A DNA stretch of 63,894 nucleotides, filler included, from Candidatus Tectimicrobiota bacterium (GTDB lineage Bacteria; JACPSX01): the NCBI GenBank assembly GCA_016193065.1. It is 6 parts of 6 records of this genome, joined end to end, with 100 filler letters (N's around TTAATTAATTAA, not from the genome) between each part and the next. Parts side by side here need not be neighbours in the genome. Positions count along the whole stretch, not along the records: positions 28,937 to 46,293 come from JACPSX010000235.1; 5 more parts are not named here. The stretch is one strand, 5' to 3'. The translations under genes and the position numbers were made by a program. Of the stretch, positions 1-63,894 are shown piece by piece. The notes below the pieces were generated by a model, which was not told the DNA's origin, did no database searches, and saw only the letters and a list, made by a program, of their open reading frames with translations. Position 1 is the first letter of the stretch, and each line of letters opens with the position of its first letter.

Positions 1-636
1 GCGATTCTCGGCATCGGCGCAGCCTGGCACGAGGAGGAGCACAGGGGTTACGGCTTTGACTTCCCCCCCGTCCGCGAGCGCCTGGACCGCCTGGAGGAGG
101 CGTTGCAGGTTTGCCGGGCGATGTTTACCCAGGAGGCCCCGAGCTTTCAGGGCCGTTACTACCAGATCCACGAGGTGCTGAACATGCCGCGCCCTTTGCA
201 GGCCGGCGGACCCGCAATCATGGTCGGCGGCAGCGGCGAACTCCGCACCTTGCGCCTCGTAGCCCAGTACGCGGACATGTGCAACGTCATAGGGGGTGTG
301 GAGTTTGTCCGGCACAAAATGCAGGTGCTTCTCCGCTACTGTGAAGGGATCGGCCGCAACCCGGCGGAGATCATCAAGACCCGCCTGGGTGCCCTCGTGG
401 TTGCGCCGACGCGGGCCGAGGCCGAGAGCAAGGCCGCGGAATACCGGGCGGCTCGGGGGATGGACGAGGCACGCTTCCGCAGCTACGTGACCGCGGGTGA
501 CCCGGAAGGGGTGGTCCAGCAGGTGCAGGAGTATTTCGACGCGGGCCTGGACGGTATGATCTTCAACATGCCTTTCGTACACGATCTGGATTCCGTGAAG
601 CTGGCAGGAGAAACGCTCTCGACCCGCTTTTCCTGA
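1..636 (+). CDS. LLM-class (luciferase-like, probably F420-dependent) oxidoreductase, 5' partial
   Basis: Frame open from base 1 (AILGIGAAWHEEEHRGYGFDFPPVRERLDRLEEALQV...PRPLQAGGPAIMVGGSGE..TLRLVAQYADMCN), typical LLM motifs. Confidence 0.85.
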   Translation, partial: AILGIGAAWHEEEHRGYGFDFPPVRERLDRLEEALQVCRAMFTQEAPSFQGRYYQIHEVLNMPRPLQAGGPAIMVGGSGELRTLRLVAQYADMCNVIGGVEFVRHKMQVLLRYCEGIGRNPAEIIKTRLGALVVAPTRAEAESKAAEYRAARGMDEARFRSYVTAGDPEGVVQQVQEYFDAGLDGMIFNMPFVHDLDSVKLAGETLSTRFS

Positions 637-727
637 GCGTTGGGACGGGGGGATCCGAAGGAAAAGGCTGCGGACTTTCGAGGCCGCGTCGACTGCTTTG
701 CCGGCGCGGCATGTGGGGGAGGATAGC

Positions 728-1195
728 ATGGCTCCAGGAATCGGCGATTCAGCTCCGGACATTGCCCTGCGGGACGGGAATACCAACGAGACGGTGCGCC
801 TTTCCTCCTACAAGGGAGCGAAGTGGGTGGTCCTGGCCTTCTACCCGCTGGCGTTTACCGGCGGCTGAACGAAGGAGTTCACGGCATTCGGTGAATGCTC
901 TCCGTCCTTTCAGGATCTCAATGCCCAGATTTTGGGAGTGAGCGTGGATCCTTCGCCCAGCGCGGCCGCCTTTGCCCGTCAGCTCGGCCTCTCTTTTCCC
1001 CTGTTGGGTGACTGGCCGAACTATGAGGCGTCGCGGGCTTACGGCACATATGACGAAGAGAAAAAAATCGCGGCCCGCCGCACTTTCCTCATCGACTCCG
1101 ACGGTGTTGTGCGGCACATCGTCGACGACCCGCGGGATTTCGAGCGGCACTCCCGGGAAACCCTGGAAGTGCTCGGGAAGCTGCAGCGTCTTTGA
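728..1195 (+). CDS. Selenocysteine-containing peroxiredoxin (AhpE/BCP-like); in-frame TGA at 866-868
   Basis: MAPGIGDSAPDIAL...VVLAFYPLAFTGG-U-TKEF...ILGVSVD...LLGDW...RRTFLIDSDGVVR. TGA sits exactly at the peroxidatic Cys of PxxxTxxC, the frame continues to 1195, and a SECIS-like hairpin follows. Confidence 0.9.
871..910 (+). promoter_or_regulatory. Bacterial SECIS element
   Basis: GCATTC-GGT-GAATGC perfect stem (884-898) with a G/U-containing loop 21 nt after the UGA; lower pairings ACG/CGT and AAGG/CCTT. Confidence 0.75.
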
Positions 1196-1278
1196 ATCCG
1201 GGTCGGTCTTTTGCGGCGAACCGCCACCTCGAAAGGCGGCCCCCGGCCCCTGCAATTTCACATCGAACTGGAGGAACC

Positions 1279-2313
1279 ATGAGAGCATGGCGGGTCTACG
1301 ATGTAAACGACATGCGGTTGGAAGAGATCCCTGTCCCTGCAGTACGGCCGGGCTGGGCGCTCGTCCGGGTGAAGGGATTCCAGCCCAGCATTACCGAGAT
1401 CCAGCGCTTCTGGGGGACAAGCAAACGGGGCATCGAAAAGATGAGACAGTTGATCCGGGAAATTGGCCCCTTCCCTATGGGGCACGAGATTTGCGGCGAA
1501 GTGGTGGAAGCGCCGGCAGACTCCGGATTCCGGGCTGGGGATCGAGTTGCCTATTTCCATTATTCCACGGGGCACATCGCCGGCAGCCACTACCCAGGCT
1601 GCTTTGCCGAGGCGGTCCTGCTGCCGGTGCAAGCGATTGCCAAAGTCGATTCCACGATTCCCGACCTGGAGATTCCGGCTCTTCAGCCCCTCTCTTCCTG
1701 TGTCCAACTGGTCCGGGAGGCGAAGATCCAGCTCGGCGAGACTGCTGCGATCTTCGGGCAGGGGGTCATGGGCTTAAACATCACGCAGCTCTGTCGTCTG
1801 GCCGGAGCCGGCCGGGTGATCGGCATCGATGTGCGGGAACAGTGTTTGAAGATGTCCCGGGAGCTAGGCGCTGATGTTACGATAAACGCCACCAAGGAAG
1901 ACCCTGTTCAAGCGATCCTGGATCTGACGGAGGGCCGGGGAGCCGATGTGGTCTTTGAGTGTGCCTCCGGAAGCCCGGAAGTTGGGCTCTCGGGCGGAAA
2001 GACTCTTTTTCAGGCCATAGACTCCGTGCGGCTTTCAGGCCGGCTGGTACAAATTGCCTTTTACCATGACGACGTTACTTTGGACCTGAACAGTTTGCGG
2101 GGCAAGCGGATCAAGTACATTTTCCCCGACGAGGCAAGCCTGGACGTCATGGCGGTGGGGAGCCGGCTCGTGGCCGATGGTAAGGTTCGCTTCCAGCCTT
2201 ACCTCACCCACGTTCTGCAAGGTCTCGAAAAACTACCTGAGGCTTTTGAGATCACGGCTCACAAGGCCAAGCACGGGGCGATCAATCCGGCCGTGGTCAT
2301 GCTGGACACATAG
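1279..2313 (+). CDS. Zinc-binding MDR-family alcohol dehydrogenase (atypical)
   Basis: GHE motif, Rossmann GQGVMG, GRGADVVFECASG; RBS GGAGG before ATG 1279. Confidence 0.85.
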   Translation: MRAWRVYDVNDMRLEEIPVPAVRPGWALVRVKGFQPSITEIQRFWGTSKRGIEKMRQLIREIGPFPMGHEICGEVVEAPADSGFRAGDRVAYFHYSTGHIAGSHYPGCFAEAVLLPVQAIAKVDSTIPDLEIPALQPLSSCVQLVREAKIQLGETAAIFGQGVMGLNITQLCRLAGAGRVIGIDVREQCLKMSRELGADVTINATKEDPVQAILDLTEGRGADVVFECASGSPEVGLSGGKTLFQAIDSVRLSGRLVQIAFYHDDVTLDLNSLRGKRIKYIFPDEASLDVMAVGSRLVADGKVRFQPYLTHVLQGLEKLPEAFEITAHKAKHGAINPAVVMLDT

Positions 2314-2426
2314 AACATCCGGACACTTGGCCCGCTGCAGGTCGCAGGGAAGCCGACCCGTTTACCCGCCGAGGTCTCAGGACAATCTTCCCCCCCTGAG
2401 GCTTGAGGTGACGCGGCTCCTGCCGG

Positions 2427-2888
2427 TCAGGCTGAAAATGCCTGTGCTTCTTGCGAAGAGGGCTTCGACTGGGAAATTCCCTGGTCCCCTAACTGCCTGA
2501 CGCACTCCTCAATGCCTGCTTTTTCACGATTTAGCTGTATTAAGAGATCTTCCAACGATAGGATCCGACCTTGCAATTCGTGCTGGGTCGCTTCACGGCT
2601 TTCGAAGGAGGCTCTCAATTCCTGATTGGCGGACTCGAGTTTTGCTCGCAGGTCCTGCAGTTCAACTTCGTTCTCCCGCAGTGTCCGGGAGTTCTGCTGG
2701 AACAGCTCCTGCTGCTGGTTGAATTTTTGCTCAACCTGCTGGACGGCCTGGATGAGCTGGCCGATGGGTCCTTCCGGGATATCCTGGATGGGCGGCAGGG
2801 GATATCCGGCCGTAAGCGCCTCCAGAGCGCTCTGCAGCCACTTGAGCCGTGTGATGAGGTTGGTTAATAGGTCGATCTCTGGGAACAT
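2427..2888 (-). CDS. Hypothetical coiled-coil protein
   Basis: AAGGAGGA RBS before ATG 2888; Q/E/L-rich heptads. Confidence 0.6.
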   Translation of the reverse strand: MFPEIDLLTNLITRLKWLQSALEALTAGYPLPPIQDIPEGPIGQLIQAVQQVEQKFNQQQELFQQNSRTLRENEVELQDLRAKLESANQELRASFESREATQHELQGRILSLEDLLIQLNREKAGIEECVRQLGDQGISQSKPSSQEAQAFSA

Positions 2889-3116
2889 GGTTTTCTCCTC
2901 CTTTCCGAGGCGGACCCGGAACGCTCCGCCGTGCGTCCCCTCATTGATCTCCAATTGTAGGATGGGCGCGCCAAGCATACCGAGGGTCTATGTCTGTGTC
3001 AATCATTAATTGGCACTACTTCAGGACCCTGTATGAATCCTTTTCCCGGTGCTTCCGGCAGTGATGAAAACGGCGAACCTCTTGCTTTGTGGTCTTGCGC
3101 CGGAATTCCCACGGTT

Positions 3117-4827
<1,711 letters not shown>

Positions 4828-4844
4828 CATGATCTCCATAGCCC

Positions 4845-4932
4845 CTCCCTACGCTGGTATTACCCAGGTCAGGTTCGAGCGGTCGGCAGCAGGCTCGCTG
4901 CCCTCTCAGCCCGGTTCCCCGAGCTCCCGCAT
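4845..4932 (-). ncRNA. TPP riboswitch
   Basis: Minus strand GGGAGC...GCTGAGA...GACC..GAACCTGACCTGGGTAATACCAGCGTAGGGA matches the THI-box. Confidence 0.95.
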
Positions 4933-4993
4933 GTTGCTGAGTGAGCCCAGTGTACGGATATCCCCTTTCTGAGTCAAGGACTCAATGAAACTT

Positions 4994-5019
4994 GAGGGCA
5001 CCCACTCAGGGGTACCCCT
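4994..5019. repeat. REP-like palindrome, copy 1
   Basis: GAGGGCACCCACTCAGGGGTACCCCT, near-identical to 24294-24319. Confidence 0.55.
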
Positions 5020-5072
5020 CGGGTTCCCTCCCGCGCAAAGCTTTACGGGAGCCTCAAGGGGCACCCCGGTTC

Positions 5073-6617
5073 TTACTTCTCCGTGCCTCTCTTCGCGGAT
5101 CTGCCTAGTGCGGCGAGGAACATGACGCTCTTTCCCGCGGCATGCGGGGAGAAAAACGCTGTCACGTCGTCATCGTAGAAGGTGAGGCCGGTGGCACCCA
5201 GACGCTGGGCATACGCGGACAGGTAGAGCTTTCCTCCGATGATTCCGGCTTCGAGCTGGGCGGCCCGGTAACCCCGATTGCCATAATGCTCCAGGATCGG
5301 TGCGAGATCGGACAGAAGGTAGACATTCACGCTCGCGCCAGCGGGCAGTGCTTGTTCGAGCCCCAGATAGCCGGCCTCCCGGCGGAAGTTTCCCTCTTTG
5401 AGCAGCTCGAGGGCTTGGCGATCCTGGTGGAATATATAGGCGCCGGGCGGGAGATCCTCGACGGCGTTCACGATGAGGTACAAGTGGTTGATCATAGCGC
5501 CGGCCGGTTCCAGGAAGTCCGCCGGAACTCCTCGGGTTGCCCGGTCCAGCATTGTGGAGAGCTGTGCGAATGTGATGGGCTCCCCGGCGAACTGTCGGGT
5601 GGAGCCTCTTCTGAGAATCACCTGAGCAATCGAATCCGCTGGAAGGTCGGCGTCCTTCAGTGCACAAAGAGGGAAGAGCAGTCCCTCGGGGGGTGGACCT
5701 TCCTGGGCCGGCGTCCGGCCCCTCCAGTCCGCCGCCTCAGACTCCGAGTGAAGCGAGGAGGCGGCGTGCATGGCCCGGATGGCCGGGTAGTCGACCTCGG
5801 TCTTGGACAGCGGCACGGTCGGAAGTAAGAGGGGTCCGGCGGGGGAGGGAGGCGCCGGAGCGGAGGTCCGATCCCTCCCCAGCGGGATCAGAGTCAGTGC
5901 CACCTCGCGCTCCACGTCCAGATCCAGAAGCCGGTTGACCTGTGCGTCCAAGAAGCCGCATATGACCCGGGCCGGAACCTCAAAGGCGGCCGTGGCGGCC
6001 AGCAGGTTGGCCAGGATTGTGCCGCTGTCCCAGAAGCAGTGCCGGTAGGTGCGGGACCGATATTTCCAGGCGTTTCTCCAAAAGGTCCCTGTACCGATGA
6101 GGATGGCGGGAGCGCTGGCCAGGGAGGGCTCCCCCCCGCTGGCCTTGACGAGCGCGCCCCGGTGGTCTCCGGTGCGCAGCTTCCTGAGGGCGAAGTCGTG
6201 GGCTCCGAAATGATAGACTCCGGCCTGCAGATCCGGGAGATCACTGCAGACGAGGTAAATCTCGATATGGTAGAGCGCGCCGGTGCAGGCGGCGGCGCGA
6301 AACAGGATCTCTCCTCCGGAATAGATCCGGCGCCGGGTGATGCCCGCTGAGAAGAATAAAATCCCGGCGAGGGTTTTCAGGTCAGGGACCTGGGTCACAG
6401 TCGGCTCCGACCCCGAGGCTGCGATGGCGTTGAGAGCCAGCATATCCGGGCGTGCGAAGTCCTGGGGGAGCGGAATGGGATCGAGGGTCGAATAGATCTT
6501 GAACGGGAGCGGCTGGTTCGACCAGTCCAGAAAATGGTCACCTGTCCGAACGCTCTCGTACGAGTGTTTCGTGCCGTTGTGATAGGTCCACGTCGCTTCT
6601 GTGTCGCGGTTGTTCAC
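5073..6617 (-). CDS. SagB/ThcOx-family nitroreductase-like dehydrogenase (two nitroreductase domains)
   Basis: YHNGTKHS, FRAAACTGALY, WKYRSRTYR, RRGSTRQF, GATGLTFYDD; GTG at 6617 after AAAGGAG (ORF-track start 7145 is over-extended). Confidence 0.88.
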   Translation of the reverse strand: MNNRDTEATWTYHNGTKHSYESVRTGDHFLDWSNQPLPFKIYSTLDPIPLPQDFARPDMLALNAIAASGSEPTVTQVPDLKTLAGILFFSAGITRRRIYSGGEILFRAAACTGALYHIEIYLVCSDLPDLQAGVYHFGAHDFALRKLRTGDHRGALVKASGGEPSLASAPAILIGTGTFWRNAWKYRSRTYRHCFWDSGTILANLLAATAAFEVPARVICGFLDAQVNRLLDLDVEREVALTLIPLGRDRTSAPAPPSPAGPLLLPTVPLSKTEVDYPAIRAMHAASSLHSESEAADWRGRTPAQEGPPPEGLLFPLCALKDADLPADSIAQVILRRGSTRQFAGEPITFAQLSTMLDRATRGVPADFLEPAGAMINHLYLIVNAVEDLPPGAYIFHQDRQALELLKEGNFRREAGYLGLEQALPAGASVNVYLLSDLAPILEHYGNRGYRAAQLEAGIIGGKLYLSAYAQRLGATGLTFYDDDVTAFFSPHAAGKSVMFLAALGRSAKRGTEK

Positions 6618-6766
6618 GACTGGCTCCTTTGCACCGCTTCCCTCCTTCCCCTGTGGGAAGAGAGTGGAAGCTGGAGAATTTTGAGCAAGCCCGATGGCGA
6701 TCTCGATGAAAATCAGGTTACTCTCTGGGGGCAGAAGGCGGCAAATAATTTTTTTGAGAAAAGGTC

Positions 6767-7687
6767 CTAGCCCAGCCGGTCGGGCTGCCAGCGCAGGCCC
6801 ATGTTGAGAACGCGCTGCAGGAACTTCGGGTATGACATGCCTGCCCGTTTGGCTGAATCGGCAAAGTCTTCGCCCAGGGCGATTTGAGGGTTGGGGTTCG
6901 CCTCCAGGACATAGACCTTCCCGCTGGGTTCGAGCCGGAGATCCATGCGGGCGTAACCGCTGAGACCGAGGATCCGGTAGACGCGCTTGGCGATGTGCTG
7001 GATTTTCTCGCACATCCCTTCGGGGAGACCCTTCGCTTCGCCCGAAGTGATGCCGTACTTGCTCTGGTACTTGTGGCTCCACTTCACCCTTTCCGTGGCG
7101 ATGCGGCGGGCTTCGTCGGGCAGGTGGTTCAAGTCCAGTTCCCACACCGGAAGCACTTGCAACTTGCGGTTACCCAGGACTCCCACATACAGCTCGCGGC
7201 CTTCAATGTACCGTTCCACGATGGCGCCGGTTTCCACGCTGTTGTGGATGAAGGCCACACGTTCCCGGAGCTTGTCGTCGTCCTCGACGATCGAGGCCTG
7301 AGAGATTCCCAGGGAAGCTTCTTCGGAAACGGATTTGACAATCAACGGGAAGGAGAGGTGCTTGGGCCGCTTGATCGACTGTCCGAGGGGGAACAGGGAG
7401 AACTCGGGAGTGGAGATCCGGTGATAGGAGAGATCGTAGACGGAGACGCCGTCGAATTCCTCCAGGAGGTTGAAGGCAATGTGAGGCTTCCATTCCTCGA
7501 TCGCTTTGCGGATTACCTCCAGGTCGTTGCGCACACCGAGAGGCCGGACCTCGTGCCCCATTTTGCGGAGCGTACTGACCACGTCGTACTCCGTCTTCCA
7601 CTCGGCGGTGGCAAGGTTGTGTCCGTTGAGATGCTCCGGTGGAATCAGGTCCTCGTGCATGAGAGCCAAGACGCGCAGCTTCTTCAT
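6767..7687 (-). CDS. D-Ala-D-Ala ligase-like ATP-grasp enzyme with an apparent in-frame internal deletion
   Basis: PLIVKS..EEASLGI, VERYIEGRELYVGVLGN, GYARMDLR, LEANPNP; the usual PYTG...DK segment is missing between VYD and LSYHR (~7432). Confidence 0.8.
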   Translation of the reverse strand: MKKLRVLALMHEDLIPPEHLNGHNLATAEWKTEYDVVSTLRKMGHEVRPLGVRNDLEVIRKAIEEWKPHIAFNLLEEFDGVSVYDLSYHRISTPEFSLFPLGQSIKRPKHLSFPLIVKSVSEEASLGISQASIVEDDDKLRERVAFIHNSVETGAIVERYIEGRELYVGVLGNRKLQVLPVWELDLNHLPDEARRIATERVKWSHKYQSKYGITSGEAKGLPEGMCEKIQHIAKRVYRILGLSGYARMDLRLEPSGKVYVLEANPNPQIALGEDFADSAKRAGMSYPKFLQRVLNMGLRWQPDRLG

Positions 7688-8745
7688 AGGGCGACCCTGT
7701 GATGACCGCTGTGGAGGTAGTTCATCGTTTGCACGGTCAGGAGAATCGTAAAATCCATCTTGGCCTGGTCTTCCGGCATGGCCACCCGCAGGTTGAACTT
7801 CCGGCAATGCGTGATCATGTCTTCCAGGACCTGGTCGATCGTGTACTGGTATTCCCCCGTCCAGGACGCTACCTTGCGCCGGACTTCCCTGCGAATGCGG
7901 CTCAAGAAGCTGGCCGCCGTCATGTTGGCCTTGAACTCCGGTGCCTCGGAGAACAGCCGCCTGAGGTCCCGATCATAAAAGTTCGGGTGTTCGAGACCGT
8001 AATGCTCCCGCTTCTGTTCATAGTGCTCCCGCAGGGTCTTGCGCAGACCGGAGAGGGGATCGATCCGCCGTCTTAGGGTCACCGGGGGCGGAGTGCCGGC
8101 GATCTCTTTCATGAGACCGTCCATGTACTCGAGCTTCTTGAGCGCCGGCCAGCCCCCGTAGCGCTCTCTCCACAAGGAGTCCGGATTCAGCCAGACTGCG
8201 AAGGTCTCGGCGAAATCTTCATCCGGGTGGCTTTGGGCATACCACGATTCCAGGTGCCGGACGAAGCTCTTGCTGTACGGTCTCGGTGTGTAGTAGTCCG
8301 GATAGGGTTCGGATGATTTGCCGAACATCCGCTGCCGGCGCCGCCTCCGGCGCAATCGGTAGGCGTTCTCGATGGCGTGACCCGTCTCGTGGCGCAGGAT
8401 TCGCATGCACCATTCCGGAGTGCCGCCTTCGACCTCGAGCATCTGGTCCCGTTCAAGCTGGGCCAGGCGTTGATGGACCATGTAGAAGGGGATTGCCGTT
8501 CCGGGGATCCCGTCGGGGGTGAACCATTCGTCCGAAATCCAGAAGTGCGGCCGAAACAGGATGTGATGGCTATCGAGTTCCCGGTAGAGCTGTCTGATCT
8601 GCTTGGCAACCGGGCTCCCCTTGATTCTCAGGTGCAGGTCGCACAGTCTCATGTCCAGGAGTTTTTCATCAGGCCATGACGCCCATTCCGGTTCCAGAGC
8701 GGAACAGGAAGGTTCAAAATCGTTTGCAGAAGTGGTCCTGTTCAC
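7684..8745 (-). CDS. Putative zinc-binding metallopeptidase (zincin-like)
   Basis: HExxH (HETGH) plus YAQSHPDEDFAETFAVW; overlaps the ATP-grasp start by 4 bp. Confidence 0.85.
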   Translation of the reverse strand: MNRTTSANDFEPSCSALEPEWASWPDEKLLDMRLCDLHLRIKGSPVAKQIRQLYRELDSHHILFRPHFWISDEWFTPDGIPGTAIPFYMVHQRLAQLERDQMLEVEGGTPEWCMRILRHETGHAIENAYRLRRRRRRQRMFGKSSEPYPDYYTPRPYSKSFVRHLESWYAQSHPDEDFAETFAVWLNPDSLWRERYGGWPALKKLEYMDGLMKEIAGTPPPVTLRRRIDPLSGLRKTLREHYEQKREHYGLEHPNFYDRDLRRLFSEAPEFKANMTAASFLSRIRREVRRKVASWTGEYQYTIDQVLEDMITHCRKFNLRVAMPEDQAKMDFTILLTVQTMNYLHSGHHRVAL

Positions 8746-8997
8746 CGCCGGCACTCCCTTCCTCAAGCTGTATCACCCTTATGGAAACAGACGTTTCCGG
8801 CTATAATGAAAGATCGGACGGGGTACGCATTTAATTGAATCGGAAAACTCCGGGTACGCAGTCCTGTGCCCCCCAGAGGAGAGAGCGCCCCCCGCAATAG
8901 GACGCACAAAGCCAGCCGCCGAACCCCTGAAGGGCAGAAAGAATAATGAGTTCGAGGATTTCGCCCCCGGGCTTTCGGCCGCAAACGGAAGGGGTTC

Positions 8998-9564
8998 GTG
9001 GACCTAATTACGCTGTTCGGCATGGCTCTGGCCCTGGCCGTGGACGCTTTTGCCGTGGCTCTGGCGGCAGGACTGGCTCTGGACCGTTTGACCGGGCGCC
9101 ACCTGTTCCGTCTGGGCTTTCACTTCGGACTGTTCCAGGCTCTCATGCCGGCCGTGGGCTGGACAGCGGGGCTCACCATCCAGCGCTGGATCAGCGCCTA
9201 CGACCATTGGGCCGCCTTCGGCTTGCTCGCTTTCGTCGGCGGTAAGATGATCATCGAGGCTTTCCGGGAAGAGGAGGAGGGGAATTCGTCTGCCGACCCC
9301 ACCCGGGGCTGGAGCCTGGTCACGCTCTCCGTCGCCACCAGCATCGATGCCCTGGCAGTGGGGCTTACGTTGGGGATGTTGGGAGTCAGTATCTGGTTCC
9401 CCGCCCTGGTGATCGGCCTAGTCGCCGGCGCCCTAACGGTGACCGGCATGCTTCTGGGCCGCCGGGTTGCTGTCGTGTGGGGGAAACGGATGGAAGTGTT
9501 TGGTGGACTGGTGCTGTTCGGAATCGGAGCAAAGATTCTCCTGGAGCATACCCTGCTGCAATAA
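8998..9564 (+). CDS. mntP: Manganese efflux pump MntP
   Basis: ALAVDAFAVA, FGLFQALMP, DHW, ATSIDALAVG; hydrophobic helices. Confidence 0.92.
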   Translation: MDLITLFGMALALAVDAFAVALAAGLALDRLTGRHLFRLGFHFGLFQALMPAVGWTAGLTIQRWISAYDHWAAFGLLAFVGGKMIIEAFREEEEGNSSADPTRGWSLVTLSVATSIDALAVGLTLGMLGVSIWFPALVIGLVAGALTVTGMLLGRRVAVVWGKRMEVFGGLVLFGIGAKILLEHTLLQ

Positions 9565-9706
9565 AGAAGAAAAAGAAGGGGAAAGCCTTTTCCCCCCGCC
9601 GGCCGCTGTGCTACCCTGAAGCGAATTGGACAAACCTCAGATTGAGCGACAACGAAATTTTTGAGCCGGGAGCTTCAGCGCGGGATCCCGGCGGGACGGA
9701 GAGACC

Positions 9707-10219
9707 ATGAACGAAAAACACCCTGCTGTCCGGATGCAGACCACCATGGGCGACATCATCCTGGATCTGGACGCCGAGAAGGCCCCGGTCACCGTGGAGA
9801 ACTTCCTGGGCTACGTCGCCGACGGTTTCTTTGACGGCACGATTTTTCACCGGGTGATCAAAGACTTCATGATCCAGGGCGGCGGCTTCACCCCGACAAT
9901 GGGAGAAAAGAAAACCAAGCTCTCCATTAAGAATGAAGCCGGCAACGGTTTGAAGAATGGCAAAGGGACCATCGCCATGGCCCGCACCCAGGTGGTGGAC
10001 AGCGCCACCAGCCAGTTTTTCATCAACGTTGCGGACAATGACTTTCTCGATCATCGGGATAAAACGCCCAACGGGTTCGGCTACGCCGTCTTCGGCAAGG
10101 TCCGGGAGGGGTTGGAGGTCGTGGAGGCGATCAGCAAGGTGGCCACGGGCAATTCCGGCTTTCACCAGGACGTGCCGCGCCAGCCCGTGATCATCGAAAA
10201 GGTGACGCTGGTGGAATAA
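9707..10219 (+). CDS. Cyclophilin-type peptidyl-prolyl isomerase (PpiA/PpiB)
   Basis: [45 protein letters not shown]. Confidence 0.96.
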
Positions 10220-10230
10220 GCCGCCTCGTT

Positions 10231-12100
10231 TTACTCCTCGATCGCACCGGCCACAATATCGGCCACGTCGCGCACCGGGATCGTCTCGCCGGCGGCACGC
10301 GAAGCGTCGCTGAGCATGATCATGCAAAAGGGGCAGCCCACGGCTAAAGTCTTGGCGCCCGCCTCCTGCAGGTTGCGGCTTCGCGGTAGTTCACGAATAT
10401 CCGCTCCGGATTGTTGCAAGATTTGGCGCGGCGCTTCGAAAACCCCGTTGTGCCGGCCCAGGTAGCACGGGTCGTGGAAGGCCACATCCCGCAAGGCCTG
10501 GGGGCGCAGCTTGAGCCTGCCGGTTTCCACCAGTTCGTTGATGAATTGGGTGTGGTGAATCACCTGGTAGTTCCCGCCAAAGGCGGGGTACTCGTTGGAA
10601 ATGGTGTGTAGGCAGTGCGGGCACGTGGTCACAATTCGGGGCGGCTGCGCGGTGTTGAGAGTTTCCACGTTTTCTTGCGCCATCTGCGCAAAGAGGTATT
10701 CGTTGCCGGCCCGGCGGGCGGAATCCCCGGTGCACCGCTCCCGGGTCCCCAACACGGCGAAATTCACGCTGGCCGCGCGCAAAATCCGGACAAACTCCCG
10801 GGCCCCCTTCTGAGCTCTGGCCTCGCTGGCGGGCGCGCATCCCACCCACCACAAGATCTCGGGCTTCGGGTTGGTATCGACCGTGGGCAGATCCAGGTCC
10901 TTTGCCCAGTCCAGCCGCGAGTCCTGCCCGAGACTCCACGGGTTGCTGTTGCGCTCCATGCCTCGAAAAGCGTTTTGTAATTGTTTGGGGAAAACACTTT
11001 CCATCAACACCTGGTTGCGCCGGATGTCCAGAATGTCCAGCATCGGCTCGTTGTTTACCGGACAGATTTCCACGCAGGCGCCGCAGGTGGTGCAGGCCCA
11101 CACGGCTTCTTCCGAGATGGCGAACTCGAGCAGCGCAGCGCCGGACTCGGCGCCTGCCGCCAAACTGGCCGCTTCCTGGTTGATGAAGTAGCGTTTGTTG
11201 ATCTCCAACGCCGATGGGGAAAGTGCCTTCCCGGTGACGTGGGCCGGGCAGACGTCCTGACAGCGGTTGCACATGATGCAGGCATAGGCGTCCAGCAGTA
11301 GCGCCTGGGACAGGTGTTCCAACCGCGCGGCTCCATACTGGGTGATCTTCTCGTCGTCAAAATTAATGGGGTCCAGCGCGCCCATGGACCGGCGTGGCGG
11401 TTTCAACAGGAAATTAAGCGGGGCAAAGAAAATGTGAATGTGCTTGGTGCGCGGGAAGTAGGGGATGAAGACAAGAATGAGGCCGATGGCGAGCCACCAG
11501 GAGACGTGCCGCATCACCACCAGGGTTTGGGTGGAAGCCCCGTTCCATAGACGGCTCAATCCGCCGGCCAGAGGCTGCCAGGCATCGGGCCCGGACTGCG
11601 CGATCTGGAAGCTCTCTCCCAGAAACCGGAAGCCCACGTGGAGCAGGATGAAGCCCGCGACAATCATCGAGTCACGAAAAATTCCGTCCCGGGTCTGAGG
11701 TTGGATTGGAGTGCTCGGTAGGAAGCTGAAGAGGCGTTTCCCACAGCGGAGTCTCCGCACCAGGAGAAATAACATCCCCAGCAAAACCACCACGCTGAGC
11801 AAGTCGGCTCCCAGGCGGTAAAGGTTGCCGATCGTTCCGTTGCCTAGAAAGACAAAATCCGGAAGGAAGCCCTGTAAGACGTCGCCCAGGTTCACCAGGA
11901 CGTAATACGTGAATCCCCAGGCTACGAAGGCGTGAGCCAGGCTGGGCCACAGCCGTGCGTTGAGAACGGTGCGCTGTGTGGTACAGTTCACCGCCGCCGC
12001 GCCGGATGATCCGGCGTATCCGGTCCGCGCCCTGATAGGCCAAGTACAAAGAGAGTCCCGCACCGAGCAGAAAAATCAATTTTTCAAGCCAAGTGAGCAC
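10231..12100 (-). pseudogene. Membrane (Fe-S)-binding CCG-domain oxidoreductase (FadF/HdrD-like), frameshifted and internally deleted as assembled
   Basis: CIMCNRCQDVCP, CTTCGACVEICP, CPHC, FHDPCYLGR, GCPFC. N-terminus (MLTWLEK, RBS AGGAGGT) lies in another frame, with a break at ~11984; the expected CCGxGG is missing at ~10371. Confidence 0.8.
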
Positions 12101-12312
12101 GATCACCTCCTGAAATAAACGGCTCCCCTATCCGGGAAGTGCATCAACAGAAGACCCCCCGCCCACACAGGAATCTGCTTTTGCCTGCGGAGAGGCAAAA
12201 AGTCAAGGGAATTCAAGGCAGGCGAGGAATTCTATTATGGTCGCGTGGGATGTGGTCCGCGAAAAGCCGGGTGATCCCGATCTCGGCGCTCGAGGACGAA
12301 CGCGCTGACCTG

Positions 12313-12768
12313 TTAAGATGGCCTGACAAAATCAACCGAGACTTCGGTTGCCTGCGACTTGGTGCCGGGTGAGGATTCAAGAACTGCATCCGTAATGGCC
12401 CGCACCCATTTTTCCGGTTTGTCGAAGAGGCCCGTCCATGCCAACCTGTACTCCGAGCCGTCGGAGGTCTTGAACAAAAGATGCTTTTTCGCTTCCTTGT
12501 CGTACTGGATCGATGCAAAACTGCCGAGGGGGATCGCAAAAACGATTTTTCGTTTGCTGAGAACGATAAAAAGCCATATCAGCGGCCCCCATGGAAAAAA
12601 CTTGCGTTTCTTGCACGCCACGAATCTCTTCGATGTCAGAATCCCCGTGCATTCCGTGACCGTAGTTTTGCCTTTGAGAAAATTCTTCAGGCCCGGCTCG
12701 CCTTGAATATACGCGACGGAGCCTTTCAGGAGAACTGTTTCACCCGGCTGTCGTTTGAATTTTTCCAT
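12313..12768 (-). CDS. Hypothetical protein, possibly PH-like fold with one TM segment
   Basis: 151-aa AT-richer ORF; G.LTSKRFV pattern and hydrophobic stretch. Confidence 0.6.
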   Translation of the reverse strand: MEKFKRQPGETVLLKGSVAYIQGEPGLKNFLKGKTTVTECTGILTSKRFVACKKRKFFPWGPLIWLFIVLSKRKIVFAIPLGSFASIQYDKEAKKHLLFKTSDGSEYRLAWTGLFDKPEKWVRAITDAVLESSPGTKSQATEVSVDFVRPS

Positions 12769-13120
12769 AAGTTGTTCTTTCTTTAGTAGAGACGAATGAC
12801 TCCGTTCTCATTTCCTTCTTCTTGTGGCGGTAAAGTTCGCGCGGTATTCATCTATGCCCGAGCACTGCATCTCGCCGATAAGTTTAAATGATAAATGATA
12901 AGAACTTGCTTTTAAGGGTTTGCCGCCGTGAGCTCAAATCCGGACTCGGCCTCCCCACTCAGGGGGCCTTGGAGAGCCCAAGCTACGACCGGACTGGCGC
13001 GACGCGGCTGCCCGGCTTCTTCTAAGGCCGGACAGTATTCGATCATGACGTGTTATGTCAACTGAAATCTGGGCCAGAGGCGAGACTGGACATGTACCCC
13101 TGAATTGGGGTAACAGGCTT

Positions 13121-13400
13121 TTAAAGAACCTGGCTGTAGGATGGATCGAAGGTAATCTCTTTTGCTGGGGGATGTCTTCGGGGCGGGGCGTGGGAGGACT
13201 TCCACAGACCCAAGTGTTGAAGGATTTTTTTAATTACATCAGGCTGGTCAATGAAGCTGATGATCCGCATCTCACCTTGGCACTTGGGACAGGTAAGCGG
13301 ATCGGTCTCGTAGACTTTCCTGATAAAGTAGGACCAGCGCTTCTTTAATTCCTTGGATACCGCCGGGGCCTCAATCTTAATGACCTCCGGCTTAGAGCTA
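13121..13400 (-). mobile_element. IS91-family transposase 3' remnant
   Basis: WSYFIRKVYETDPLTCPKCQGEMRIISFI...KKILQHLGLW is the typical C-terminal Zn ribbon; no 5' part. Confidence 0.75.
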
Positions 13401-13412
13401 ATCTCCGTTTCT

Positions 13413-13625
13413 TTAGTCCTGCAGCGTGCGGGACTCGGGCACGCCGGTGAGGCAGAACTCGGGGAAGACCACCAGCCGGGTCTCGAATCGGGCCTCGGCG
13501 CCGGCGAACTCCAGCAGGTCAACGGCCCGCGCGACGTTGCGCTGGATCACCTCGTCGCGATCGGATGGCCCGGTGACCACGTGGGTCTCGGCCTGGACGC
13601 ACATCACGCCATAGATGTCGGGCAT
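13413..13625 (-). pseudogene. Carbon-nitrogen hydrolase (nitrilase family) N-terminal fragment
   Basis: RBS AAGGAGG; RLVVFPEF motif; stops after 70 aa next to the IS91 remnant. Confidence 0.7.
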
Positions 13626-13744
13626 GGGCTCCCTCCTTGCGCGGCTTGGACCGCGCACGATTATACACGAGATTGACCTCAAGACGGGGGGGCTGTGTAC
13701 TATGGCTGTCACGTGAGGACATCTGGAGGAGGTGTGATCAGGCC

Positions 13745-13933
13745 ATGAATGCAGAGGCTGAAAAGCTGCTCGCAGACGCTCTCCGGCTCCCCCCGCAGGC
13801 CCGGGCGGCATTGGCGGCCCGGCTTATTGAGGGCCTGGACACAGAGGTAGACGAGGACGCCGAGGCAGCTTGGTGCGCTGAGATCGCGCGGCGGCTGGAC
13901 GCCGTCGCGAACCTGGTCAGCCAATGTCACTGA
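13745..13933 (+). pseudogene. Putative addiction-module antitoxin, C-terminally truncated, toxin absent
   Basis: ALRLPPQARAALAARLIEGLD...EAAWCAEIARR; RBS GGAGGAGGT. Confidence 0.7.
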
Positions 13934-14412
13934 GGCTCCGGCTGCGGCCCCTCATCATCCTCGTTGTCGTGGTCGCGGGCGCTCTCGGCCCGTGGCCCCC
14001 GCCGCCCGCCGCAGCTCAGGGCTCTCCCGAGGTGACTGAAATCCTCGGTGTCGGCGTCCTGGAGTGGCACGCGCGAGCGCGGTTCGTGAAAGCGGGGGTC
14101 GCAAGGCGGTGGATGGACGCGGGGAGGCACATGTTCACGCTCCCCTTCCTGGCCGGCGTCGAAGGCTTGGGGGAGAACGACATTATCCTGTACGGCGTCG
14201 AGCTGAAGGTTGTCCATGTCCGTGCGGTTCCGTCCGGGGGTAGTTCGTCGCAGCTCGCATGGTCCGGCTGGGACGCGTGTCGCCAGGCCTGGGTGCCGGC
14301 GAAGGTCGACGTCAGGCGAAATCCGAGGGTGATCTCGATCAGCTACCCTGTCACCGAGAAACCGTCCTGCGTCGACGCGGGCGAGCATCTCGAGTGGGTG
14401 CTGACCCCGTGA
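13924..14412 (+). CDS. Hypothetical exported protein
   Basis: Signal-peptide-like N-terminus ending AAA-Q. Confidence 0.5.
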   Translation: MSLRLRLRPLIILVVVVAGALGPWPPPPAAAQGSPEVTEILGVGVLEWHARARFVKAGVARRWMDAGRHMFTLPFLAGVEGLGENDIILYGVELKVVHVRAVPSGGSSSQLAWSGWDACRQAWVPAKVDVRRNPRVISISYPVTEKPSCVDAGEHLEWVLTP

Positions 14413-14450
14413 CCGCCCCGCTCGCCCTCGCTCAGCATGGAGCCCATCCC

Positions 14451-14632
14451 TCATTGCTCGGTTGGCGGATAGACGTGCTCGAAGACCACCGCCTGCGCAT
14501 CTCTCCGTGGCACCACGCGCACGTGATATGGCGTGGTGAAGGCCTGCGTCACGAACTCCCCAGGCTGCGGCCTCCGTTCGCGGTACCGGACATACAGGAC
14601 TCCCTCCCGCTCCTGGACGCTGAGGATGGTCA
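14451..14632 (-). CDS. PrcB C-terminal-domain protein, partial
   Basis: TILSVQEREGVLYVRYRERRPQPGEFVTQAFTTPYHVRVVP; not in ORF track. Confidence 0.6.
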
Positions 14633-14732
14633 NNNNNNNNNNNNNNNNNNNNNNNNNNNNNNNNNNNNNNNNNNNNTTAATTAATTAANNNNNNNNNNNN
14701 NNNNNNNNNNNNNNNNNNNNNNNNNNNNNNNN
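14633..14732. other. Contig linker
   Basis: N-run, TTAATTAATTAA (stops in all frames), N-run. Confidence 0.99.
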
Positions 14733-15000
14733 CATGGCGGCGCTGAACTGCGTCGACTATGTGACCCTTTTTTCGGAGCTGACCCCCGAGCGCTTGATTG
14801 CTGATCTCAAGCCTGACGTGCTGGCCAAGGGGGCGGACTATACTCGGGAACAGGTCGTGGGCCGCGACATCGTGGAAGCTTACGGAGGAGTCGTCGAACT
14901 CATTCCCCTGGTGGAGGGACGTTCCACCAGCGGTCTGGTCCAGGCCATCGTCGAGAGGTACAATAATTCCAGCAAAGGCTCGGGGGCAGCGAACCACTAG
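14733..15000 (+). CDS. Heptose-1-phosphate adenylyltransferase (RfaE2/HldE C-terminus), partial
   Basis: VDYVTLFSELTP..LI..KPDVLAKGADY...EGRSTS. Confidence 0.85.
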
Positions 15001-15992
15001 TGGGAAAAGAAGCCGGAAAATTCTCCTCTCAGTTTGTCGATCTCTCCAAGGTAAAGACCTATCCCCTGGCGGAGCGCAAAAGCCTGGTGCGCCGCCAGGA
15101 CCTGGCTCCGGCAGTACGCTGGCGGGAGGTGGACAGCCTTGCTTTCCTCTTCCCGCAGATTTTAAAGGGGAAGGACCTGAGGGAAGTCCGGGAGGCTATC
15201 GTCTCCGCGGTTGCCGGGGGAAAGCCGGTTCTGTGGGGATTGGGGGCCCATGTGATTAAGTGCGGGTTGAGCCCGCTGATCATCGATCTCATGGAGCACG
15301 GGGCGGTGAGCTGCCTGGCCATGAACGGGGCCGGGGCCGTGCACGATTTCGAAATGGCTTTTCTGGGCCAGACCTCGGAAGACGTGGCCGCGGAGCTGGA
15401 AAGCGGCCGCTTCGGGATGGCCCAGGAGACCGGGGCTTTTCTCAATAATGCCTGGAAACGCTACGTGGGAGAGGGTGTGGGTCTGGGGGAGGCCATGGGC
15501 CGGGCCCTGTCGGAACGTCCTCTTCCGCACGGGGAGTTGAGCCTGGTGGGGAACGCCTATCGGCTGGGGATTCCGGTGACCCTCCACGTCGCTTTGGGAA
15601 CCGACATCGTGCACATGCATCCCGGCGCTGACGGAGCCGCCATTGGTTTGGGAACCATGAACGATTTCCGGCTGTTCACCGGGGTTCTCTCCGGCATGGG
15701 GGACGGCGGGGTTTATCTCAACGTGGGCTCCGCGGTGGTTCTCCCGGAGGTGTTCTTGAAGGCCGTGAGCCTGGCCCGCAATCTCGGGTATCCGGTGCGA
15801 AATTTCACCACGGTAAACCTGGATATGATCTCTCATTACCGTCCCCAGACCAACGTGGTCCAGCGCCCGACCAGCGCAGGTGGAAAGGGGTACTCCCTGA
15901 TCGGTCATCACGAGATCATGATCCCGCTCCTCTACCAGCTTGTGGTTGAAGGACTGGAAAGGGTACGGGGATCCGGAGGCCCGGACCTGTGA
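15000..15992 (+). CDS. Conserved protein of the deoxyhypusine-synthase-like fold, function unknown
   Basis: GLGAHVIKCGLS, MNGAGAVHDFE, GTDIVHMHP, GSAVVLPEVFLK, GHHE. Confidence 0.7.
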   Translation: MGKEAGKFSSQFVDLSKVKTYPLAERKSLVRRQDLAPAVRWREVDSLAFLFPQILKGKDLREVREAIVSAVAGGKPVLWGLGAHVIKCGLSPLIIDLMEHGAVSCLAMNGAGAVHDFEMAFLGQTSEDVAAELESGRFGMAQETGAFLNNAWKRYVGEGVGLGEAMGRALSERPLPHGELSLVGNAYRLGIPVTLHVALGTDIVHMHPGADGAAIGLGTMNDFRLFTGVLSGMGDGGVYLNVGSAVVLPEVFLKAVSLARNLGYPVRNFTTVNLDMISHYRPQTNVVQRPTSAGGKGYSLIGHHEIMIPLLYQLVVEGLERVRGSGGPDL

Positions 15993-17293
15993 TACCCCGC
16001 TACAGCCGGCCCGCCATGACCAGCATCTGGTCCGATGAGAACAAGTACAGGAAGTGGCTGGAGGTCGAGATCCTGTGCTGCGAAGCCTGGTCCCGCCTGG
16101 GTGTGGTTCCCGCCGAGGCCGTGGAGCGGATCCGCCATCGGGCGCGCTTCGACCCCGGGCGGATTGATGAAATCGAGAAAACCGTAAGGCATGATGTTAT
16201 TGCATTTTTAACGAATGTGGCGGAATCAGTTGGAGAAGATTCCCGCTTCATTCATATAGGACTTACTTCCTCCGACCTCCTGGACACGACGTTGGCCCTG
16301 CAACTCCGGGAGGCCGCTGATTTGATCCTGGAGGATCTGGCGCGCCTGGAGGAGGTGCTCGAGCGCCGCGCCCGGGAATACAAGCTCACGCCCGTGATCG
16401 GCAGGACCCACGGAATTCACGCCGAGCCTACGACGTTCGGCCTGAAACTGGCCCTCTGGTATGCCGATGCCGGGCGCAGCCGGGAGCGCATGGCGCGGGC
16501 CCGGGGGGTGATCAACTACGGGAAGATCTCCGGGGCCGTGGGCACCTTTGCCCACGTGCCGCCGGCCGTTGAGGAGTACGTGTGCCAGCGTCTGGGGCTG
16601 CAGCCGGCTCCCATCTCGACACAGATCATTCAGCGCGACCGGCACGCGGAATTTCTCGCCATGCTGGCCCTGGTGGGCGGCATGGTGGAGAAGGTCGCCA
16701 CCGAGGTCCGACACTTACAGCGCACGGAGGTCCTGGAAGCGGAAGAGTTTTTCGCGGAAGGGCAGAAGGGTTCCTCGGCCATGCCCCACAAACGGAATCC
16801 GGTCGGTGCCGAGCAGCTCTGTGGCTTGGCTCGCCTGGTGCGGGGCTACGTGGTTCCCGCTCTGGAAAACGTTCCCCTCTGGCACGAGCGTGACATCAGC
16901 CATTCTTCCGTGGAGCGGCTGATCCTGCCGGACAGCACGATTGCCGTGGACTACATGCTCTGGCGCCTCGCCGGAATCCTGGACCAGCTTCTGGTTTACC
17001 CCGAGCGCATGGCCGGAAATCTGGTCCGCAGTCAGGGGCTGTTCTTTTCCCAGCGCGTGCTGCTGGCCCTGACTCAGAAGGGATTGTCCCGGGAGGAAGC
17101 CTACGGGCTCGTGCAAAGCTGCGCCATGGCGGCCTGGAGAGGGGAGGGGGAATTCAAGGTTCTGCTCAAGAGAGAACCCGGGATCAGCCGCCACCTCTCG
17201 CAGGAGGAAATCGAGGACTGTTTTTCCATGGAGTTTTTCCTGCGTCATGTGGATACCATCTTTCAACGAGTCTTCGGGGGGAAGGAGAGCTAG
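15989..17293 (+). CDS. purB: Adenylosuccinate lyase
   Basis: MIPRYSRP, RHDVIAF, GRTHGIHAEP, GSSAMPHKRNP. Confidence 0.98.
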   Translation: MIPRYSRPAMTSIWSDENKYRKWLEVEILCCEAWSRLGVVPAEAVERIRHRARFDPGRIDEIEKTVRHDVIAFLTNVAESVGEDSRFIHIGLTSSDLLDTTLALQLREAADLILEDLARLEEVLERRAREYKLTPVIGRTHGIHAEPTTFGLKLALWYADAGRSRERMARARGVINYGKISGAVGTFAHVPPAVEEYVCQRLGLQPAPISTQIIQRDRHAEFLAMLALVGGMVEKVATEVRHLQRTEVLEAEEFFAEGQKGSSAMPHKRNPVGAEQLCGLARLVRGYVVPALENVPLWHERDISHSSVERLILPDSTIAVDYMLWRLAGILDQLLVYPERMAGNLVRSQGLFFSQRVLLALTQKGLSREEAYGLVQSCAMAAWRGEGEFKVLLKREPGISRHLSQEEIEDCFSMEFFLRHVDTIFQRVFGGKES

Positions 17294-17294
17294 G

Positions 17295-18002
17295 GTGGAA
17301 AAGAGGCAGAAGATCTATGAGGGCAAGGCGAAAATCCTCTACACTACGGACGATCCGGATCGAATCATCCAGTACTTCAAAGATGACGCCACGGCGTTCA
17401 ACGCCCAGAAGAAAGGGACCATCCAGGAAAAGGGGATCCTCAACAACCGGATCTCATCCCGGCTTTTTACCTATCTGGAAGAGCGGGGGATCCGCACCCA
17501 CTTCATGCGTCAGTTAAGCGACCGGGAAATGCTGGTGAAAACTCTGCAAATCGTACCCGTGGAGGTGGTGGTGCGAAACATCATTGCCGGCAGCCTGGCC
17601 CAGCGCATGGGGATGCCGGAAGGAGGAGACCTGAAACTCCCGGTGCTGGAATTTTATTACAAGAAGGATGAGCTGGGCGATCCCATGATCAACGAGAGCC
17701 ACATTGCCGCCTTCGATCTGGCCAAGCCCCAAGAGATCTCCGTGATCCGGGAGGTTGCCCTGGCAGTGAACCGGCACCTCACCGCATTTTTTGAGGAAAG
17801 GGGGATCCTCCTGGTGGACTTCAAGCTTGAGTTCGGCCGTCATAAGGGCGAGATTCTTCTGGGAGACGAGATCACCCCGGATGGATGCCGGCTGTGGGAC
17901 CGGGTCACGCGGGAGAAAATGGACAAGGACCGTTTCCGGCGGGATCTCGGCAAAGTGGAAGAAGCCTATCAGGAGGTCTACCGGCGGGTATGTCAGTCGT
18001 GA
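17295..18002 (+). CDS. purC: SAICAR synthetase
   Basis: YEGKAK, FKDDATAFN, LVDFKLEFG, DEITPDGCRLWD, DKDRFR. Confidence 0.98.
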   Translation: MEKRQKIYEGKAKILYTTDDPDRIIQYFKDDATAFNAQKKGTIQEKGILNNRISSRLFTYLEERGIRTHFMRQLSDREMLVKTLQIVPVEVVVRNIIAGSLAQRMGMPEGGDLKLPVLEFYYKKDELGDPMINESHIAAFDLAKPQEISVIREVALAVNRHLTAFFEERGILLVDFKLEFGRHKGEILLGDEITPDGCRLWDRVTREKMDKDRFRRDLGKVEEAYQEVYRRVCQS

Positions 18003-18012
18003 AACGGAGACA

Positions 18013-18309
18013 ATGATGAGGGCCAGGGTCTTTGTCACGCTGAAGCGGTCCGTGCTGGACCCCCAGGGAAAGGCGATCCAGGGGGCTCTGGAGACACTGG
18101 GATATCCGGAGGTGGAGGAGGTTCGGGTCGGCAAGGTCATCGAGATCACCCTGAAGGATGGGGAGAGGTCGGCGGCTCGGGCCCGTCTCGAGGAGATGTG
18201 CCGGAGGCTGCTGGCAAATCCCGTAATCGAGGATTACCGGGTGGAATTCGAAGCAGAACCGTCGGGCGCCCGTGAGACGGAGCCGACAAGCGCCAAGGAT
18301 CCCGCATGA
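18013..18309 (+). CDS. purS: FGAM synthase subunit PurS
   Basis: [23 protein letters not shown]. Confidence 0.96.
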
Positions 18310-19022
18310 AGTTTGGAATCGTCGTCTTCCCCGGATCGAACTGCGATCACGATGCCTACCGCGCCATACGGGAAGGCCTGGGAGAAGAGGCCCGGTTTCT
18401 CTGGCACAAAGATCAGTCCCTCGGAGACGTGGACTGCCTGATATTACCCGGAGGGTTTTCGTACGGGGACTATCTGCGAGCCGGCGCCATTGCGCGGTTT
18501 TCTCCCATTATGGGCGCTGTCACTGAATTTGCCCGGCGAGGAGGACTGGTTCTGGGCATCTGCAACGGTTTCCAGATCCTTCTTGAAGCGGGCCTGTTGC
18601 CGGGTGCCATGCTGCGCAACCGGGCCCTCAAGTTTGTGTGCCGCTTCGTTTCTTTGCGGGTGGAGAACCGTAACACCCCTTTTACCCACCTGTGCCGCCC
18701 CGGCCAGATACTCAAGCTGCCGGTGAAACACGGGGAAGGCAACTATTTTGCGGACCCCGACACGTTGCGGCTTCTCCAGGAAAGGGACCTCGTGGTCTTG
18801 CGGTATTGCACGCCGTCCGGGGAAATCACCGTGGATGCGAACCCCAATGGGGCGCTGAAGAACATCGCCGGGGTGTGCAATGAGGCCGGCAATGTCTTCG
18901 GGCTCATGCCCCACCCCGAGAATGCTTCCGCCGAGATTCTCGGTTCGGTCGATGGCCTCTTCATTTTCCGATCGATCGTCTCCAGCCTTAAAAAGAGAAG
19001 CGATGGATATCAGGTCGCCTGA
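18306..19022 (+). CDS. purQ: FGAM synthase glutaminase PurQ
   Basis: [31 protein letters not shown]. Confidence 0.98.
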
Positions 19023-21306
19023 GGAACCGGCCAGCGTCGAGAGGACAGTGTCGATGACGCCGGAACTCATCGCAGCCCACGGGCTCACGGCGGAGGAGTA
19101 CCGCATCCTGCGGGAGATTCTGGGCCGGGAGCCCACATTGACGGAGCTCGGGATCTTTTCCGTCATGTGGAGCGAGCACTGCAGCTACAAGAGTTCCCGG
19201 ATCTACTTAAAAGAGCTCCCCACCCAGGGGTCAAACATCCTCCAGGGCCCGGGGGAAAATGCCGGGGTCGTTGATATCGGAGAGGGTCTGGTGGCCGTCT
19301 TCAAGATCGAAAGTCACAACCATCCTTCGTTCATCGAGCCCTACCAGGGAGCCGCCACGGGAGTGGGGGGGATCCTGCGCGATATTTTCACGATGGGCGC
19401 CCGACCGCTGGCTCTGATGGATTCCTTGCGCTTTGGTCCCCTGGAAGAGCCGCGTAACCGCTACCTCTTGAGCGGAGTCGTGGCGGGAATTGGAGGGTAC
19501 GGCAACTGCATTGGGGTCCCCACCGTGGGAGGGGAAACTTATTTCGCGGACTGTTACAGCCATAATCCTCTGGTCAATGTGTTCAATCTGGGAATCGCGC
19601 GGCGAGACCGGATTTTTACAGCCCGAGCCGCCGGTGTCGGCAACCCGGTGATCTATGTGGGCTCGAAAACCGGACGCGATGGAATCCACGGCGCCACCAT
19701 GGCCTCCGAGTCCTTTCATGAGGGTTCCGAGGAGCGCCGTCCGACCGTGCAGGTAGGAGACCCCTTCACAGAGAAGCTTCTTCTCGAAGCGTGCCTGGAG
19801 ATCATGAAGACGGACGCCCTGGTGGGGATTCAAGACATGGGGGCGGCCGGGCTCACCTGCTCCACCGTGGAGATGGCTGCACGGGGCGAGGTGGGAATCG
19901 AGATCGATGTAGCCCGCGTCCCGCAGCGCGAAGAGGGGATGTCCTCCTACGAGATCATGCTTTCGGAGTCCCAGGAGCGCATGCTCCTGGTCGCCAAGGA
20001 AGGCAGGGAAGAAGAAGTCCTCTCCCTCTTTTCCCGCTGGGATCTCGATGCGGTCGTCATTGGCCGCGTGACCGAGGAGCCCAAGTTGACGGTCCGGGAT
20101 CGGGGCCGGGTAGTGGCTCAAATTCCCGTCGCGGCCCTCACCGAGGATGCTCCCTTGTACCGCCGGCCCGTCTCCCGACCCGGGTGGCTCGATGAGCTGG
20201 GCCATCTGGATCTCCAGGAAATTCCCGATCTCCGTGACGGGAACGAAAGCCTGCTGCGCATCGTGGCTTCTCCCAACATCGCAAGTAAGGCCTGGATCTA
20301 TGAACAGTACGATTATCTGGTGAGGCTGAACTCCCTCGTACTACCCGGCGCCGACGCGGCTGTCATTCGGGTTCCAGGAACCTCGAAAGCGCTGGCCATG
20401 AGCCTGGACGGCAACGGGCGCTTCTGCTACTTGAATCCGCGCCAGGGAGCCATGCTGGCGGTGGCGGAAGGGGCCCGCAACGTCGTATGCGCCGGTGCCA
20501 AACCCCTGGCCATCAGCAACTGCCTCAACTTCGGCAATCCGGAGAACCCGGAAATCATGTGGCAGTTCGCCGAGGCGGTGCGGGGCATGGGGGACGCCTG
20601 CCGCCTCCTGGGCACCCCGGTGACCGGAGGAAATGTGAGCTTCTACAACGAGACGGAAGGGAACGGAATTTATCCCACTGTCGTGATCGCCATGGTGGGC
20701 TTGCTAGACGATCAGACTCGGGTCCTGACGCCATGGTTTCAAAACGACGGAGATGAGATCTTCCTGCTCGGGCCTTTTCGGGAGGAACTGGGAGGAAGTG
20801 AATATTTGAACCTCTTTCACCACCTGGTTGCCGGCCAGGTTCCGTCTATCGATCTGGAGATGGAGAAAAAGGTTCAGGGAGTTTGCCTCCAGACCCACCA
20901 GGCCGGCTGGCTCCTCTCCGCCCACGATTGCGCCGAAGGTGGGCTGGCGGTAGCTCTGGCCGAGTGCTGCATCGGCGGACCCGGTGAACCCCGGGGGGCC
21001 CGGATTCACCTTGAAGGCGGGCAGCGGTTGGACGGTGTTTTGTACGGCGAAACTCCCTCCCGTCTGGTCCTGACCACGCCTCCGCAGCGCTCCCCGGAAA
21101 TTGAGGCACTGGCCCGCCACCAGGGGGTCCCTTGTCTCCGTCTGGGAACCGTCGGGGGAACCTCTTTACAGATCAGGGTCCAGGGGCGCAAGGGAGCCAT
21201 CAACTTGCCCGTTGCCGAAATCCGGCGCGCCTGGCAAAATGGTATCCATCAGTATTTTGAGGAACAGTCGATCCGCGATGGCTTGCGGGGGAGGATCCAT
21301 GGCTGA
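19003..21306 (+). CDS. purL: FGAM synthase PurL
   Basis: [40 protein letters not shown]. Confidence 0.98.
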
Positions 21307-22702
21307 GAAATTCAAAGATGCCTGCGGAGTCTTCGGCATCTATGGACATCCAGAGGCCGCCAAGATCACGTACCTGGGGCTCCATGCCCTGCAGCACAGG
21401 GGACAGGAAAGTTCCGGAATTGTGACCTCGGATCAAGAGCGTCTTTACGTGGAGATCGGAATGGGTCTGGTTGCCGACGTTTTTTCCGGTGAGGTCCTGC
21501 GGCGGCTCCCTGGTGACATGGCCATCGGCCATAACCGGTATTCCACCACGGGAGCAAGCCATATCAAGAACGCACAGCCCTTTGTCGCGGAATACATGCG
21601 CGGGGGGCTTGCCATCGCCCATAACGGAAACCTGGTCAACGCGACCTCCTTGCGCGCGGAACTGGAGGAAAACGGCTCGATTTTCCGCTCGACGAATGAC
21701 ACGGAGGTGATTGCGCACCTCATCGCGGTGTCCCATCGCAAGCCGTTCCTGGACCGGGTGGTGGAGGCTCTGACCCGGGTCCGGGGAGCCTACTCTCTCC
21801 TGTTGATGACCGAGAAAGAACTCATTGCGGCTCGAGACCCCTATGGATTTCGCCCGCTCTGTTTGGGAGCCCTCGGCGAGGCGCACGTGGTGGCCTCGGA
21901 AACCTGCGCGCTCGACCTTATCGAGGCCAGCCATGTCCGGGACGTGGAGCCCGGAGAAATCCTCATCATCAACGGGGAAGGGGTCACCTCCATGAAACCC
22001 TTCAAGCCCGTGTTTCCCCACCAGTGCATCTTCGAGTTCGTCTACTTTGCCCGCCCCGACAGCACGATTTTCGGAGAAAACGTCTACCTGGTGCGCCAGG
22101 CTCTTGGACGCCAGTTGGCCCGGGAAGCCCCGGTGGATGCGGACATCGTGGTCCCGGTCCCGGATTCTGGGGTCCCGGCCGCCATGGGGTTTTCGAAGCA
22201 GTCCGGGATCCCCTTTGAACTGGGGCTGATTCGGAACCATTATGTAGGCCGCACCTTCATCGAGCCCCAGCAGTCCATACGGCATTTCGGGGTCAAGATC
22301 AAGCTGAACACGGTCCGTCGGCTTGTGGAAGGCAAGCGGGTGATCGTCATCGATGATTCAATCGTGCGGGGGACCACGAGCCGCAAGATCGTCAGCATGA
22401 TCCGTGGGGCCGGGGCGCGGGAAGTGCACATGAGGATCAGCTCCCCGCCGACGACTCACCCCTGCTATTATGGGATCGATACGCCCACCCGTCGCGAGCT
22501 CATTGCCGCCTCCCGCAGTTGCGAAGAAATTCGCCGCTACCTGGAGGTCGACAGCCTGCAATACCTGAGCCTCGACGGCTTGATTTCCGCCGTTGAGGAG
22601 GCCACCCACGGCCGCTATTGCTCCGCCTGCTTCACAGGCCGGTATCCCGTGACCTTCCCCGAAATGGAAGTCCCTCAAGAGCTTGAGTTGCCATTCCGAT
22701 AA
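21299..22702 (+). CDS. purF: Amidophosphoribosyltransferase
   Basis: Propeptide then [29 protein letters not shown], Fe-S Cys residues. Confidence 0.98.
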
Positions 22703-22802
22703 GTCCTTTGCAGCGGTTTTTGGTTGACTCCAGGAGCGCAGGACTGTAACCTAGCCGCGATTTGTGCCTAGATCCCAGAACGCGGTAGGCTAGCAAAGGG
22801 GC

Positions 22803-23990
22803 ATGATATTCGAAAGGTTACACGCTGTGGATCAATCTAATCCCCGGAAGACGGACGTCAGGAACGGATCAGCTTTCAGGTGGAGAACTTCCGTTGCCGC
22901 CTTGATCTTCCTGGTGGTTACGCTTCTCGCAACCTTCCCGGCACGTTCCCAAGTCCCCGAAGAATCACAGACAGGAAACCCCAAAGAATCCGACCTGGAT
23001 CTGGTTTCTCCGCCTCCTCCCAGCCCCAGCGCCGATTCCTCTGAATCCACGGACCTTCCGATTGCCCGCAATCGAGAGGTGGAGCGCTTCATCGACCAGT
23101 TTCGCCAGGCCCGCAAGAATTTTTCCAGAGTGCTGGAGCGCAGCGGACGCTACTTTACCGTCATGCGTACCATCCTCGCGGAGCAGAACCTCCCGGAGGA
23201 CCTGGTGTATCTGGCGGTCATTGAAAGCGGGCTGTATTTTGATGCAACTTCTTCCTCCGGAGCCAAAGGGTTCTGGCAATTCCTGGGCGGCACCGCGAAG
23301 CGCTACGGCCTGGTGATCAACCGCTGGGTGGATGATCGCCGCGATCCCATCAAGTCCACCCACGCGGCTGCCCGCTACCTGACGGACCTCTACGACATGT
23401 TCCAATCCTGGCTCCTTGCCCAGGCCGGCTACAACGCCGGCGAAAACGCCATTCAGCGGGCCACGGAGAGAGGTGCGACAAAGGATTTCTGGGAACTTGC
23501 CCGCAAGGGGATGCTGCGCGAGGAAACCCGCAACTTCGTGCCCAAGTTGATGGCGGCCGTGTTGATCGGGAAAAATCCGCAGGAGTACGGCTTCGGCGAG
23601 GTCAAGTACATGGCTCCCATGGAATACGAGGAGATTCCCGTCGAGGGTGAGATCGATCTGCGGGTTCTGGCCAAGCTGGGGCGGGTCTCGTATGACCAAC
23701 TCCGGGATCTAAATCCGAGTCTTCTGGGTCCCTATACACCTCCTTCTTACCCAGGGGGGTACCGTTTGCGAGTCCCTCCCCAGAACGAAGAGAACCTCTT
23801 GCGGGCTCTCAAGCTGCTAATGAAAAAGGGGAAGCCCGCCTCTCGGTTTCACCGTGTGGCAGGGGGAGAAACCCCCGCAACAATCGCGGCGCGCTACGGG
23901 ATTGCGGTTACCTCTCTCCTGAAGGCCAATCGCATTTCCGATCCCCGCCGTGTGAGAGTCGGCACTGCGCTGCAGATTCCGCTGGAATAG
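22803..23990 (+). CDS. Lytic murein transglycosylase (SLT + LysM), MltD-like
   Basis: LAVIESG, GAKGFWQF, AGYNAGE, ETRNFVPK, C-terminal LysM. Confidence 0.92.
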   Translation: MIFERLHAVDQSNPRKTDVRNGSAFRWRTSVAALIFLVVTLLATFPARSQVPEESQTGNPKESDLDLVSPPPPSPSADSSESTDLPIARNREVERFIDQFRQARKNFSRVLERSGRYFTVMRTILAEQNLPEDLVYLAVIESGLYFDATSSSGAKGFWQFLGGTAKRYGLVINRWVDDRRDPIKSTHAAARYLTDLYDMFQSWLLAQAGYNAGENAIQRATERGATKDFWELARKGMLREETRNFVPKLMAAVLIGKNPQEYGFGEVKYMAPMEYEEIPVEGEIDLRVLAKLGRVSYDQLRDLNPSLLGPYTPPSYPGGYRLRVPPQNEENLLRALKLLMKKGKPASRFHRVAGGETPATIAARYGIAVTSLLKANRISDPRRVRVGTALQIPLE

Positions 23991-24112
23991 ACACCGGCCT
24001 CCGGGAGACAGCGCCTAAACTTCGGACGAATTTTTCCCGCATGTAAATTCCGCTTCGTGCCCAGCGAGCGCCATCCGGAGCCTGTTCCCCCAGTTTTTGC
24101 TGCTCCATAGGA

Positions 24113-24546
24113 AAGGGGCCGCTTCCCGTCCTTCGCTCCGGGTACCCGCTTGCGGGTGTTCCGTTGCTCCCGGCAGTTGCGCTCAGGACGGGAAAGTCGG
24201 CCCCCTCGGAGCTCTCCCTCTGAAGGGGGTAGCCCCGCAGGCGACCTTATAGGGTCGCTCGAAGAGACCGGGTGTGCCCCGTAGGGCGCGACGGAGGGCA
24301 CCCACGCAGGGGTGCCTACGAAGTCTTGCAGGCGCCGCACCCCCAGCCATCAAACACCTTGCACATTGGACAGTGGCAAGCTTCCCCATCCTGTCCGAGG
24401 GGTTGCCCCCGTAGGCGATCTAAGCGGTTGCGAGGAAGAGACCTCTCAATCCGGCCGACACAACTGACGTCGCAAGCGCTTCGTGAGCCCAAGGGGGCTG
24501 CCCCGAGGACCGGGAGGGTAGCATTGCTTGGGAGTGGGCAAGGGTT
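24113..24546. repeat. Cluster of long imperfect hairpins and REP-like palindromes between convergent genes
   Basis: GGGGCCGCTTCCCGTCCT...AGGACGGGAAAGTCGGCCCC; GCGACCTTATAGGGTCGC; REP copy 24294-24319; rod-like inverted repeat ~24376-24527. Confidence 0.65.
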
Positions 24547-24557
24547 CCCGGAGGCCG

Positions 24558-26111
24558 CTACGAAGAGAGGAGGGGTTCTCCCGTCATCTCCTGGGGCAGA
24601 GGGAGGCCGGCGAGTTTCAGGATCGTCGGAGCGATATCGGCCAGGATCCCTTCCGGACGAATCGCTTGGTCGCGCAGAGAATCTCGTACGACAATGCAGG
24701 GGACTCGGTAGGCCGTATGGGCCGTATGAGGCCCTCCGGTATCGGGATCGATCATGCACTCGGCGTTGCCGTGATCGGCCGTGATGATGGCGATCCCGCC
24801 GGTCCGGGACACGGCCGCGACGACCCGGCCGATCTGCTCATCCACAGTCTCGCAGGCTCGAATTGCGGCCGGGATCACCCCGGTGTGGCCCACCATATCC
24901 AGGTTCGCATAGTTGAGGATGATCAGTTCGAAGCGGCGGGAGTCAATCTGAGCGAGAACCGCGTCGGTCAAAGGGATCGCGCTCATCTCCGGTTTCCGAT
25001 CGTAGGTCGGCACATCCCTGGGGGAGGGGACCAGGATTCTCTCCTCATTTTCGAAGGGTTCCTCGCGGCCACCGCTGAAAAAATAAGTGACGTGGGCGTA
25101 TTTTTCCGTCTCGGCGATCCGCAGTTGCCGGAAGCCGAGGCGGGAGTAATGCTCGCCCAGGGTCTGCCTGAGGTTTTCAGGAGGAAATCCCACCGGGTAA
25201 GGAAACGTCGCGTCATATTCGGTCATGGTGACAAAGCCGAGCAGGCTAGGGGCCTCTTTCCGATCAAATTCTGAAAAGAGGGGGTCGGCCAGCGCCCGAG
25301 TAAGCTGGCGCGCCCGGTCCGCCCGGAAATTGGCGAAGATAACCGCGTCTCCGTTCCGTATGGAACCCAGGGGTTTTCCGTTCCCGCTCACGATGACTGT
25401 GGGGGTCACAAACTCGTCGGTTTCCCCCAGTTCATAGGCCTTCTCGACCGCCTCCCACGGAGTCGGGGCCGGCCTGCCCTCCCCGCAGACAATGGCGCGA
25501 TATGCTTTCTCCGTTCGCGGCCAGCGCCGATCACGGTCCATGGCGTAGTAGCGTCCGGAAACGGTCGCAATGTCTCCAATTCCTTTTTCTCTCAAAAAAT
25601 CCTCAAGCCCCTTCAGGTATCCCTGTGCGCTCGTGGGCGGGGTATCCCGGCCGTCAAGAAAGGCGTGGCAGTGGACCTGTTTTACACCCGCCTGGGCGGC
25701 CAGCGTCACCAGGGCCATGATGTGCTCCAGGTGACTGTGAACCCCGCCATCGGAGACGAGCCCCAGGATGTGCAGGTCGTCCGCGCCGTTTTTCCGCAAC
25801 TGTTCACAGAGATCCAACAGGACCGGGTTGCGGAAAAAGTCTCCGCGGCGGATGGAGCGGTTAATGCGGGTGAGCTCTTGGTAGACAATGCGGCCGGCTC
25901 CCAGGTTCAGATGTCCCACCTCGGAGTTTCCCATTTGACCATCGGGGAGTCCTACGGATTCCCCGGATGATTGCAGAAGGGTGTGGGGGAAACGGGCAAA
26001 GAGAGCATTCAGGTTTGGCGTCCTGGCCAGAGAAATCGCGTTTCCCCGGCCCGGTGCACCAGCTCCCCAGCCGTCGAGTATGATGAGAACTACGGGTGCC
26101 GCCACGCTCAT
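24558..26111 (-). CDS. gpmI: 2,3-bisphosphoglycerate-independent phosphoglycerate mutase
   Basis: [50 protein letters not shown]. Confidence 0.98.
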
Positions 26112-26138
26112 CGTGGTTCCTTGCCGAAAGGGGACTAT

Positions 26139-26534
26139 TTACAGAGTGGCCGGCCGGCGCTGGGGAGCCACCATAAAGGCACCGGCGCGTTCAACCCAGT
26201 GCTGGGCGGCCATGCCCCAGAGCCTCTCCAGATCGTAAAATTTCCGAATTTCGGGTTGGAAGATATGGACGATAAATTCATCGTAGTCGAGCAAGACCCA
26301 ACGCCCTTCGTCGTAGCCTTCGCGTCCCACGGGGTGGACGCCGTTTTGAGAGAGAACTTCATCGATCGCGTCGGCGATGGTCTTTACTTGCCGCTCGGAT
26401 TGGCCGCTGCAAATTAAGAAGAAATCGGTGATCGTGGAAAACTCACGCAAGTCCAGAAGAATGGAGTCTTGGGCCTTCTTTTCTTCTGCCACGCGACCAC
26501 AAATCTTAAGCCTCTCTTCTACGCTTAACGCCAT
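26139..26534 (-). CDS. rsfS: Ribosome silencing factor
   Basis: EKKAQD, WVLLDY, FYDLERLW; follows nadD. Confidence 0.95.
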   Translation of the reverse strand: MALSVEERLKICGRVAEEKKAQDSILLDLREFSTITDFFLICSGQSERQVKTIADAIDEVLSQNGVHPVGREGYDEGRWVLLDYDEFIVHIFQPEIRKFYDLERLWGMAAQHWVERAGAFMVAPQRRPATL

Positions 26535-27214
26535 GAATCCTCCTTCAAGTAGAGTCCGTACTTCACGATGTGTCGCTCAACCGTCTCGGGTACCAGACCT
26601 GTCACGTCTCGCCCCTGGCGCAGACGGCTGCGGATTTCCGACGCCGAAATGTCCAGGGCCAGAATGGAAACCGCATACACACCATAGCGCGAGCCTTCGA
26701 TTCGAATCATGCCGTGGTCCCCGCCGGGCCCGGCACGGTGGAACTCCAGCTCCGGATAGCTCGATCTCACGGTGTCCTGCAGCAGGGAAAAGAGGTCTCC
26801 CGCCTCGTGGCCGGGACGGTTGACCACGGCAAAATGGCAGCTCTTCAGGAGCTTGTCCGTGTCTTTCCAGGATCCCATTTCCGCAAACGCATCGCTGCCC
26901 AGGATAAAGAAGAAGTCGGTGCTGGCTGGGAAAAGCCTGCGCAACGCTTCTACAGTTTCAACCGAGTATGACTTTCCGGGACGTTCCACTTCCAGCGCGG
27001 AGACCGTGAAGGCGGGATGCGAATTGGTGGCCAGGTAGGCCATGGCCAGGCGGTGATAGGGGGCGAGAACCGGGTCTGCCTCCTTATGGGGGGGCTGCCC
27101 CGTTGGGATAAAGATGACCTGATCCAGTGCCAACTTTTCCCGGACTTGAGCCGCGCACAGGAGGTGGCCGCAGTGGATCGGGTTAAATGTCCCTCCTAAG
27201 ATGCCAAGCCGCAT
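26525..27214 (-). CDS. nadD: Nicotinate-nucleotide adenylyltransferase
   Basis: GGTFNPIHCGH, PPHK, ILGSD, ISASEIR. Confidence 0.96.
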   Translation of the reverse strand: MRLGILGGTFNPIHCGHLLCAAQVREKLALDQVIFIPTGQPPHKEADPVLAPYHRLAMAYLATNSHPAFTVSALEVERPGKSYSVETVEALRRLFPASTDFFFILGSDAFAEMGSWKDTDKLLKSCHFAVVNRPGHEAGDLFSLLQDTVRSSYPELEFHRAGPGGDHGMIRIEGSRYGVYAVSILALDISASEIRSRLRQGRDVTGLVPETVERHIVKYGLYLKEDSWR

Positions 27215-27254
27215 CAACCCTCTTTGGAACCGGCGAATCCCCGGCCGAGTCAGG

Positions 27255-28520
27255 CTACTCCCGGATCTGTCCGCTCCCTTGTATAATGTACTTCGTACAG
27301 GTCAGATCTTCAAGGCCCATGGGCCCGCGCACATGGAGCTTCTGCGTGCTGATCCCCATTTCCGCCCCCAAGCCGAACTGGTTGCCGTCTGTGAAACGGG
27401 TGGAGGCATTGACGAATACGGCGGCGGCATCCACCTCATCCAGAAACCGCCGCGAGTTTGCATAATCCGAGGTGATGATGGCCTCTGCGAGGCCCGATCC
27501 ATGCCGCTCAATGTGAGCCAGAGCTTCTTCAATATTATCGACCACCTTCACGGCCAAGATCAAATCCAGGTACTCCTCGTCCCAGTCCTGGTCTTGGGCC
27601 GCCCGAGCTCCGGGGAGAATGGCCTGGGTGCGGGGACAGCCCCGGATCTCGACGCCGGCCGGGCTGAAAATTTCCGATAGTTGCGGCAGAAAATAAGAGG
27701 CGACGGATTGGTGAACCAGCAGTGTCTCCATAGCGTTGCAAACACCGGGACGCTGGATCTTGGCATTCGTGCAGACCCGCAAGGCCATCTCCAGATCCGC
27801 GTGGGCGTCCACATAGGTATGGCACAGGCCCTTGTCGTGTTTGATGATCGGTACCCGGGAGTGTTCGGTCACCAAGGAGATCAGATCGGGGCCTCCCCGG
27901 GGAATGATCACGTCCAGGTGGCGGTCCATTTGCAGAAGTTCATGGACGGCGTCCCGGTCCGTGGTCTCAACGAGCTGCAAAGCCCCCGCGGGGATCCCCT
28001 GGCCGCTGGCGGCATCCGAGAGGATACGGGTAATCGCTCGATTCGAATGGAACGCCTCGGATCCCCCTCTCAAAATGACGGCATTCCCCGATTTAAGACA
28101 GAGGGCTGCGGTATCCGCGGTCACATTGGGTCGAGATTCGTAGATCACCCCGATGACTCCCAGCGGGACCCTGACCTTTCCGATCAGGAGACCGTTGGGC
28201 CGACGCCACATTTTCGGCACTTCCCCGACCGGATCGTGGAGAGTGGCGATCTCCAGGATCCCATCGGCCATGGCTTTCAGCCGCTGCTGGTTCAGGGTGA
28301 GGCGATCCACCATGGCGGCGCTGAGCCCTTTCTCCCGTGCGGCTGCACAATCCCGCCGGTTCGCTTCCAGAATGTCCTCCGCGTGCTCCAGTAGGCCGGC
28401 AGCCATGGCTCGCAAAGCCTCGTTCTTGACTGTGGTCGACACTTTGGCCAGAGAGCGGGAAGCGGCCCGGGCTTTCTGCCCCATGGCGAGGACCATTTGT
28501 TTCAAGACTTCCGTTGCCAC
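27255..28520 (-). CDS. proA: Glutamate-5-semialdehyde dehydrogenase
   Basis: IYESRPNVT, CNAMET, VNASTRFTDG, ISTQKLHVRGPMGL. Confidence 0.98.
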   Translation of the reverse strand: MATEVLKQMVLAMGQKARAASRSLAKVSTTVKNEALRAMAAGLLEHAEDILEANRRDCAAAREKGLSAAMVDRLTLNQQRLKAMADGILEIATLHDPVGEVPKMWRRPNGLLIGKVRVPLGVIGVIYESRPNVTADTAALCLKSGNAVILRGGSEAFHSNRAITRILSDAASGQGIPAGALQLVETTDRDAVHELLQMDRHLDVIIPRGGPDLISLVTEHSRVPIIKHDKGLCHTYVDAHADLEMALRVCTNAKIQRPGVCNAMETLLVHQSVASYFLPQLSEIFSPAGVEIRGCPRTQAILPGARAAQDQDWDEEYLDLILAVKVVDNIEEALAHIERHGSGLAEAIITSDYANSRRFLDEVDAAAVFVNASTRFTDGNQFGLGAEMGISTQKLHVRGPMGLEDLTCTKYIIQGSGQIRE

Positions 28521-28523
28521 CTC

Positions 28524-28836
28524 TTACACCTCCAGAAGAACCAGATCGTCCCGGTGGATCACCTCGTCGTAGTCCTTGCGCCCCAGGATGGACTCGATGG
28601 AGTCCGTATGAGCCCCTTTGATTTTCGCCAGATCCCGGGCGCTGTAGTTGACCAGGCCTCGGGCGAATTCCCGCAGGTCCTGTCCGAGGCAGCTGACGGC
28701 ATCTCCGAAGGTAAAGCTTCCCCGCACATCGACAACTCCGGAAGGGAGCAAGCTCTTGCCGTGCCGCACCAGAGCCTCCTTGGCCCCGTCGTCGACCGTG
28801 ATTTCCCCCCGCGGCCGCAGGGTATGGAGGATCCAG
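28524..28836 (-). CDS. proB: Glutamate 5-kinase C-terminal PUA domain, partial
   Basis: GKSLLPSGV, ARGLVNYS, EVIHRDDLV; upstream of proA. Confidence 0.93.
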
Positions 28837-28936
28837 NNNNNNNNNNNNNNNNNNNNNNNNNNNNNNNNNNNNNNNNNNNNTTAATTAATTAANNNNNNNN
28901 NNNNNNNNNNNNNNNNNNNNNNNNNNNNNNNNNNNN
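28837..28936. other. Contig linker
   Basis: N-TTAATTAATTAA-N. Confidence 0.99.
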
Positions 28937-29040
28937 GCCGAGTTGGCCATCGCTAAACCACTCATATTCAGAGGGAAAGTCCAGACACTCGGCATAGCCC
29001 GGGACTCGGCATAGTGGCGCTTATGCCGAGCTCGGCATAA
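28937..29040. mobile_element. End of RIT-type element 1 (rest beyond contig edge), inserted in intI
   Basis: Boxes CTCGGCATAG (28988, 29005) 7 bp apart, then TGGCGC and the palindrome TTATGCCGAG/CTCGGCATAA abutting the intI Arg codon. Confidence 0.7.
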
Positions 29041-29041
29041 T

Positions 29042-30051
29042 CGCCACTCCTTTGCGACCCAGCTACTACAGGACGGCTATGATATTCGGACAGTCCAGGA
29101 ACTGCTCGTGCACCAGGATGTCAGTACGACCATGATTTATTATGCGCAGACAGTCGTTATGCGCAGTGAGGTGCCCTAACCCTTTGATTGCAAGGCCATG
29201 TGGTTGGCGGGACTGCACATAACAACCTAGGGTCTTCGCTTTGGTCGAATTCAGAAAATCCAAAAAGATCGTGAGTTCTCTGGTGCGCCATTGAAGGGTC
29301 GCCGGCCGAAGCTGAAGTCGATCCTTACAGTACTGTTCGTAGTCACGAAGTGCGTTCTTCATGGCTGGAAGAAGATGGATCTTTTCCATGTCGGTGAAGG
29401 CACGTTCGATGCAGCCGTGTTGAGCAAAGTCCGCAAGCGCCTTTACACCAAACACGATATGCCGTCGCCATCCCTCGCCCGGCTTATCCACCTCCTCATC
29501 CCCCACGCGATACTCCTGCACAAAGCGCGCTGCCAGATCCCCGGAAAACTCATCTCCCAGTTTGTTCTGGCGGGAAAACTCGATGAGGTGTCTCCAGATT
29601 GCTCGATACCGACCCAGTGATCTCCTGCTGTAGCCTAACTGCTCGATCTCGCCCAGGGCATTCCCAACAAGTCGGCCCAGTGGCAAGTTCCCTGAAACTA
29701 AACGATTGGATTGATCCATGATCGACCTCCTCTGAAAAGCGGCGACCCCCATGGCCGCCGAGAAGACCCATCATGAAATCTTATGTGCTGCATTCCAAGA
29801 GAAATGACCTGACCGGCAAGCACTTACCGAAGCGACTCTACATAACCCTCCGCTGCGCATAATAAATCTTATGTGCAGCTGCACATAAGATTTACACCCA
29901 TGTCTTGAATCGGGGCGGGCGTGGGGTCTACAGCCCTGCGGATCGGCTCGGATTGGAGAGGCTTTCGCACGGCTCGCCCGGAAATAGGCTGCGGGCCGAT
30001 AGCGGGATAGGCTGCCAGACTGGCCGTATTTTTCGGACGAAAAATGGTTGA
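29042..30051 (+). pseudogene. intI: Integron integrase, C-terminal part, split by RIT-type insertions
   Basis: 29042-29139 [33 protein letters not shown]; resumes at 29890 IYTHVLNRGGRGVYSPADRL; GATTTA duplicated at both junctions; attC downstream. Confidence 0.9.
29140..29888 (-). mobile_element. Internally deleted RIT-type element 2 carrying only the 5' part of a RitA-like tyrosine recombinase (29719 to ~29225)
   Basis: Symmetric ends of TTATGxGCAG boxes (29140, 29157, 29213 / 29781, 29836, 29853); ORF MDQSNRLVSGNLPL...GYSRRSLGRY resembles an integrase N-terminal domain with no catalytic domain. Confidence 0.75.
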
Positions 30052-30134
30052 AACGGTTTTCGTAATTGACGGATACTAAACGCGCTTTCTGTTTTAAACG
30101 GATCGGGGATCTGTCGGGGATAGGCCGCCAGCAA

Positions 30135-30169
30135 TGACACCGTCTAAGCGGCTCACTTAATAGTTAGAC
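30135..30169 (+). other. Putative attI site (core GTTAGAC)
   Basis: GTTAGAC at 30163-30169 is the exact complement of the GTCTAAC closing cassette 1. Confidence 0.65.
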
Positions 30170-30254
30170 GGCACGTGATGTTCTGGTTCACGTCGTGGAG
30201 CGGTAGCGGAGCCGCCGACCCGATTCCTAAGCAGAGTATTCCATCGAGGTATCC

Positions 30255-31046
30255 ATGAACCCCTATTTCGAACTTGCAGAGCCACAGGTTATTGCGGACG
30301 TCGAGAGGCTGCTGTCTCTGAATGTGGAAAAGACGTACTACCGCCCTGGTGACGAGGCTCAAGTCACCGACATCCTGAGTACCCATTCGTCGCCACACTC
30401 GACTCCCGGGATCTTTCGGGGCCAGCTACGTGACTGGCCACTGATACCAAAGAGTTTTCGCGGGATCAATGATCAGGAAGCGGAAGTCACAGGGGTGATA
30501 CGTACGTATCGATGGATGCGGGCGACAAGCAAGTTCAGGAGTTTCTGCGAGCGCGCCGAGGTTCAGAATCCAGCGTTTCCATCGGGTGTCTCCGATCGAA
30601 TGTCAATCGCGCAGCACTTCGGCGTACCCACGCCTCTTCTAGACTGGTCCCAGAACATCCTTGCGGCGGTGTTCTTCGCAATACGGGATGTCTTCGCGGA
30701 CTCAGAGTTCGAGAAGTCGCTGAGGGTGTTCGTGTACCACATCATTGATGAGCGACTTCTTCACGATGGGATTCCTGAGGATTTGAAACTCGCCGATTTC
30801 GGCCGTTCGGCGTTCATCAGGCCGTATCCCATAGACCGTAGAATCGAGCGCCAGCGCGGTGTTTTCACTTACCATCCCCACCCGACCCATCGGCCGCCCA
30901 AGGTTTCGGCGAAGACGTACGTCTTGGAGTGGCCCGTGATCCACAAGCTGATCGCTCTGATGAAAGGATTCGGGTTTACGGAGGACTACTTCTTCCCTGA
31001 CTACGCTGGCATTGCCCATGCCGTTATGTCGGATACGAGTCTCTAG
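30255..31046 (+). CDS. FRG-domain protein (integron cassette 1)
   Basis: IFRGQ, AQHFGVPTPLLDWSQN..AAVFFA, RIERQRGVF, FPD. Confidence 0.9.
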   Translation: MNPYFELAEPQVIADVERLLSLNVEKTYYRPGDEAQVTDILSTHSSPHSTPGIFRGQLRDWPLIPKSFRGINDQEAEVTGVIRTYRWMRATSKFRSFCERAEVQNPAFPSGVSDRMSIAQHFGVPTPLLDWSQNILAAVFFAIRDVFADSEFEKSLRVFVYHIIDERLLHDGIPEDLKLADFGRSAFIRPYPIDRRIERQRGVFTYHPHPTHRPPKVSAKTYVLEWPVIHKLIALMKGFGFTEDYFFPDYAGIAHAVMSDTSL

Positions 31047-31075
31047 GGCACCAAGCTCGATGTCGCCGGTGTGCC

Positions 31076-31153
31076 GTCTAACAGGCCATTCGAGACGGAC
31101 CTTCGCAAGTGGGCTTCGCCCGCTCGCTCGGCCGCTCAATGGCGACGTTAGGA
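31076..31153 (+). other. Integron attC site
   Basis: GTCTAAC (RYYYAAC)...CCATTCGAG / CTCAATGG L boxes with extra-helical base...GTTAGGA; imperfect palindrome. Confidence 0.9.
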
Positions 31154-31160
31154 GGTTCTC

Positions 31161-31883
31161 ATGAGCAGATATGTCATTGGATGTTGCTTATTTCTGGCGA
31201 TATCATTTGCTGGATGCGAATCTCAGGCTGATACGATAGCCCGCGAGATTGGAAACCTTGGTCACACAGACGCTGCCGTTCGCGCACAAGCAGCGAAGTA
31301 CCTCGGTTCTGTCAAGGCAACCCAGGCCATACCTGCCCTGATTAGAGCCTTGAATGACCGAGCCGAAGTGGAAATGAGAGGCCCCGTCAAACTTCTCAGG
31401 GGGGGCTATCCTAAGGTATACGTCCAGAATGTTGTTGCTATCGCTCTCTACGATATTGGACCCACAACCGTCGAACCGCTTTTTGCCGAACTTCAGCGAT
31501 CCAGAAGTTCATGGCTGAAAAGGGGAATAATCTTGTCTTTATGTTATATTATCAATAAACCTTGCCACGACACGCGAATACGTTCCCTGATATTGGATTC
31601 TGTAAGAAGCCAAAATAGCGATGTACGAGTAGTTTCAGCCAATAGATTAGGTGCAGCCTGGTTAGGGGCACAGTCATCGCAGGAACGAGAGTCAATAATA
31701 AACACCCTGAAAAGTGCGTTAACAGATTCAGATTGGTATGTCAGATCACATGCTGTCGAGTCTGCGGAAATCATTGGTTCTTCGGATGCAGTTTCGTTAT
31801 TGAAGACCAGGTTATCTGATGAACAAGACTCAGTTGTTAAGTCAAAAATCGAGAGTTCATTGAAGAAACTGCAAAAAAAATAG
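31161..31883 (+). CDS. HEAT-repeat lipoprotein (integron cassette 2)
   Basis: Lipobox FAGC; VRAQAAKYLG..AIPALIRALND and LTDSDWYVRSHAV repeats; AT-rich; begins right after attC. Confidence 0.82.
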   Translation: MSRYVIGCCLFLAISFAGCESQADTIAREIGNLGHTDAAVRAQAAKYLGSVKATQAIPALIRALNDRAEVEMRGPVKLLRGGYPKVYVQNVVAIALYDIGPTTVEPLFAELQRSRSSWLKRGIILSLCYIINKPCHDTRIRSLILDSVRSQNSDVRVVSANRLGAAWLGAQSSQERESIINTLKSALTDSDWYVRSHAVESAEIIGSSDAVSLLKTRLSDEQDSVVKSKIESSLKKLQKK

Positions 31884-31899
31884 CGTCGACCAATAAAGG

Positions 31900-32515
31900 T
31901 GTGATTTTTCAGGAGTATTCCCCCACTTTTAGCTGAGTTTTTCAGGAGCTTTCCGCCACCCCTTTTCAGGACCATTCCCCCACCCCCCGTGCGTCCCGAG
32001 TCGGGGATTCTCACCTCCCAGGAAAGGAGGTGGGCATGGCCTATCGGGAGATGGGGATGGTGGAGATTCGAGAAGTAGTCCGCCGCTGGATGGGGAGCCA
32101 GGGCAACCGCGCCATTGCCCGGGCCACGGGCATCGACCGGAAGACGGTGGCCAAGTACGTACGAGCGGCCCAAACCCTGGGCTTGTGTCGCGGGGGGCTG
32201 GCGGCGACCGACGAGCAGATCGCCGCCGTGCGACAGGCGGTGCTCTCGGCTCCCGAGCGCCCACCGAGCCCCGAGTCCCAAACACTGGAGCCCTATCGGG
32301 AACAGATCCGCGCCTGGTTGTCCCAGGATGGTCTGCGCTTGACCAAGATCTCCCGGCGGCTGAGGGCTCTGGGAGTCACCGTCTCCTACAGCACTCTCTA
32401 TCGCTTCGCCCGCGCTCACTGCGACTTTGGCAACCCCGCGATCACCGTGCGGGTGGCCGAGCCTCCGCCCGGGGAAGCCGCCGAGGCCGACTTTGGAGTG
32501 CTCGGGATGTGCGGA
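31900..32515 (+). mobile_element. IS21-family remnant: left end plus truncated istA (ATG 32036)
   Basis: Starts TGT; three TTTCAGGA..TTCC.CCAC sub-terminal repeats; MAYRE...[17 protein letters not shown]...PPGEAAEADFG. Confidence 0.85.
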
Positions 32516-32522
32516 AGAAAAA

Positions 32523-32677
32523 GGGGTCAGGCTTGCGTAATTGCCTTTTGATGTTTGAACAATGGTTTCGCCTCTAACTTGCCTGCGCTGTTGATGCGCT
32601 GCGATGCCCCCATCGCCCGACTCAGCGTTGAGACGTCCCGGTTGAACCGTCGGGCGACTTTCGTCAGCGGCGCCCGC
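32523..32677 (-). mobile_element. RAYT/IS200-like (Y1) transposase 3' remnant, copy 1
   Basis: LTKVARRFNRDVSTLSRA...AITQA* then CCCC; repeated at 36462 and 37326. Family assignment is from recalled similarity. Confidence 0.55.
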
Positions 32678-32920
32678 ATCGGTGTGTTCCCCACTCCTCC
32701 CTTCAGAGGCTGCTGACCGACCACTGACTGCACCTTCCTTGGGAGCCCTTCGCGTGATACAATCCCCACAATTTGACAGGCGGTTTCGTTCAACAGTATC
32801 TTTCCGGAGTCTCTGGCTGCAGGCTGCCAAGAGTCATTTCCGCGAGAGACTCCGGAAAGAAATTTGTTTGTTAGCAGTATCCAGTGATCCCGATCTCGCA
32901 CGACCAGAGAGGGCAAAGCA

Positions 32921-33805
32921 GTGACCGATCTCCCTGCAATCTCCTTTCTGCAATTGCGTCGACGGTTTTTTAGCGACGCCGGAGAACCCATCCCCTTCGT
33001 CCTGCGCGACAAACGCAACACCCAGGATGATCCATTCGACGAATTCCTTGCGGTTGATGTACTTGCCAACCTTGCCGCGATCTCGTGCGCCAGGGCAAGC
33101 GGTCCGCTTATCACGCCGGATATGGTCCTGTACCGGCCGGATCGGTGTGCCGGATCGGTGCTCGGCGACCTTGCCGACGACCCGGACCGGATTGTTGGGA
33201 TCGAGGTGAAGAAGCTGGAACGGACGGCTCAAGGTGGTGTTGCCCGAGGGGCGGGCCTCGACTACAACACGACGCCGCCTTGCGGCCGAGTTCGCGTCTA
33301 CGATGTGGCAGGAAGGGCTGTGGACATACGGGGGTTCTACCTCTTCGTGTGCTTGGAGAAGGCCCCTGCTGGCGCCCAAGGCGTTGTGGTCACGGCGCTG
33401 TGTCTAGTGGATGGGAACACCCTGAACGAAGACTTCAACTTGTACCTCAGCATCACCGGCGAGCGGGAGAAGCGTATCGGGCTCGGCACCTACGGGGACG
33501 GTGCCGACCGGGCGCGGCCAATGCTGATCTTCGCCAATCCACTCGGTGCGGCTGAACTGGATCACTGTGCCACATTGATCCACCCCGACGCCAACCTCTC
33601 ACAGAGCACGCCTGACCTGCTGCTCGCGTACCGTCTCCACCGGTCCGTTCCGGGCGATGGCATCCGGACCTTCTACTGCTACCGGATTAGCTCCGATCTG
33701 CCCCAGGATTGGCGGGTCAGCGACCTCCGGGATCCGCTTCCCATGCCAACCCGAGAAGCTCGGACCCGTCCACGGGGCCGCTTCAAGCTTCCCTTCCGCC
33801 TATAG
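32921..33805 (+). CDS. Putative type II restriction endonuclease
   Basis: PD...GIEVKK PD-(D/E)xK pattern; convergent with and overlapping the MTase. Confidence 0.65.
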   Translation: MTDLPAISFLQLRRRFFSDAGEPIPFVLRDKRNTQDDPFDEFLAVDVLANLAAISCARASGPLITPDMVLYRPDRCAGSVLGDLADDPDRIVGIEVKKLERTAQGGVARGAGLDYNTTPPCGRVRVYDVAGRAVDIRGFYLFVCLEKAPAGAQGVVVTALCLVDGNTLNEDFNLYLSITGEREKRIGLGTYGDGADRARPMLIFANPLGAAELDHCATLIHPDANLSQSTPDLLLAYRLHRSVPGDGIRTFYCYRISSDLPQDWRVSDLRDPLPMPTREARTRPRGRFKLPFRL

Positions 33806-36308
33806 ACGCGGGCTCCAAGAGATCGAGCTGTACCGACCCAGGCTGCGGTGCCACAGGGCCTGGCAGGGCACATATCTCTTGCTCGCGCCATGTCTTTTCG
33901 ATAATTCCGCGAGTCCTGGGCAGGACAACCTCAAGGGCAGCACTCACCTCGTCCGCGGTCCGGCCTACGCTCATCTCCACGAGGAGCTGACTGAGTAGGA
34001 CCACTCGCACATCGTTGCGGGAGAGCTGGCGCCCCACCCCGTTGAATCGGCTGACCTTCTGACTGGTGCTTGCGACGGCGCGTTGCAGGGCTACGTTTTG
34101 CTCACTCCGGATGCGGTGATCTGAATTCCGCTTTCGGCAGACGAGAAGCACATCGAGGTCGATTGGCTCCTTCGCCTGACTCTTCGGAGCGGCTACTGAC
34201 ATCTCGGCCTTGACCGGCTGGCTCTGAACGATCGTGAACCCCGCGTCGCGAACGGCCCGCGCCAGGGCGGCCCACCCGTCCTCCCGCGAGTGGTGGTAGC
34301 TGAAGACGAGGAGACCTTCGTCCCGCAGCACGCGGTGGCACTCGGCAAAGACGCGCTTCAGCTTGTCCGCGAACGCATCGGCTTCCGTATCCTGGACTTC
34401 GGTGTTTCGCCGCGTCGTGGAAGCACCCTTCGAGCGACCGTCACCGAAGTAGAGCTGCTGCCACACGAAGAAGAAGTCGGCGAGTTCGGAGAAGTGGACG
34501 TTGTAAAAGAAGGGCGGGTCCGTGATCACGAGGTCAACGCTCCCGTCGGGAAGATCTGTGGCTGACGAGTCCCCGCAAGAGAGGTACGTGCTGCCAGGCT
34601 TCAGACCGCTTTTCGGACAGCGCTCGACGACAGGACCACCCATTGGCGGGCTGATACCCACGACCTTCCTGCCTGTCTTCCGTCGGCCCGCGTACTCCAC
34701 TGCGAGTTCAAAGGGGGCTTCACGGTAGTCGAGCGCGCGAAGCAGCCGAGACAAGTACAGCGTCGAGAAAGAGCCCGAGCTCTTCGGGGTACCCCATAGG
34801 TTGGCCTCGATGGGTGTTCGCTCCGGCTTCAAGATGTGATGCGAGAACATGTGCCGCACCGCGCCTGTGCCTTCCCCCTTATAGGACGCGAACATATTGT
34901 TAAACTCGAGTACGCCCGAGAATAGCACGGCAAGCGCTTCTCGGGCCGGGCCCTCCGGGAGATCCCGAATGGCACCAGCGAGCATCGACAGCGCAAGGAG
35001 CTGGCGCTCATTGAACAGCTCGTACCAGTTCCGATACCCGTAGTTCAGGATCTGGCGCGTGTTGTGCCCGTCGGCGATGGGTACCCTCGGGAGCGGCGGA
35101 TTGATGTTCCTCAGGCGCTCCCTTGCGGTATGGAACGCGGCCAAGTCGTCGTCGGTAACGCGATGGTACCCTTTGGTTCCGTCCTTCCGAAGGACCAGCT
35201 TTGCGTATAGTCTGTGATCTGGAGGCTTACCAGCGCTCCGCGCCGTTTTCGCGATCGGGAACTCGTGTCCACACGAGCGGCAGACGGCTGTGGTTCGCTT
35301 CGCGGGCCCCTCCTGGGGATTGAAGCGCGTGCCACACCGGCATATAGTCTCGGTATCGTCTTGTCGCCCCGAGAGCACATCGCTGCATTCTGGACAGGTG
35401 ATCTTGGCCCCCGGGTTCCGCTCTTTATACGCGTGTGTCGCGAATACATAGCTTGTGAAGAGATCCACACTTGCCCTGCAGTGAGGGCACGGAATGACTT
35501 TGACCCAGAAGAAGTACAGTACGTCGCATGGTTGTCCCTCCCCGTCGACGGAGCGATAAAGCTTCTTGATCTCCTTGCCGACGGTGGACTCAAGCTTGCA
35601 GTAGAGAGCGTGGACCTCCCGGCGGTCCACTGGACCGAGTGCGACCCGGACCGCACGGTACGCCACGGCGTTGATGTCTCGGCCGATGACAGTGCACCCG
35701 AGCTTCTGCGCCTCGCCGACAGTAGTCCCGCTGCCCATGAACGGGTCGAACACCACAACGCCTGGCAGGCGGACAGGTTCGTAGAAAAGGTCCGTGACCG
35801 ACGAACCCTTGGGGGCCGCCGCCCCGAGGATTGCCGCTCGGAAGACAGATCCAAGACGTTGCGCCCACCACTTGTGGACGTGGTAAATGGGCCTGTAGAT
35901 CTCCTTGCGCCAGCTCTCGACTTCGGCGATCTCACTGACCTCCTCGAAAGGGAAACCATCTTCGATCGCACGCTCGCCTTGCACGGCAAAGAGAGGCTTT
36001 CCGTAGGGCGCTCCGGGGTCAGCGGCGCACATCTCCGCAATTGTCCTCAGCGCGGCTGCCACCCGGTAGGGTTGCCTCACCACCATGGCTCGGATAGGTT
36101 CAGGAAGGCGCCCGGCAAGGAGCAGGATTTCGTCTTCTGGACACTCTAGAAACCTGGCGAGGCGGTGAATCAGTTGTTCCGAGGGAGGGACCTTGCCGGC
36201 TTCGACTCGGGACAAATAAGCGGGGTCGACACCTAGCTTCTGGGCAGCGAGGCGAAGAGAGATCCCTAGGGAAGTCCGTCGGTTCCGAATAAAAGTTCCA
36301 AAACTCAT
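33783..36308 (-). CDS. XRE-HTH-fused amino-DNA methyltransferase with Zn ribbons
   Basis: N-terminal HTH (SLRLAAQKLGVDPAYLSRVEAG); HKWWAQRLGS; FDPFMGSGTT; CxxC pairs; TDPPF. Confidence 0.9.
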   Translation of the reverse strand: MSFGTFIRNRRTSLGISLRLAAQKLGVDPAYLSRVEAGKVPPSEQLIHRLARFLECPEDEILLLAGRLPEPIRAMVVRQPYRVAAALRTIAEMCAADPGAPYGKPLFAVQGERAIEDGFPFEEVSEIAEVESWRKEIYRPIYHVHKWWAQRLGSVFRAAILGAAAPKGSSVTDLFYEPVRLPGVVVFDPFMGSGTTVGEAQKLGCTVIGRDINAVAYRAVRVALGPVDRREVHALYCKLESTVGKEIKKLYRSVDGEGQPCDVLYFFWVKVIPCPHCRASVDLFTSYVFATHAYKERNPGAKITCPECSDVLSGRQDDTETICRCGTRFNPQEGPAKRTTAVCRSCGHEFPIAKTARSAGKPPDHRLYAKLVLRKDGTKGYHRVTDDDLAAFHTARERLRNINPPLPRVPIADGHNTRQILNYGYRNWYELFNERQLLALSMLAGAIRDLPEGPAREALAVLFSGVLEFNNMFASYKGEGTGAVRHMFSHHILKPERTPIEANLWGTPKSSGSFSTLYLSRLLRALDYREAPFELAVEYAGRRKTGRKVVGISPPMGGPVVERCPKSGLKPGSTYLSCGDSSATDLPDGSVDLVITDPPFFYNVHFSELADFFFVWQQLYFGDGRSKGASTTRRNTEVQDTEADAFADKLKRVFAECHRVLRDEGLLVFSYHHSREDGWAALARAVRDAGFTIVQSQPVKAEMSVAAPKSQAKEPIDLDVLLVCRKRNSDHRIRSEQNVALQRAVASTSQKVSRFNGVGRQLSRNDVRVVLLSQLLVEMSVGRTADEVSAALEVVLPRTRGIIEKTWREQEICALPGPVAPQPGSVQLDLLEPASIGGREA

Positions 36309-36315
36309 GTTCTAC

Positions 36316-36347
36316 ATCTTAGGATGTGTTGACTTATTCGTCAACAC
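36316..36347 (-). promoter_or_regulatory. Sigma70 promoter for leaderless MTase mRNA, overlapped by an operator inverted repeat
   Basis: TTGACG-17-TAAGAT-7-ATG; GTGTTGAC-N6-GTCAACAC at 36326-36347. Confidence 0.75.
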
Positions 36348-36437
36348 TTTTCTGTCAAACCGCTGTGAATGTATGCGAGACAGCATGATACGTCCAGAGT
36401 CTCTTTCGTTCAGCCGTCACGACAGGTATTAGCAGGA

Positions 36438-36840
36438 GGGGTCAGGAAGGGGTCACAGGAAGGGGTCAGGCTTGCGGAATTGCTTTGTGATGTTTGAAGA
36501 ATGGTTTCGCCTCTGGCCTGCCTGTGCGCCTGCCCGCGCGGACACGCAGGCGGGGACACGCAGACAGGCCCGCCCGCGCTGGCGATGCGCTGCAATGCCC
36601 CCACCGCCCGACTCAGCGTTGAGACGTCCCGGTTGAACCGTCGGGCGACTTCCGTCAGCGGCGCCGCACGGGTGCGCATTGTCAACCACCCGATCAAGGC
36701 GCGCGCCCGAGCCGCCTCGCGGCTTACCGCCCTCGCGAGACTCATCGCGCGGTTGCAGGTAATCCGTCCCTCCGGCGCGCAAGCGCGCATTGGGTCTGGC
36801 AGCTCAAGCCGCCGCCGCTCTCGGCACGAGATCATCATCT
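36438..36840 (-). mobile_element. RAYT-like transposase 3' remnant, copy 2, with triple GGGGTCA and a nested palindromic insert (~36515-36570)
   Basis: ARARALIGWL...LTEVARRFNRDVSTLSRAV; high identity to 32523-32677. Confidence 0.55.
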
Positions 36841-36888
36841 TGCATGTGAGGTGGGATTCGGGATATGCTATAAAAGGAAGATGATGCG

Positions 36889-37089
36889 ATGAAGATTGAG
36901 ATCGAGCGTGAAGACGACGGTCGATGGATTGCCGAGGTACCCGACCTGTCCGGGGTCATGGCATATGGAGAGACGCGTGAAGAGGCCATCGCGAAAGTCC
37001 AATCCCTTGCCCTGCGAGTGATCGCCGACCGCCTTGACCATGGCGAAGCTATTCCGCAGCTCGACGAACTCTTCACGGTACCCGCGTGA
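36889..37089 (+). CDS. hicB: HicB-family antitoxin
   Basis: IEREDDGRWIAEVPDLSGVMAYGETREEA. Confidence 0.9.
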   Translation: MKIEIEREDDGRWIAEVPDLSGVMAYGETREEAIAKVQSLALRVIADRLDHGEAIPQLDELFTVPA

Positions 37090-37302
37090 CCGAGTGGCCT
37101 TCAAGCAAAGCTCGGCGGGTGCTTGCCGCCCTTCTGCAAATTGGCTGGACCATCAAGCGTGATGGCCAAAGGGTCCCACCGGGTTCTCTCCCGCCCAGGG
37201 TGGCCGGACTATGTTTTCGCGTTTCACGATCGCGACGAGATCGGACCATGCATGCTCAGGCGAATTGCCAAGCGGACTGGACTGAAACCGGAAGATCTGT
37301 AG
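37086..37302 (+). pseudogene. hicA: HicA-family toxin, frameshifted at ~37165
   Basis: WPSSKARRVLAALLQIGWTIKR, then in another frame GSHRVLSRPGWPDYVFAFHD..EIG..ML.RIAKRTGLKPEDL*. Confidence 0.85.
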
Positions 37303-37325
37303 AGCAGGGGGCAAGCGGTCAAGTA

Positions 37326-37367
37326 GGGGTCCGGCTTGCGTAATTGCTTTTTGGTGTTTGAACAATG
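37326..37367 (-). repeat. RAYT-like remnant, copy 3 (42 bp)
   Basis: GGGGTCCGGCTTGCGTAATTGCTTTTTGGTGTTTGAACAATG matches 32523-32564. Confidence 0.7.
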
Positions 37368-37379
37368 AGAGGAGATTTC

Positions 37380-37796
37380 ATGGGATACGTGTTTGACCAG
37401 GAGACGCTGCCCAAGCTGGTGGCGGTGGTTCCCGGGCGGGAGCGCATCTTCTTCGTGAGCCCGGAGCTGGCCGGACATGACGCTTTCCTGTCCGGAGTCC
37501 TCCGGTACAAGGACGGCCGCTCGCCGTACCATTATCACTCAGGATGCGAGCACTTCTATTTGCTCTTGCAGGGGGAGGCGACCCTGGTCACCGAGAGCGG
37601 ACAGCAGCATGTGCGGGCGGGTCATCTGGTGTTTATTCCGGAGGAGAAGAAGCACCAGCTCGTGGCGGAAGGCTCCGACCCTCTGGTGTTCATGGAGTTC
37701 CAGGCCCCGAACCGTTTCAAGACCACGATCCTGGAGGGGGACGCGGACGACCTGCGCTGGTTCCGGGCGGACGGCAGCGTGTGGAATCAAAAGTAA
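37380..37796 (+). CDS. Cupin-domain protein
   Basis: HYHSGCEHFYLLLQGE...GHLVFIPEEKKH. Confidence 0.85.
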   Translation: MGYVFDQETLPKLVAVVPGRERIFFVSPELAGHDAFLSGVLRYKDGRSPYHYHSGCEHFYLLLQGEATLVTESGQQHVRAGHLVFIPEEKKHQLVAEGSDPLVFMEFQAPNRFKTTILEGDADDLRWFRADGSVWNQK

Positions 37797-37818
37797 GGAA
37801 AGATTGCGGAGGGTTACC

Positions 37819-38151
37819 ATGATCACCGTGGTGGATATCAACGGAGTTCCCCCTGTGCGCGAAGGCGGTGCCGAGGTCTCCCGCTTCTTGAATCACCAGA
37901 CCGTGGGGGCTCGTAGCGTAGAGGGGATGGCTTACAGACTGGGACCGAACGGTTCGGCGGGCCCCTTTGTGGAGGCGGCCGGATACCAACTCTTTTATGT
38001 GACGGCGGGCCAGCCGGTGGCCGTGTATCAGGGGAAATGCCATGAACTCGGGCCGGGTCGCGGTGTCTACTGCGAGCCGGGAGAATCCTGCGTCTTCGAG
38101 AACCCTGCTGGTGAGCCCGCGGCGTTCTACCGCTTCATCGTCCCTGCCTAA
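37819..38151 (+). CDS. Cupin-like protein lacking metal His residues
   Basis: YQLFYVTAG...LGPGRGVYCEPGE..FEN; RBS GAGG. Confidence 0.65.
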   Translation: MITVVDINGVPPVREGGAEVSRFLNHQTVGARSVEGMAYRLGPNGSAGPFVEAAGYQLFYVTAGQPVAVYQGKCHELGPGRGVYCEPGESCVFENPAGEPAAFYRFIVPA

Positions 38152-38207
38152 TCCCGCCGGCTTAGAGCATTTCCGGACCGGTTTTACCTGCGATAAAGTT
38201 GCCGTCG

Positions 38208-38394
38208 TCACGCAAAGTCCTTCTTGCGCTCCTTCAGGAGCTTCCCGGCCAGAGAGGGCTTTTTCGGGAGGAATCCGGCTGCGGCTCCGATGGGGTCCTC
38301 CGCGGGTGGGATCAAGTGGATGATGCCCCCGTATTCAAGGAGTTGGATCTCCGAGCCGGGCTTGATGTGGTACTTCTTGCGGAGCTTTGCCGGA
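38208..38394 (-). pseudogene. AbrB/MazE-type antitoxin, 5' disrupted
   Basis: PAKLRKKYHIKPGSEIQLLEYGGIIHLIP without a proper start. Confidence 0.65.
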
Positions 38395-38537
38395 TGAGCC
38401 AAGCACCGAACATGAAACCCATGAGCTGGACCACGGTCAGGTGCCGGGTGATCCGGCGTGACGGCTCAGAGCCAGCTTTGGGCACAGTTTGGCATCCGGT
38501 CCATGGCCTTTCGAGAATTAGCTGGGAGAGGGTGAGC

Positions 38538-38565
38538 TTGACATCTGCTGGCCTATAATTATAAT
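38538..38565 (+). promoter_or_regulatory. Sigma70 promoter of the abiE operon
   Basis: TTGACA-16-TATAAT. Confidence 0.7.
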
Positions 38566-38599
38566 TCGTGTAACGATAGTATCACTTGGAGATACCTTC

Positions 38600-39427
38600 A
38601 TGGCACGAAATATAACTAGTCTTGGCGCCAAGGAAAGCGACTTTCTGACCAGTCTTGCTGCAAAGGGTAAGACAATCTTTACCGGGCGGGAAGTCCGAGA
38701 ATTGCTAGGTCTTTCATCCACTCCGAAACTCTTACTTTCCCGATTGGAGCGAAAGGGGTGGGTCAAGCGGTTGGAGAGAGACCGCTACCTCTTGGTTCCC
38801 CTGGAAGCGGGACCCGAGCGTCTCTGGTCGGAGGACGCTACGCTGGTCGCGATGGCCTTGGCACCGGAAGGGGCCCTGGCTTACTGGTCAGCTATCCGCC
38901 ATTGGGGGTGGACCGATCAACTTCCGCGCACCGTTTTCGTTCAGATGATGCGGCGTCGGGCCAACTCGATCGTTGAGGCCCTCGGGGTGACCTATCGTTT
39001 CGTCACGGTCCGGCCGATCCGGTTCTTCGGGGTTATCGAGGAGCGAGCCGATCATCGGACCTTCCGGGTCACCGATCGGGAAAAGACAGTGATTGATATT
39101 CTCGACCGGATCGACCTTTCCGGAGGGTCGGGACAGGTCATCCAGACCTTAGAGGAAGCTGTGGAAGAACTGCGTTGGGATAGGCTGGATGGCTACCTTC
39201 GCAGGTTCAGGAGCAGGACTGTACCGAAACGCCTGGGCTTCCTGGTAGAAGCCCTTCCCCTGAAGGTTCCCGACCGGGAACATCGACTGGCGGAATGGCA
39301 GAGGCTTATCGGTCGTGGGATCAGTCTTCTTGATCCGGGGGGCCCGGCACTCGGACCTATCATCACCCGATGGCGGGTGCGAGTGAATGTCCACGGGTTG
39401 ATTCCAGAGTCCTTCACGTCCTTATGA
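38600..39427 (+). CDS. AbiEi-family type IV antitoxin / regulator
   Basis: wHTH LSRLERKGWVKRLERDRY; AYWSAIRHWGWTDQLP; VTDREKTVID. Confidence 0.88.
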   Translation: MARNITSLGAKESDFLTSLAAKGKTIFTGREVRELLGLSSTPKLLLSRLERKGWVKRLERDRYLLVPLEAGPERLWSEDATLVAMALAPEGALAYWSAIRHWGWTDQLPRTVFVQMMRRRANSIVEALGVTYRFVTVRPIRFFGVIEERADHRTFRVTDREKTVIDILDRIDLSGGSGQVIQTLEEAVEELRWDRLDGYLRRFRSRTVPKRLGFLVEALPLKVPDREHRLAEWQRLIGRGISLLDPGGPALGPIITRWRVRVNVHGLIPESFTSL

Positions 39428-40281
39428 TCCCCGATAGTGAGATCCGTCAGCGTGCTCGAAGTGATGATGTGGAGCCGGTCATCGTGGAGCGGGATTATGT
39501 GCTCGGGTGGGTTCTGGCAGGTTGTTTCCGACCGGAGATAGAAAAAGGATTATGGTTCTTTAAGGGAGGCACCTGCCTCAAGAAGTGCTATTTTCCGGAC
39601 TATCGGTTTTCACAAGACCTTGATTTCACTCTGACGACGCCGCTGGCCTCATCGGAAGTTGAAGGGATACTTGACGAAGCGATGCGATGGGCTGAAGAAG
39701 CTTCGGGCATTCGGTTCAGCGAGCGGCCCATTCGCCACCAAGTCGTTTTCGAAGGGACACAGCAGGAGACTCACCGCTTTAAGGTTTATTACCGAGGCCC
39801 CCACAGACAGGTAGGGGACCAGCCGTCAATCAAGCTGGACTTGACGCTCAATGAGCGAGTCCTGATTCCTGCAGTGGAACGCCCTCTGGTTCACCCATAT
39901 TCTGACCAGGAAATCCAAGGATCCATCGCTATCCGTTCGTATACCCTTGAGGAAGTATTGGCAGAGAAGATCCGGGCAGTGAGTGGGCAGCGCCGCTACG
40001 CGCTTTCTCGAGATCTGTTCGACATTCACCAACTGATCCGGAGGGGGGCCGACATAATTCGAGTTGCTCGGATTCTGCGGGAAAAGTGCGCGCTCAAGGG
40101 AGTTCCTGTTGAAGCAGTCTCGGCGAAAACTCTTTCACAGAGAAAGGAGTCGTTTCATCGGGACTGGGAGACCAACCTTTTCCACCTCCTGCCTCTCCAT
40201 CTTCGTGTCCCCTTTGAGGAAAGTTGGGATGAGGCCACCGCAGGGGTTGAGTCGGTTCGCCGAGAACTCAACGCACCATGA
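39424..40281 (+). CDS. AbiEii-family nucleotidyltransferase toxin
   Basis: ERDY, FKGGTCLKKCY, YRFSQDLDF, EKIRA, RDLFD. Confidence 0.92.
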   Translation: MIPDSEIRQRARSDDVEPVIVERDYVLGWVLAGCFRPEIEKGLWFFKGGTCLKKCYFPDYRFSQDLDFTLTTPLASSEVEGILDEAMRWAEEASGIRFSERPIRHQVVFEGTQQETHRFKVYYRGPHRQVGDQPSIKLDLTLNERVLIPAVERPLVHPYSDQEIQGSIAIRSYTLEEVLAEKIRAVSGQRRYALSRDLFDIHQLIRRGADIIRVARILREKCALKGVPVEAVSAKTLSQRKESFHRDWETNLFHLLPLHLRVPFEESWDEATAGVESVRRELNAP

Positions 40282-40488
40282 ACTGTCTTTATTCCTGTCC
40301 CACACCCGCGTCGGGATGAGTTTCGGGAGGTGCAGAGGGGTGTACGCGGAAGGACCGGGAGCAAGGGGCCAAAGGCGGAAAGTGAAAGGTAAGACCTGGG
40401 GGCGGGAGGCTCAATTCGCCGGTGATCTTTGGGCTCGCTCATGGCATAATAGGTTAAAATAACTACATTAGACCGATAAGGAGGGAAA

Positions 40489-42462
40489 GTGCTCAAAGGA
40501 GTTAGCGCCCGCATCGGGATCGTGCTGGCGGGGTTCTTCTGCCTGGTGGTCGGATCCGTCTTCGTCACTCTGCGGGCCATCGAGACCCAGGCCAAGGACG
40601 CCCTGATCATCAACCTGGCCGGCCGCCAGCGTATGCTGATCGAGGGCATGACGGGGGTTGCCCTCTCTCCGGTCTTCCGGGGGAAAGGGGCCGCCCAGGC
40701 CACCCACAGCGCCGAGGCCTTCGATTCAACTCTCAAGGCTCTGCTGCACGGAGGGTCGGTCCCTTACGGCGGGGACGCCCGCCAAGCGGGCACCCGGGTG
40801 ATTCTGCCGCTGACCGAGGACCCGGAGATCCGTAGCCGCCTCTTGTCGATCCAGGCTCTCTGGCAGCGCTTCCGTTCCTTGCTGGAGGAGGCGATGAATG
40901 CCCCGCCGGGCAGCCGGGCGCAGGCCGATGCGGCTGAGGGCGTGAGCCGGATTTCTCCGGGCTTGCTGGGGCAGATGGACGGGGTCGTGCGGCTTTTCCA
41001 GAACTGGTCGGAGCGCAAGCTCGGGCGCTTGCGCCAGATTCAAATGGCGCTGCTGGGGGCCGGTCTGCTGATGCTGGCCGGAGGGTTCCTGCTCTCCCAT
41101 CGCATGATCGTGCGGCCCTTGCAGCTCCTGGAAGGAGCCGCCCGCCGCATCGGGCGGGGGAACCTGGCCGAGGGGGTGCCGGTGAGCGGACCGGGAGAGG
41201 TTGGAGTGCTGGGAGAAACTCTGGATGCCATGAGGGTCCAGCTAAATGCTTCCCGAGAGGCGCTTCTTCTCAGCCATCAGAATCTTGAGGAACGTGTGGC
41301 CCGCCGGACCCAGGAACTCGCGGCGCTTCACCAGGTGAGCAACGAGATTACTTCCCGGCTCCAGGTGGAGGAAGTATTGAATTCGGTGGTGGAGAAGGCA
41401 CGCCAGCTCCTGCGTGCGGAGGTGGCAGCATTGTGTTTTTGCGATGAATCCGGCAGCCTGATGAAGGTTCAAGCCTTCAGCGGTCCGGAGGGAGTCATAA
41501 CACAGCGTGTTGTCTCCGTACAGAAAGAGTCCGGTGGGGTTGCCCCTGCGGTGATGTCAACGGGGCATGCAATGGCTTGCGGGGACGAGCGGTGTCAGGA
41601 GGGATGCGGCGCCATCGACCCGGAATACCAGCGCTCCCATCTCGTGGCTCCACTCCGAATCGGAGGAGAAATGATCGGAGCGCTTTGCGTGGGTCACCGG
41701 GACCCGAACATGAACTGGAAGGATTCGGTGACATTGCTCGATAGGCTCGCCGCTTCCGCTTCCATTGCTCTGGAGAACGCCCGTCTCCACCGCCAGGCGG
41801 AGCGGCTCGCCGCTCTGGAGGAAAGGCAGCGGGTGGCCGCTGACGTGCACGATGGCCTGGCCCAGTCCCTCAGCGCTCTGAATCATCGCCTCGAGCGGAC
41901 TGCGGAACTCATCTCCCGGGGGGAGGCAGACAACGCCCTGCTCGAGCTGGAGCAGGCGCACAGGGCTATGGAGAACAGCGCCGGCCATGTTCGCGAGTTG
42001 ATTGCGGACCTCCGCAACGGCGGAGGGCAGAGCACTCTTCAGGACCTGCTCTGGAAAATCCGTGAGCGCTTTTCGCGTGAGGGGGGGCCAGCCTTTCAGA
42101 TGTCCATCGAGGAGGATTCTGCAATTCTTCTGGATCCTGCCCTCGCTGCCGGGGTGGAGCGCATCCTGTGGGAGGCCCTCACCAACGTGCGAAAGCATGC
42201 CCGAACTCCCGAGGTCCAGGTGTCCCTCAAGAGGGAGTCGGGCCGGGTGCAATGTACGGTTTCGGACCGGGGTTCCGGATTTGATCCGCAGGCACAGCGC
42301 GAAGGCGGCACCCTCCATTTTGGTTTGCAGATCATGCAGGCCCGGGCCGCCCGCATCGGGGCTCACCTCGACGTTCATTCCCGGCCCGGAGAGGGGACCA
42401 TGGTCGTCTTGTCCTGGCCTGAGGCCCGGGAAGTTTCCGTCGCGGGAGAACCGTCGAGATGA
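40489..42462 (+). CDS. NarX/NarQ-like nitrate/nitrite sensor kinase
   Basis: P-box INLAGRQRM, HAMP, GAF, EERQRVAADVHDGLAQ, EALTNVRKHA, HFGLQIM. Confidence 0.88.
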   Translation: MLKGVSARIGIVLAGFFCLVVGSVFVTLRAIETQAKDALIINLAGRQRMLIEGMTGVALSPVFRGKGAAQATHSAEAFDSTLKALLHGGSVPYGGDARQAGTRVILPLTEDPEIRSRLLSIQALWQRFRSLLEEAMNAPPGSRAQADAAEGVSRISPGLLGQMDGVVRLFQNWSERKLGRLRQIQMALLGAGLLMLAGGFLLSHRMIVRPLQLLEGAARRIGRGNLAEGVPVSGPGEVGVLGETLDAMRVQLNASREALLLSHQNLEERVARRTQELAALHQVSNEITSRLQVEEVLNSVVEKARQLLRAEVAALCFCDESGSLMKVQAFSGPEGVITQRVVSVQKESGGVAPAVMSTGHAMACGDERCQEGCGAIDPEYQRSHLVAPLRIGGEMIGALCVGHRDPNMNWKDSVTLLDRLAASASIALENARLHRQAERLAALEERQRVAADVHDGLAQSLSALNHRLERTAELISRGEADNALLELEQAHRAMENSAGHVRELIADLRNGGGQSTLQDLLWKIRERFSREGGPAFQMSIEEDSAILLDPALAAGVERILWEALTNVRKHARTPEVQVSLKRESGRVQCTVSDRGSGFDPQAQREGGTLHFGLQIMQARAARIGAHLDVHSRPGEGTMVVLSWPEAREVSVAGEPSR

Positions 42463-43139
42463 CGAAAGCCCGGGTTCTCATCGCCGATGACCACGGCCTG
42501 TTTCGGGAGGGACTGGCGAGCATCATTTCCTCACAGCCGGATCTGGAGCTGGTCGGAGTCGCCCACGATGGCGTCGAAGCGCTGGTGAAGGCCCAGACCC
42601 TCAAACCGGACCTGATTTTGATGGACATTCAGATGCCCGGCTGCGATGGAATCGAGGCCACGTTCCGGATCAAACAGGAACTCCCCGAGGCCAAGATCGT
42701 CATTGTGACCGTGTCGGAGGAAGACGACAACCTCTTCGAGGCCATCAAGAGCGGAGCCCACGGCTACATTCTCAAGAGCGTAAGCGCCAGGGATCTGCTA
42801 GCTCAGGTTCGCGGCGTCCTGCAGGGCGGTGGAGCTATCCCTCCCAAGCTGGCGGGCCGCATGCTCGAGGAGTTCCGCCGCCTGAGTCGGCGACCGGACC
42901 CGGAGGGGTCCCGGGAGGAGACCAGTCTGAGCCACCGCGAACTTGAAGTCCTCGCCCAGGCTGCTGCCGGAGCAACGGACAAGGAGATCGCCCAGGCCCT
43001 TTCTCTGAGCGTCTACACGGTGAAGTCTCACATGCGCAACCTGCTGACCAAGCTTCAGGTCAGCAATCGCCGGGAAGCCGGCCGCTATGCTCAGGCCAAG
43101 GGTCTGGTCCCACCGCCCCGCCCTCCGCAAAAGAACTAG
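42459..43139 (+). CDS. NarL/LuxR-family response regulator
   Basis: IADDH, LMDIQMP, LSHRELEVL, TVKSHMRNLLTKL. Confidence 0.93.
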   Translation: MTKARVLIADDHGLFREGLASIISSQPDLELVGVAHDGVEALVKAQTLKPDLILMDIQMPGCDGIEATFRIKQELPEAKIVIVTVSEEDDNLFEAIKSGAHGYILKSVSARDLLAQVRGVLQGGGAIPPKLAGRMLEEFRRLSRRPDPEGSREETSLSHRELEVLAQAAAGATDKEIAQALSLSVYTVKSHMRNLLTKLQVSNRREAGRYAQAKGLVPPPRPPQKN

Positions 43140-43395
43140 GACAATCTACCCATAGGTCAAATGAACACGGGCACAATCTCCCCCGCGATTTTTCCGCGCG
43201 CGGTAACTGGGGGGGAATGGAAGCACTTCGGAGTTAGTGCGTTTGTCCTAGCTCTCGCACCCCCCTCGACTTAGGTCAGAAGCCCTCCAAAAACCGTCTC
43301 TCTTCCCTCTTCTTTCATTCTTGCGAGGGATTCCCGACTGATTTTGCCCGCAGCCTTCCTTTGCCATATTTCCCTCTGTGAGAGGAAAGAAAGCT

Positions 43396-43842
43396 ATGAC
43401 GGTTTCGCGGGTTTTAATCGTGGGTCCTTCGAGCCTGCTGGCGGAGGGGGTCGCCACACTGTTTCGGCGGGAGCAAGGTTTTGAGGTCACCATCGTGTCT
43501 CCGGAAGAGGCGGTCTCCGACGGGGGGGAAGAGCCCGGATCTCACGGGAAGGATCTGGAAGCTCGGATTGCAAAACTCGGTCCCGATATTCTGGTTCTCG
43601 TGGACACCCCGGAAGGAAAACGGGGGTCAGGACTTGTTACCAGGCTCCTGGAGGAAGCAGTCGTGCCGATCGTTTTGTGCGTCAACCCGGACGAGTCCCA
43701 GGTGCGGATTTACAGTGAGCGTGAAGTCCCGGCCCAGGTCCCGGAACTGCTGGCCGCCGTGCGCGGACTCTTTCCGTCCGAGGACCGAGGTTCCCTGCCG
43801 GAGAGTTCCCGAAAGAGAGCAAAGAAGAGAGAGAAAATATGA
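43396..43842 (+). CDS. Hypothetical protein, degenerate receiver-like
   Basis: RVLIVG..LLAEGVATLF...PDILVL; lies at the head of the nar cluster. Confidence 0.55.
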   Translation: MTVSRVLIVGPSSLLAEGVATLFRREQGFEVTIVSPEEAVSDGGEEPGSHGKDLEARIAKLGPDILVLVDTPEGKRGSGLVTRLLEEAVVPIVLCVNPDESQVRIYSEREVPAQVPELLAAVRGLFPSEDRGSLPESSRKRAKKREKI

Positions 43843-44786
43843 AGGGGAATAGAGGGAGAAGGAAAGTGGAGAATATGCCGGAAAGGACGGATGTAGAGCC
43901 CATGCAACGGATGCGGATTTGCAGGCCCTATCTTAGTGTCGTCATTAGGGGCCTTTTCGTCCTTCTTCTGGCCGGCTTGCTGAGGATCGGGAACCTGCCT
44001 GAACCTGAAGCGGCTCCTTCAACTCAATTGGCGGAGAAAGGTGAGGCGATCTTCCAGCAGAAGTGTATCTCCTGCCACTCGATAGGCGGCGGGAACCTGG
44101 TCGGCCCTGATCTCAAAGGGGTGACCTCACGACAGGATCGGGACTGGCTGAAGCGCTTTATCTTGGCCCCGGACAAGATGATTGCCCAGAAAGATCCCAT
44201 CGCTGTGCAGCGGCTTAAGGAATTTAAAAACATCCCCATGCCCAACCTGGGACTCTCGGGTGGCGATGTGGAGGCGCTTGTGGCTTACCTTGAGACCCCC
44301 AGTGAAGCTCAACATGGAGAAATCCCCGGCCAGCCACCGGCCGCGCAGGCCAAGCCCCTGCCTCCGGGAGATTCTCTCGTCGGCAAAGATCTGTTCACAG
44401 GTGCTCTCCCCTTCCAGAAGGGAGGGACGCCCTGTATGGCCTGCCACGGCATTGCCGGCACTGGGGCTCTAGGGGGCGGCACCTTGGGGCCGGATTTAAC
44501 TCACGTCTTCCAGCGCTTTGGCGAGAGCGGCCTGGCCAGCGCGCTGCAAGGCCTGCCCTTCCCCTCCATGCAGGGGATTTTCCAGGACAGGCCGCTGACG
44601 GAGACCGAACAGGCTCACCTGCTGGCTCTCTTTGCCCAGGTTGACCGGGAAAAAGTGGCTCCGACCGCCTGGAGCTTCATCTGGATCGGGCTGGGGGGAT
44701 TTATCGTGCTGGCCGGCTTGCCGCAAGTCCTCTGGGGCAAGCGACTCAAAGGGGTGCGCAAGCGTCTGGTTGGAGGTAAGAAATGA
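43839..44786 (+). CDS. Membrane-anchored dihaem cytochrome c (NarC-like)
   Basis: CISCH and CMACH, GPDL twice, C-terminal TM helix; exact start uncertain; overlaps the downstream ATG. Confidence 0.88.
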
Positions 44787-46293
44787 GCTGGATTAAAGAT
44801 ATCGTTGATCCCCAAACCCGTCAGTGGGAAGAGTTTTACCGCAATCGCTGGCAGCACGACAAGATCGTGCGCAGCACCCACGGGGTGAACTGCACCGGCG
44901 GCTGCTCCTGGCAGGTCTACATCAAGGACGGCGTCGTTACCTGGGAGATGCAGGCCACGGACTACCCGAAGCTGGAGGCAGGGCTCCCCCCTTACGAACC
45001 CCGGGGCTGCCAGCGCGGCATGTCCTTCTCCTGGTACATCTACAGCCCGATCCGGGTGAAGTACCCCTACGTGCGCGGGGCGCTCGTGGACCTGTGGCGC
45101 GAGGCCCGGCGCAGGAACTCCGATCCGGTGGCGGCTTGGCAGTCCATCGTGGACAACCCGATCGCCCGCAGGCGTTACCAGCAAGCGCGGGGCAAGGGGG
45201 GCTTCCGCCGCGCCACCTGGGATGAAGTCTTGGAGATCATCGCCGCTTCCACGATCCATACGGTGAAGAAGCACGGCCCGGATCGTGTGATCGGGTTTTC
45301 CCCGATTCCCGCCATGTCCATGCTGAGCTATGCCGGCGGCTCCCGCTTCCTGCAGTTATTGGGGGGCGTGAACCTGAGCTTTTACGACTGGTACAGCGAT
45401 CTGCCCAACGCTTCCCCGGAAGTCTGGGGGGAGCAGACCGATGTGTGCGAGAGTGCGGACTGGTACAACTCCAAGTTCATCGTCTCCATGGGCGCCAATC
45501 TCAACATGACCCGCACCCCGGATGTCCACCATGTGGCGGAGGCTCGCTACAACGGTGCCAAGTTCGTGGTTCTGGCCCCTGACTTCAGCCAGGTGGCCAA
45601 GTACTCCGACTGGTGGATTCCCGTCCACGCCGGCCAGGACGGGGCTTTCTGGATGGCGGTGAACCACGTTATTCTGAAAGAGTTTCACGTGGACCGCCAG
45701 ACTCCCTACTTTGTGAGCTACCTCGGGCGCTTCAGCGATGCGCCTTTCCTGGTGGAGCTTCAGAAGAAGGACGGTGGATACGCCCCCGGCCGTCTCCTGC
45801 GCGCCAACCAACTGGCCCGCTACCGCGAGGTGGAGAACGGCGACTGGAAGTTCCTGGTCGTGGATAGAGCAAGCGGACAGCCCAGGATGCCGCAGGGGAC
45901 CGTGGGCTTTCGCTGGCAGAAAAAGAAAGGGCAGTGGAATCTGGAGATGAAGGACGGTGTGGACGGCGCGGAGATCGACCCGCTGCTCACTTTCCGGGAC
46001 GGCCACGATGAGATCTGCCAGGTTGAAATTCCCGAATTCTCCAGCGGCCGGATCTTCAAGCGTGGGGTCCCCGTCAAATACATTGAGACGGAGAAAGGGA
46101 AGGTGCCTGCAGCGACGATCTACGATCTCCTGATGGCCCAGTTCGGGGTCGGGCGCGGCTTGCCTGGAGAGTATCCCAAGGATTACGACGACGAGGAGGT
46201 GCCCTACACGCCGGCCTGGCAGGAGAAGTTTACCGGGATCGACCGCAAGACGGTGCTGCAATTTGCCCGCCAGTGGGCATCGACCGCGGAGAA
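44783..46293 (+). CDS. narG: Nitrate reductase / nitrite oxidoreductase alpha subunit (NarG/NxrA), partial
   Basis: [44 protein letters not shown]; no Tat signal. Confidence 0.93.
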
Positions 46294-46393
46294 NNNNNNN
46301 NNNNNNNNNNNNNNNNNNNNNNNNNNNNNNNNNNNNNTTAATTAATTAANNNNNNNNNNNNNNNNNNNNNNNNNNNNNNNNNNNNNNNNNNNN
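46294..46393. other. Contig linker
   Basis: N-TTAATTAATTAA-N. Confidence 0.99.
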
Positions 46394-46531
46394 AGCCCGG
46401 GAAGCTCCCACTTTCTGTTTCCCCCCCCCACCCCCTCCCGCCCGGGGAGGGGGGAAATCATTTGGCTGCCAGGGCCGGGGGGAAGAATGTCAAAGGGAGA
46501 AATAGAAGATTCAGGATTCTGGGACACGGTG

Positions 46532-48610
46532 TTAGAGTCCTTCGAAGCGATAGCTGACACCTGCAAACGCCGCGACGCCGCTGGCCGGTACCAGGAAAGG
46601 CTCTACCTGGCCCGTGCGGTTGTTCGTGGCAATGATTCCGGAAGTCTCGTACTTCTTGTTCAGCAGATTTTCGACCGCCAGCGAGGCGGTCATTGTTCCC
46701 CCGGGCACTTTCCGCTCATAGGCCAGCTTGCTGTTGAAGACCCAGTAGGGGTTGAGGCGGTCGTGATGATTGGCCTCGTCGTTCAGCAGATACTGGCTCC
46801 CCACGTAGGAACCCGTCAAGCCCACGTTCCAGCCCGCGGCCGGGCGGTAGTTGACACCTCCCCCCAGCCGGTGCCGCGGCACGAGCGGGAAGAAATCTCC
46901 CTTCCGGACGGTCTGTGAAAACGTGGGCGCAGGTCCCGAGACGGTCACATCGGTCTCGAAGGTGGCCTCGGTAAACGTGTAATTGAGGAAGCCGTCCATC
47001 TGCTCAACCGGGTGAACCTTGAGCGAGACCTCGATTCCCCGGCGCCGGGACTTGTCGATGTTTTGATTGAGCCCGGTGAACTCCACCGGGTCGGTAAAAA
47101 CAAAGAAGATCTCATCGCGCACGTCGGACTGAAAGAAGGCCAGCGTTCCCTCCCCCCATCCGGCCAGACGGGTCCGGATCCCGACCTCATGATTTTTCGA
47201 TTTCACGGGCTTCAGGTCAGGGTTCGAGGTGAAGGCTCCCAGCGCGAACAGCTCGTCCTGCGTGGGAGTGCGGAACCCTTCCGAGTAGGTATAATAGAAC
47301 CCCAGAGCGGGAACCGGGTTGTACACGACGCCGGCTCTGGGACTCAGCCTCCTGAACTTCTTGTCGCCGCTGTTGGCGGCGGTGATCCGGTCGGTGAAAT
47401 TCAGGCGGTCCAGGTCATAGCGGAAGGCGCCCGTGATGGTCACTTTCGAGGACACATCAAACGAGTCCTGGAGATAAAAACCGTTCGCATTTTGCCGGGT
47501 CGCACGCCGGTTGAGAAACGGGAAGCCGGTGATCGAGGATCCCAGATTCCCGATATCGTGATGGTTGTACTCCGCCCCCAGGGTCAGGACATTGCGGCGG
47601 CCGCCCCAGCGGGTATCCTGGGTGAGCTGAAGGGTCCCTCCCCGGGATTCGATGTTGGTCTCGTCGCGCGTTGTGGAGGTTTGTCCAAAGACAACGCTTT
47701 CCGTCGCCAGGTGCCGAAAATAGGCGTTTACGGACAGAGAAAGATCCAAGGGCAGCTTCCGGCGGCCGTTCAACACGACCGTATTGAGACGGTTGTCCTG
47801 AAAGTCACCGGGGGTAAAATTCCGCGTGCGGTCAATGGAAAGCACGCTTTCGGGCAGAGAGCCCGCCTGGCTTAACCGGTCATTCACGTGAGTGAAGGAC
47901 AGGGACAGGTCCGTCTGGCTTTGGGGCCGGAAGCCGACCTTCCCCTGAAAGCGCCGCACCTTACCTCCCGATTCCTCCCGGAAGCCCCTCTCGCTGTCCC
48001 GCGCCACTCCGAAGAAGTAGTCCCATTTCTGGAAGGGGCCGCCGGCTTGCAGCCGATAGCGCTCCCGGTCAAAGCCCCCTTGCAGGGTCTCAAGCGTGAT
48101 CTGAGGTTTCGCGCCCCCGCGCTTGGTGATGATGTTGATCACCCCTGAGAGGGCATTCTTGCCGAACGGAGCGGCTGCGCCCGGCAGGATCTCGATGCGC
48201 TCCACATCCTCCAGGGGCACGAGATCAAAGTTCGTCTGGTTGAAATCAGGCTGGTTCACCCGCACGCCGTCCACAAAGACGCTGATGGAGGGAACGGGCT
48301 GGGCGTTAAACCCCCTCAAGTCGACCGTGGGTTGAAAGGAATTGCCCACTTGATCAAACACCACGATGCCGGGCTGGTTCTGGAGGACTTCCTGGAGGGT
48401 CTTGGCCCCGGAGGCTTTGATTTCTTTCTCGGTGAGAATCGTCACATGGGCAGGCAGGCGCTGGACATCGAAGCCCGCGTCCGGGAGACGGGTGGCGCTG
48501 ACCACCACCTCTTCGACCCCTTCTCCAGCCGGGTCGCGCTGGGCAGAAAAACCCGGGTTCGCTACTCCCACAAGCAGGCTCAACGCCGCAATCCTCAAAA
48601 GCCGTTTCAT
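46532..48610 (-). CDS. TonB-dependent receptor, probably for cobalamin (BtuB-like)
   Basis: Signal peptide, EEVVVSATR, VERIEILPG..GVINIITK, beta-barrel ending VSYRF; B12 riboswitches upstream. Confidence 0.9.
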   Translation of the reverse strand: MKRLLRIAALSLLVGVANPGFSAQRDPAGEGVEEVVVSATRLPDAGFDVQRLPAHVTILTEKEIKASGAKTLQEVLQNQPGIVVFDQVGNSFQPTVDLRGFNAQPVPSISVFVDGVRVNQPDFNQTNFDLVPLEDVERIEILPGAAAPFGKNALSGVINIITKRGGAKPQITLETLQGGFDRERYRLQAGGPFQKWDYFFGVARDSERGFREESGGKVRRFQGKVGFRPQSQTDLSLSFTHVNDRLSQAGSLPESVLSIDRTRNFTPGDFQDNRLNTVVLNGRRKLPLDLSLSVNAYFRHLATESVVFGQTSTTRDETNIESRGGTLQLTQDTRWGGRRNVLTLGAEYNHHDIGNLGSSITGFPFLNRRATRQNANGFYLQDSFDVSSKVTITGAFRYDLDRLNFTDRITAANSGDKKFRRLSPRAGVVYNPVPALGFYYTYSEGFRTPTQDELFALGAFTSNPDLKPVKSKNHEVGIRTRLAGWGEGTLAFFQSDVRDEIFFVFTDPVEFTGLNQNIDKSRRRGIEVSLKVHPVEQMDGFLNYTFTEATFETDVTVSGPAPTFSQTVRKGDFFPLVPRHRLGGGVNYRPAAGWNVGLTGSYVGSQYLLNDEANHHDRLNPYWVFNSKLAYERKVPGGTMTASLAVENLLNKKYETSGIIATNNRTGQVEPFLVPASGVAAFAGVSYRFEGL

Positions 48611-48660
48611 CTGGATCTCTCCTCTTCCCCCCGCGGGGAAAGGTGGATTGTGAATTCGGC

Positions 48661-48801
48661 CCAGACCCGGTCTCCTGGCTCTCGTTCACCCTACTTGCCG
48701 CGCCTTCCCAGCCTCGCGGGCCAGTGGCTCTTGAAAGCGGCTTTCGTCCCGATCACAGTCGCGGGGCGGCGGAAGCTTCTCACTCCCTTCCCTCGGTCTG
48801 G
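48661..48801 (-). ncRNA. Cobalamin riboswitch (proximal)
   Basis: GGGAA...CCCCGCGACTGT...GCCACTG...GGGAAGGC...GAGCCAGGAGACC. Confidence 0.88.
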
Positions 48802-48902
48802 AGCCCTACCTTATTTCTGGTAAATTGCTCTGGCCGGCGCACCTCCTTTCTGTACCCCCCACACAGCCCTGCCCCTCACCGGGAGGAGGACAAGGAAGGG
48901 AT

Positions 48903-48943
48903 AAAAAAATCCCCAGACCCAAAACCAGATGGGCCTGAGGATT
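48903..48943 (-). terminator. Intrinsic terminator between the two B12 riboswitches
   Basis: AATCCTCAGGCCCA-loop-TGGGTCTGGGGATT followed by a T run. Confidence 0.75.
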
Positions 48944-49007
48944 GCCTCTTTCCGTCCCCAGGTTGTGAAACCTGACCCCGGTCCGCGAGGGTCGCAGATT
49001 TCCGCAA

Positions 49008-49165
49008 CCCTGCAGGCAGGTCTTCTGGCTTCCGGATCGTCCTACTGGCTGCGCCTTCCCGGCCTGGAGAGCCAGTGGCTGCTGCAGCGTTCGTCCCCGG
49101 TTACAGCGTCGGGCCCGCTCCCGATTTGCACGGGATTCCCTCTTCCGTGAATACCTGCAGGGGTA
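49008..49165 (-). ncRNA. Cobalamin riboswitch (distal)
   Basis: AGGT...AAGAGGGAA..GTGCAAATC...CTGTAAC...GCCACTG...GGGAAGGC...AGCCAGAAGACCTGCC. Confidence 0.92.
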
Positions 49166-49256
49166 ACGATGCTCCATCATCCAACGGCCAGGGGCCGGGC
49201 GTCAAGCCCATTTTTGAGGGAAATTTGTGGCGGCCGGAAAAAGCGCCCGCAGTGGA

Positions 49257-49446
49257 CCCCGATCCGAAACTCGACATGGGCTGGGAAGCAGGAAGATTGC
49301 TATTTGACCCTAGGCTCGGGAGGTGGGAGAACTCAATTCTTCCGCACCTAGAGTGGTAATCGGAAAGTGGTGTAGGTCTCCGCACGAGAGCGCTTTCCCT
49401 GAGCCCCTTGGGAGTGCACAGCAGGGTTCGGAATTTCGGATCGGGG
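49257..49446. mobile_element. MITE-like element
   Basis: 13-bp perfect TIR CCCCGATCCGAAA, flanked by TGGA direct repeats; no ORF; internal pairing. Confidence 0.55.
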
Positions 49447-49589
49447 TGGACATTCCAAAAATTTAGCGATACCCTGTGTGCTGGTTTCAAGAGCAGAATC
49501 TCCGTGGCAATAAAGATGTAATTCTTTCGGGTCCGGCCAGGACAGGCCGCAAAGACTGTTCCTTATTTCAATCCAGCGGGAGCTACAAA

Positions 49590-49952
49590 ATGGATTACTT
49601 GGTATGTAAGGAAGGGGAATTGAGGGAGCGCAGTTGCAGGCTCGTGCAGGCCGGTGACGTACAGATCGGAGTCTTTCGGGTCAAGGGAAAATTGGTTGCT
49701 TACGCCAACAACTGCATACACCAGGGCGGCCCGGTCTGCCAGGGCGAGATCCTGGGCAAGGTCGAAGAAGTCCTGGGGACAGACAAGACCATAATCAGCG
49801 AGCGCTTTTCGGAAAACGAGATCCACCTCGTCTGCCCCTGGCACGGCTGGGAATATAACCTGGAGACCGGAGAGTGCGCAGCGGATCGCCGCTTGCGGCT
49901 GCGGCCCTACCCTGTCGTACTGCGCGGAGACGAGGTGTACGTTAAGGTGTGA
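49590..49952 (+). CDS. Rieske [2Fe-2S] ferredoxin
   Basis: CIHQGGP...CPWHGWEY. Confidence 0.93.
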   Translation: MDYLVCKEGELRERSCRLVQAGDVQIGVFRVKGKLVAYANNCIHQGGPVCQGEILGKVEEVLGTDKTIISERFSENEIHLVCPWHGWEYNLETGECAADRRLRLRPYPVVLRGDEVYVKV

Positions 49953-49990
49953 CGAACCACCGTAGTGCAAAGATCCCCGGGAGGTCTTCT

Positions 49991-50320
49991 ATGAGCGAAC
50001 CCAATATCTCCGGCGAGTCCATGATCCCCGACAGGTCTCTGGAGGAGATGGCCTGCCGGCTGTGCCGCCGTTACAGTGATCCTGCCGCGCGGGAAACCGA
50101 GAGGATCGCGGATAAAACCCTGCAGGATCTGCTCTCTCTGGTCATCCACAGCTACTTCCAGCGCCTGGAATCCCGGGAGGAGAACGGGCCGCTCGCACCG
50201 ATCCGGCCGGATTCGAACGTCACCGCGACGGAAGTGGTCGTTCTGGTCACGGAGCTGCTCAAAGCGGTCGACGTGGAGGTCTTCGAGCTGGGCATGTGGC
50301 AGGCCCTCGGCAAGCGCTGA
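49991..50320 (+). CDS. Small conserved hypothetical protein
   Basis: VTATEVVVL..LLKAVDVEVFELGMWQ; lies between Rieske and amidohydrolase genes; start uncertain. Confidence 0.7.
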   Translation: MSEPNISGESMIPDRSLEEMACRLCRRYSDPAARETERIADKTLQDLLSLVIHSYFQRLESREENGPLAPIRPDSNVTATEVVVLVTELLKAVDVEVFELGMWQALGKR

Positions 50321-50423
50321 TCCATCGCTTAGGCCCCGCCGCAGTTGAAGTGGGCAGGCGCCTAAAACAGTGGGCCGGTCGAACGATACGGATTTGAAAA
50401 ACGCGATAAGAGGGGGAAAGCAA

Positions 50424-51650
50424 ATGTCTCCAGACATGGGACCCAACGGGAATCAGGGGGTACTCGCAAATGCCGAGCGCCAGGCCGCCGAGCGAGGCCT
50501 GGACCGGTTTCCGATCGTGGATGCCGATGCTCATCACTACGAAATGCAGTCCTGGGGCAGTATCGTAAAGTACATCGAGCACCCCACCACGCGCCGGCGG
50601 GCCGAGGAAGGCATGAAGCTGGGCGCCGGCCGATTCCAGCTCCTCCCCCACCAGTTAGGAGACCAGCAGGTGGCAGGCCGGATCAAGCGGCGCTTTACCC
50701 CCCAGGACCCCTACGAAGGCGTCCTGCACGAGATTGATCGCTTCCAGCGGGAGATGTCACAACTGGGGGTTGATTATTCCGTCGTGTTTCCCACGCTCAT
50801 GCTGAACCTGGGGTTGCACCCCCAGGCCGAGGTGGAATCGGCCATTGCCTGGGCCTACGCCCGCTGGATCACCGAGGAAGTGCTGAACCGCAGCGAAACC
50901 ATCAAGACAATGCTCTACATCCCCTTCAACGATCCGGACATGAGTCTGAAGATGGTCGAGACCTTTACCGGCAAGCCCGGAGTCGTGGGTTTTATGGTCA
51001 CCAGTCTGCGCTACCAGCCGGTCCACCACAACCGGTACATGAAGTTCTACAGAGCCGTGGAAGAGTCCGGTTTACCGCTGGCCTTTCACCCGGTCTATAA
51101 CTGGAGCGAGCGCTCTTTGGAGCAGTTTGACCGCTTTATCGGGGTACACTCCCTCGGCTTTCCCCTCTACAACATGATCCATTTGACGAACGTGGTGATC
51201 CACGCCATCCCCGAGCGCTTCCCGCGGCTCAAATTCATCTGGATGGAATGCGGGGTGGCCTGGATCCCGTTCCTGATGTTCCGGCTGGACAACGAGTACA
51301 TGATGCGGCCCTCGGAAGCCCCGGGTCTCAAGAAGAAGCCCAGCGAGTACATGCGGGAGTTCTTCTATACGTCCCAGCCCCTGGAGTGGCCCGACAATCT
51401 GAACCATCTGGCTTATATCTTCGAGATGATCCATGCAGAGACCCAGCTTCTGTATGCCTCGGACTATCCCCACTGGGACTTTGATCTCCCCAGCCGCATC
51501 TACGATCTTCCCTTCCTGACCGAGAAAGCCAAGCGGCGCATCCTGGGGAGAAACTCCCTGGAGCTGTTCCACCTGCCGGTTCCCGAGAAATACTCTTCCG
51601 GGGAACCAGAAGCAACTACGGTAGGCGACGGCTTCTCACAAAAGAAGTAG
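50424..51650 (+). CDS. Amidohydrolase-2 family protein (possible dinuclear oxygenase)
   Basis: VDADAHHYE, LAFH, ECGVAWIPF, ASDYPHWDFD. Confidence 0.88.
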   Translation: MSPDMGPNGNQGVLANAERQAAERGLDRFPIVDADAHHYEMQSWGSIVKYIEHPTTRRRAEEGMKLGAGRFQLLPHQLGDQQVAGRIKRRFTPQDPYEGVLHEIDRFQREMSQLGVDYSVVFPTLMLNLGLHPQAEVESAIAWAYARWITEEVLNRSETIKTMLYIPFNDPDMSLKMVETFTGKPGVVGFMVTSLRYQPVHHNRYMKFYRAVEESGLPLAFHPVYNWSERSLEQFDRFIGVHSLGFPLYNMIHLTNVVIHAIPERFPRLKFIWMECGVAWIPFLMFRLDNEYMMRPSEAPGLKKKPSEYMREFFYTSQPLEWPDNLNHLAYIFEMIHAETQLLYASDYPHWDFDLPSRIYDLPFLTEKAKRRILGRNSLELFHLPVPEKYSSGEPEATTVGDGFSQKK

Positions 51651-52032
51651 GGGAATCCTCGGGTCAGTCAAACGCCCCGGTTCTCCATCCTTCCCGGTTG
51701 GTTCACCGCACCTCGGCAGGCAGGGGACCGGCTGCGGAAGCGCTGGAGTTTCCCGGCTGGGAATGCCCCCTGACGTTGGTGAGGATTCCATAAGAGACTC
51801 ACTTTCAATGGGTTCCTGACTCAAACCCCCGCTCGCTAGGTATTTAAGCAAAATGTATCAATTGCCTTGACAAAGTGGACCTTCAAGATCTATATTCTCT
51901 TGGGCGATAAGAGAGGGAGGGCTAGGGGAAGACCAAAAGAAGTTTTGCTAAGAATCTTAAGGTCTTACGGGAAGGGTGGCTCTCATGGATCTGATGGAAA
52001 ATTCAAAAAGGGGAACGGAAAGAAGCTCTTTA

Positions 52033-52473
52033 ATGAACGTGGGGTACCGTGTGGACTATGCAGTCCGGGCCCTCTCGTACCTGGCAGCTCAGCCTCCCGG
52101 CAGGATTGTTCCGAGGGCTGAACTTGAAAAGAAGCAACATATCCCCCCTCACTATCTCTCCAAGATTATGAAAGATCTGGTTTCCGGAGGGCTGGTGAAA
52201 TCCTACCTGGGCTGTAGGGGTGGGTTTAGCTTGGCCAGAGCGGCCCAGACGATCAGCATCAAGGAAGTCTATGAAGCCGTAGAAAGACCTCTTGTCATCA
52301 TGGAGTGTCTTGAGAAGGGGCCTTCCTATTGTTCCTACATCCCGGTGTGTACCCAGGTCTCGATTTGGCAAAGGGCCCAAACCCTACTGGCAAACTTCCT
52401 TTCGGGAGTTTCCGTGAATGACATTGCAGATCAAAAAGGTCTGAGGGAGAGATTGGGCGGACTGCACGGCTAA
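52033..52473 (+). CDS. Rrf2-family Fe-S transcriptional regulator
   Basis: DYAVRAL, YLSKI, GGFSLAR, three Cys residues (ECL...C...C); upstream of suf. Confidence 0.9.
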   Translation: MNVGYRVDYAVRALSYLAAQPPGRIVPRAELEKKQHIPPHYLSKIMKDLVSGGLVKSYLGCRGGFSLARAAQTISIKEVYEAVERPLVIMECLEKGPSYCSYIPVCTQVSIWQRAQTLLANFLSGVSVNDIADQKGLRERLGGLHG

Positions 52474-52515
52474 TTCCCGAATAAAACGCAAGAGTCAACC
52501 TTTAAGCACAGAGAG

Positions 52516-52632
52516 ATGAAACCAATGGAAGAAACCGCTCAGGCGACCGCGACACAGGGGGAGATCCTGAGAGCCTTCTCCGGGATCAAGGACCCCGACC
52601 TGGGCTTAAGAATGGTTCAAGAGGAGAAGTAA
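52516..52632 (+). pseudogene. Collapsed remnant of an Mrp/ApbC- or SufT-type Fe-S carrier gene
   Basis: [38 protein letters not shown]; the IxDPDLG N-terminal motif is joined directly to a short tail. Confidence 0.6.
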
Positions 52633-54089
52633 TGAGCACTTCCACGAACACGATAGAGACCCTGGCAAACCGGGAATACAAATACGGGTTTGTCACGGAA
52701 ATCGAAGCGGACGTCGTCCCCCGCGGACTAAACGAGGAAACCGTTCGACTGGTCTCCGCGAAGAAGAATGAACCGGAGTTCATGCTGGAGTGGCGTCTTA
52801 AGGCTTACCGGCATTGGGTGAAGATGGAAAAATCCGAGGGAGAACCGAAATGGGCCAACATCAAGCACCCGCCCATCGATTACCAGGACATCATCTACTA
52901 CTCGGCACCCAAGCCCAAGAAGAAGCTGAACAGCCTGGATGAAGTGGACCCGGAGGTGCTGAGAACGTTCGAGAAGCTGGGCATTCCCCTGGACGAACAG
53001 AAAAAGCTCAGCGGTGTCGCGGTGGATGCGGTCTTCGACAGCGTTTCCGTGGCGACTACTTTTAAAGAAAAGCTCGCTGAGCTGGGAATTATCTTCTGCT
53101 CGTTCTCCGAGGCGGTGAATAATCACCCGGAGCTGGTCGAGAAGTACCTTGGATCGGTGGTCCCTTACTCCGATAACTTCTTTGCCACCCTGAACTCCGC
53201 CGTCTTCAGCGACGGATCGTTCTGCTACATCCCGAAGGGCGTGCGCTGCCCCATGGAGCTCTCCACATACTTCCGGATCAATGCGGCGGACACGGGCCAG
53301 TTCGAGCGCACGCTGATCATCGCCGAAGAGGGCAGTTACGTGAGCTATCTGGAAGGATGCACCGCGCCCATGCGGGACGAGAACCAGTTGCACGCCGCGG
53401 TCGTGGAGCTCATCGCCCACGACAACGCCACCATCAAGTACTCGACCATCCAGAACTGGTACCCCGGGGACAAGGACGGGAAGGGGGGCATCTATAACTT
53501 CGTCACCAAGCGCGGAAAGTGCCTAGGAAGGAGCTCCAAGATCTCGTGGACCCAGGTGGAGACGGGCTCGGCCATCACCTGGAAGTACCCCAGTTGCATC
53601 CTCCAGGGTGACAACTCCGTGGGTGAGTTTTATTCGGTGGCGTTGACCAACCACCACCAGCAGGCCGACACGGGAACCAAGATGATCCACATGGGCAAGA
53701 ACACCCGGAGTACGATCGTCGCGAAAGGAATCTCCGCGGGGTATGGCCAGAACACCTACCGCGGCCTGGTCAAGATCCTGAAGAGCTCCACGGGGGCGCG
53801 CAACTACACGCAGTGCGACTCGCTGCTCATCGGCGACAAATGCGGGGCCCACACCTTCCCCTACATAGAGGTCAAGAACTCCACGGCCCGGATGGAGCAC
53901 GAGGCGTCCACATCGAAGATCGGGGATGACCAGATTTTCTACTGCAACCAGAGGGGAATCTCGAAGGAAGACGCCGTGAACCTGATCGTGAACGGCTTCT
54001 GCAAGGAGGTATTTCGGAACTTGCCGATGGAGTTTGCCGTAGAGGCGCAGAAGTTGCTCAGTATCAGCTTAGAGGGCAGCATCGGCTAA
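52632..54089 (+). CDS. sufB: Fe-S assembly protein SufB
   Basis: [31 protein letters not shown]. Confidence 0.98.
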
Positions 54090-54122
54090 ATTTTCCAACA
54101 CTTCGTCAAAAAGGGACAAGGC

Positions 54123-54893
54123 ATGCTAGAAATCAACAACCTGCACGTGAAAGTGGGCAACCAGAAAATCCTCAAAGGCGTAAATCTCAAGGTAAACGCC
54201 GGAGAGGTCCACTCCATTATGGGCCCCAACGGCTCCGGCAAGAGCACCCTGGCCCAGGTCCTGGCCGGCCGGGAGGGGTATGAAGTCACCGCCGGAGAGG
54301 TGATTTACGAAGGGAAAAACCTCCTGGAGATGCCGCCCGAGGAGCGCGCCTGCGCCGGGGTCTTCCTGGCCTTCCAATACCCGGTGGAGATCCCCGGGGT
54401 GAACAACGCCTACTTCCTGAAAGCGGGCCTAAACGCCATCCGCAAGTACCAGGGCCTTGAGGAACTTGACGCCATGGATTTCCTCCCTCTGGTCAAGGAG
54501 AAGATGAAGGCCCTGGAGATAGACGAACTTCTCCTGAACCGGTCGGTGAACGAGGGTTTCTCGGGCGGTGAGAAGAAGCGCAACGAGGTATTCCAGATGT
54601 CGGTACTGGAGCCCAAGCTCGCCATCTTGGACGAGACCGATTCCGGGCTGGACATTGACGCTTTGAGGATCGTCGCCAACGGCGTCAACGCGCTGCGCAG
54701 CCCCGATCGTGCCATTATCGTCGTCACCCATTACCAGCGGCTCCTCAACTACATCATCCCCGACTACATCCACGTGCTGGTGGATGGCCGGATCGTCAAA
54801 TCCGGCGGCAAAGAGCTGGCCCTGGAGCTGGAAAACAAGGGCTATGCCTGGGTCGAGGCCGAGATCCACACCGCCGCGCCGGCAAACGCCTGA
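54123..54893 (+). CDS. sufC: Fe-S assembly ATPase SufC
   Basis: GPNGSGKST, FSGGEKKRNE, LDETDSGLDID. Confidence 0.98.
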   Translation: MLEINNLHVKVGNQKILKGVNLKVNAGEVHSIMGPNGSGKSTLAQVLAGREGYEVTAGEVIYEGKNLLEMPPEERACAGVFLAFQYPVEIPGVNNAYFLKAGLNAIRKYQGLEELDAMDFLPLVKEKMKALEIDELLLNRSVNEGFSGGEKKRNEVFQMSVLEPKLAILDETDSGLDIDALRIVANGVNALRSPDRAIIVVTHYQRLLNYIIPDYIHVLVDGRIVKSGGKELALELENKGYAWVEAEIHTAAPANA

Positions 54894-54908
54894 CCGGGGG
54901 GCAGAACA

Positions 54909-56252
54909 GTGACCGTGGTGACGCAACAAATAGACAGTTACCTGGAAAGCTTTGCGCGGTTCGAGAACAGCGCCCCGGGAAGCGGCCAAGGGTGGGCACG
55001 CTCGATCCGCCAGGCGGCAATCACCCGCTTCTCCGAGCTGGGGTTTCCGACCATCCGGGATGAGGACTGGCGGTTCACCAGCGTGGCTCCGATCGCCCAG
55101 GCGGACTTCAAGCTCGCCCGGGACGGCCGCTTTGCACTGTCGTCCCGGGAGATCGGGCAATTCACATTCCCTGGCCTAGCATGCAGCCAGCTCGTCTTCG
55201 TGAACGGACGATACTCACCGGAGCTTTCCTCGCTCGGGCTCCTACCCAACGGGGTGACCGTCGGGAGCCTGGCGTGGTTCCTCGACAATGATCCGGATCT
55301 CGCAGAACCTCATCTCGCCCGGTACGCCGACTACCAGCAGGACGCCTTTGCAGCCCTTAACACCGCCTTCATGGAAGACGGCGCGTTTGTGCACATCCCC
55401 AGAGGGACGGTGCTTCCGGAACCGATCCACCTGCTGTACATCTCCACCGCGGCCGGCGCTCCGCTCATCACCCATCCGCGAAATCTGATTCTGGCGGACG
55501 AGGATAGCCAGGCGACCATCGTGGAGGACTACGTCTCGCTGGGCAGCGGCGTCCATTTCTCGAACTCGGTCACGGAAGCGGTGCTGGGCCAGAATAGCGT
55601 GCTGAGCCACTACCGGCTCGAGCGCGAGAGCAAGGAGGCGTTCAACATCTCGACCCTGCGGTTTCAGCAAGGCCGGAGCAGCAGCCTCGCGTCCCACTCG
55701 GTGTTGCTGGGCGGAGCGCTGATGCGCAACAACATCCACCCGGCTCTGGCGGGCGAGGGCTGCGATTGCCTGATCAACGGCCTGTTCATGGCCACCGGCC
55801 GGCAGCACATGGATAACTACATGAAGGTCGAACATGCCGGCCCGCACTGCAACAGCCGGCAGTTCTACCATGGCATCCTCGATGGTCGTTCGCGGGGCGT
55901 CTTTCACGGCCGGATCATCGTGCACAAGGATGCCCAGAAGACCGACGCCAAGCAGACGAACAGGAACCTGCTGCTCTCGGAGAACGCTCAGATCGATACC
56001 AAGCCGCAGCTTGAAATTTACGCCGACGACGTGAAGTGCACCCATGGAGCGACCATCGGCCAGATCGACGAGGACGCGATCTTCTACCTGCGCTCCCGCG
56101 GCATTGCCGAGGAATCGGCCCGCGCCCTCTTGCTCTTCGCCTTCGCCGGGGAATGCCTCCAGCGCATGAAGATCGAGCCCATCCGCAAGCATCTGGAAGC
56201 GCTCGTCACGCAATGGTCGCCCTTGGGGAAACTCCTGGAGGAGGCCCGATGA
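54909..56252 (+). CDS. sufD: Fe-S assembly protein SufD
   Basis: [34 protein letters not shown]. Confidence 0.97.
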
Positions 56253-56915
56253 CCATCGCCAGTGACACTATCAGCAAAAAGATCCGCCCGGATCGACCGT
56301 CGGGCTTTGATGTCGAGAACATCCGGCGGGACTTCCCGATCCTGGCCCGGAAGGTCCATGGCAAGCCGCTGGTCTATCTCGACAACGCCGCCACGACCCA
56401 GAAGCCCCAGGTCGTGATCGACACCATCACGCGGTACTATCAGGAGGATAACTCCAACATCCATCGCGGTCTCCACTTCCTGAGCGAAAAGGCCACCCAG
56501 GACTATGAAGCCGCTCGCGCCAAGGTGAGGCGGTTTCTAAACACTGCGCAGGACCGGGAAATCATCTTCGTTCGCGGCGCTACGGAGGGCATCAACCTCG
56601 TCGCGCAGACTTACGGCCGGGCATCCGTGAAAGCAGGTGATGAGATCGTCCTCTCCATCATGGAGCATCACTCCAACATCGTCCCCTGGCAAATGTTGTG
56701 CGAGGAAAAGGGTGCTCGCTTGCGGGTCGTCCCCATTAACGACGAGGGCGAGCTGTTGCTCGATGAATACGAGAAGCTGCTCAATGCAAGAACAAAGCTC
56801 GTGTCCATCGTTCACATATCGAACGCCCTGGGCACGATCAACCCGGTCAAGCAGATCATCCAGATGGCGCACGACCGGGGCATTCCCGTCCTGGTCGACG
56901 GGGCTCAGGCGGTCC
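56249..56915 (+). CDS. sufS: Cysteine desulfurase SufS, partial
   Basis: [26 protein letters not shown]. Confidence 0.96.
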
Positions 56916-57015
56916 NNNNNNNNNNNNNNNNNNNNNNNNNNNNNNNNNNNNNNNNNNNNTTAATTAATTAANNNNNNNNNNNNNNNNNNNNNNNNNNNNN
57001 NNNNNNNNNNNNNNN
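56916..57015. other. Contig linker
   Basis: N-TTAATTAATTAA-N. Confidence 0.99.
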
Positions 57016-57431
57016 CCCTGAAGCACCCCTTCCGGATCGAAGTAACGGTCGAGCAGGGCGCGCACTTTCTGGCTGCGGGGCAGAGGCCGGGAAACGCGGA
57101 CGTTGATCTCCTGGGCGTACTGGAGATAGATCTGCGTTACCGTCGGGCCCTGCTGCGTGAATTCCGTCCAGCGTTTGCGCAATGACTTTTTCAGGAACAG
57201 GAGGACTCCTTCGATGTGCTTGCACGTTCCCAGCAGGTTCGTCCGGTAGTCGGGACAGGTGCAGCTATTGTGCAGCTCCCTCAGGGAGCGAATTTCCACC
57301 CGGTAGCGCTGTCCGGAGATCGAGGTGACATCGAAGGAACTGAAGACCGGGTGCCCCCCGCGATGAGTCACCCGGGTGATCTCTACCAGAGCCCGCTGGC
57401 GGCGACGCTGCAATTGCTCCTGCTCTTGCAT
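57016..57431 (-). CDS. SWIM zinc-finger protein, probably the N-terminus of a SNF2 helicase, partial
   Basis: YRVEIR...CTCPDY...LGTCKHI. Confidence 0.75.
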
Positions 57432-57570
57432 GGACACGGCTTCTCCTCCCCTTGTTTGCGTGCGACCTTTTTGCAGGGCGGAGTTTATCAAGGGGGGCGC
57501 GAAGGGTCAAATGGCAAGATTCGGGTCCGGGGAGGTTTCCCCACAGATCACCGCTTTGATCGGCGCGGCT

Positions 57571-57822
57571 TCAGAGGAGATCTTTTTTCTTCTCTTCAAA
57601 TTCTTCCTTGCCGATTTCGCCGCGGGCGTAGCGCTTTTTGAGAATCTCCAGAGCGGAGTCTTCCTGCCTTCCCTCCCCGCTTCGGGACTTTTCCGTAAGC
57701 CAGCGAACCGCCAGGACAACGCCGGCAATTAGCACCCCCCAGAAGAGAATCATGAACAGGAAACCCAAAAGGCCGCCTCCAAATCCCATGCCTCCCCAAC
57801 CCCATCCGGGCATCATCGGCAT
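57571..57822 (-). CDS. SHOCT-domain membrane protein
   Basis: M/G-rich N-terminus, TM helix, SALEILKKRYARGEIGKEEF. Confidence 0.9.
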   Translation of the reverse strand: MPMMPGWGWGGMGFGGGLLGFLFMILFWGVLIAGVVLAVRWLTEKSRSGEGRQEDSALEILKKRYARGEIGKEEFEEKKKDLL

Positions 57823-57939
57823 CAAGCCTCCCCTCTTTCGTTATAAAGTCCCATGCACCTTGATACGCTCAATCACACCCCCTCACCTTCGTCCTCTCCC
57901 CCTTCAAGGGGGGGGAGAGGATAGAAATTGGGACGGCAC

Positions 57940-58662
57940 TCATCTCGTGGCGGGCACCAGGCACCCCTTGCGCCGGTGATAATAAATCAATCCACCCATC
58001 CAGAGAATTCCCAGAGCAGTCGCGACAAGCCCCAAGCTCATCAAGCTGCGCTTATACTCGCTGAAGAAAAGGGCCGCGCCCGTGAACCCCGCCAGCGGCA
58101 AAATTTCCGTCAGGTGATGCAGGCAACAGGCCACCATGGCCGTGCCCGAGACTCCGGAACCCGACGTCGCCACCGCGGCGGAAGCTCCCGTCCCCACTAC
58201 TCCATGCATGGCCCCGCGCAAATACGTGAACAGGGACATCTGCACGCCAAAGCCGCTAACGATGCCCGCCACATAAGGGCCGTCCTCCGCCAGCAGGCTC
58301 CGGAGCAAGGCGAAGGTGCGGCCTCCGCCCAGCCATGTGACCCCTACGTAAAAGCCGAGGAGTCCCAGGGAAGCCAGGACACCAATCTTCAAAGAGCGTT
58401 TCCACACAGGTGTGACTTGGCCCTGAACCGGCTCTTCAACGGCATCCGTTTTCCGTGCTCCATACCCCAGCCCCTGCAATGTTTCCTCAACCGTTGCGGA
58501 GGAGAGCTGTTCCGGATTGTACTCCACTCGGGCCCGGCGGGCGGGAAACTCAACCTTCGCCAGGACAACTCCAGAGAGGCCGGCCAAACCCGCCTCAATT
58601 TTGCGGGCACAAGAGGGGCAACTCATTCCCTCGATCTCGAACGTCTGCTCAACGATTCCCAT
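57940..58662 (-). CDS. Heavy-metal-associated (HMA) domain fused to a membrane domain with ACCLHH
   Basis: GMSCPSC; TM helices; SGTAMVACCLHH. Confidence 0.85.
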   Translation of the reverse strand: MGIVEQTFEIEGMSCPSCARKIEAGLAGLSGVVLAKVEFPARRARVEYNPEQLSSATVEETLQGLGYGARKTDAVEEPVQGQVTPVWKRSLKIGVLASLGLLGFYVGVTWLGGGRTFALLRSLLAEDGPYVAGIVSGFGVQMSLFTYLRGAMHGVVGTGASAAVATSGSGVSGTAMVACCLHHLTEILPLAGFTGAALFFSEYKRSLMSLGLVATALGILWMGGLIYYHRRKGCLVPATR

Positions 58663-58719
58663 CTCGGGTCTCCTCACCAACGCCTCGGAGAAATTACCAC
58701 AAGCACGTGGCCTTGATAA

Positions 58720-58736
58720 AGCAAGTACTGTGCCAA
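58720..58736 (-). promoter_or_regulatory. Sigma54 -24/-12 promoter
   Basis: TTGGCACAGTACTTGCT matches TGGCAC-N5-TTGC. Confidence 0.85.
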
Positions 58737-58911
58737 GGAGGTCTTTTCACAATTCACTGCAAATCAAGCCAGACCAGGGAATCAATCCGCCTCTTTCGAC
58801 ATAAGCGGGACCATGTTCGACAATCTCGTCGACGTCAATCAAATTTACCCCCAACCACCCTCAAGGGAAAGGGAAGAAGAGCGGCGCCAAGGGGTAAAGG
58901 GCAACATAACA

Positions 58912-60277
58912 TTAGGGTTTGCCCTCGAGCTTGCGGTAAATCGTGCGGCTGGCGATCCCCAGGAGCCGTGCCGCCAGGCTCTTATCCCCTTTTGTCCTCT
59001 TGAGAGTTTCTTCGATGAGGCGGCGTTCCACTTCCTCCAGGGGAATCCCCACCGGCACTGTGAAGGATTGCTCCAGGAGACTTTCCTCTTCGCCACCAAT
59101 CTCCCGAGGGAGATCCTCAATGCCGATGGTCGAACGGCGGGTGAGAATCACGGCTCTTTCCACCACGTTTTCCAGCTCCCGGACATTTCCGGGCCAGTGA
59201 TGCTGCAAGAGCGCTTTCATGGCCTCGGGAGTGAACCCCTCCAGCTCCTTCCCATTTCTGCGGTTATAAATCTCCAGGAAATAGTGGGCGAGCAAAGGGA
59301 TATCCTCCCTCCTCCCGGCGCTCCCGCAAGGGCGGGATCTGAATCGTGATCACGTTGATCCGGTAGTAGAGGTCCTCGCGGAATTTCCCTTCCTGGACCG
59401 CCTGCAGGAGGTCCCGGTGTGTGGCGGCCACCAGGCGTACGTCCACTTTGATTGTTCGGGTCCCTCCCACCCTTTCGAATTCTCCTTCCTGAAGGACCCG
59501 CAAGAGCTTCACCTGAGTCGTAGGGCTCAGGTCCCCGATCTCATCCAGAAAGAGGGTGCCGCCATGGGCAATCTCGAACCGCCCCTCTTTGCGGCTCAGG
59601 GCTCCGGTAAATGCGCCCTTCTCGTAGCCGAAGAGCTCCGACTCCAGGAGCGTTTCCGGCAAGGCCGCGCAGTTCACTTTGAGCAAGGGCTTGCTGGCCC
59701 GGGGGCTGAGACTATGAATTGCTTCCGCAATGACTTCCTTCCCCGTGCCGCTTTCTCCCAGAATCAAGATCGTGGCGGAACTGGGGGCCACCTGGGCCAC
59801 GAGGTCCAGGGTGCAGCGCATGGCCGGGCTTGACCCGATGACTTTTCCTTGCTCACGCAGGCCTTTGAGCTGCTCCCGGAGAGCCCGATTCTCACCCAGC
59901 AAGCTATGGTGCTCCAGGGCCCGGGTGACGACGCGCTCGAGGTTCAAGCGGCTCACGGGTTTGGTGATAAAGTCGTAGGCCCCTTCCTTCATGGCTTCAA
60001 CAGCCTGTTCGATCGTGCCATGGCCGGTCAGTATGACAACCTCGGTCTGCGGGAATCGTCGCTTCACTTCCCGCAAGACTTCCATTCCCCCCAGACCGGG
60101 CATCTTGAGATCGAGCAGGATCAGTGAAAACGAACCTGCCTGGAGCCTGGCCAGGGCATCGCGCCCGTCCTCGCGGAGCTCGACTTCGTAGCCCTTCTTG
60201 CGCAGCACCTTTCCCAGTGCCTCGCGAATTTCCCGGTCATCATCGACCACGAGAATGTGAGTTTGCCGGGCCGTCAC
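58912..60277 (-). pseudogene. Sigma54-dependent response regulator (ZraR/AtoC-like), frameshifted by a 7-bp duplication
   Basis: [32 protein letters not shown] x2 at 59303-59316; other frame continues WPGNVRELEN and a Fis HTH. Confidence 0.88.
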
Positions 60278-61292
60278 GTCTGTTCTCTCGCCGAAGCAAC
60301 CGGGAAGGAAATCGTGAACGTCGTCCCCCCCGTAGGAGAAGAGTCACACGAAACACTCCCGCCATGAGCTTCAACAATCTGGCGGACGAGGGTGAGACCC
60401 AGGCCGGTGCCGTCCTTCTTGGTCGTAAAAAAAGGATCAAAGATCTTTTCTCGCACCTTCTCTGAGATGCCCGGTCCGCTGTCCGAAACTGAGACCTGCA
60501 CCCCGGGTACCCCGGGTGCCCTTTGGGCGTTGCGGTTGGGTTCCCCTCGAATTCTTAGTGCTCCTCCTGTGGGCATGGCCTCCCACGCATTGCGCAGCAG
60601 GTTGAGGAAGGCCAAGCGAATTTGACGGGCATCCAGCAATAGGACGGGTGGCTTCTCGCCCCACTCCTGGGTCACCTGGATCCTGCGGCTGTCGAACTCA
60701 GCTTTCGTGAACCGGAGGATTTCTTCCAGAACCTCGGCAAGAGATCCCGGCTCCAGGTTGAGGCACGGCAGCCGGGAAAAGCGCAGATAATCCTCCGTCA
60801 ATGCGGTCAGGATCTCGATCTGGGCGCGAATGGAGGCCAGGAGCACCTGCGCTTCTCCTTGTAGGCCCTCTGTCGATTCCCGCAGTTCATCTTCCAGCAG
60901 TTCCAGGTTGAGGCTCATGGAGGTGAGAGGATTGCGAATCTCGTGGGCCACTTTGGTCGAGAGCTGGCCCACAGCCGCCAGCTTCTCGGAGTTGATGAGC
61001 TTGTCCTGGGTTTCTCTCAGGCTCCGCAAGGCTTCTTCCAGTTCCCGGTTCAAGTCCTCCACGCGGCGACGCTGCCGTTTTTCCCGCTCGGACAACAGTC
61101 CAATTCCGATCCCCGACAGCAGGAAAAGGGAAAGCCTAAGGGCAAAGTGAGTCCAGTGGACCGGGTTGAACTGTTCCAGGAAGCTGATGACGTACAGAAC
61201 GGAAGCAGCCAGGGCCGCACTCATCCCCACCGCCAGGCCGAAATGAAGGGCATTGAGCGCGATGAGAACAAAAAAGACCAGGAAGAACTGGC
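60274..61292 (-). CDS. Sensor histidine kinase, partial
   Basis: [30 protein letters not shown]. Confidence 0.93.
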
Positions 61293-61392
61293 NNNNNNNN
61301 NNNNNNNNNNNNNNNNNNNNNNNNNNNNNNNNNNNNTTAATTAATTAANNNNNNNNNNNNNNNNNNNNNNNNNNNNNNNNNNNNNNNNNNNN
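61293..61392. other. Contig linker
   Basis: N-TTAATTAATTAA-N. Confidence 0.99.
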
Positions 61393-61691
61393 ACTATGAA
61401 ACCCTTTTGGACCGGGCCCGAAAAGGCGGCTCGGGGACGGACCGCACGGCCGGAGAGTTATCCGACATCGTGCAGGAACTTGAGGAGTTCGAGGCAGCTC
61501 TGGACCGGGTGATTGCGCTGCCCTATGACCCGCTCCTGGATGACGGCGTCCGGGTGAACATCGCCTCGTTGCAGAAGGCAGGGGTCCTGGCCTCTCCTGT
61601 CCTGACGACTAAGGAGATAGACCGGGCAGTTCGGGACCGCAACGTCTGGCGCAAGGAGGATCAACTGCAAGAGACCGTGTGGGAAATCTGA
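61393..61691 (+). CDS. C-terminus of a BREX PglX-like methyltransferase, partial
   Basis: ELEEFE..L...YDPLLDDGVRVN; PglZ-like gene downstream. Confidence 0.7.
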
Positions 61692-61703
61692 AGGGGACTT
61701 GCC

Positions 61704-62033
61704 ATGGATGAGAGGGATCGAAACCTGATAGTGGAGTTCAGGAATCGTCTGCCGGGGGATGTGTTGGCCCACGTCCGCAAGGTGATCGCCTTCGGCTCGC
61801 GGGCCCGTGGCGAAGGGAGCAAGGAATCGGATCTTGATCTTGTAATCCTTGTGGATGAAAAGACTCCCTGGGTGGAAGGCCGGATCGATGATGTTGCCTA
61901 TCAGGTAATGTGGGACCATGACTTTGACCCGATTCTCTCGATCAAAGTGCTCGCGGAGAGCCATTACCGCCAGGCGCTCAAGGAGGGATTTTCCTTCTAC
62001 CAGGCTGTTGAGCGCGAAGGTGTCCCTCTGTGA
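61704..62033 (+). CDS. Minimal nucleotidyltransferase (MNT) antitoxin
   Basis: FGSRARG...SDLDL. Confidence 0.9.
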   Translation: MDERDRNLIVEFRNRLPGDVLAHVRKVIAFGSRARGEGSKESDLDLVILVDEKTPWVEGRIDDVAYQVMWDHDFDPILSIKVLAESHYRQALKEGFSFYQAVEREGVPL

Positions 62034-62410
62034 AGAAGAGTGTCAAGAAATTGCTGGAGAAATCTGACCATGCCCTGGAAGTCGCGGAGGCTCTGTATCG
62101 GCAGGGATATCTCACAGATGCAGCGAGCAAGACCTATTACGCCATGTTCTACGCGGCTCAGGCCCTTCTGAAATCCGAGGGGATTGAGGTGGGAAAGCAC
62201 TCTGCTGTTGAATCTGCTTTAGGCTTCCATTTTGCCAAAACCCGCAGATTGGATCCCAAGTACCATCGGATGTTGATCAACGCGCGCAAAATCAGAGAGA
62301 TTGTAGACTACGACATCCAGGAAGAGCCGGTGGAGCCGGAAAAGACGTTGAGATTGGAAGACGGGAAAGAGTTCGTAGCCACGATCAAGAAAATGCTGAA
62401 AGCAAACTGA
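62030..62410 (+). CDS. HEPN-domain protein
   Basis: YYAMFYAAQALL..KHS...REIVDY; paired with MNT. Confidence 0.88.
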   Translation: MKKSVKKLLEKSDHALEVAEALYRQGYLTDAASKTYYAMFYAAQALLKSEGIEVGKHSAVESALGFHFAKTRRLDPKYHRMLINARKIREIVDYDIQEEPVEPEKTLRLEDGKEFVATIKKMLKAN

Positions 62411-62425
62411 GGATACTTCGTTCTG

Positions 62426-63894
62426 ATGCTTCTGCAGGAACTGAGGGCGGAATTTAACGAGTACTTCCAGTTGCCGGGAGGCCAACTGATCCTGTGGCTG
62501 GATCCGGGGGTCCAGTGGCGGGGCGTTGTCCCCCAACTGACGGGTGATTTCCAGGTCGTCACCTACCAGGGGAGCCAACTGGAGGTAAAGGCTGCGGTGG
62601 AGCTGGCCTGGGCGAGAAAGGAGCGCCCCCGCTTTGTGCTCTACCTCCCTGGATTGTCTGCTGTCCGGCTCAACGTCCTCAAGGAATACGAATTCTGCGG
62701 CAAGGTGTACGAGGAGTCGATTCTTCAGGCTTTGCGCCGCTGGGACGTGGAGTTTGACCGGGCCCACGAGCCTGAACTTGAAAAGATTCTGCCCATCGCC
62801 GTAAGGCACCTGGCACACTGCGGGAACTTCAGGCGGCGGGCACCTACGAGGTCTTCTGCGACTTTGTGGCCGAGGAATTTGGAGGGCCGTCACTGCGGGA
62901 TTCAGAGCCGGCCAAGTGGGCGGTCCAGTTCACAGGGTATCTGACCTTGACGGAGGTCCGGGCCCGATCCGGAAAACCCGCGGCGTTCCCTGCATTTGAT
63001 GTGCGCTGGGCCGACGAGCGGCACGAGGGCACCTGCCTCGGCTTCCTTCGGGACTGGCTGAGAAACGCCTCCTACAAGGAAGATTTCAAGCGGCTCTCCC
63101 GGCAAGCGGAGGAGACCTACAACCTGAGCAGTTGGGCGGCGGGCTTGTCCGAGCCAACGGACGCTGAGAGTTCCTTGAAGGTCGAGTTGATCCATGAGAG
63201 AGGGATGATCGCCAAAATCGACGGGCTGAAATCCGTACAGGATCTCAAGGAATCCATCGAGGAGCAGGGTTCTCTCATCGATCGGATGGAATCTCACTTC
63301 TGGTCGGAAGAAGGAGAGGTTGCCGTCTGGCGCGCTCTCTCAACGGCGGGAAAAATATTCAAGCAGCTTGACCTGGCCATGCATGAGCTGAAAGAGGCCG
63401 GGACGGCGGAACATCTCGTCCAGCGATACAGGGAAGACTGGTGGCGGATGGACCGCTTCTATCGAGGCTATCGCCGGGATCACGACGGGGTGGACCGGAT
63501 CGCAAGGGTTTCGGAGCAGGTACGATCCGTCTACCGGGAGTATCTCCTGGCGTTGAACGAGAAATTTGTCGATCTCCTCACCCGTGGAAAGGGCAGGCCC
63601 GTTCTGGAAGGTATCCCTCCGCAAGCGGATTTCTGGAACCGGGCCGTCAGCAAGAAAAAGAAGAAGCGGGCGGTTTTCTTTGTGGACGCCCTGCGGTACG
63701 AGCTCGCCAAGGAGCTGGAGGAGAACCTGAAGCGGGAATTCCCAGAAGCGGTGATTTCTTTGGGAGCTTTGCAGGGGGCGTTTCCCTCCCTGACCGATAT
63801 TGGAATGGCCGCGCTGCTGCCGTCGGAACCCCTCTCCCTTTCTGTGAGCAGTGGCCAGTGGGATGTCCGCTCCGGGAAAAAGTCAGGGAACCTG
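62426..63894 (+). CDS. pglZ: PglZ-domain protein (BREX), frameshifted at ~62806, partial
   Basis: LILWLDP N-terminus; second frame open to the window end with FFVDALRYELA...FPSLTDIGMAALLP. Confidence 0.78.

Follow-up and report, generated by a model that had tools for sequence, protein, structure and literature searches.

At its 3' end, an IntI-like tyrosine recombinase (YR) gene has very probably received two independent, site-specific insertions of RIT (recombinase-in-trio) elements from two lineages, each in a codon that its lineage habitually targets. The gene lies near the start of a contig (28937-46293) in the window, by which we mean the whole stretch of 63,894 nucleotides of joined Candidatus Tectimicrobiota contigs that was analysed; the preceding positions (28837..28936) are an artificial contig linker, N44-TTAATTAATTAA-N44, and are not genomic. 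RITs occur in many bacterial phyla, and their movement, ends, and targets have so far been undefined. This locus, together with surveys of related insertions, provides a precise grammar of the junctions, two target rules exact to the codon, and a testable model of the intermediate, and it illustrates one natural way of switching off integron integrases and other recombinases. All features described in a first-pass annotation of this DNA were recovered where it had placed them, and several of its interpretations were revised.

The interrupted IntI-like gene

Positions 29042-30048 comprise the last ~52 codons of the gene, divided into two pieces. Piece A (29042..29139, plus strand) runs from the Arg-His of box II to TTMI and ends two bases into the Tyr codon, and piece B (29890..30051, plus strand), recognized by translation and by TIGR02249, extends from IYTHVLNRGGRGVYSPADRL... 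to the stop codon. Piece A matches PF00589 at profile positions 133-166 and, as its top-ranked family, TIGR02249 at positions 265-297 (56.1 bits), and the sole family matched by piece B is TIGR02249, at positions 296-315 (19 bits, E 8.4e-4). The two TIGR02249 matches overlap by Ile-Tyr, and the pieces are therefore contiguous in the profile. The curated cut-off of this family, 265 bits, refers to full-length proteins, and the 56 and 19 bits obtained here come from fragments of a gene whose 5' ~260 codons lie off the contig. In an uninterrupted IntI-like tail (L120), residues 1-33 are 85% identical to piece A and residues 32-51 are 80% identical to piece B. Judged by TIGR02249 and by this tail, pieces A and B together carry a YR box II with an IntI-type C-terminal tail, and the proposal that the gene is IntI-like is upheld. 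The LGH-to-LVH change, which had been taken as a sign of later decay, is a weak argument, as other residues occupy the position of that Gly in several intact-looking targets. Within the window, neither the 5' part of intI nor any further element boxes were found.

Downstream of the intI tail, two ORFs of cassette size precede an IS21-like remnant; an array here would lie downstream of intI, which is the "inverted" integron layout. A possible first cassette (30163..31153, plus strand) consists of GTTAGAC (30163), an ORF encoding an FRG domain (30255-31046), and an attC-like imperfect hairpin, GTCTAAC ... GTTAGGA (31074-31153; fold z-score -2.08, bottom strand). The cassette assignment is tentative because there is a single attC-like site, and an integron context is plausible. 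Of the earlier suggestion that the insertions "froze an integron", the disruption of an IntI-like gene stands, whereas the integron itself is not established, the array being represented by a lone attC-like hairpin and ORFs that resemble cassettes. An inverted repeat of 30 nt (30141-30172) was considered as a candidate attI; it folds no better than shuffled sequences, and this reading of it is a guess.

Anatomy of the two elements

Element 1 is represented on the contig by its last 103 bp (28938-29040), being cut by the contig start, and its end abuts piece A, which begins at the Arg-His of box II. The terminal segment (28938..29014), identified by its boxes and by the IR-core-palindrome layout, includes a subterminal box CTCGGCATAG (28988-28997) and, after a 7-nt spacer, the terminal IR box CTCGGCATAG (29005-29014). 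These are followed by the inner core (J2) TGGCGC (29015..29020), which corresponds at 5/6 positions to the reverse complement of TCGCCA, by the 20-bp palindrome TTATGCCGAG|CTCGGCATAA (b2|b2'; 29021..29040), and by the outer core (J3) TCGCCA (29041..29046, plus strand). The outer core begins with the final base of the codon before the Arg codon CGC and continues through CGC to the CA of the His codon, which agrees with the first-pass description of an element end bounding box II on the left with its core over the Arg codon. TTATGCCGAG occurs twice in the window, both times in 29021-29040, against an expected 0.08. Among the metagenome contigs listed with this palindrome, Rit-like (RitA/B/C) genes adjoin it in 55/119, and the same IR-core-palindrome layout is also found beside RitABC genes in metagenome contigs. 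The presence of the identical palindrome beside Rit genes elsewhere supports the classification of element 1 as RIT-type. Because the left partner of element 1 is missing from the contig, a later rearrangement at its junction is possible; RIT copies located between mismatched halves exist (L004, L120, L093).

Element 2 is a 749-bp insert (29140-29888) that splits the Tyr codon and has GATTTA on both sides, as previously noted. The first core copy (J1; 29134..29139, plus strand) covers the G of the Met codon, the Ile codon, and the TA of the Tyr codon, and the second (J3) is located at 29889..29894 (plus strand). The left inverted-repeat end of this mini-RIT (29140..29222), of the ritC-distal type, is 96.8% identical to positions 3607-3701 of a related element, L003, and bears the boxes TTATGCGCAG (29140-29149 and 29157-29166) and CTGCACATAA (29213-29222). 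The ritA-proximal inverted-repeat end (29781..29862) likewise consists of repeated boxes, namely TTATGTGCTG (29781-29790), CTCTACATAA (29836-29845), and the terminal CTGCGCATAA (29853-29862); next to it lie the inner core (J2) TAAATC (29863..29868), the exact reverse complement of GATTTA, and the 20-bp palindrome TTATGTGCAG|CTGCACATAA (29869..29888). All six copies of TTATGYRCAG found in the window are inside 29140-29888 (0.17 expected), the terminal inverted repeats are perfect over 16 nt, core included, and the box layout agrees with that of L003, L004, L007, and others.

Between these ends, ritA' (29229..29719, minus strand; ATG at 29719) retains ~164 codons from the start of a RitA-type recombinase gene, with an alternative upstream ATG at 29752 also open. 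A 204-aa query for ritA' matched 224 library proteins at E<=0.001, the homology ending near residue 176 of the query. The encoded protein is 76% identical to one library protein (P0003), shares 44% identity with the RitA protein of the trio on pHG1 (420/327/336 aa; tblastn), and is 44-50% identical to RitA genes located in annotated trios on Cupriavidus/Burkholderia plasmids. L003 is an element of ~3.5 kb with overlapping trio ORFs of 432/327/336 aa, and element 2 is 91% and 97% identical to it in DNA on the two sides of an internal deletion junction (29228..29229), which equals the loss of L003 positions 799-3606 (2808 bp), that is, the remainder of ritA together with ritB and ritC. Of the three adjacent, co-oriented, overlapping genes ritA-ritB-ritC, element 2 thus contains part of ritA only. 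As ~164 ritA codons are left and L003 has the full trio, element 2 is a non-autonomous deletion derivative of a RIT. Classification of both elements as RIT-type therefore stands, on the strength of the RitA homology in one case and the palindrome beside Rit genes in the other, except that element 2 is not complete; a trio with such ends does occur in L003, and Rit genes lie beside the element 1 palindrome in the contigs counted above. A natural mini-RIT of 749 bp offers a ready-made substrate for a transposition assay.

The differing boxes and the different invariant core dinucleotides (CA for element 1, TA for element 2) assign the two elements to different lineages, in agreement with the earlier view that they are independent.

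Target codons of the two lineages and of their relatives

Relatives of element 2 were surveyed in 21 copies (18 genome loci, two plasmid loci, and the window), 19 of which have a readable ritA-proximal end. In 15/19 readable copies, this end abuts the Tyr codon of diverse YR genes, cut at N-NNN-TA. When 13 target-left flanks were compared with Pfam, 10 matched PF00589, all 10 ending at profile position 165; the remaining three (L001, L014, L015) had no Pfam match and were called YR genes from motifs alone, L001 also from its RefSeq annotation. L007-L010 have identical RIT ends, yet they are located in three different YR genes. The copy on plasmid pHG1 also sits in a Tyr codon and has the junction layout of element 2. 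Four of the 19 relatives (L006, L011, L017, L020) lie outside YR genes: the host frame of L006 resembles a glycoside hydrolase by eye, without a family scan, L011 is within a DDE transposase gene, the site of L017 is ambiguous, and L020 adjoins another RIT.

The 20-nt palindrome of element 1 is present in at least 126 exact copies, spread over at least 119 metagenome contigs. Among the palindromes listed, 45 flanks start with an in-frame R[HKQ] (Arg-His/Lys/Gln), and PF00589 is matched by 32 of these and not by the other 13. Five flanks checked singly (L021, L132, L095, L120, L094) begin at PF00589 position 133, as does piece A, and in the complete copies L132 and L095 the motif H-x-x-R-H can be read across the 6-bp direct repeat. 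All six Arg codons are used at targets of this type. In 26 palindromes with both IR and RH, a terminal CA is present in 25 J3 cores and 24 J2 cores. J2 and J3 are identical over all 6 positions in 13 of these palindromes; six more agree at 5 positions, another six at 4, and one at 2. The remaining 90 palindrome flanks had no PF00589 match. For these other flanks, the longest ORF touching the junction was taken. Where the DNA is GC-rich, this choice can pick up a wrong frame, which makes the numbers given for non-recombinase targets lower bounds. The recurrence of target positions, like the anatomy and the homologies of the elements, is directly observed, and these comparisons support the catalytic Arg and Tyr codons as probable habitual targets of two RIT families. 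The idea that conserved recombinase codons are targeted, put forward from the window sequence, is thereby borne out (15/19 at Tyr; 32/45 R[HKQ] flanks with PF00589); its description of the targets as rivals is an evolutionary reading. Its premise, that RITs are known to insert often in YR genes, does not appear in the literature covered.

Sister lineages use other targets. Reverse-transcriptase genes are hit in 7/90 of the other flanks of the same palindrome, with matches ending at RVT_1 positions 154 and 123, and C-terminal regions of IS66 are hit in 2/45 R[HKQ] flanks. A DDE transposase gene is also used, RITs are present inside Rit genes themselves (L007 and L086), and one sister RIT is located at the extreme 3' end of radC (RadC profile position 120 of 121), where the protein is barely truncated.

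Two broader readings of these targets can both hold at once. We tentatively suggest that RITs could form a transposon superfamily homing to the catalytic-motif DNA of other mobile elements' enzymes, which they might serve as reversible switches or exploit as parasites. Here, the three recombinases of each lineage would recognize DNA encoding a conserved motif (YR Arg-His or Tyr, RT YADD/PQGG, IS66 and DDE transposase regions, or the radC 3' end), and the trio would reflect a division of labour in which one Rit protein binds the arms of the element itself and the other two bind the unlike target arms. If insertion is reversible, RITs would be on/off switches and parasites of integrons, phage/ICE integrases, group II introns, and other RITs. 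The other reading, for which we see about an even chance, is that rivals are not hunted at all: conserved motif DNA may be a widespread, host-neutral landing pad that allows RITs to ride on plasmids, integrons, and comparable carriers, with inactivation as a side effect. The use of reverse-transcriptase, radC, IS66, and DDE transposase genes by sister lineages points in this direction, as do the radC site, which hardly shortens its protein, and the RITs inside Rit genes. RIT insertions explain breaks in draft assemblies at recombinase genes.

Junction layout and proposed mechanism

Followed along the target gene from 5' to 3', every complete copy shows target-left, a 6-bp core, IR-body-IR, an inverted core, the 20-bp palindrome, a core, and target-right. 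Each insert has an extra inverted core and a 20-bp palindrome next to the 3' part of the gene. The palindrome lies beside the 3' part of the target in 10/10 complete Tyr-type copies, and the orientation of the body is mixed among copies in the surveys of both lineages. Within a single copy, the three junction cores frequently disagree in their first four bases, and the last two are invariant.

We infer that the element moves as a circle, the junction of which would form a twin palindromic site of ~52 bp (IR, core', b2|b2', core, IR). Crossover with the target could occur through either half of this twin site, which would produce both body orientations with the palindrome always toward the gene's 3' part. 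Strand exchange across the 6-bp overlap would keep the last two bases (TA or CA) invariant and tolerate mismatches at the other four, and recombination of one outer junction with the other would release the circle and leave the gene restored; the assignment of Rit proteins to arms and the order of strand exchange belong to the same proposal. Comparison of target arms with element boxes by eye gave no obvious similarity and no convincing register. Searches of Logan contigs returned homologous uninterrupted genes only; for this exact locus, neither a circle nor an excision product nor an empty site was seen. A Logan joint 29139>29984 was discounted as an excision product, having 24 letters on its shorter side and not fitting precise excision, and the uninterrupted IntI-like sequences met at three loose ends (29041, 29075, and 29889) represent homologous genes rather than a demonstrable empty site here.

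The same targeting might instead involve other chemistry, namely a hairpin formed by the palindrome in single-stranded or linear DNA (Nielsen et al., 2017), without a twin-site circle. In both element 2 and pHG1, the 32-nt core'-b2-b2'-core stretch is indeed perfectly palindromic, and the available text of Nielsen et al. (2017) describes nuclease-protected RIT DNA with zero circular junction reads. However, a hairpin alone leaves the full IR-core'-b2 site unexplained and does not account for both body orientations with the palindrome fixed to one side of the target, and junctions predicted for circles or tandem copies are present in contigs, as an IR-core'-palindrome-core-IR junction in L020 and as IR-like sequence on both sides of 6/126 element 1 palindromes. 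We therefore regard this alternative as unlikely and prefer the twin-site circle.

It is far less probable that the locus is an artefact of metagenome assembly, with misjoined repeats and the 2.8-kb deletion arising from collapsed assembly. The window consists of concatenated MAG contigs, this contig begins in a high-copy repeat (summed depth in four runs of 232-2552 at 28987-29035 versus 4-21 at 30310-30400), and among the Logan contigs listed none crosses J1 or J3 with at least 31 letters on each side. Nevertheless, contigs from an independent assembler (X1 record 1 and X2 record 9) cross 29228|29229 with zero differences, although their runs may be the source samples, and the junction layout is found again in the finished sequence of plasmid pHG1 and in unrelated contigs by the dozen. 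Untargeted transposition with chance landings in catalytic codons is barely credible, since the relatives outside YR genes (4/19) and the many palindrome flanks without a recognizable gene are outweighed by the shared codon of 15/19 Tyr-type copies, the 10/13 flanks ending at PF00589 position 165, the box II Arg as the start of 32 flanks, and the invariant TA and CA dinucleotides, and the diverse flanks speak against copies of one ancestral locus.

Comparison with known systems

The RITs of Cupriavidus necator pHG1 and C. metallidurans CH34 (Van Houdt 2009/2012; Ricker 2013) share with L003 and element 2 the RitA homology and, in L003, a trio with short overlaps; they are also alike in size (~3.5 kb) and in having inverted repeats and an overlapping end palindrome. 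Unlike them, element 2 is devoid of ritB, ritC, and most of ritA. According to the available text of Van Houdt (2012), RITs were reported in a Tn6049-like transposase gene and in radC, the repeats were unconvincing, and mobility had never been shown experimentally; in that of Nielsen et al. (2017), the mechanism is yet to be deduced. In the passages of the RIT literature covered, there is neither a catalytic-codon targeting rule nor a description of the core'-palindrome-core module.

Tn554, SE, and GInt elements resemble RITs in that several tyrosine recombinases act together, insertion is site-specific, and no target duplication is formed. In Tn554, the junction hexamer is variable and carried between sites, and the 3' end of radC, the target of one RIT lineage, is also the Tn554 site. 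For SEs, the available description likewise states that "the 6 bp of the left flank" are carried over between sites. In contrast to these elements, no fourth gene of the TnpC/Srap/GinD type was seen here, and the 3.5-kb L003 element has no fourth ORF. RitA, RitB, and RitC form their own subgroups among recombinases in the accessible part of the literature, and the twin palindromic site and the location of targets within catalytic codons set RITs apart from Tn554, SE, and GInt as described there.

The RIT cores, with four variable first positions and two invariant positions beside the element arm, resemble the coupling sequences of Tn916 and CTnDOT integrases, and IntDOT reportedly requires two bases of homology. 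Tn916 and CTnDOT differ from RITs in being conjugative elements that have one integrase and arm-type sites. Inteins and homing endonuclease genes insert at the most conserved, catalytically important coding positions, and IS1111-attC elements, group IIC-attC introns, and Tn5053-type res hunters target the machinery or sites of other mobile elements. The chemistry of all these systems is entirely different from that of RITs, which break the reading frame in DNA and are not spliced out.

Organization of the interrupted IntI-like gene

The window is composed of six unrelated contigs of a draft genome or MAG, joined by five artificial linkers of the form N44-TTAATTAATTAA-N44 (14633-14732, 28837-28936, 46294-46393, 56916-57015, and 61293-61392), and adjacency across the linkers is meaningless. 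The interrupted gene and both recombinase-in-trio (RIT) elements lie at the extreme start of contig 28937-46293; the proA/proB genes to the left are on another contig. Two parts of the gene tail survive on the plus strand: piece A, which starts at 29042 and comprises 33 protein letters, and piece B, which resumes at 29890, past a 755-bp interruption, and reads IYTHVLNRGGRGVYSPADRL... Piece A corresponds to positions 133-166 of Pfam PF00589, and within NCBIfam it scores best with TIGR02249, the integron integrase model (positions 265-297), which is the sole match of piece B (positions 296-315). An uninterrupted IntI-like tail from the metagenome locus L120 aligns with piece A by residues 1-33 (85% identity) and with piece B by residues 32-51 (80% identity). 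When excision was checked in silico, piecewise and without joining, the two pieces abutted, with the duplicated Ile-Tyr as their overlap. The first-pass annotation had described an integron integrase gene hit by two elements at its catalytic Arg and Tyr codons; the interruption is real and the interpretation essentially right, with the gene to be called IntI-like at most, judging from the portion present, since the contig does not reach the IntI-specific segment upstream of box II.

Downstream of the gene, GTTAGAC at 30163 opens a stretch of cassette-like units (30163-31886) comprising an FRG-domain ORF (30255-31046), an attC-like imperfect hairpin with bulged bases (31074-31153; GTCTAAC...GTTAGGA; fold z-score -2.08), and a HEAT-repeat ORF (31161-31883). 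With its one attC-like site, this region looks like a short cassette array downstream of intI. An IS21-like remnant (31899-32551), consisting of repeated TTTTCAGGA motifs followed by a truncated IstA-like ORF with a weak HTH_32 match, may have displaced a second attC. The contig, which also encodes an HTH-fused N6/N4 DNA methylase of 841 aa (33783-36308, minus strand) and an AbiEi/AbiEii toxin-antitoxin pair (38600-40281, plus strand), resembles a mobile or defence island.

Characteristics of the two RIT elements

Element 1, inserted at the Arg-His codons, is present solely as 28938-29040, in the order box CTCGGCATAG, 7 nt, terminal box CTCGGCATAG, TGGCGC, TTATGCCGAG|CTCGGCATAA, and TCGCCA. 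Its boxes differ from those of element 2, as noticed previously, the arrangement being common to both, and the boxes of both elements are far more frequent than expected by chance. The two elements belong to the already known RIT kind.

Element 2 (29140-29888), inserted at the Tyr codon, has a copy of GATTTA on each side (29134-29139 and 29889-29894). On the minus strand it encodes the N-terminal part of a RitA-type recombinase that is 44-50% identical (tblastn) to Cupriavidus and Burkholderia plasmid genes; the matches from Cupriavidus necator pHG1 and from a plasmid of C. taiwanensis are the first genes of annotated trios (420/327/336 aa). An exhaustive protein search with a 204-aa query yielded 224 relatives, and homology ends at about residue 176. 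The L003 locus matches element 2 DNA on two sides (L003 159-798 to window 29868-29229, 91.1% identity; L003 3607-3701 to window 29228-29134, 96.8% identity), and element 2 is therefore an L003-like RIT lacking 2808 bp, comprising the remainder of ritA together with ritB and ritC; the overlapping L003 ORFs encode 432/327/336 aa. Logan contigs from two groundwater runs are identical to the window across the deletion junction, and other contigs from the same runs continue from 29228 and 29229 into apparent L003-interior sequence, so that deleted and full-length forms coexist. These two runs may be the source samples. In L003 itself (70-105), homology to the window gene upstream of the IntI-like piece stops at G-Y|D-I and gives way to box-like sequence (TTATCGGCAG, 7 nt, and ATGCGGCTGC), which may represent an insertion of a third kind.

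Target codons of related elements

The previously proposed targeting of conserved recombinase codons holds for relatives of both elements. Among 21 copies related to element 2, 19 were assessed, L002 and L018 having no readable ritA-proximal end. A tyrosine-recombinase gene, cut past the first two bases of its Tyr codon, adjoins 15 of the 19 (the window, L001, L003, L004 with two left halves, L005, L007-L010, L012-L016, and L019). Ten of 13 scored left-flank translations match PF00589 (Pfam), all ten ending at position 165, the Tyr. The left flanks of L001, L014, and L015 gave no Pfam match; we call them recombinase genes from the H-x-x-R ... Y motifs that they carry, together with the RefSeq annotation in the case of L001. 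The targets are diverse (IntI-like, Xer-like, phage-type, and RitA-like), and the L003 target is another IntI-like gene with the same ATG-ATT-TA. Since L007-L010 carry identical ends in three different genes, the flanks represent targets, not cargo. Of the other copies, L006 interrupts a frame resembling a glycoside hydrolase by eye, L011 a DDE transposase gene (Pfam), L020 adjoins another RIT end, and L017 has no clear target.

The exact 20-nt palindrome of element 1 occurs at least 126 times on at least 119 metagenome contigs. Rit-like genes adjoin its inverted-repeat (IR) side on 55 of the 119 listed contigs. Among the matches listed, 45 flanks, read in the core-defined frame, have Arg and then His, Lys, or Gln as their first two residues and remain open for at least 22 codons; 32 of them match PF00589 and two IS66 C-terminal regions. 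The Arg-His flanks inspected singly start at PF00589 position 133, the box II Arg, as does piece A. Complete copies are represented by L132 (...H-S-F-R|H..., core CAGACA three times) and L095 (...H-I-L-R|H...). The Arg-His type accounts for 26 of 77 listed palindromes with one IR side and one assessable other side, and at least five more IntI-like tails are struck at Arg-His (L033, L072, L094, L120, and L134). The L072 tail (237-420), struck by an element-1-type RIT, also carries a 1-nt insertion precisely at the Tyr codon (ATGATAT[T]ATACG), perhaps the footprint of a departed Tyr-type RIT. RIT genes are themselves entered in L007:9362-9541 (RitA-like target with the tail IYAKVDIAALR) and L086:287-1509 (RitC-like target, tblastn).

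Lineages sharing the element 1 palindrome or kinship with element 2 also enter other conserved motifs of mobile-element genes. Reverse-transcriptase genes account for seven of 90 palindrome flanks among the matches listed, ending at RVT_1 position 154 (...RYAD|; YADD motif, L038, L041, L064, and L122) or 123 (...PQG|; PQGG motif, L023, L050, and L052). The same palindrome adjoins the final radC codons (position 120 of 121 in the RadC profile; L046, L031, L034, and L093) and IS66 (L079 and L135), and L011 represents the DDE target. Insertions in radC and in a transposase gene were already noted by Van Houdt (2012).

Junction organization and proposed mechanism

Junctions were aligned for 18 genome loci found by a RitA-profile search, the pHG1 copy, and the window. 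In gene direction, all complete copies read target-left, 6-bp core, IR-body-IR, inverted core, a perfect 20-bp palindrome (b2|b2'), core, and target-right, with both body orientations found; in 10/10 complete Tyr-type copies, the core'-palindrome module is on the side of the 3' part of the gene. The element delimited previously is real; given this fixed order, it contains an additional 26-bp module outside both the target and the IRs proper.

We infer that RIT elements most likely move through a circle with a twin site. Each complete copy has three junctions: J1 (target arm, core, IR), J2 (IR, inverted core, b2), a complete symmetric site, and J3 (b2', core, target arm). Recombination of J1 with J3 would release a circle with the junction IR-core'-b2|b2'-core-IR and reseal the gene in the same event. 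This junction would be a twin site, a palindrome of about 52 bp, and integration via either half would yield the two body orientations, leaving the spare half always on the same target side. Junctions of this form exist in L020, and six of 126 listed palindromes are bordered on both sides by IR-like sequence; such junctions are compatible with circles and equally with insertion into the full site of a resident copy. Odd structures, namely a RIT between the 5' (left) halves of two different genes (L004:5858-9420), a solo palindrome with a recombinase 3' (right) half on each side (L120:2441-2560), and a RIT flanked by palindromes on both sides (L093:1374-4815), are explained by recombination between copies. 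More speculatively, a division of labour, in which the element arms are served by one Rit protein and the dissimilar target arms by the other two, could be the reason for the trio.

Full-text literature searches and passages of PMC3414803, PMC10214605, PMC5737581, and PMC8138268 yielded no statement of RIT targeting of recombinase codons; within the texts covered, neither the codon-exact target rules nor the junction grammar appears to have been reported.

Core sequences

In the 26 listed copies with IR and Arg-His sides, a terminal CA is found in 25 outer and 24 inner cores, all six Arg codons are used, and the inner and outer cores agree at six of six positions in 13 copies, five in six, four in six, and two in one. 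In Tyr-type copies TA is invariant, and the first four core positions often vary across the three junctions of a single copy. Inner cores GGTGTA and CATATA occur in further copies from the groundwater runs. Near-identical recombinase genes of one MAG are hit by both L008 (5836-5846) and L009; L008 has one base fewer where the Tyr codon is joined, and its three cores all differ. We read the core as a probable 6-bp overlap in which the two bases beside the element arm must match and four are free. Such an overlap resembles those of Tn916, Tn554, and IntDOT.
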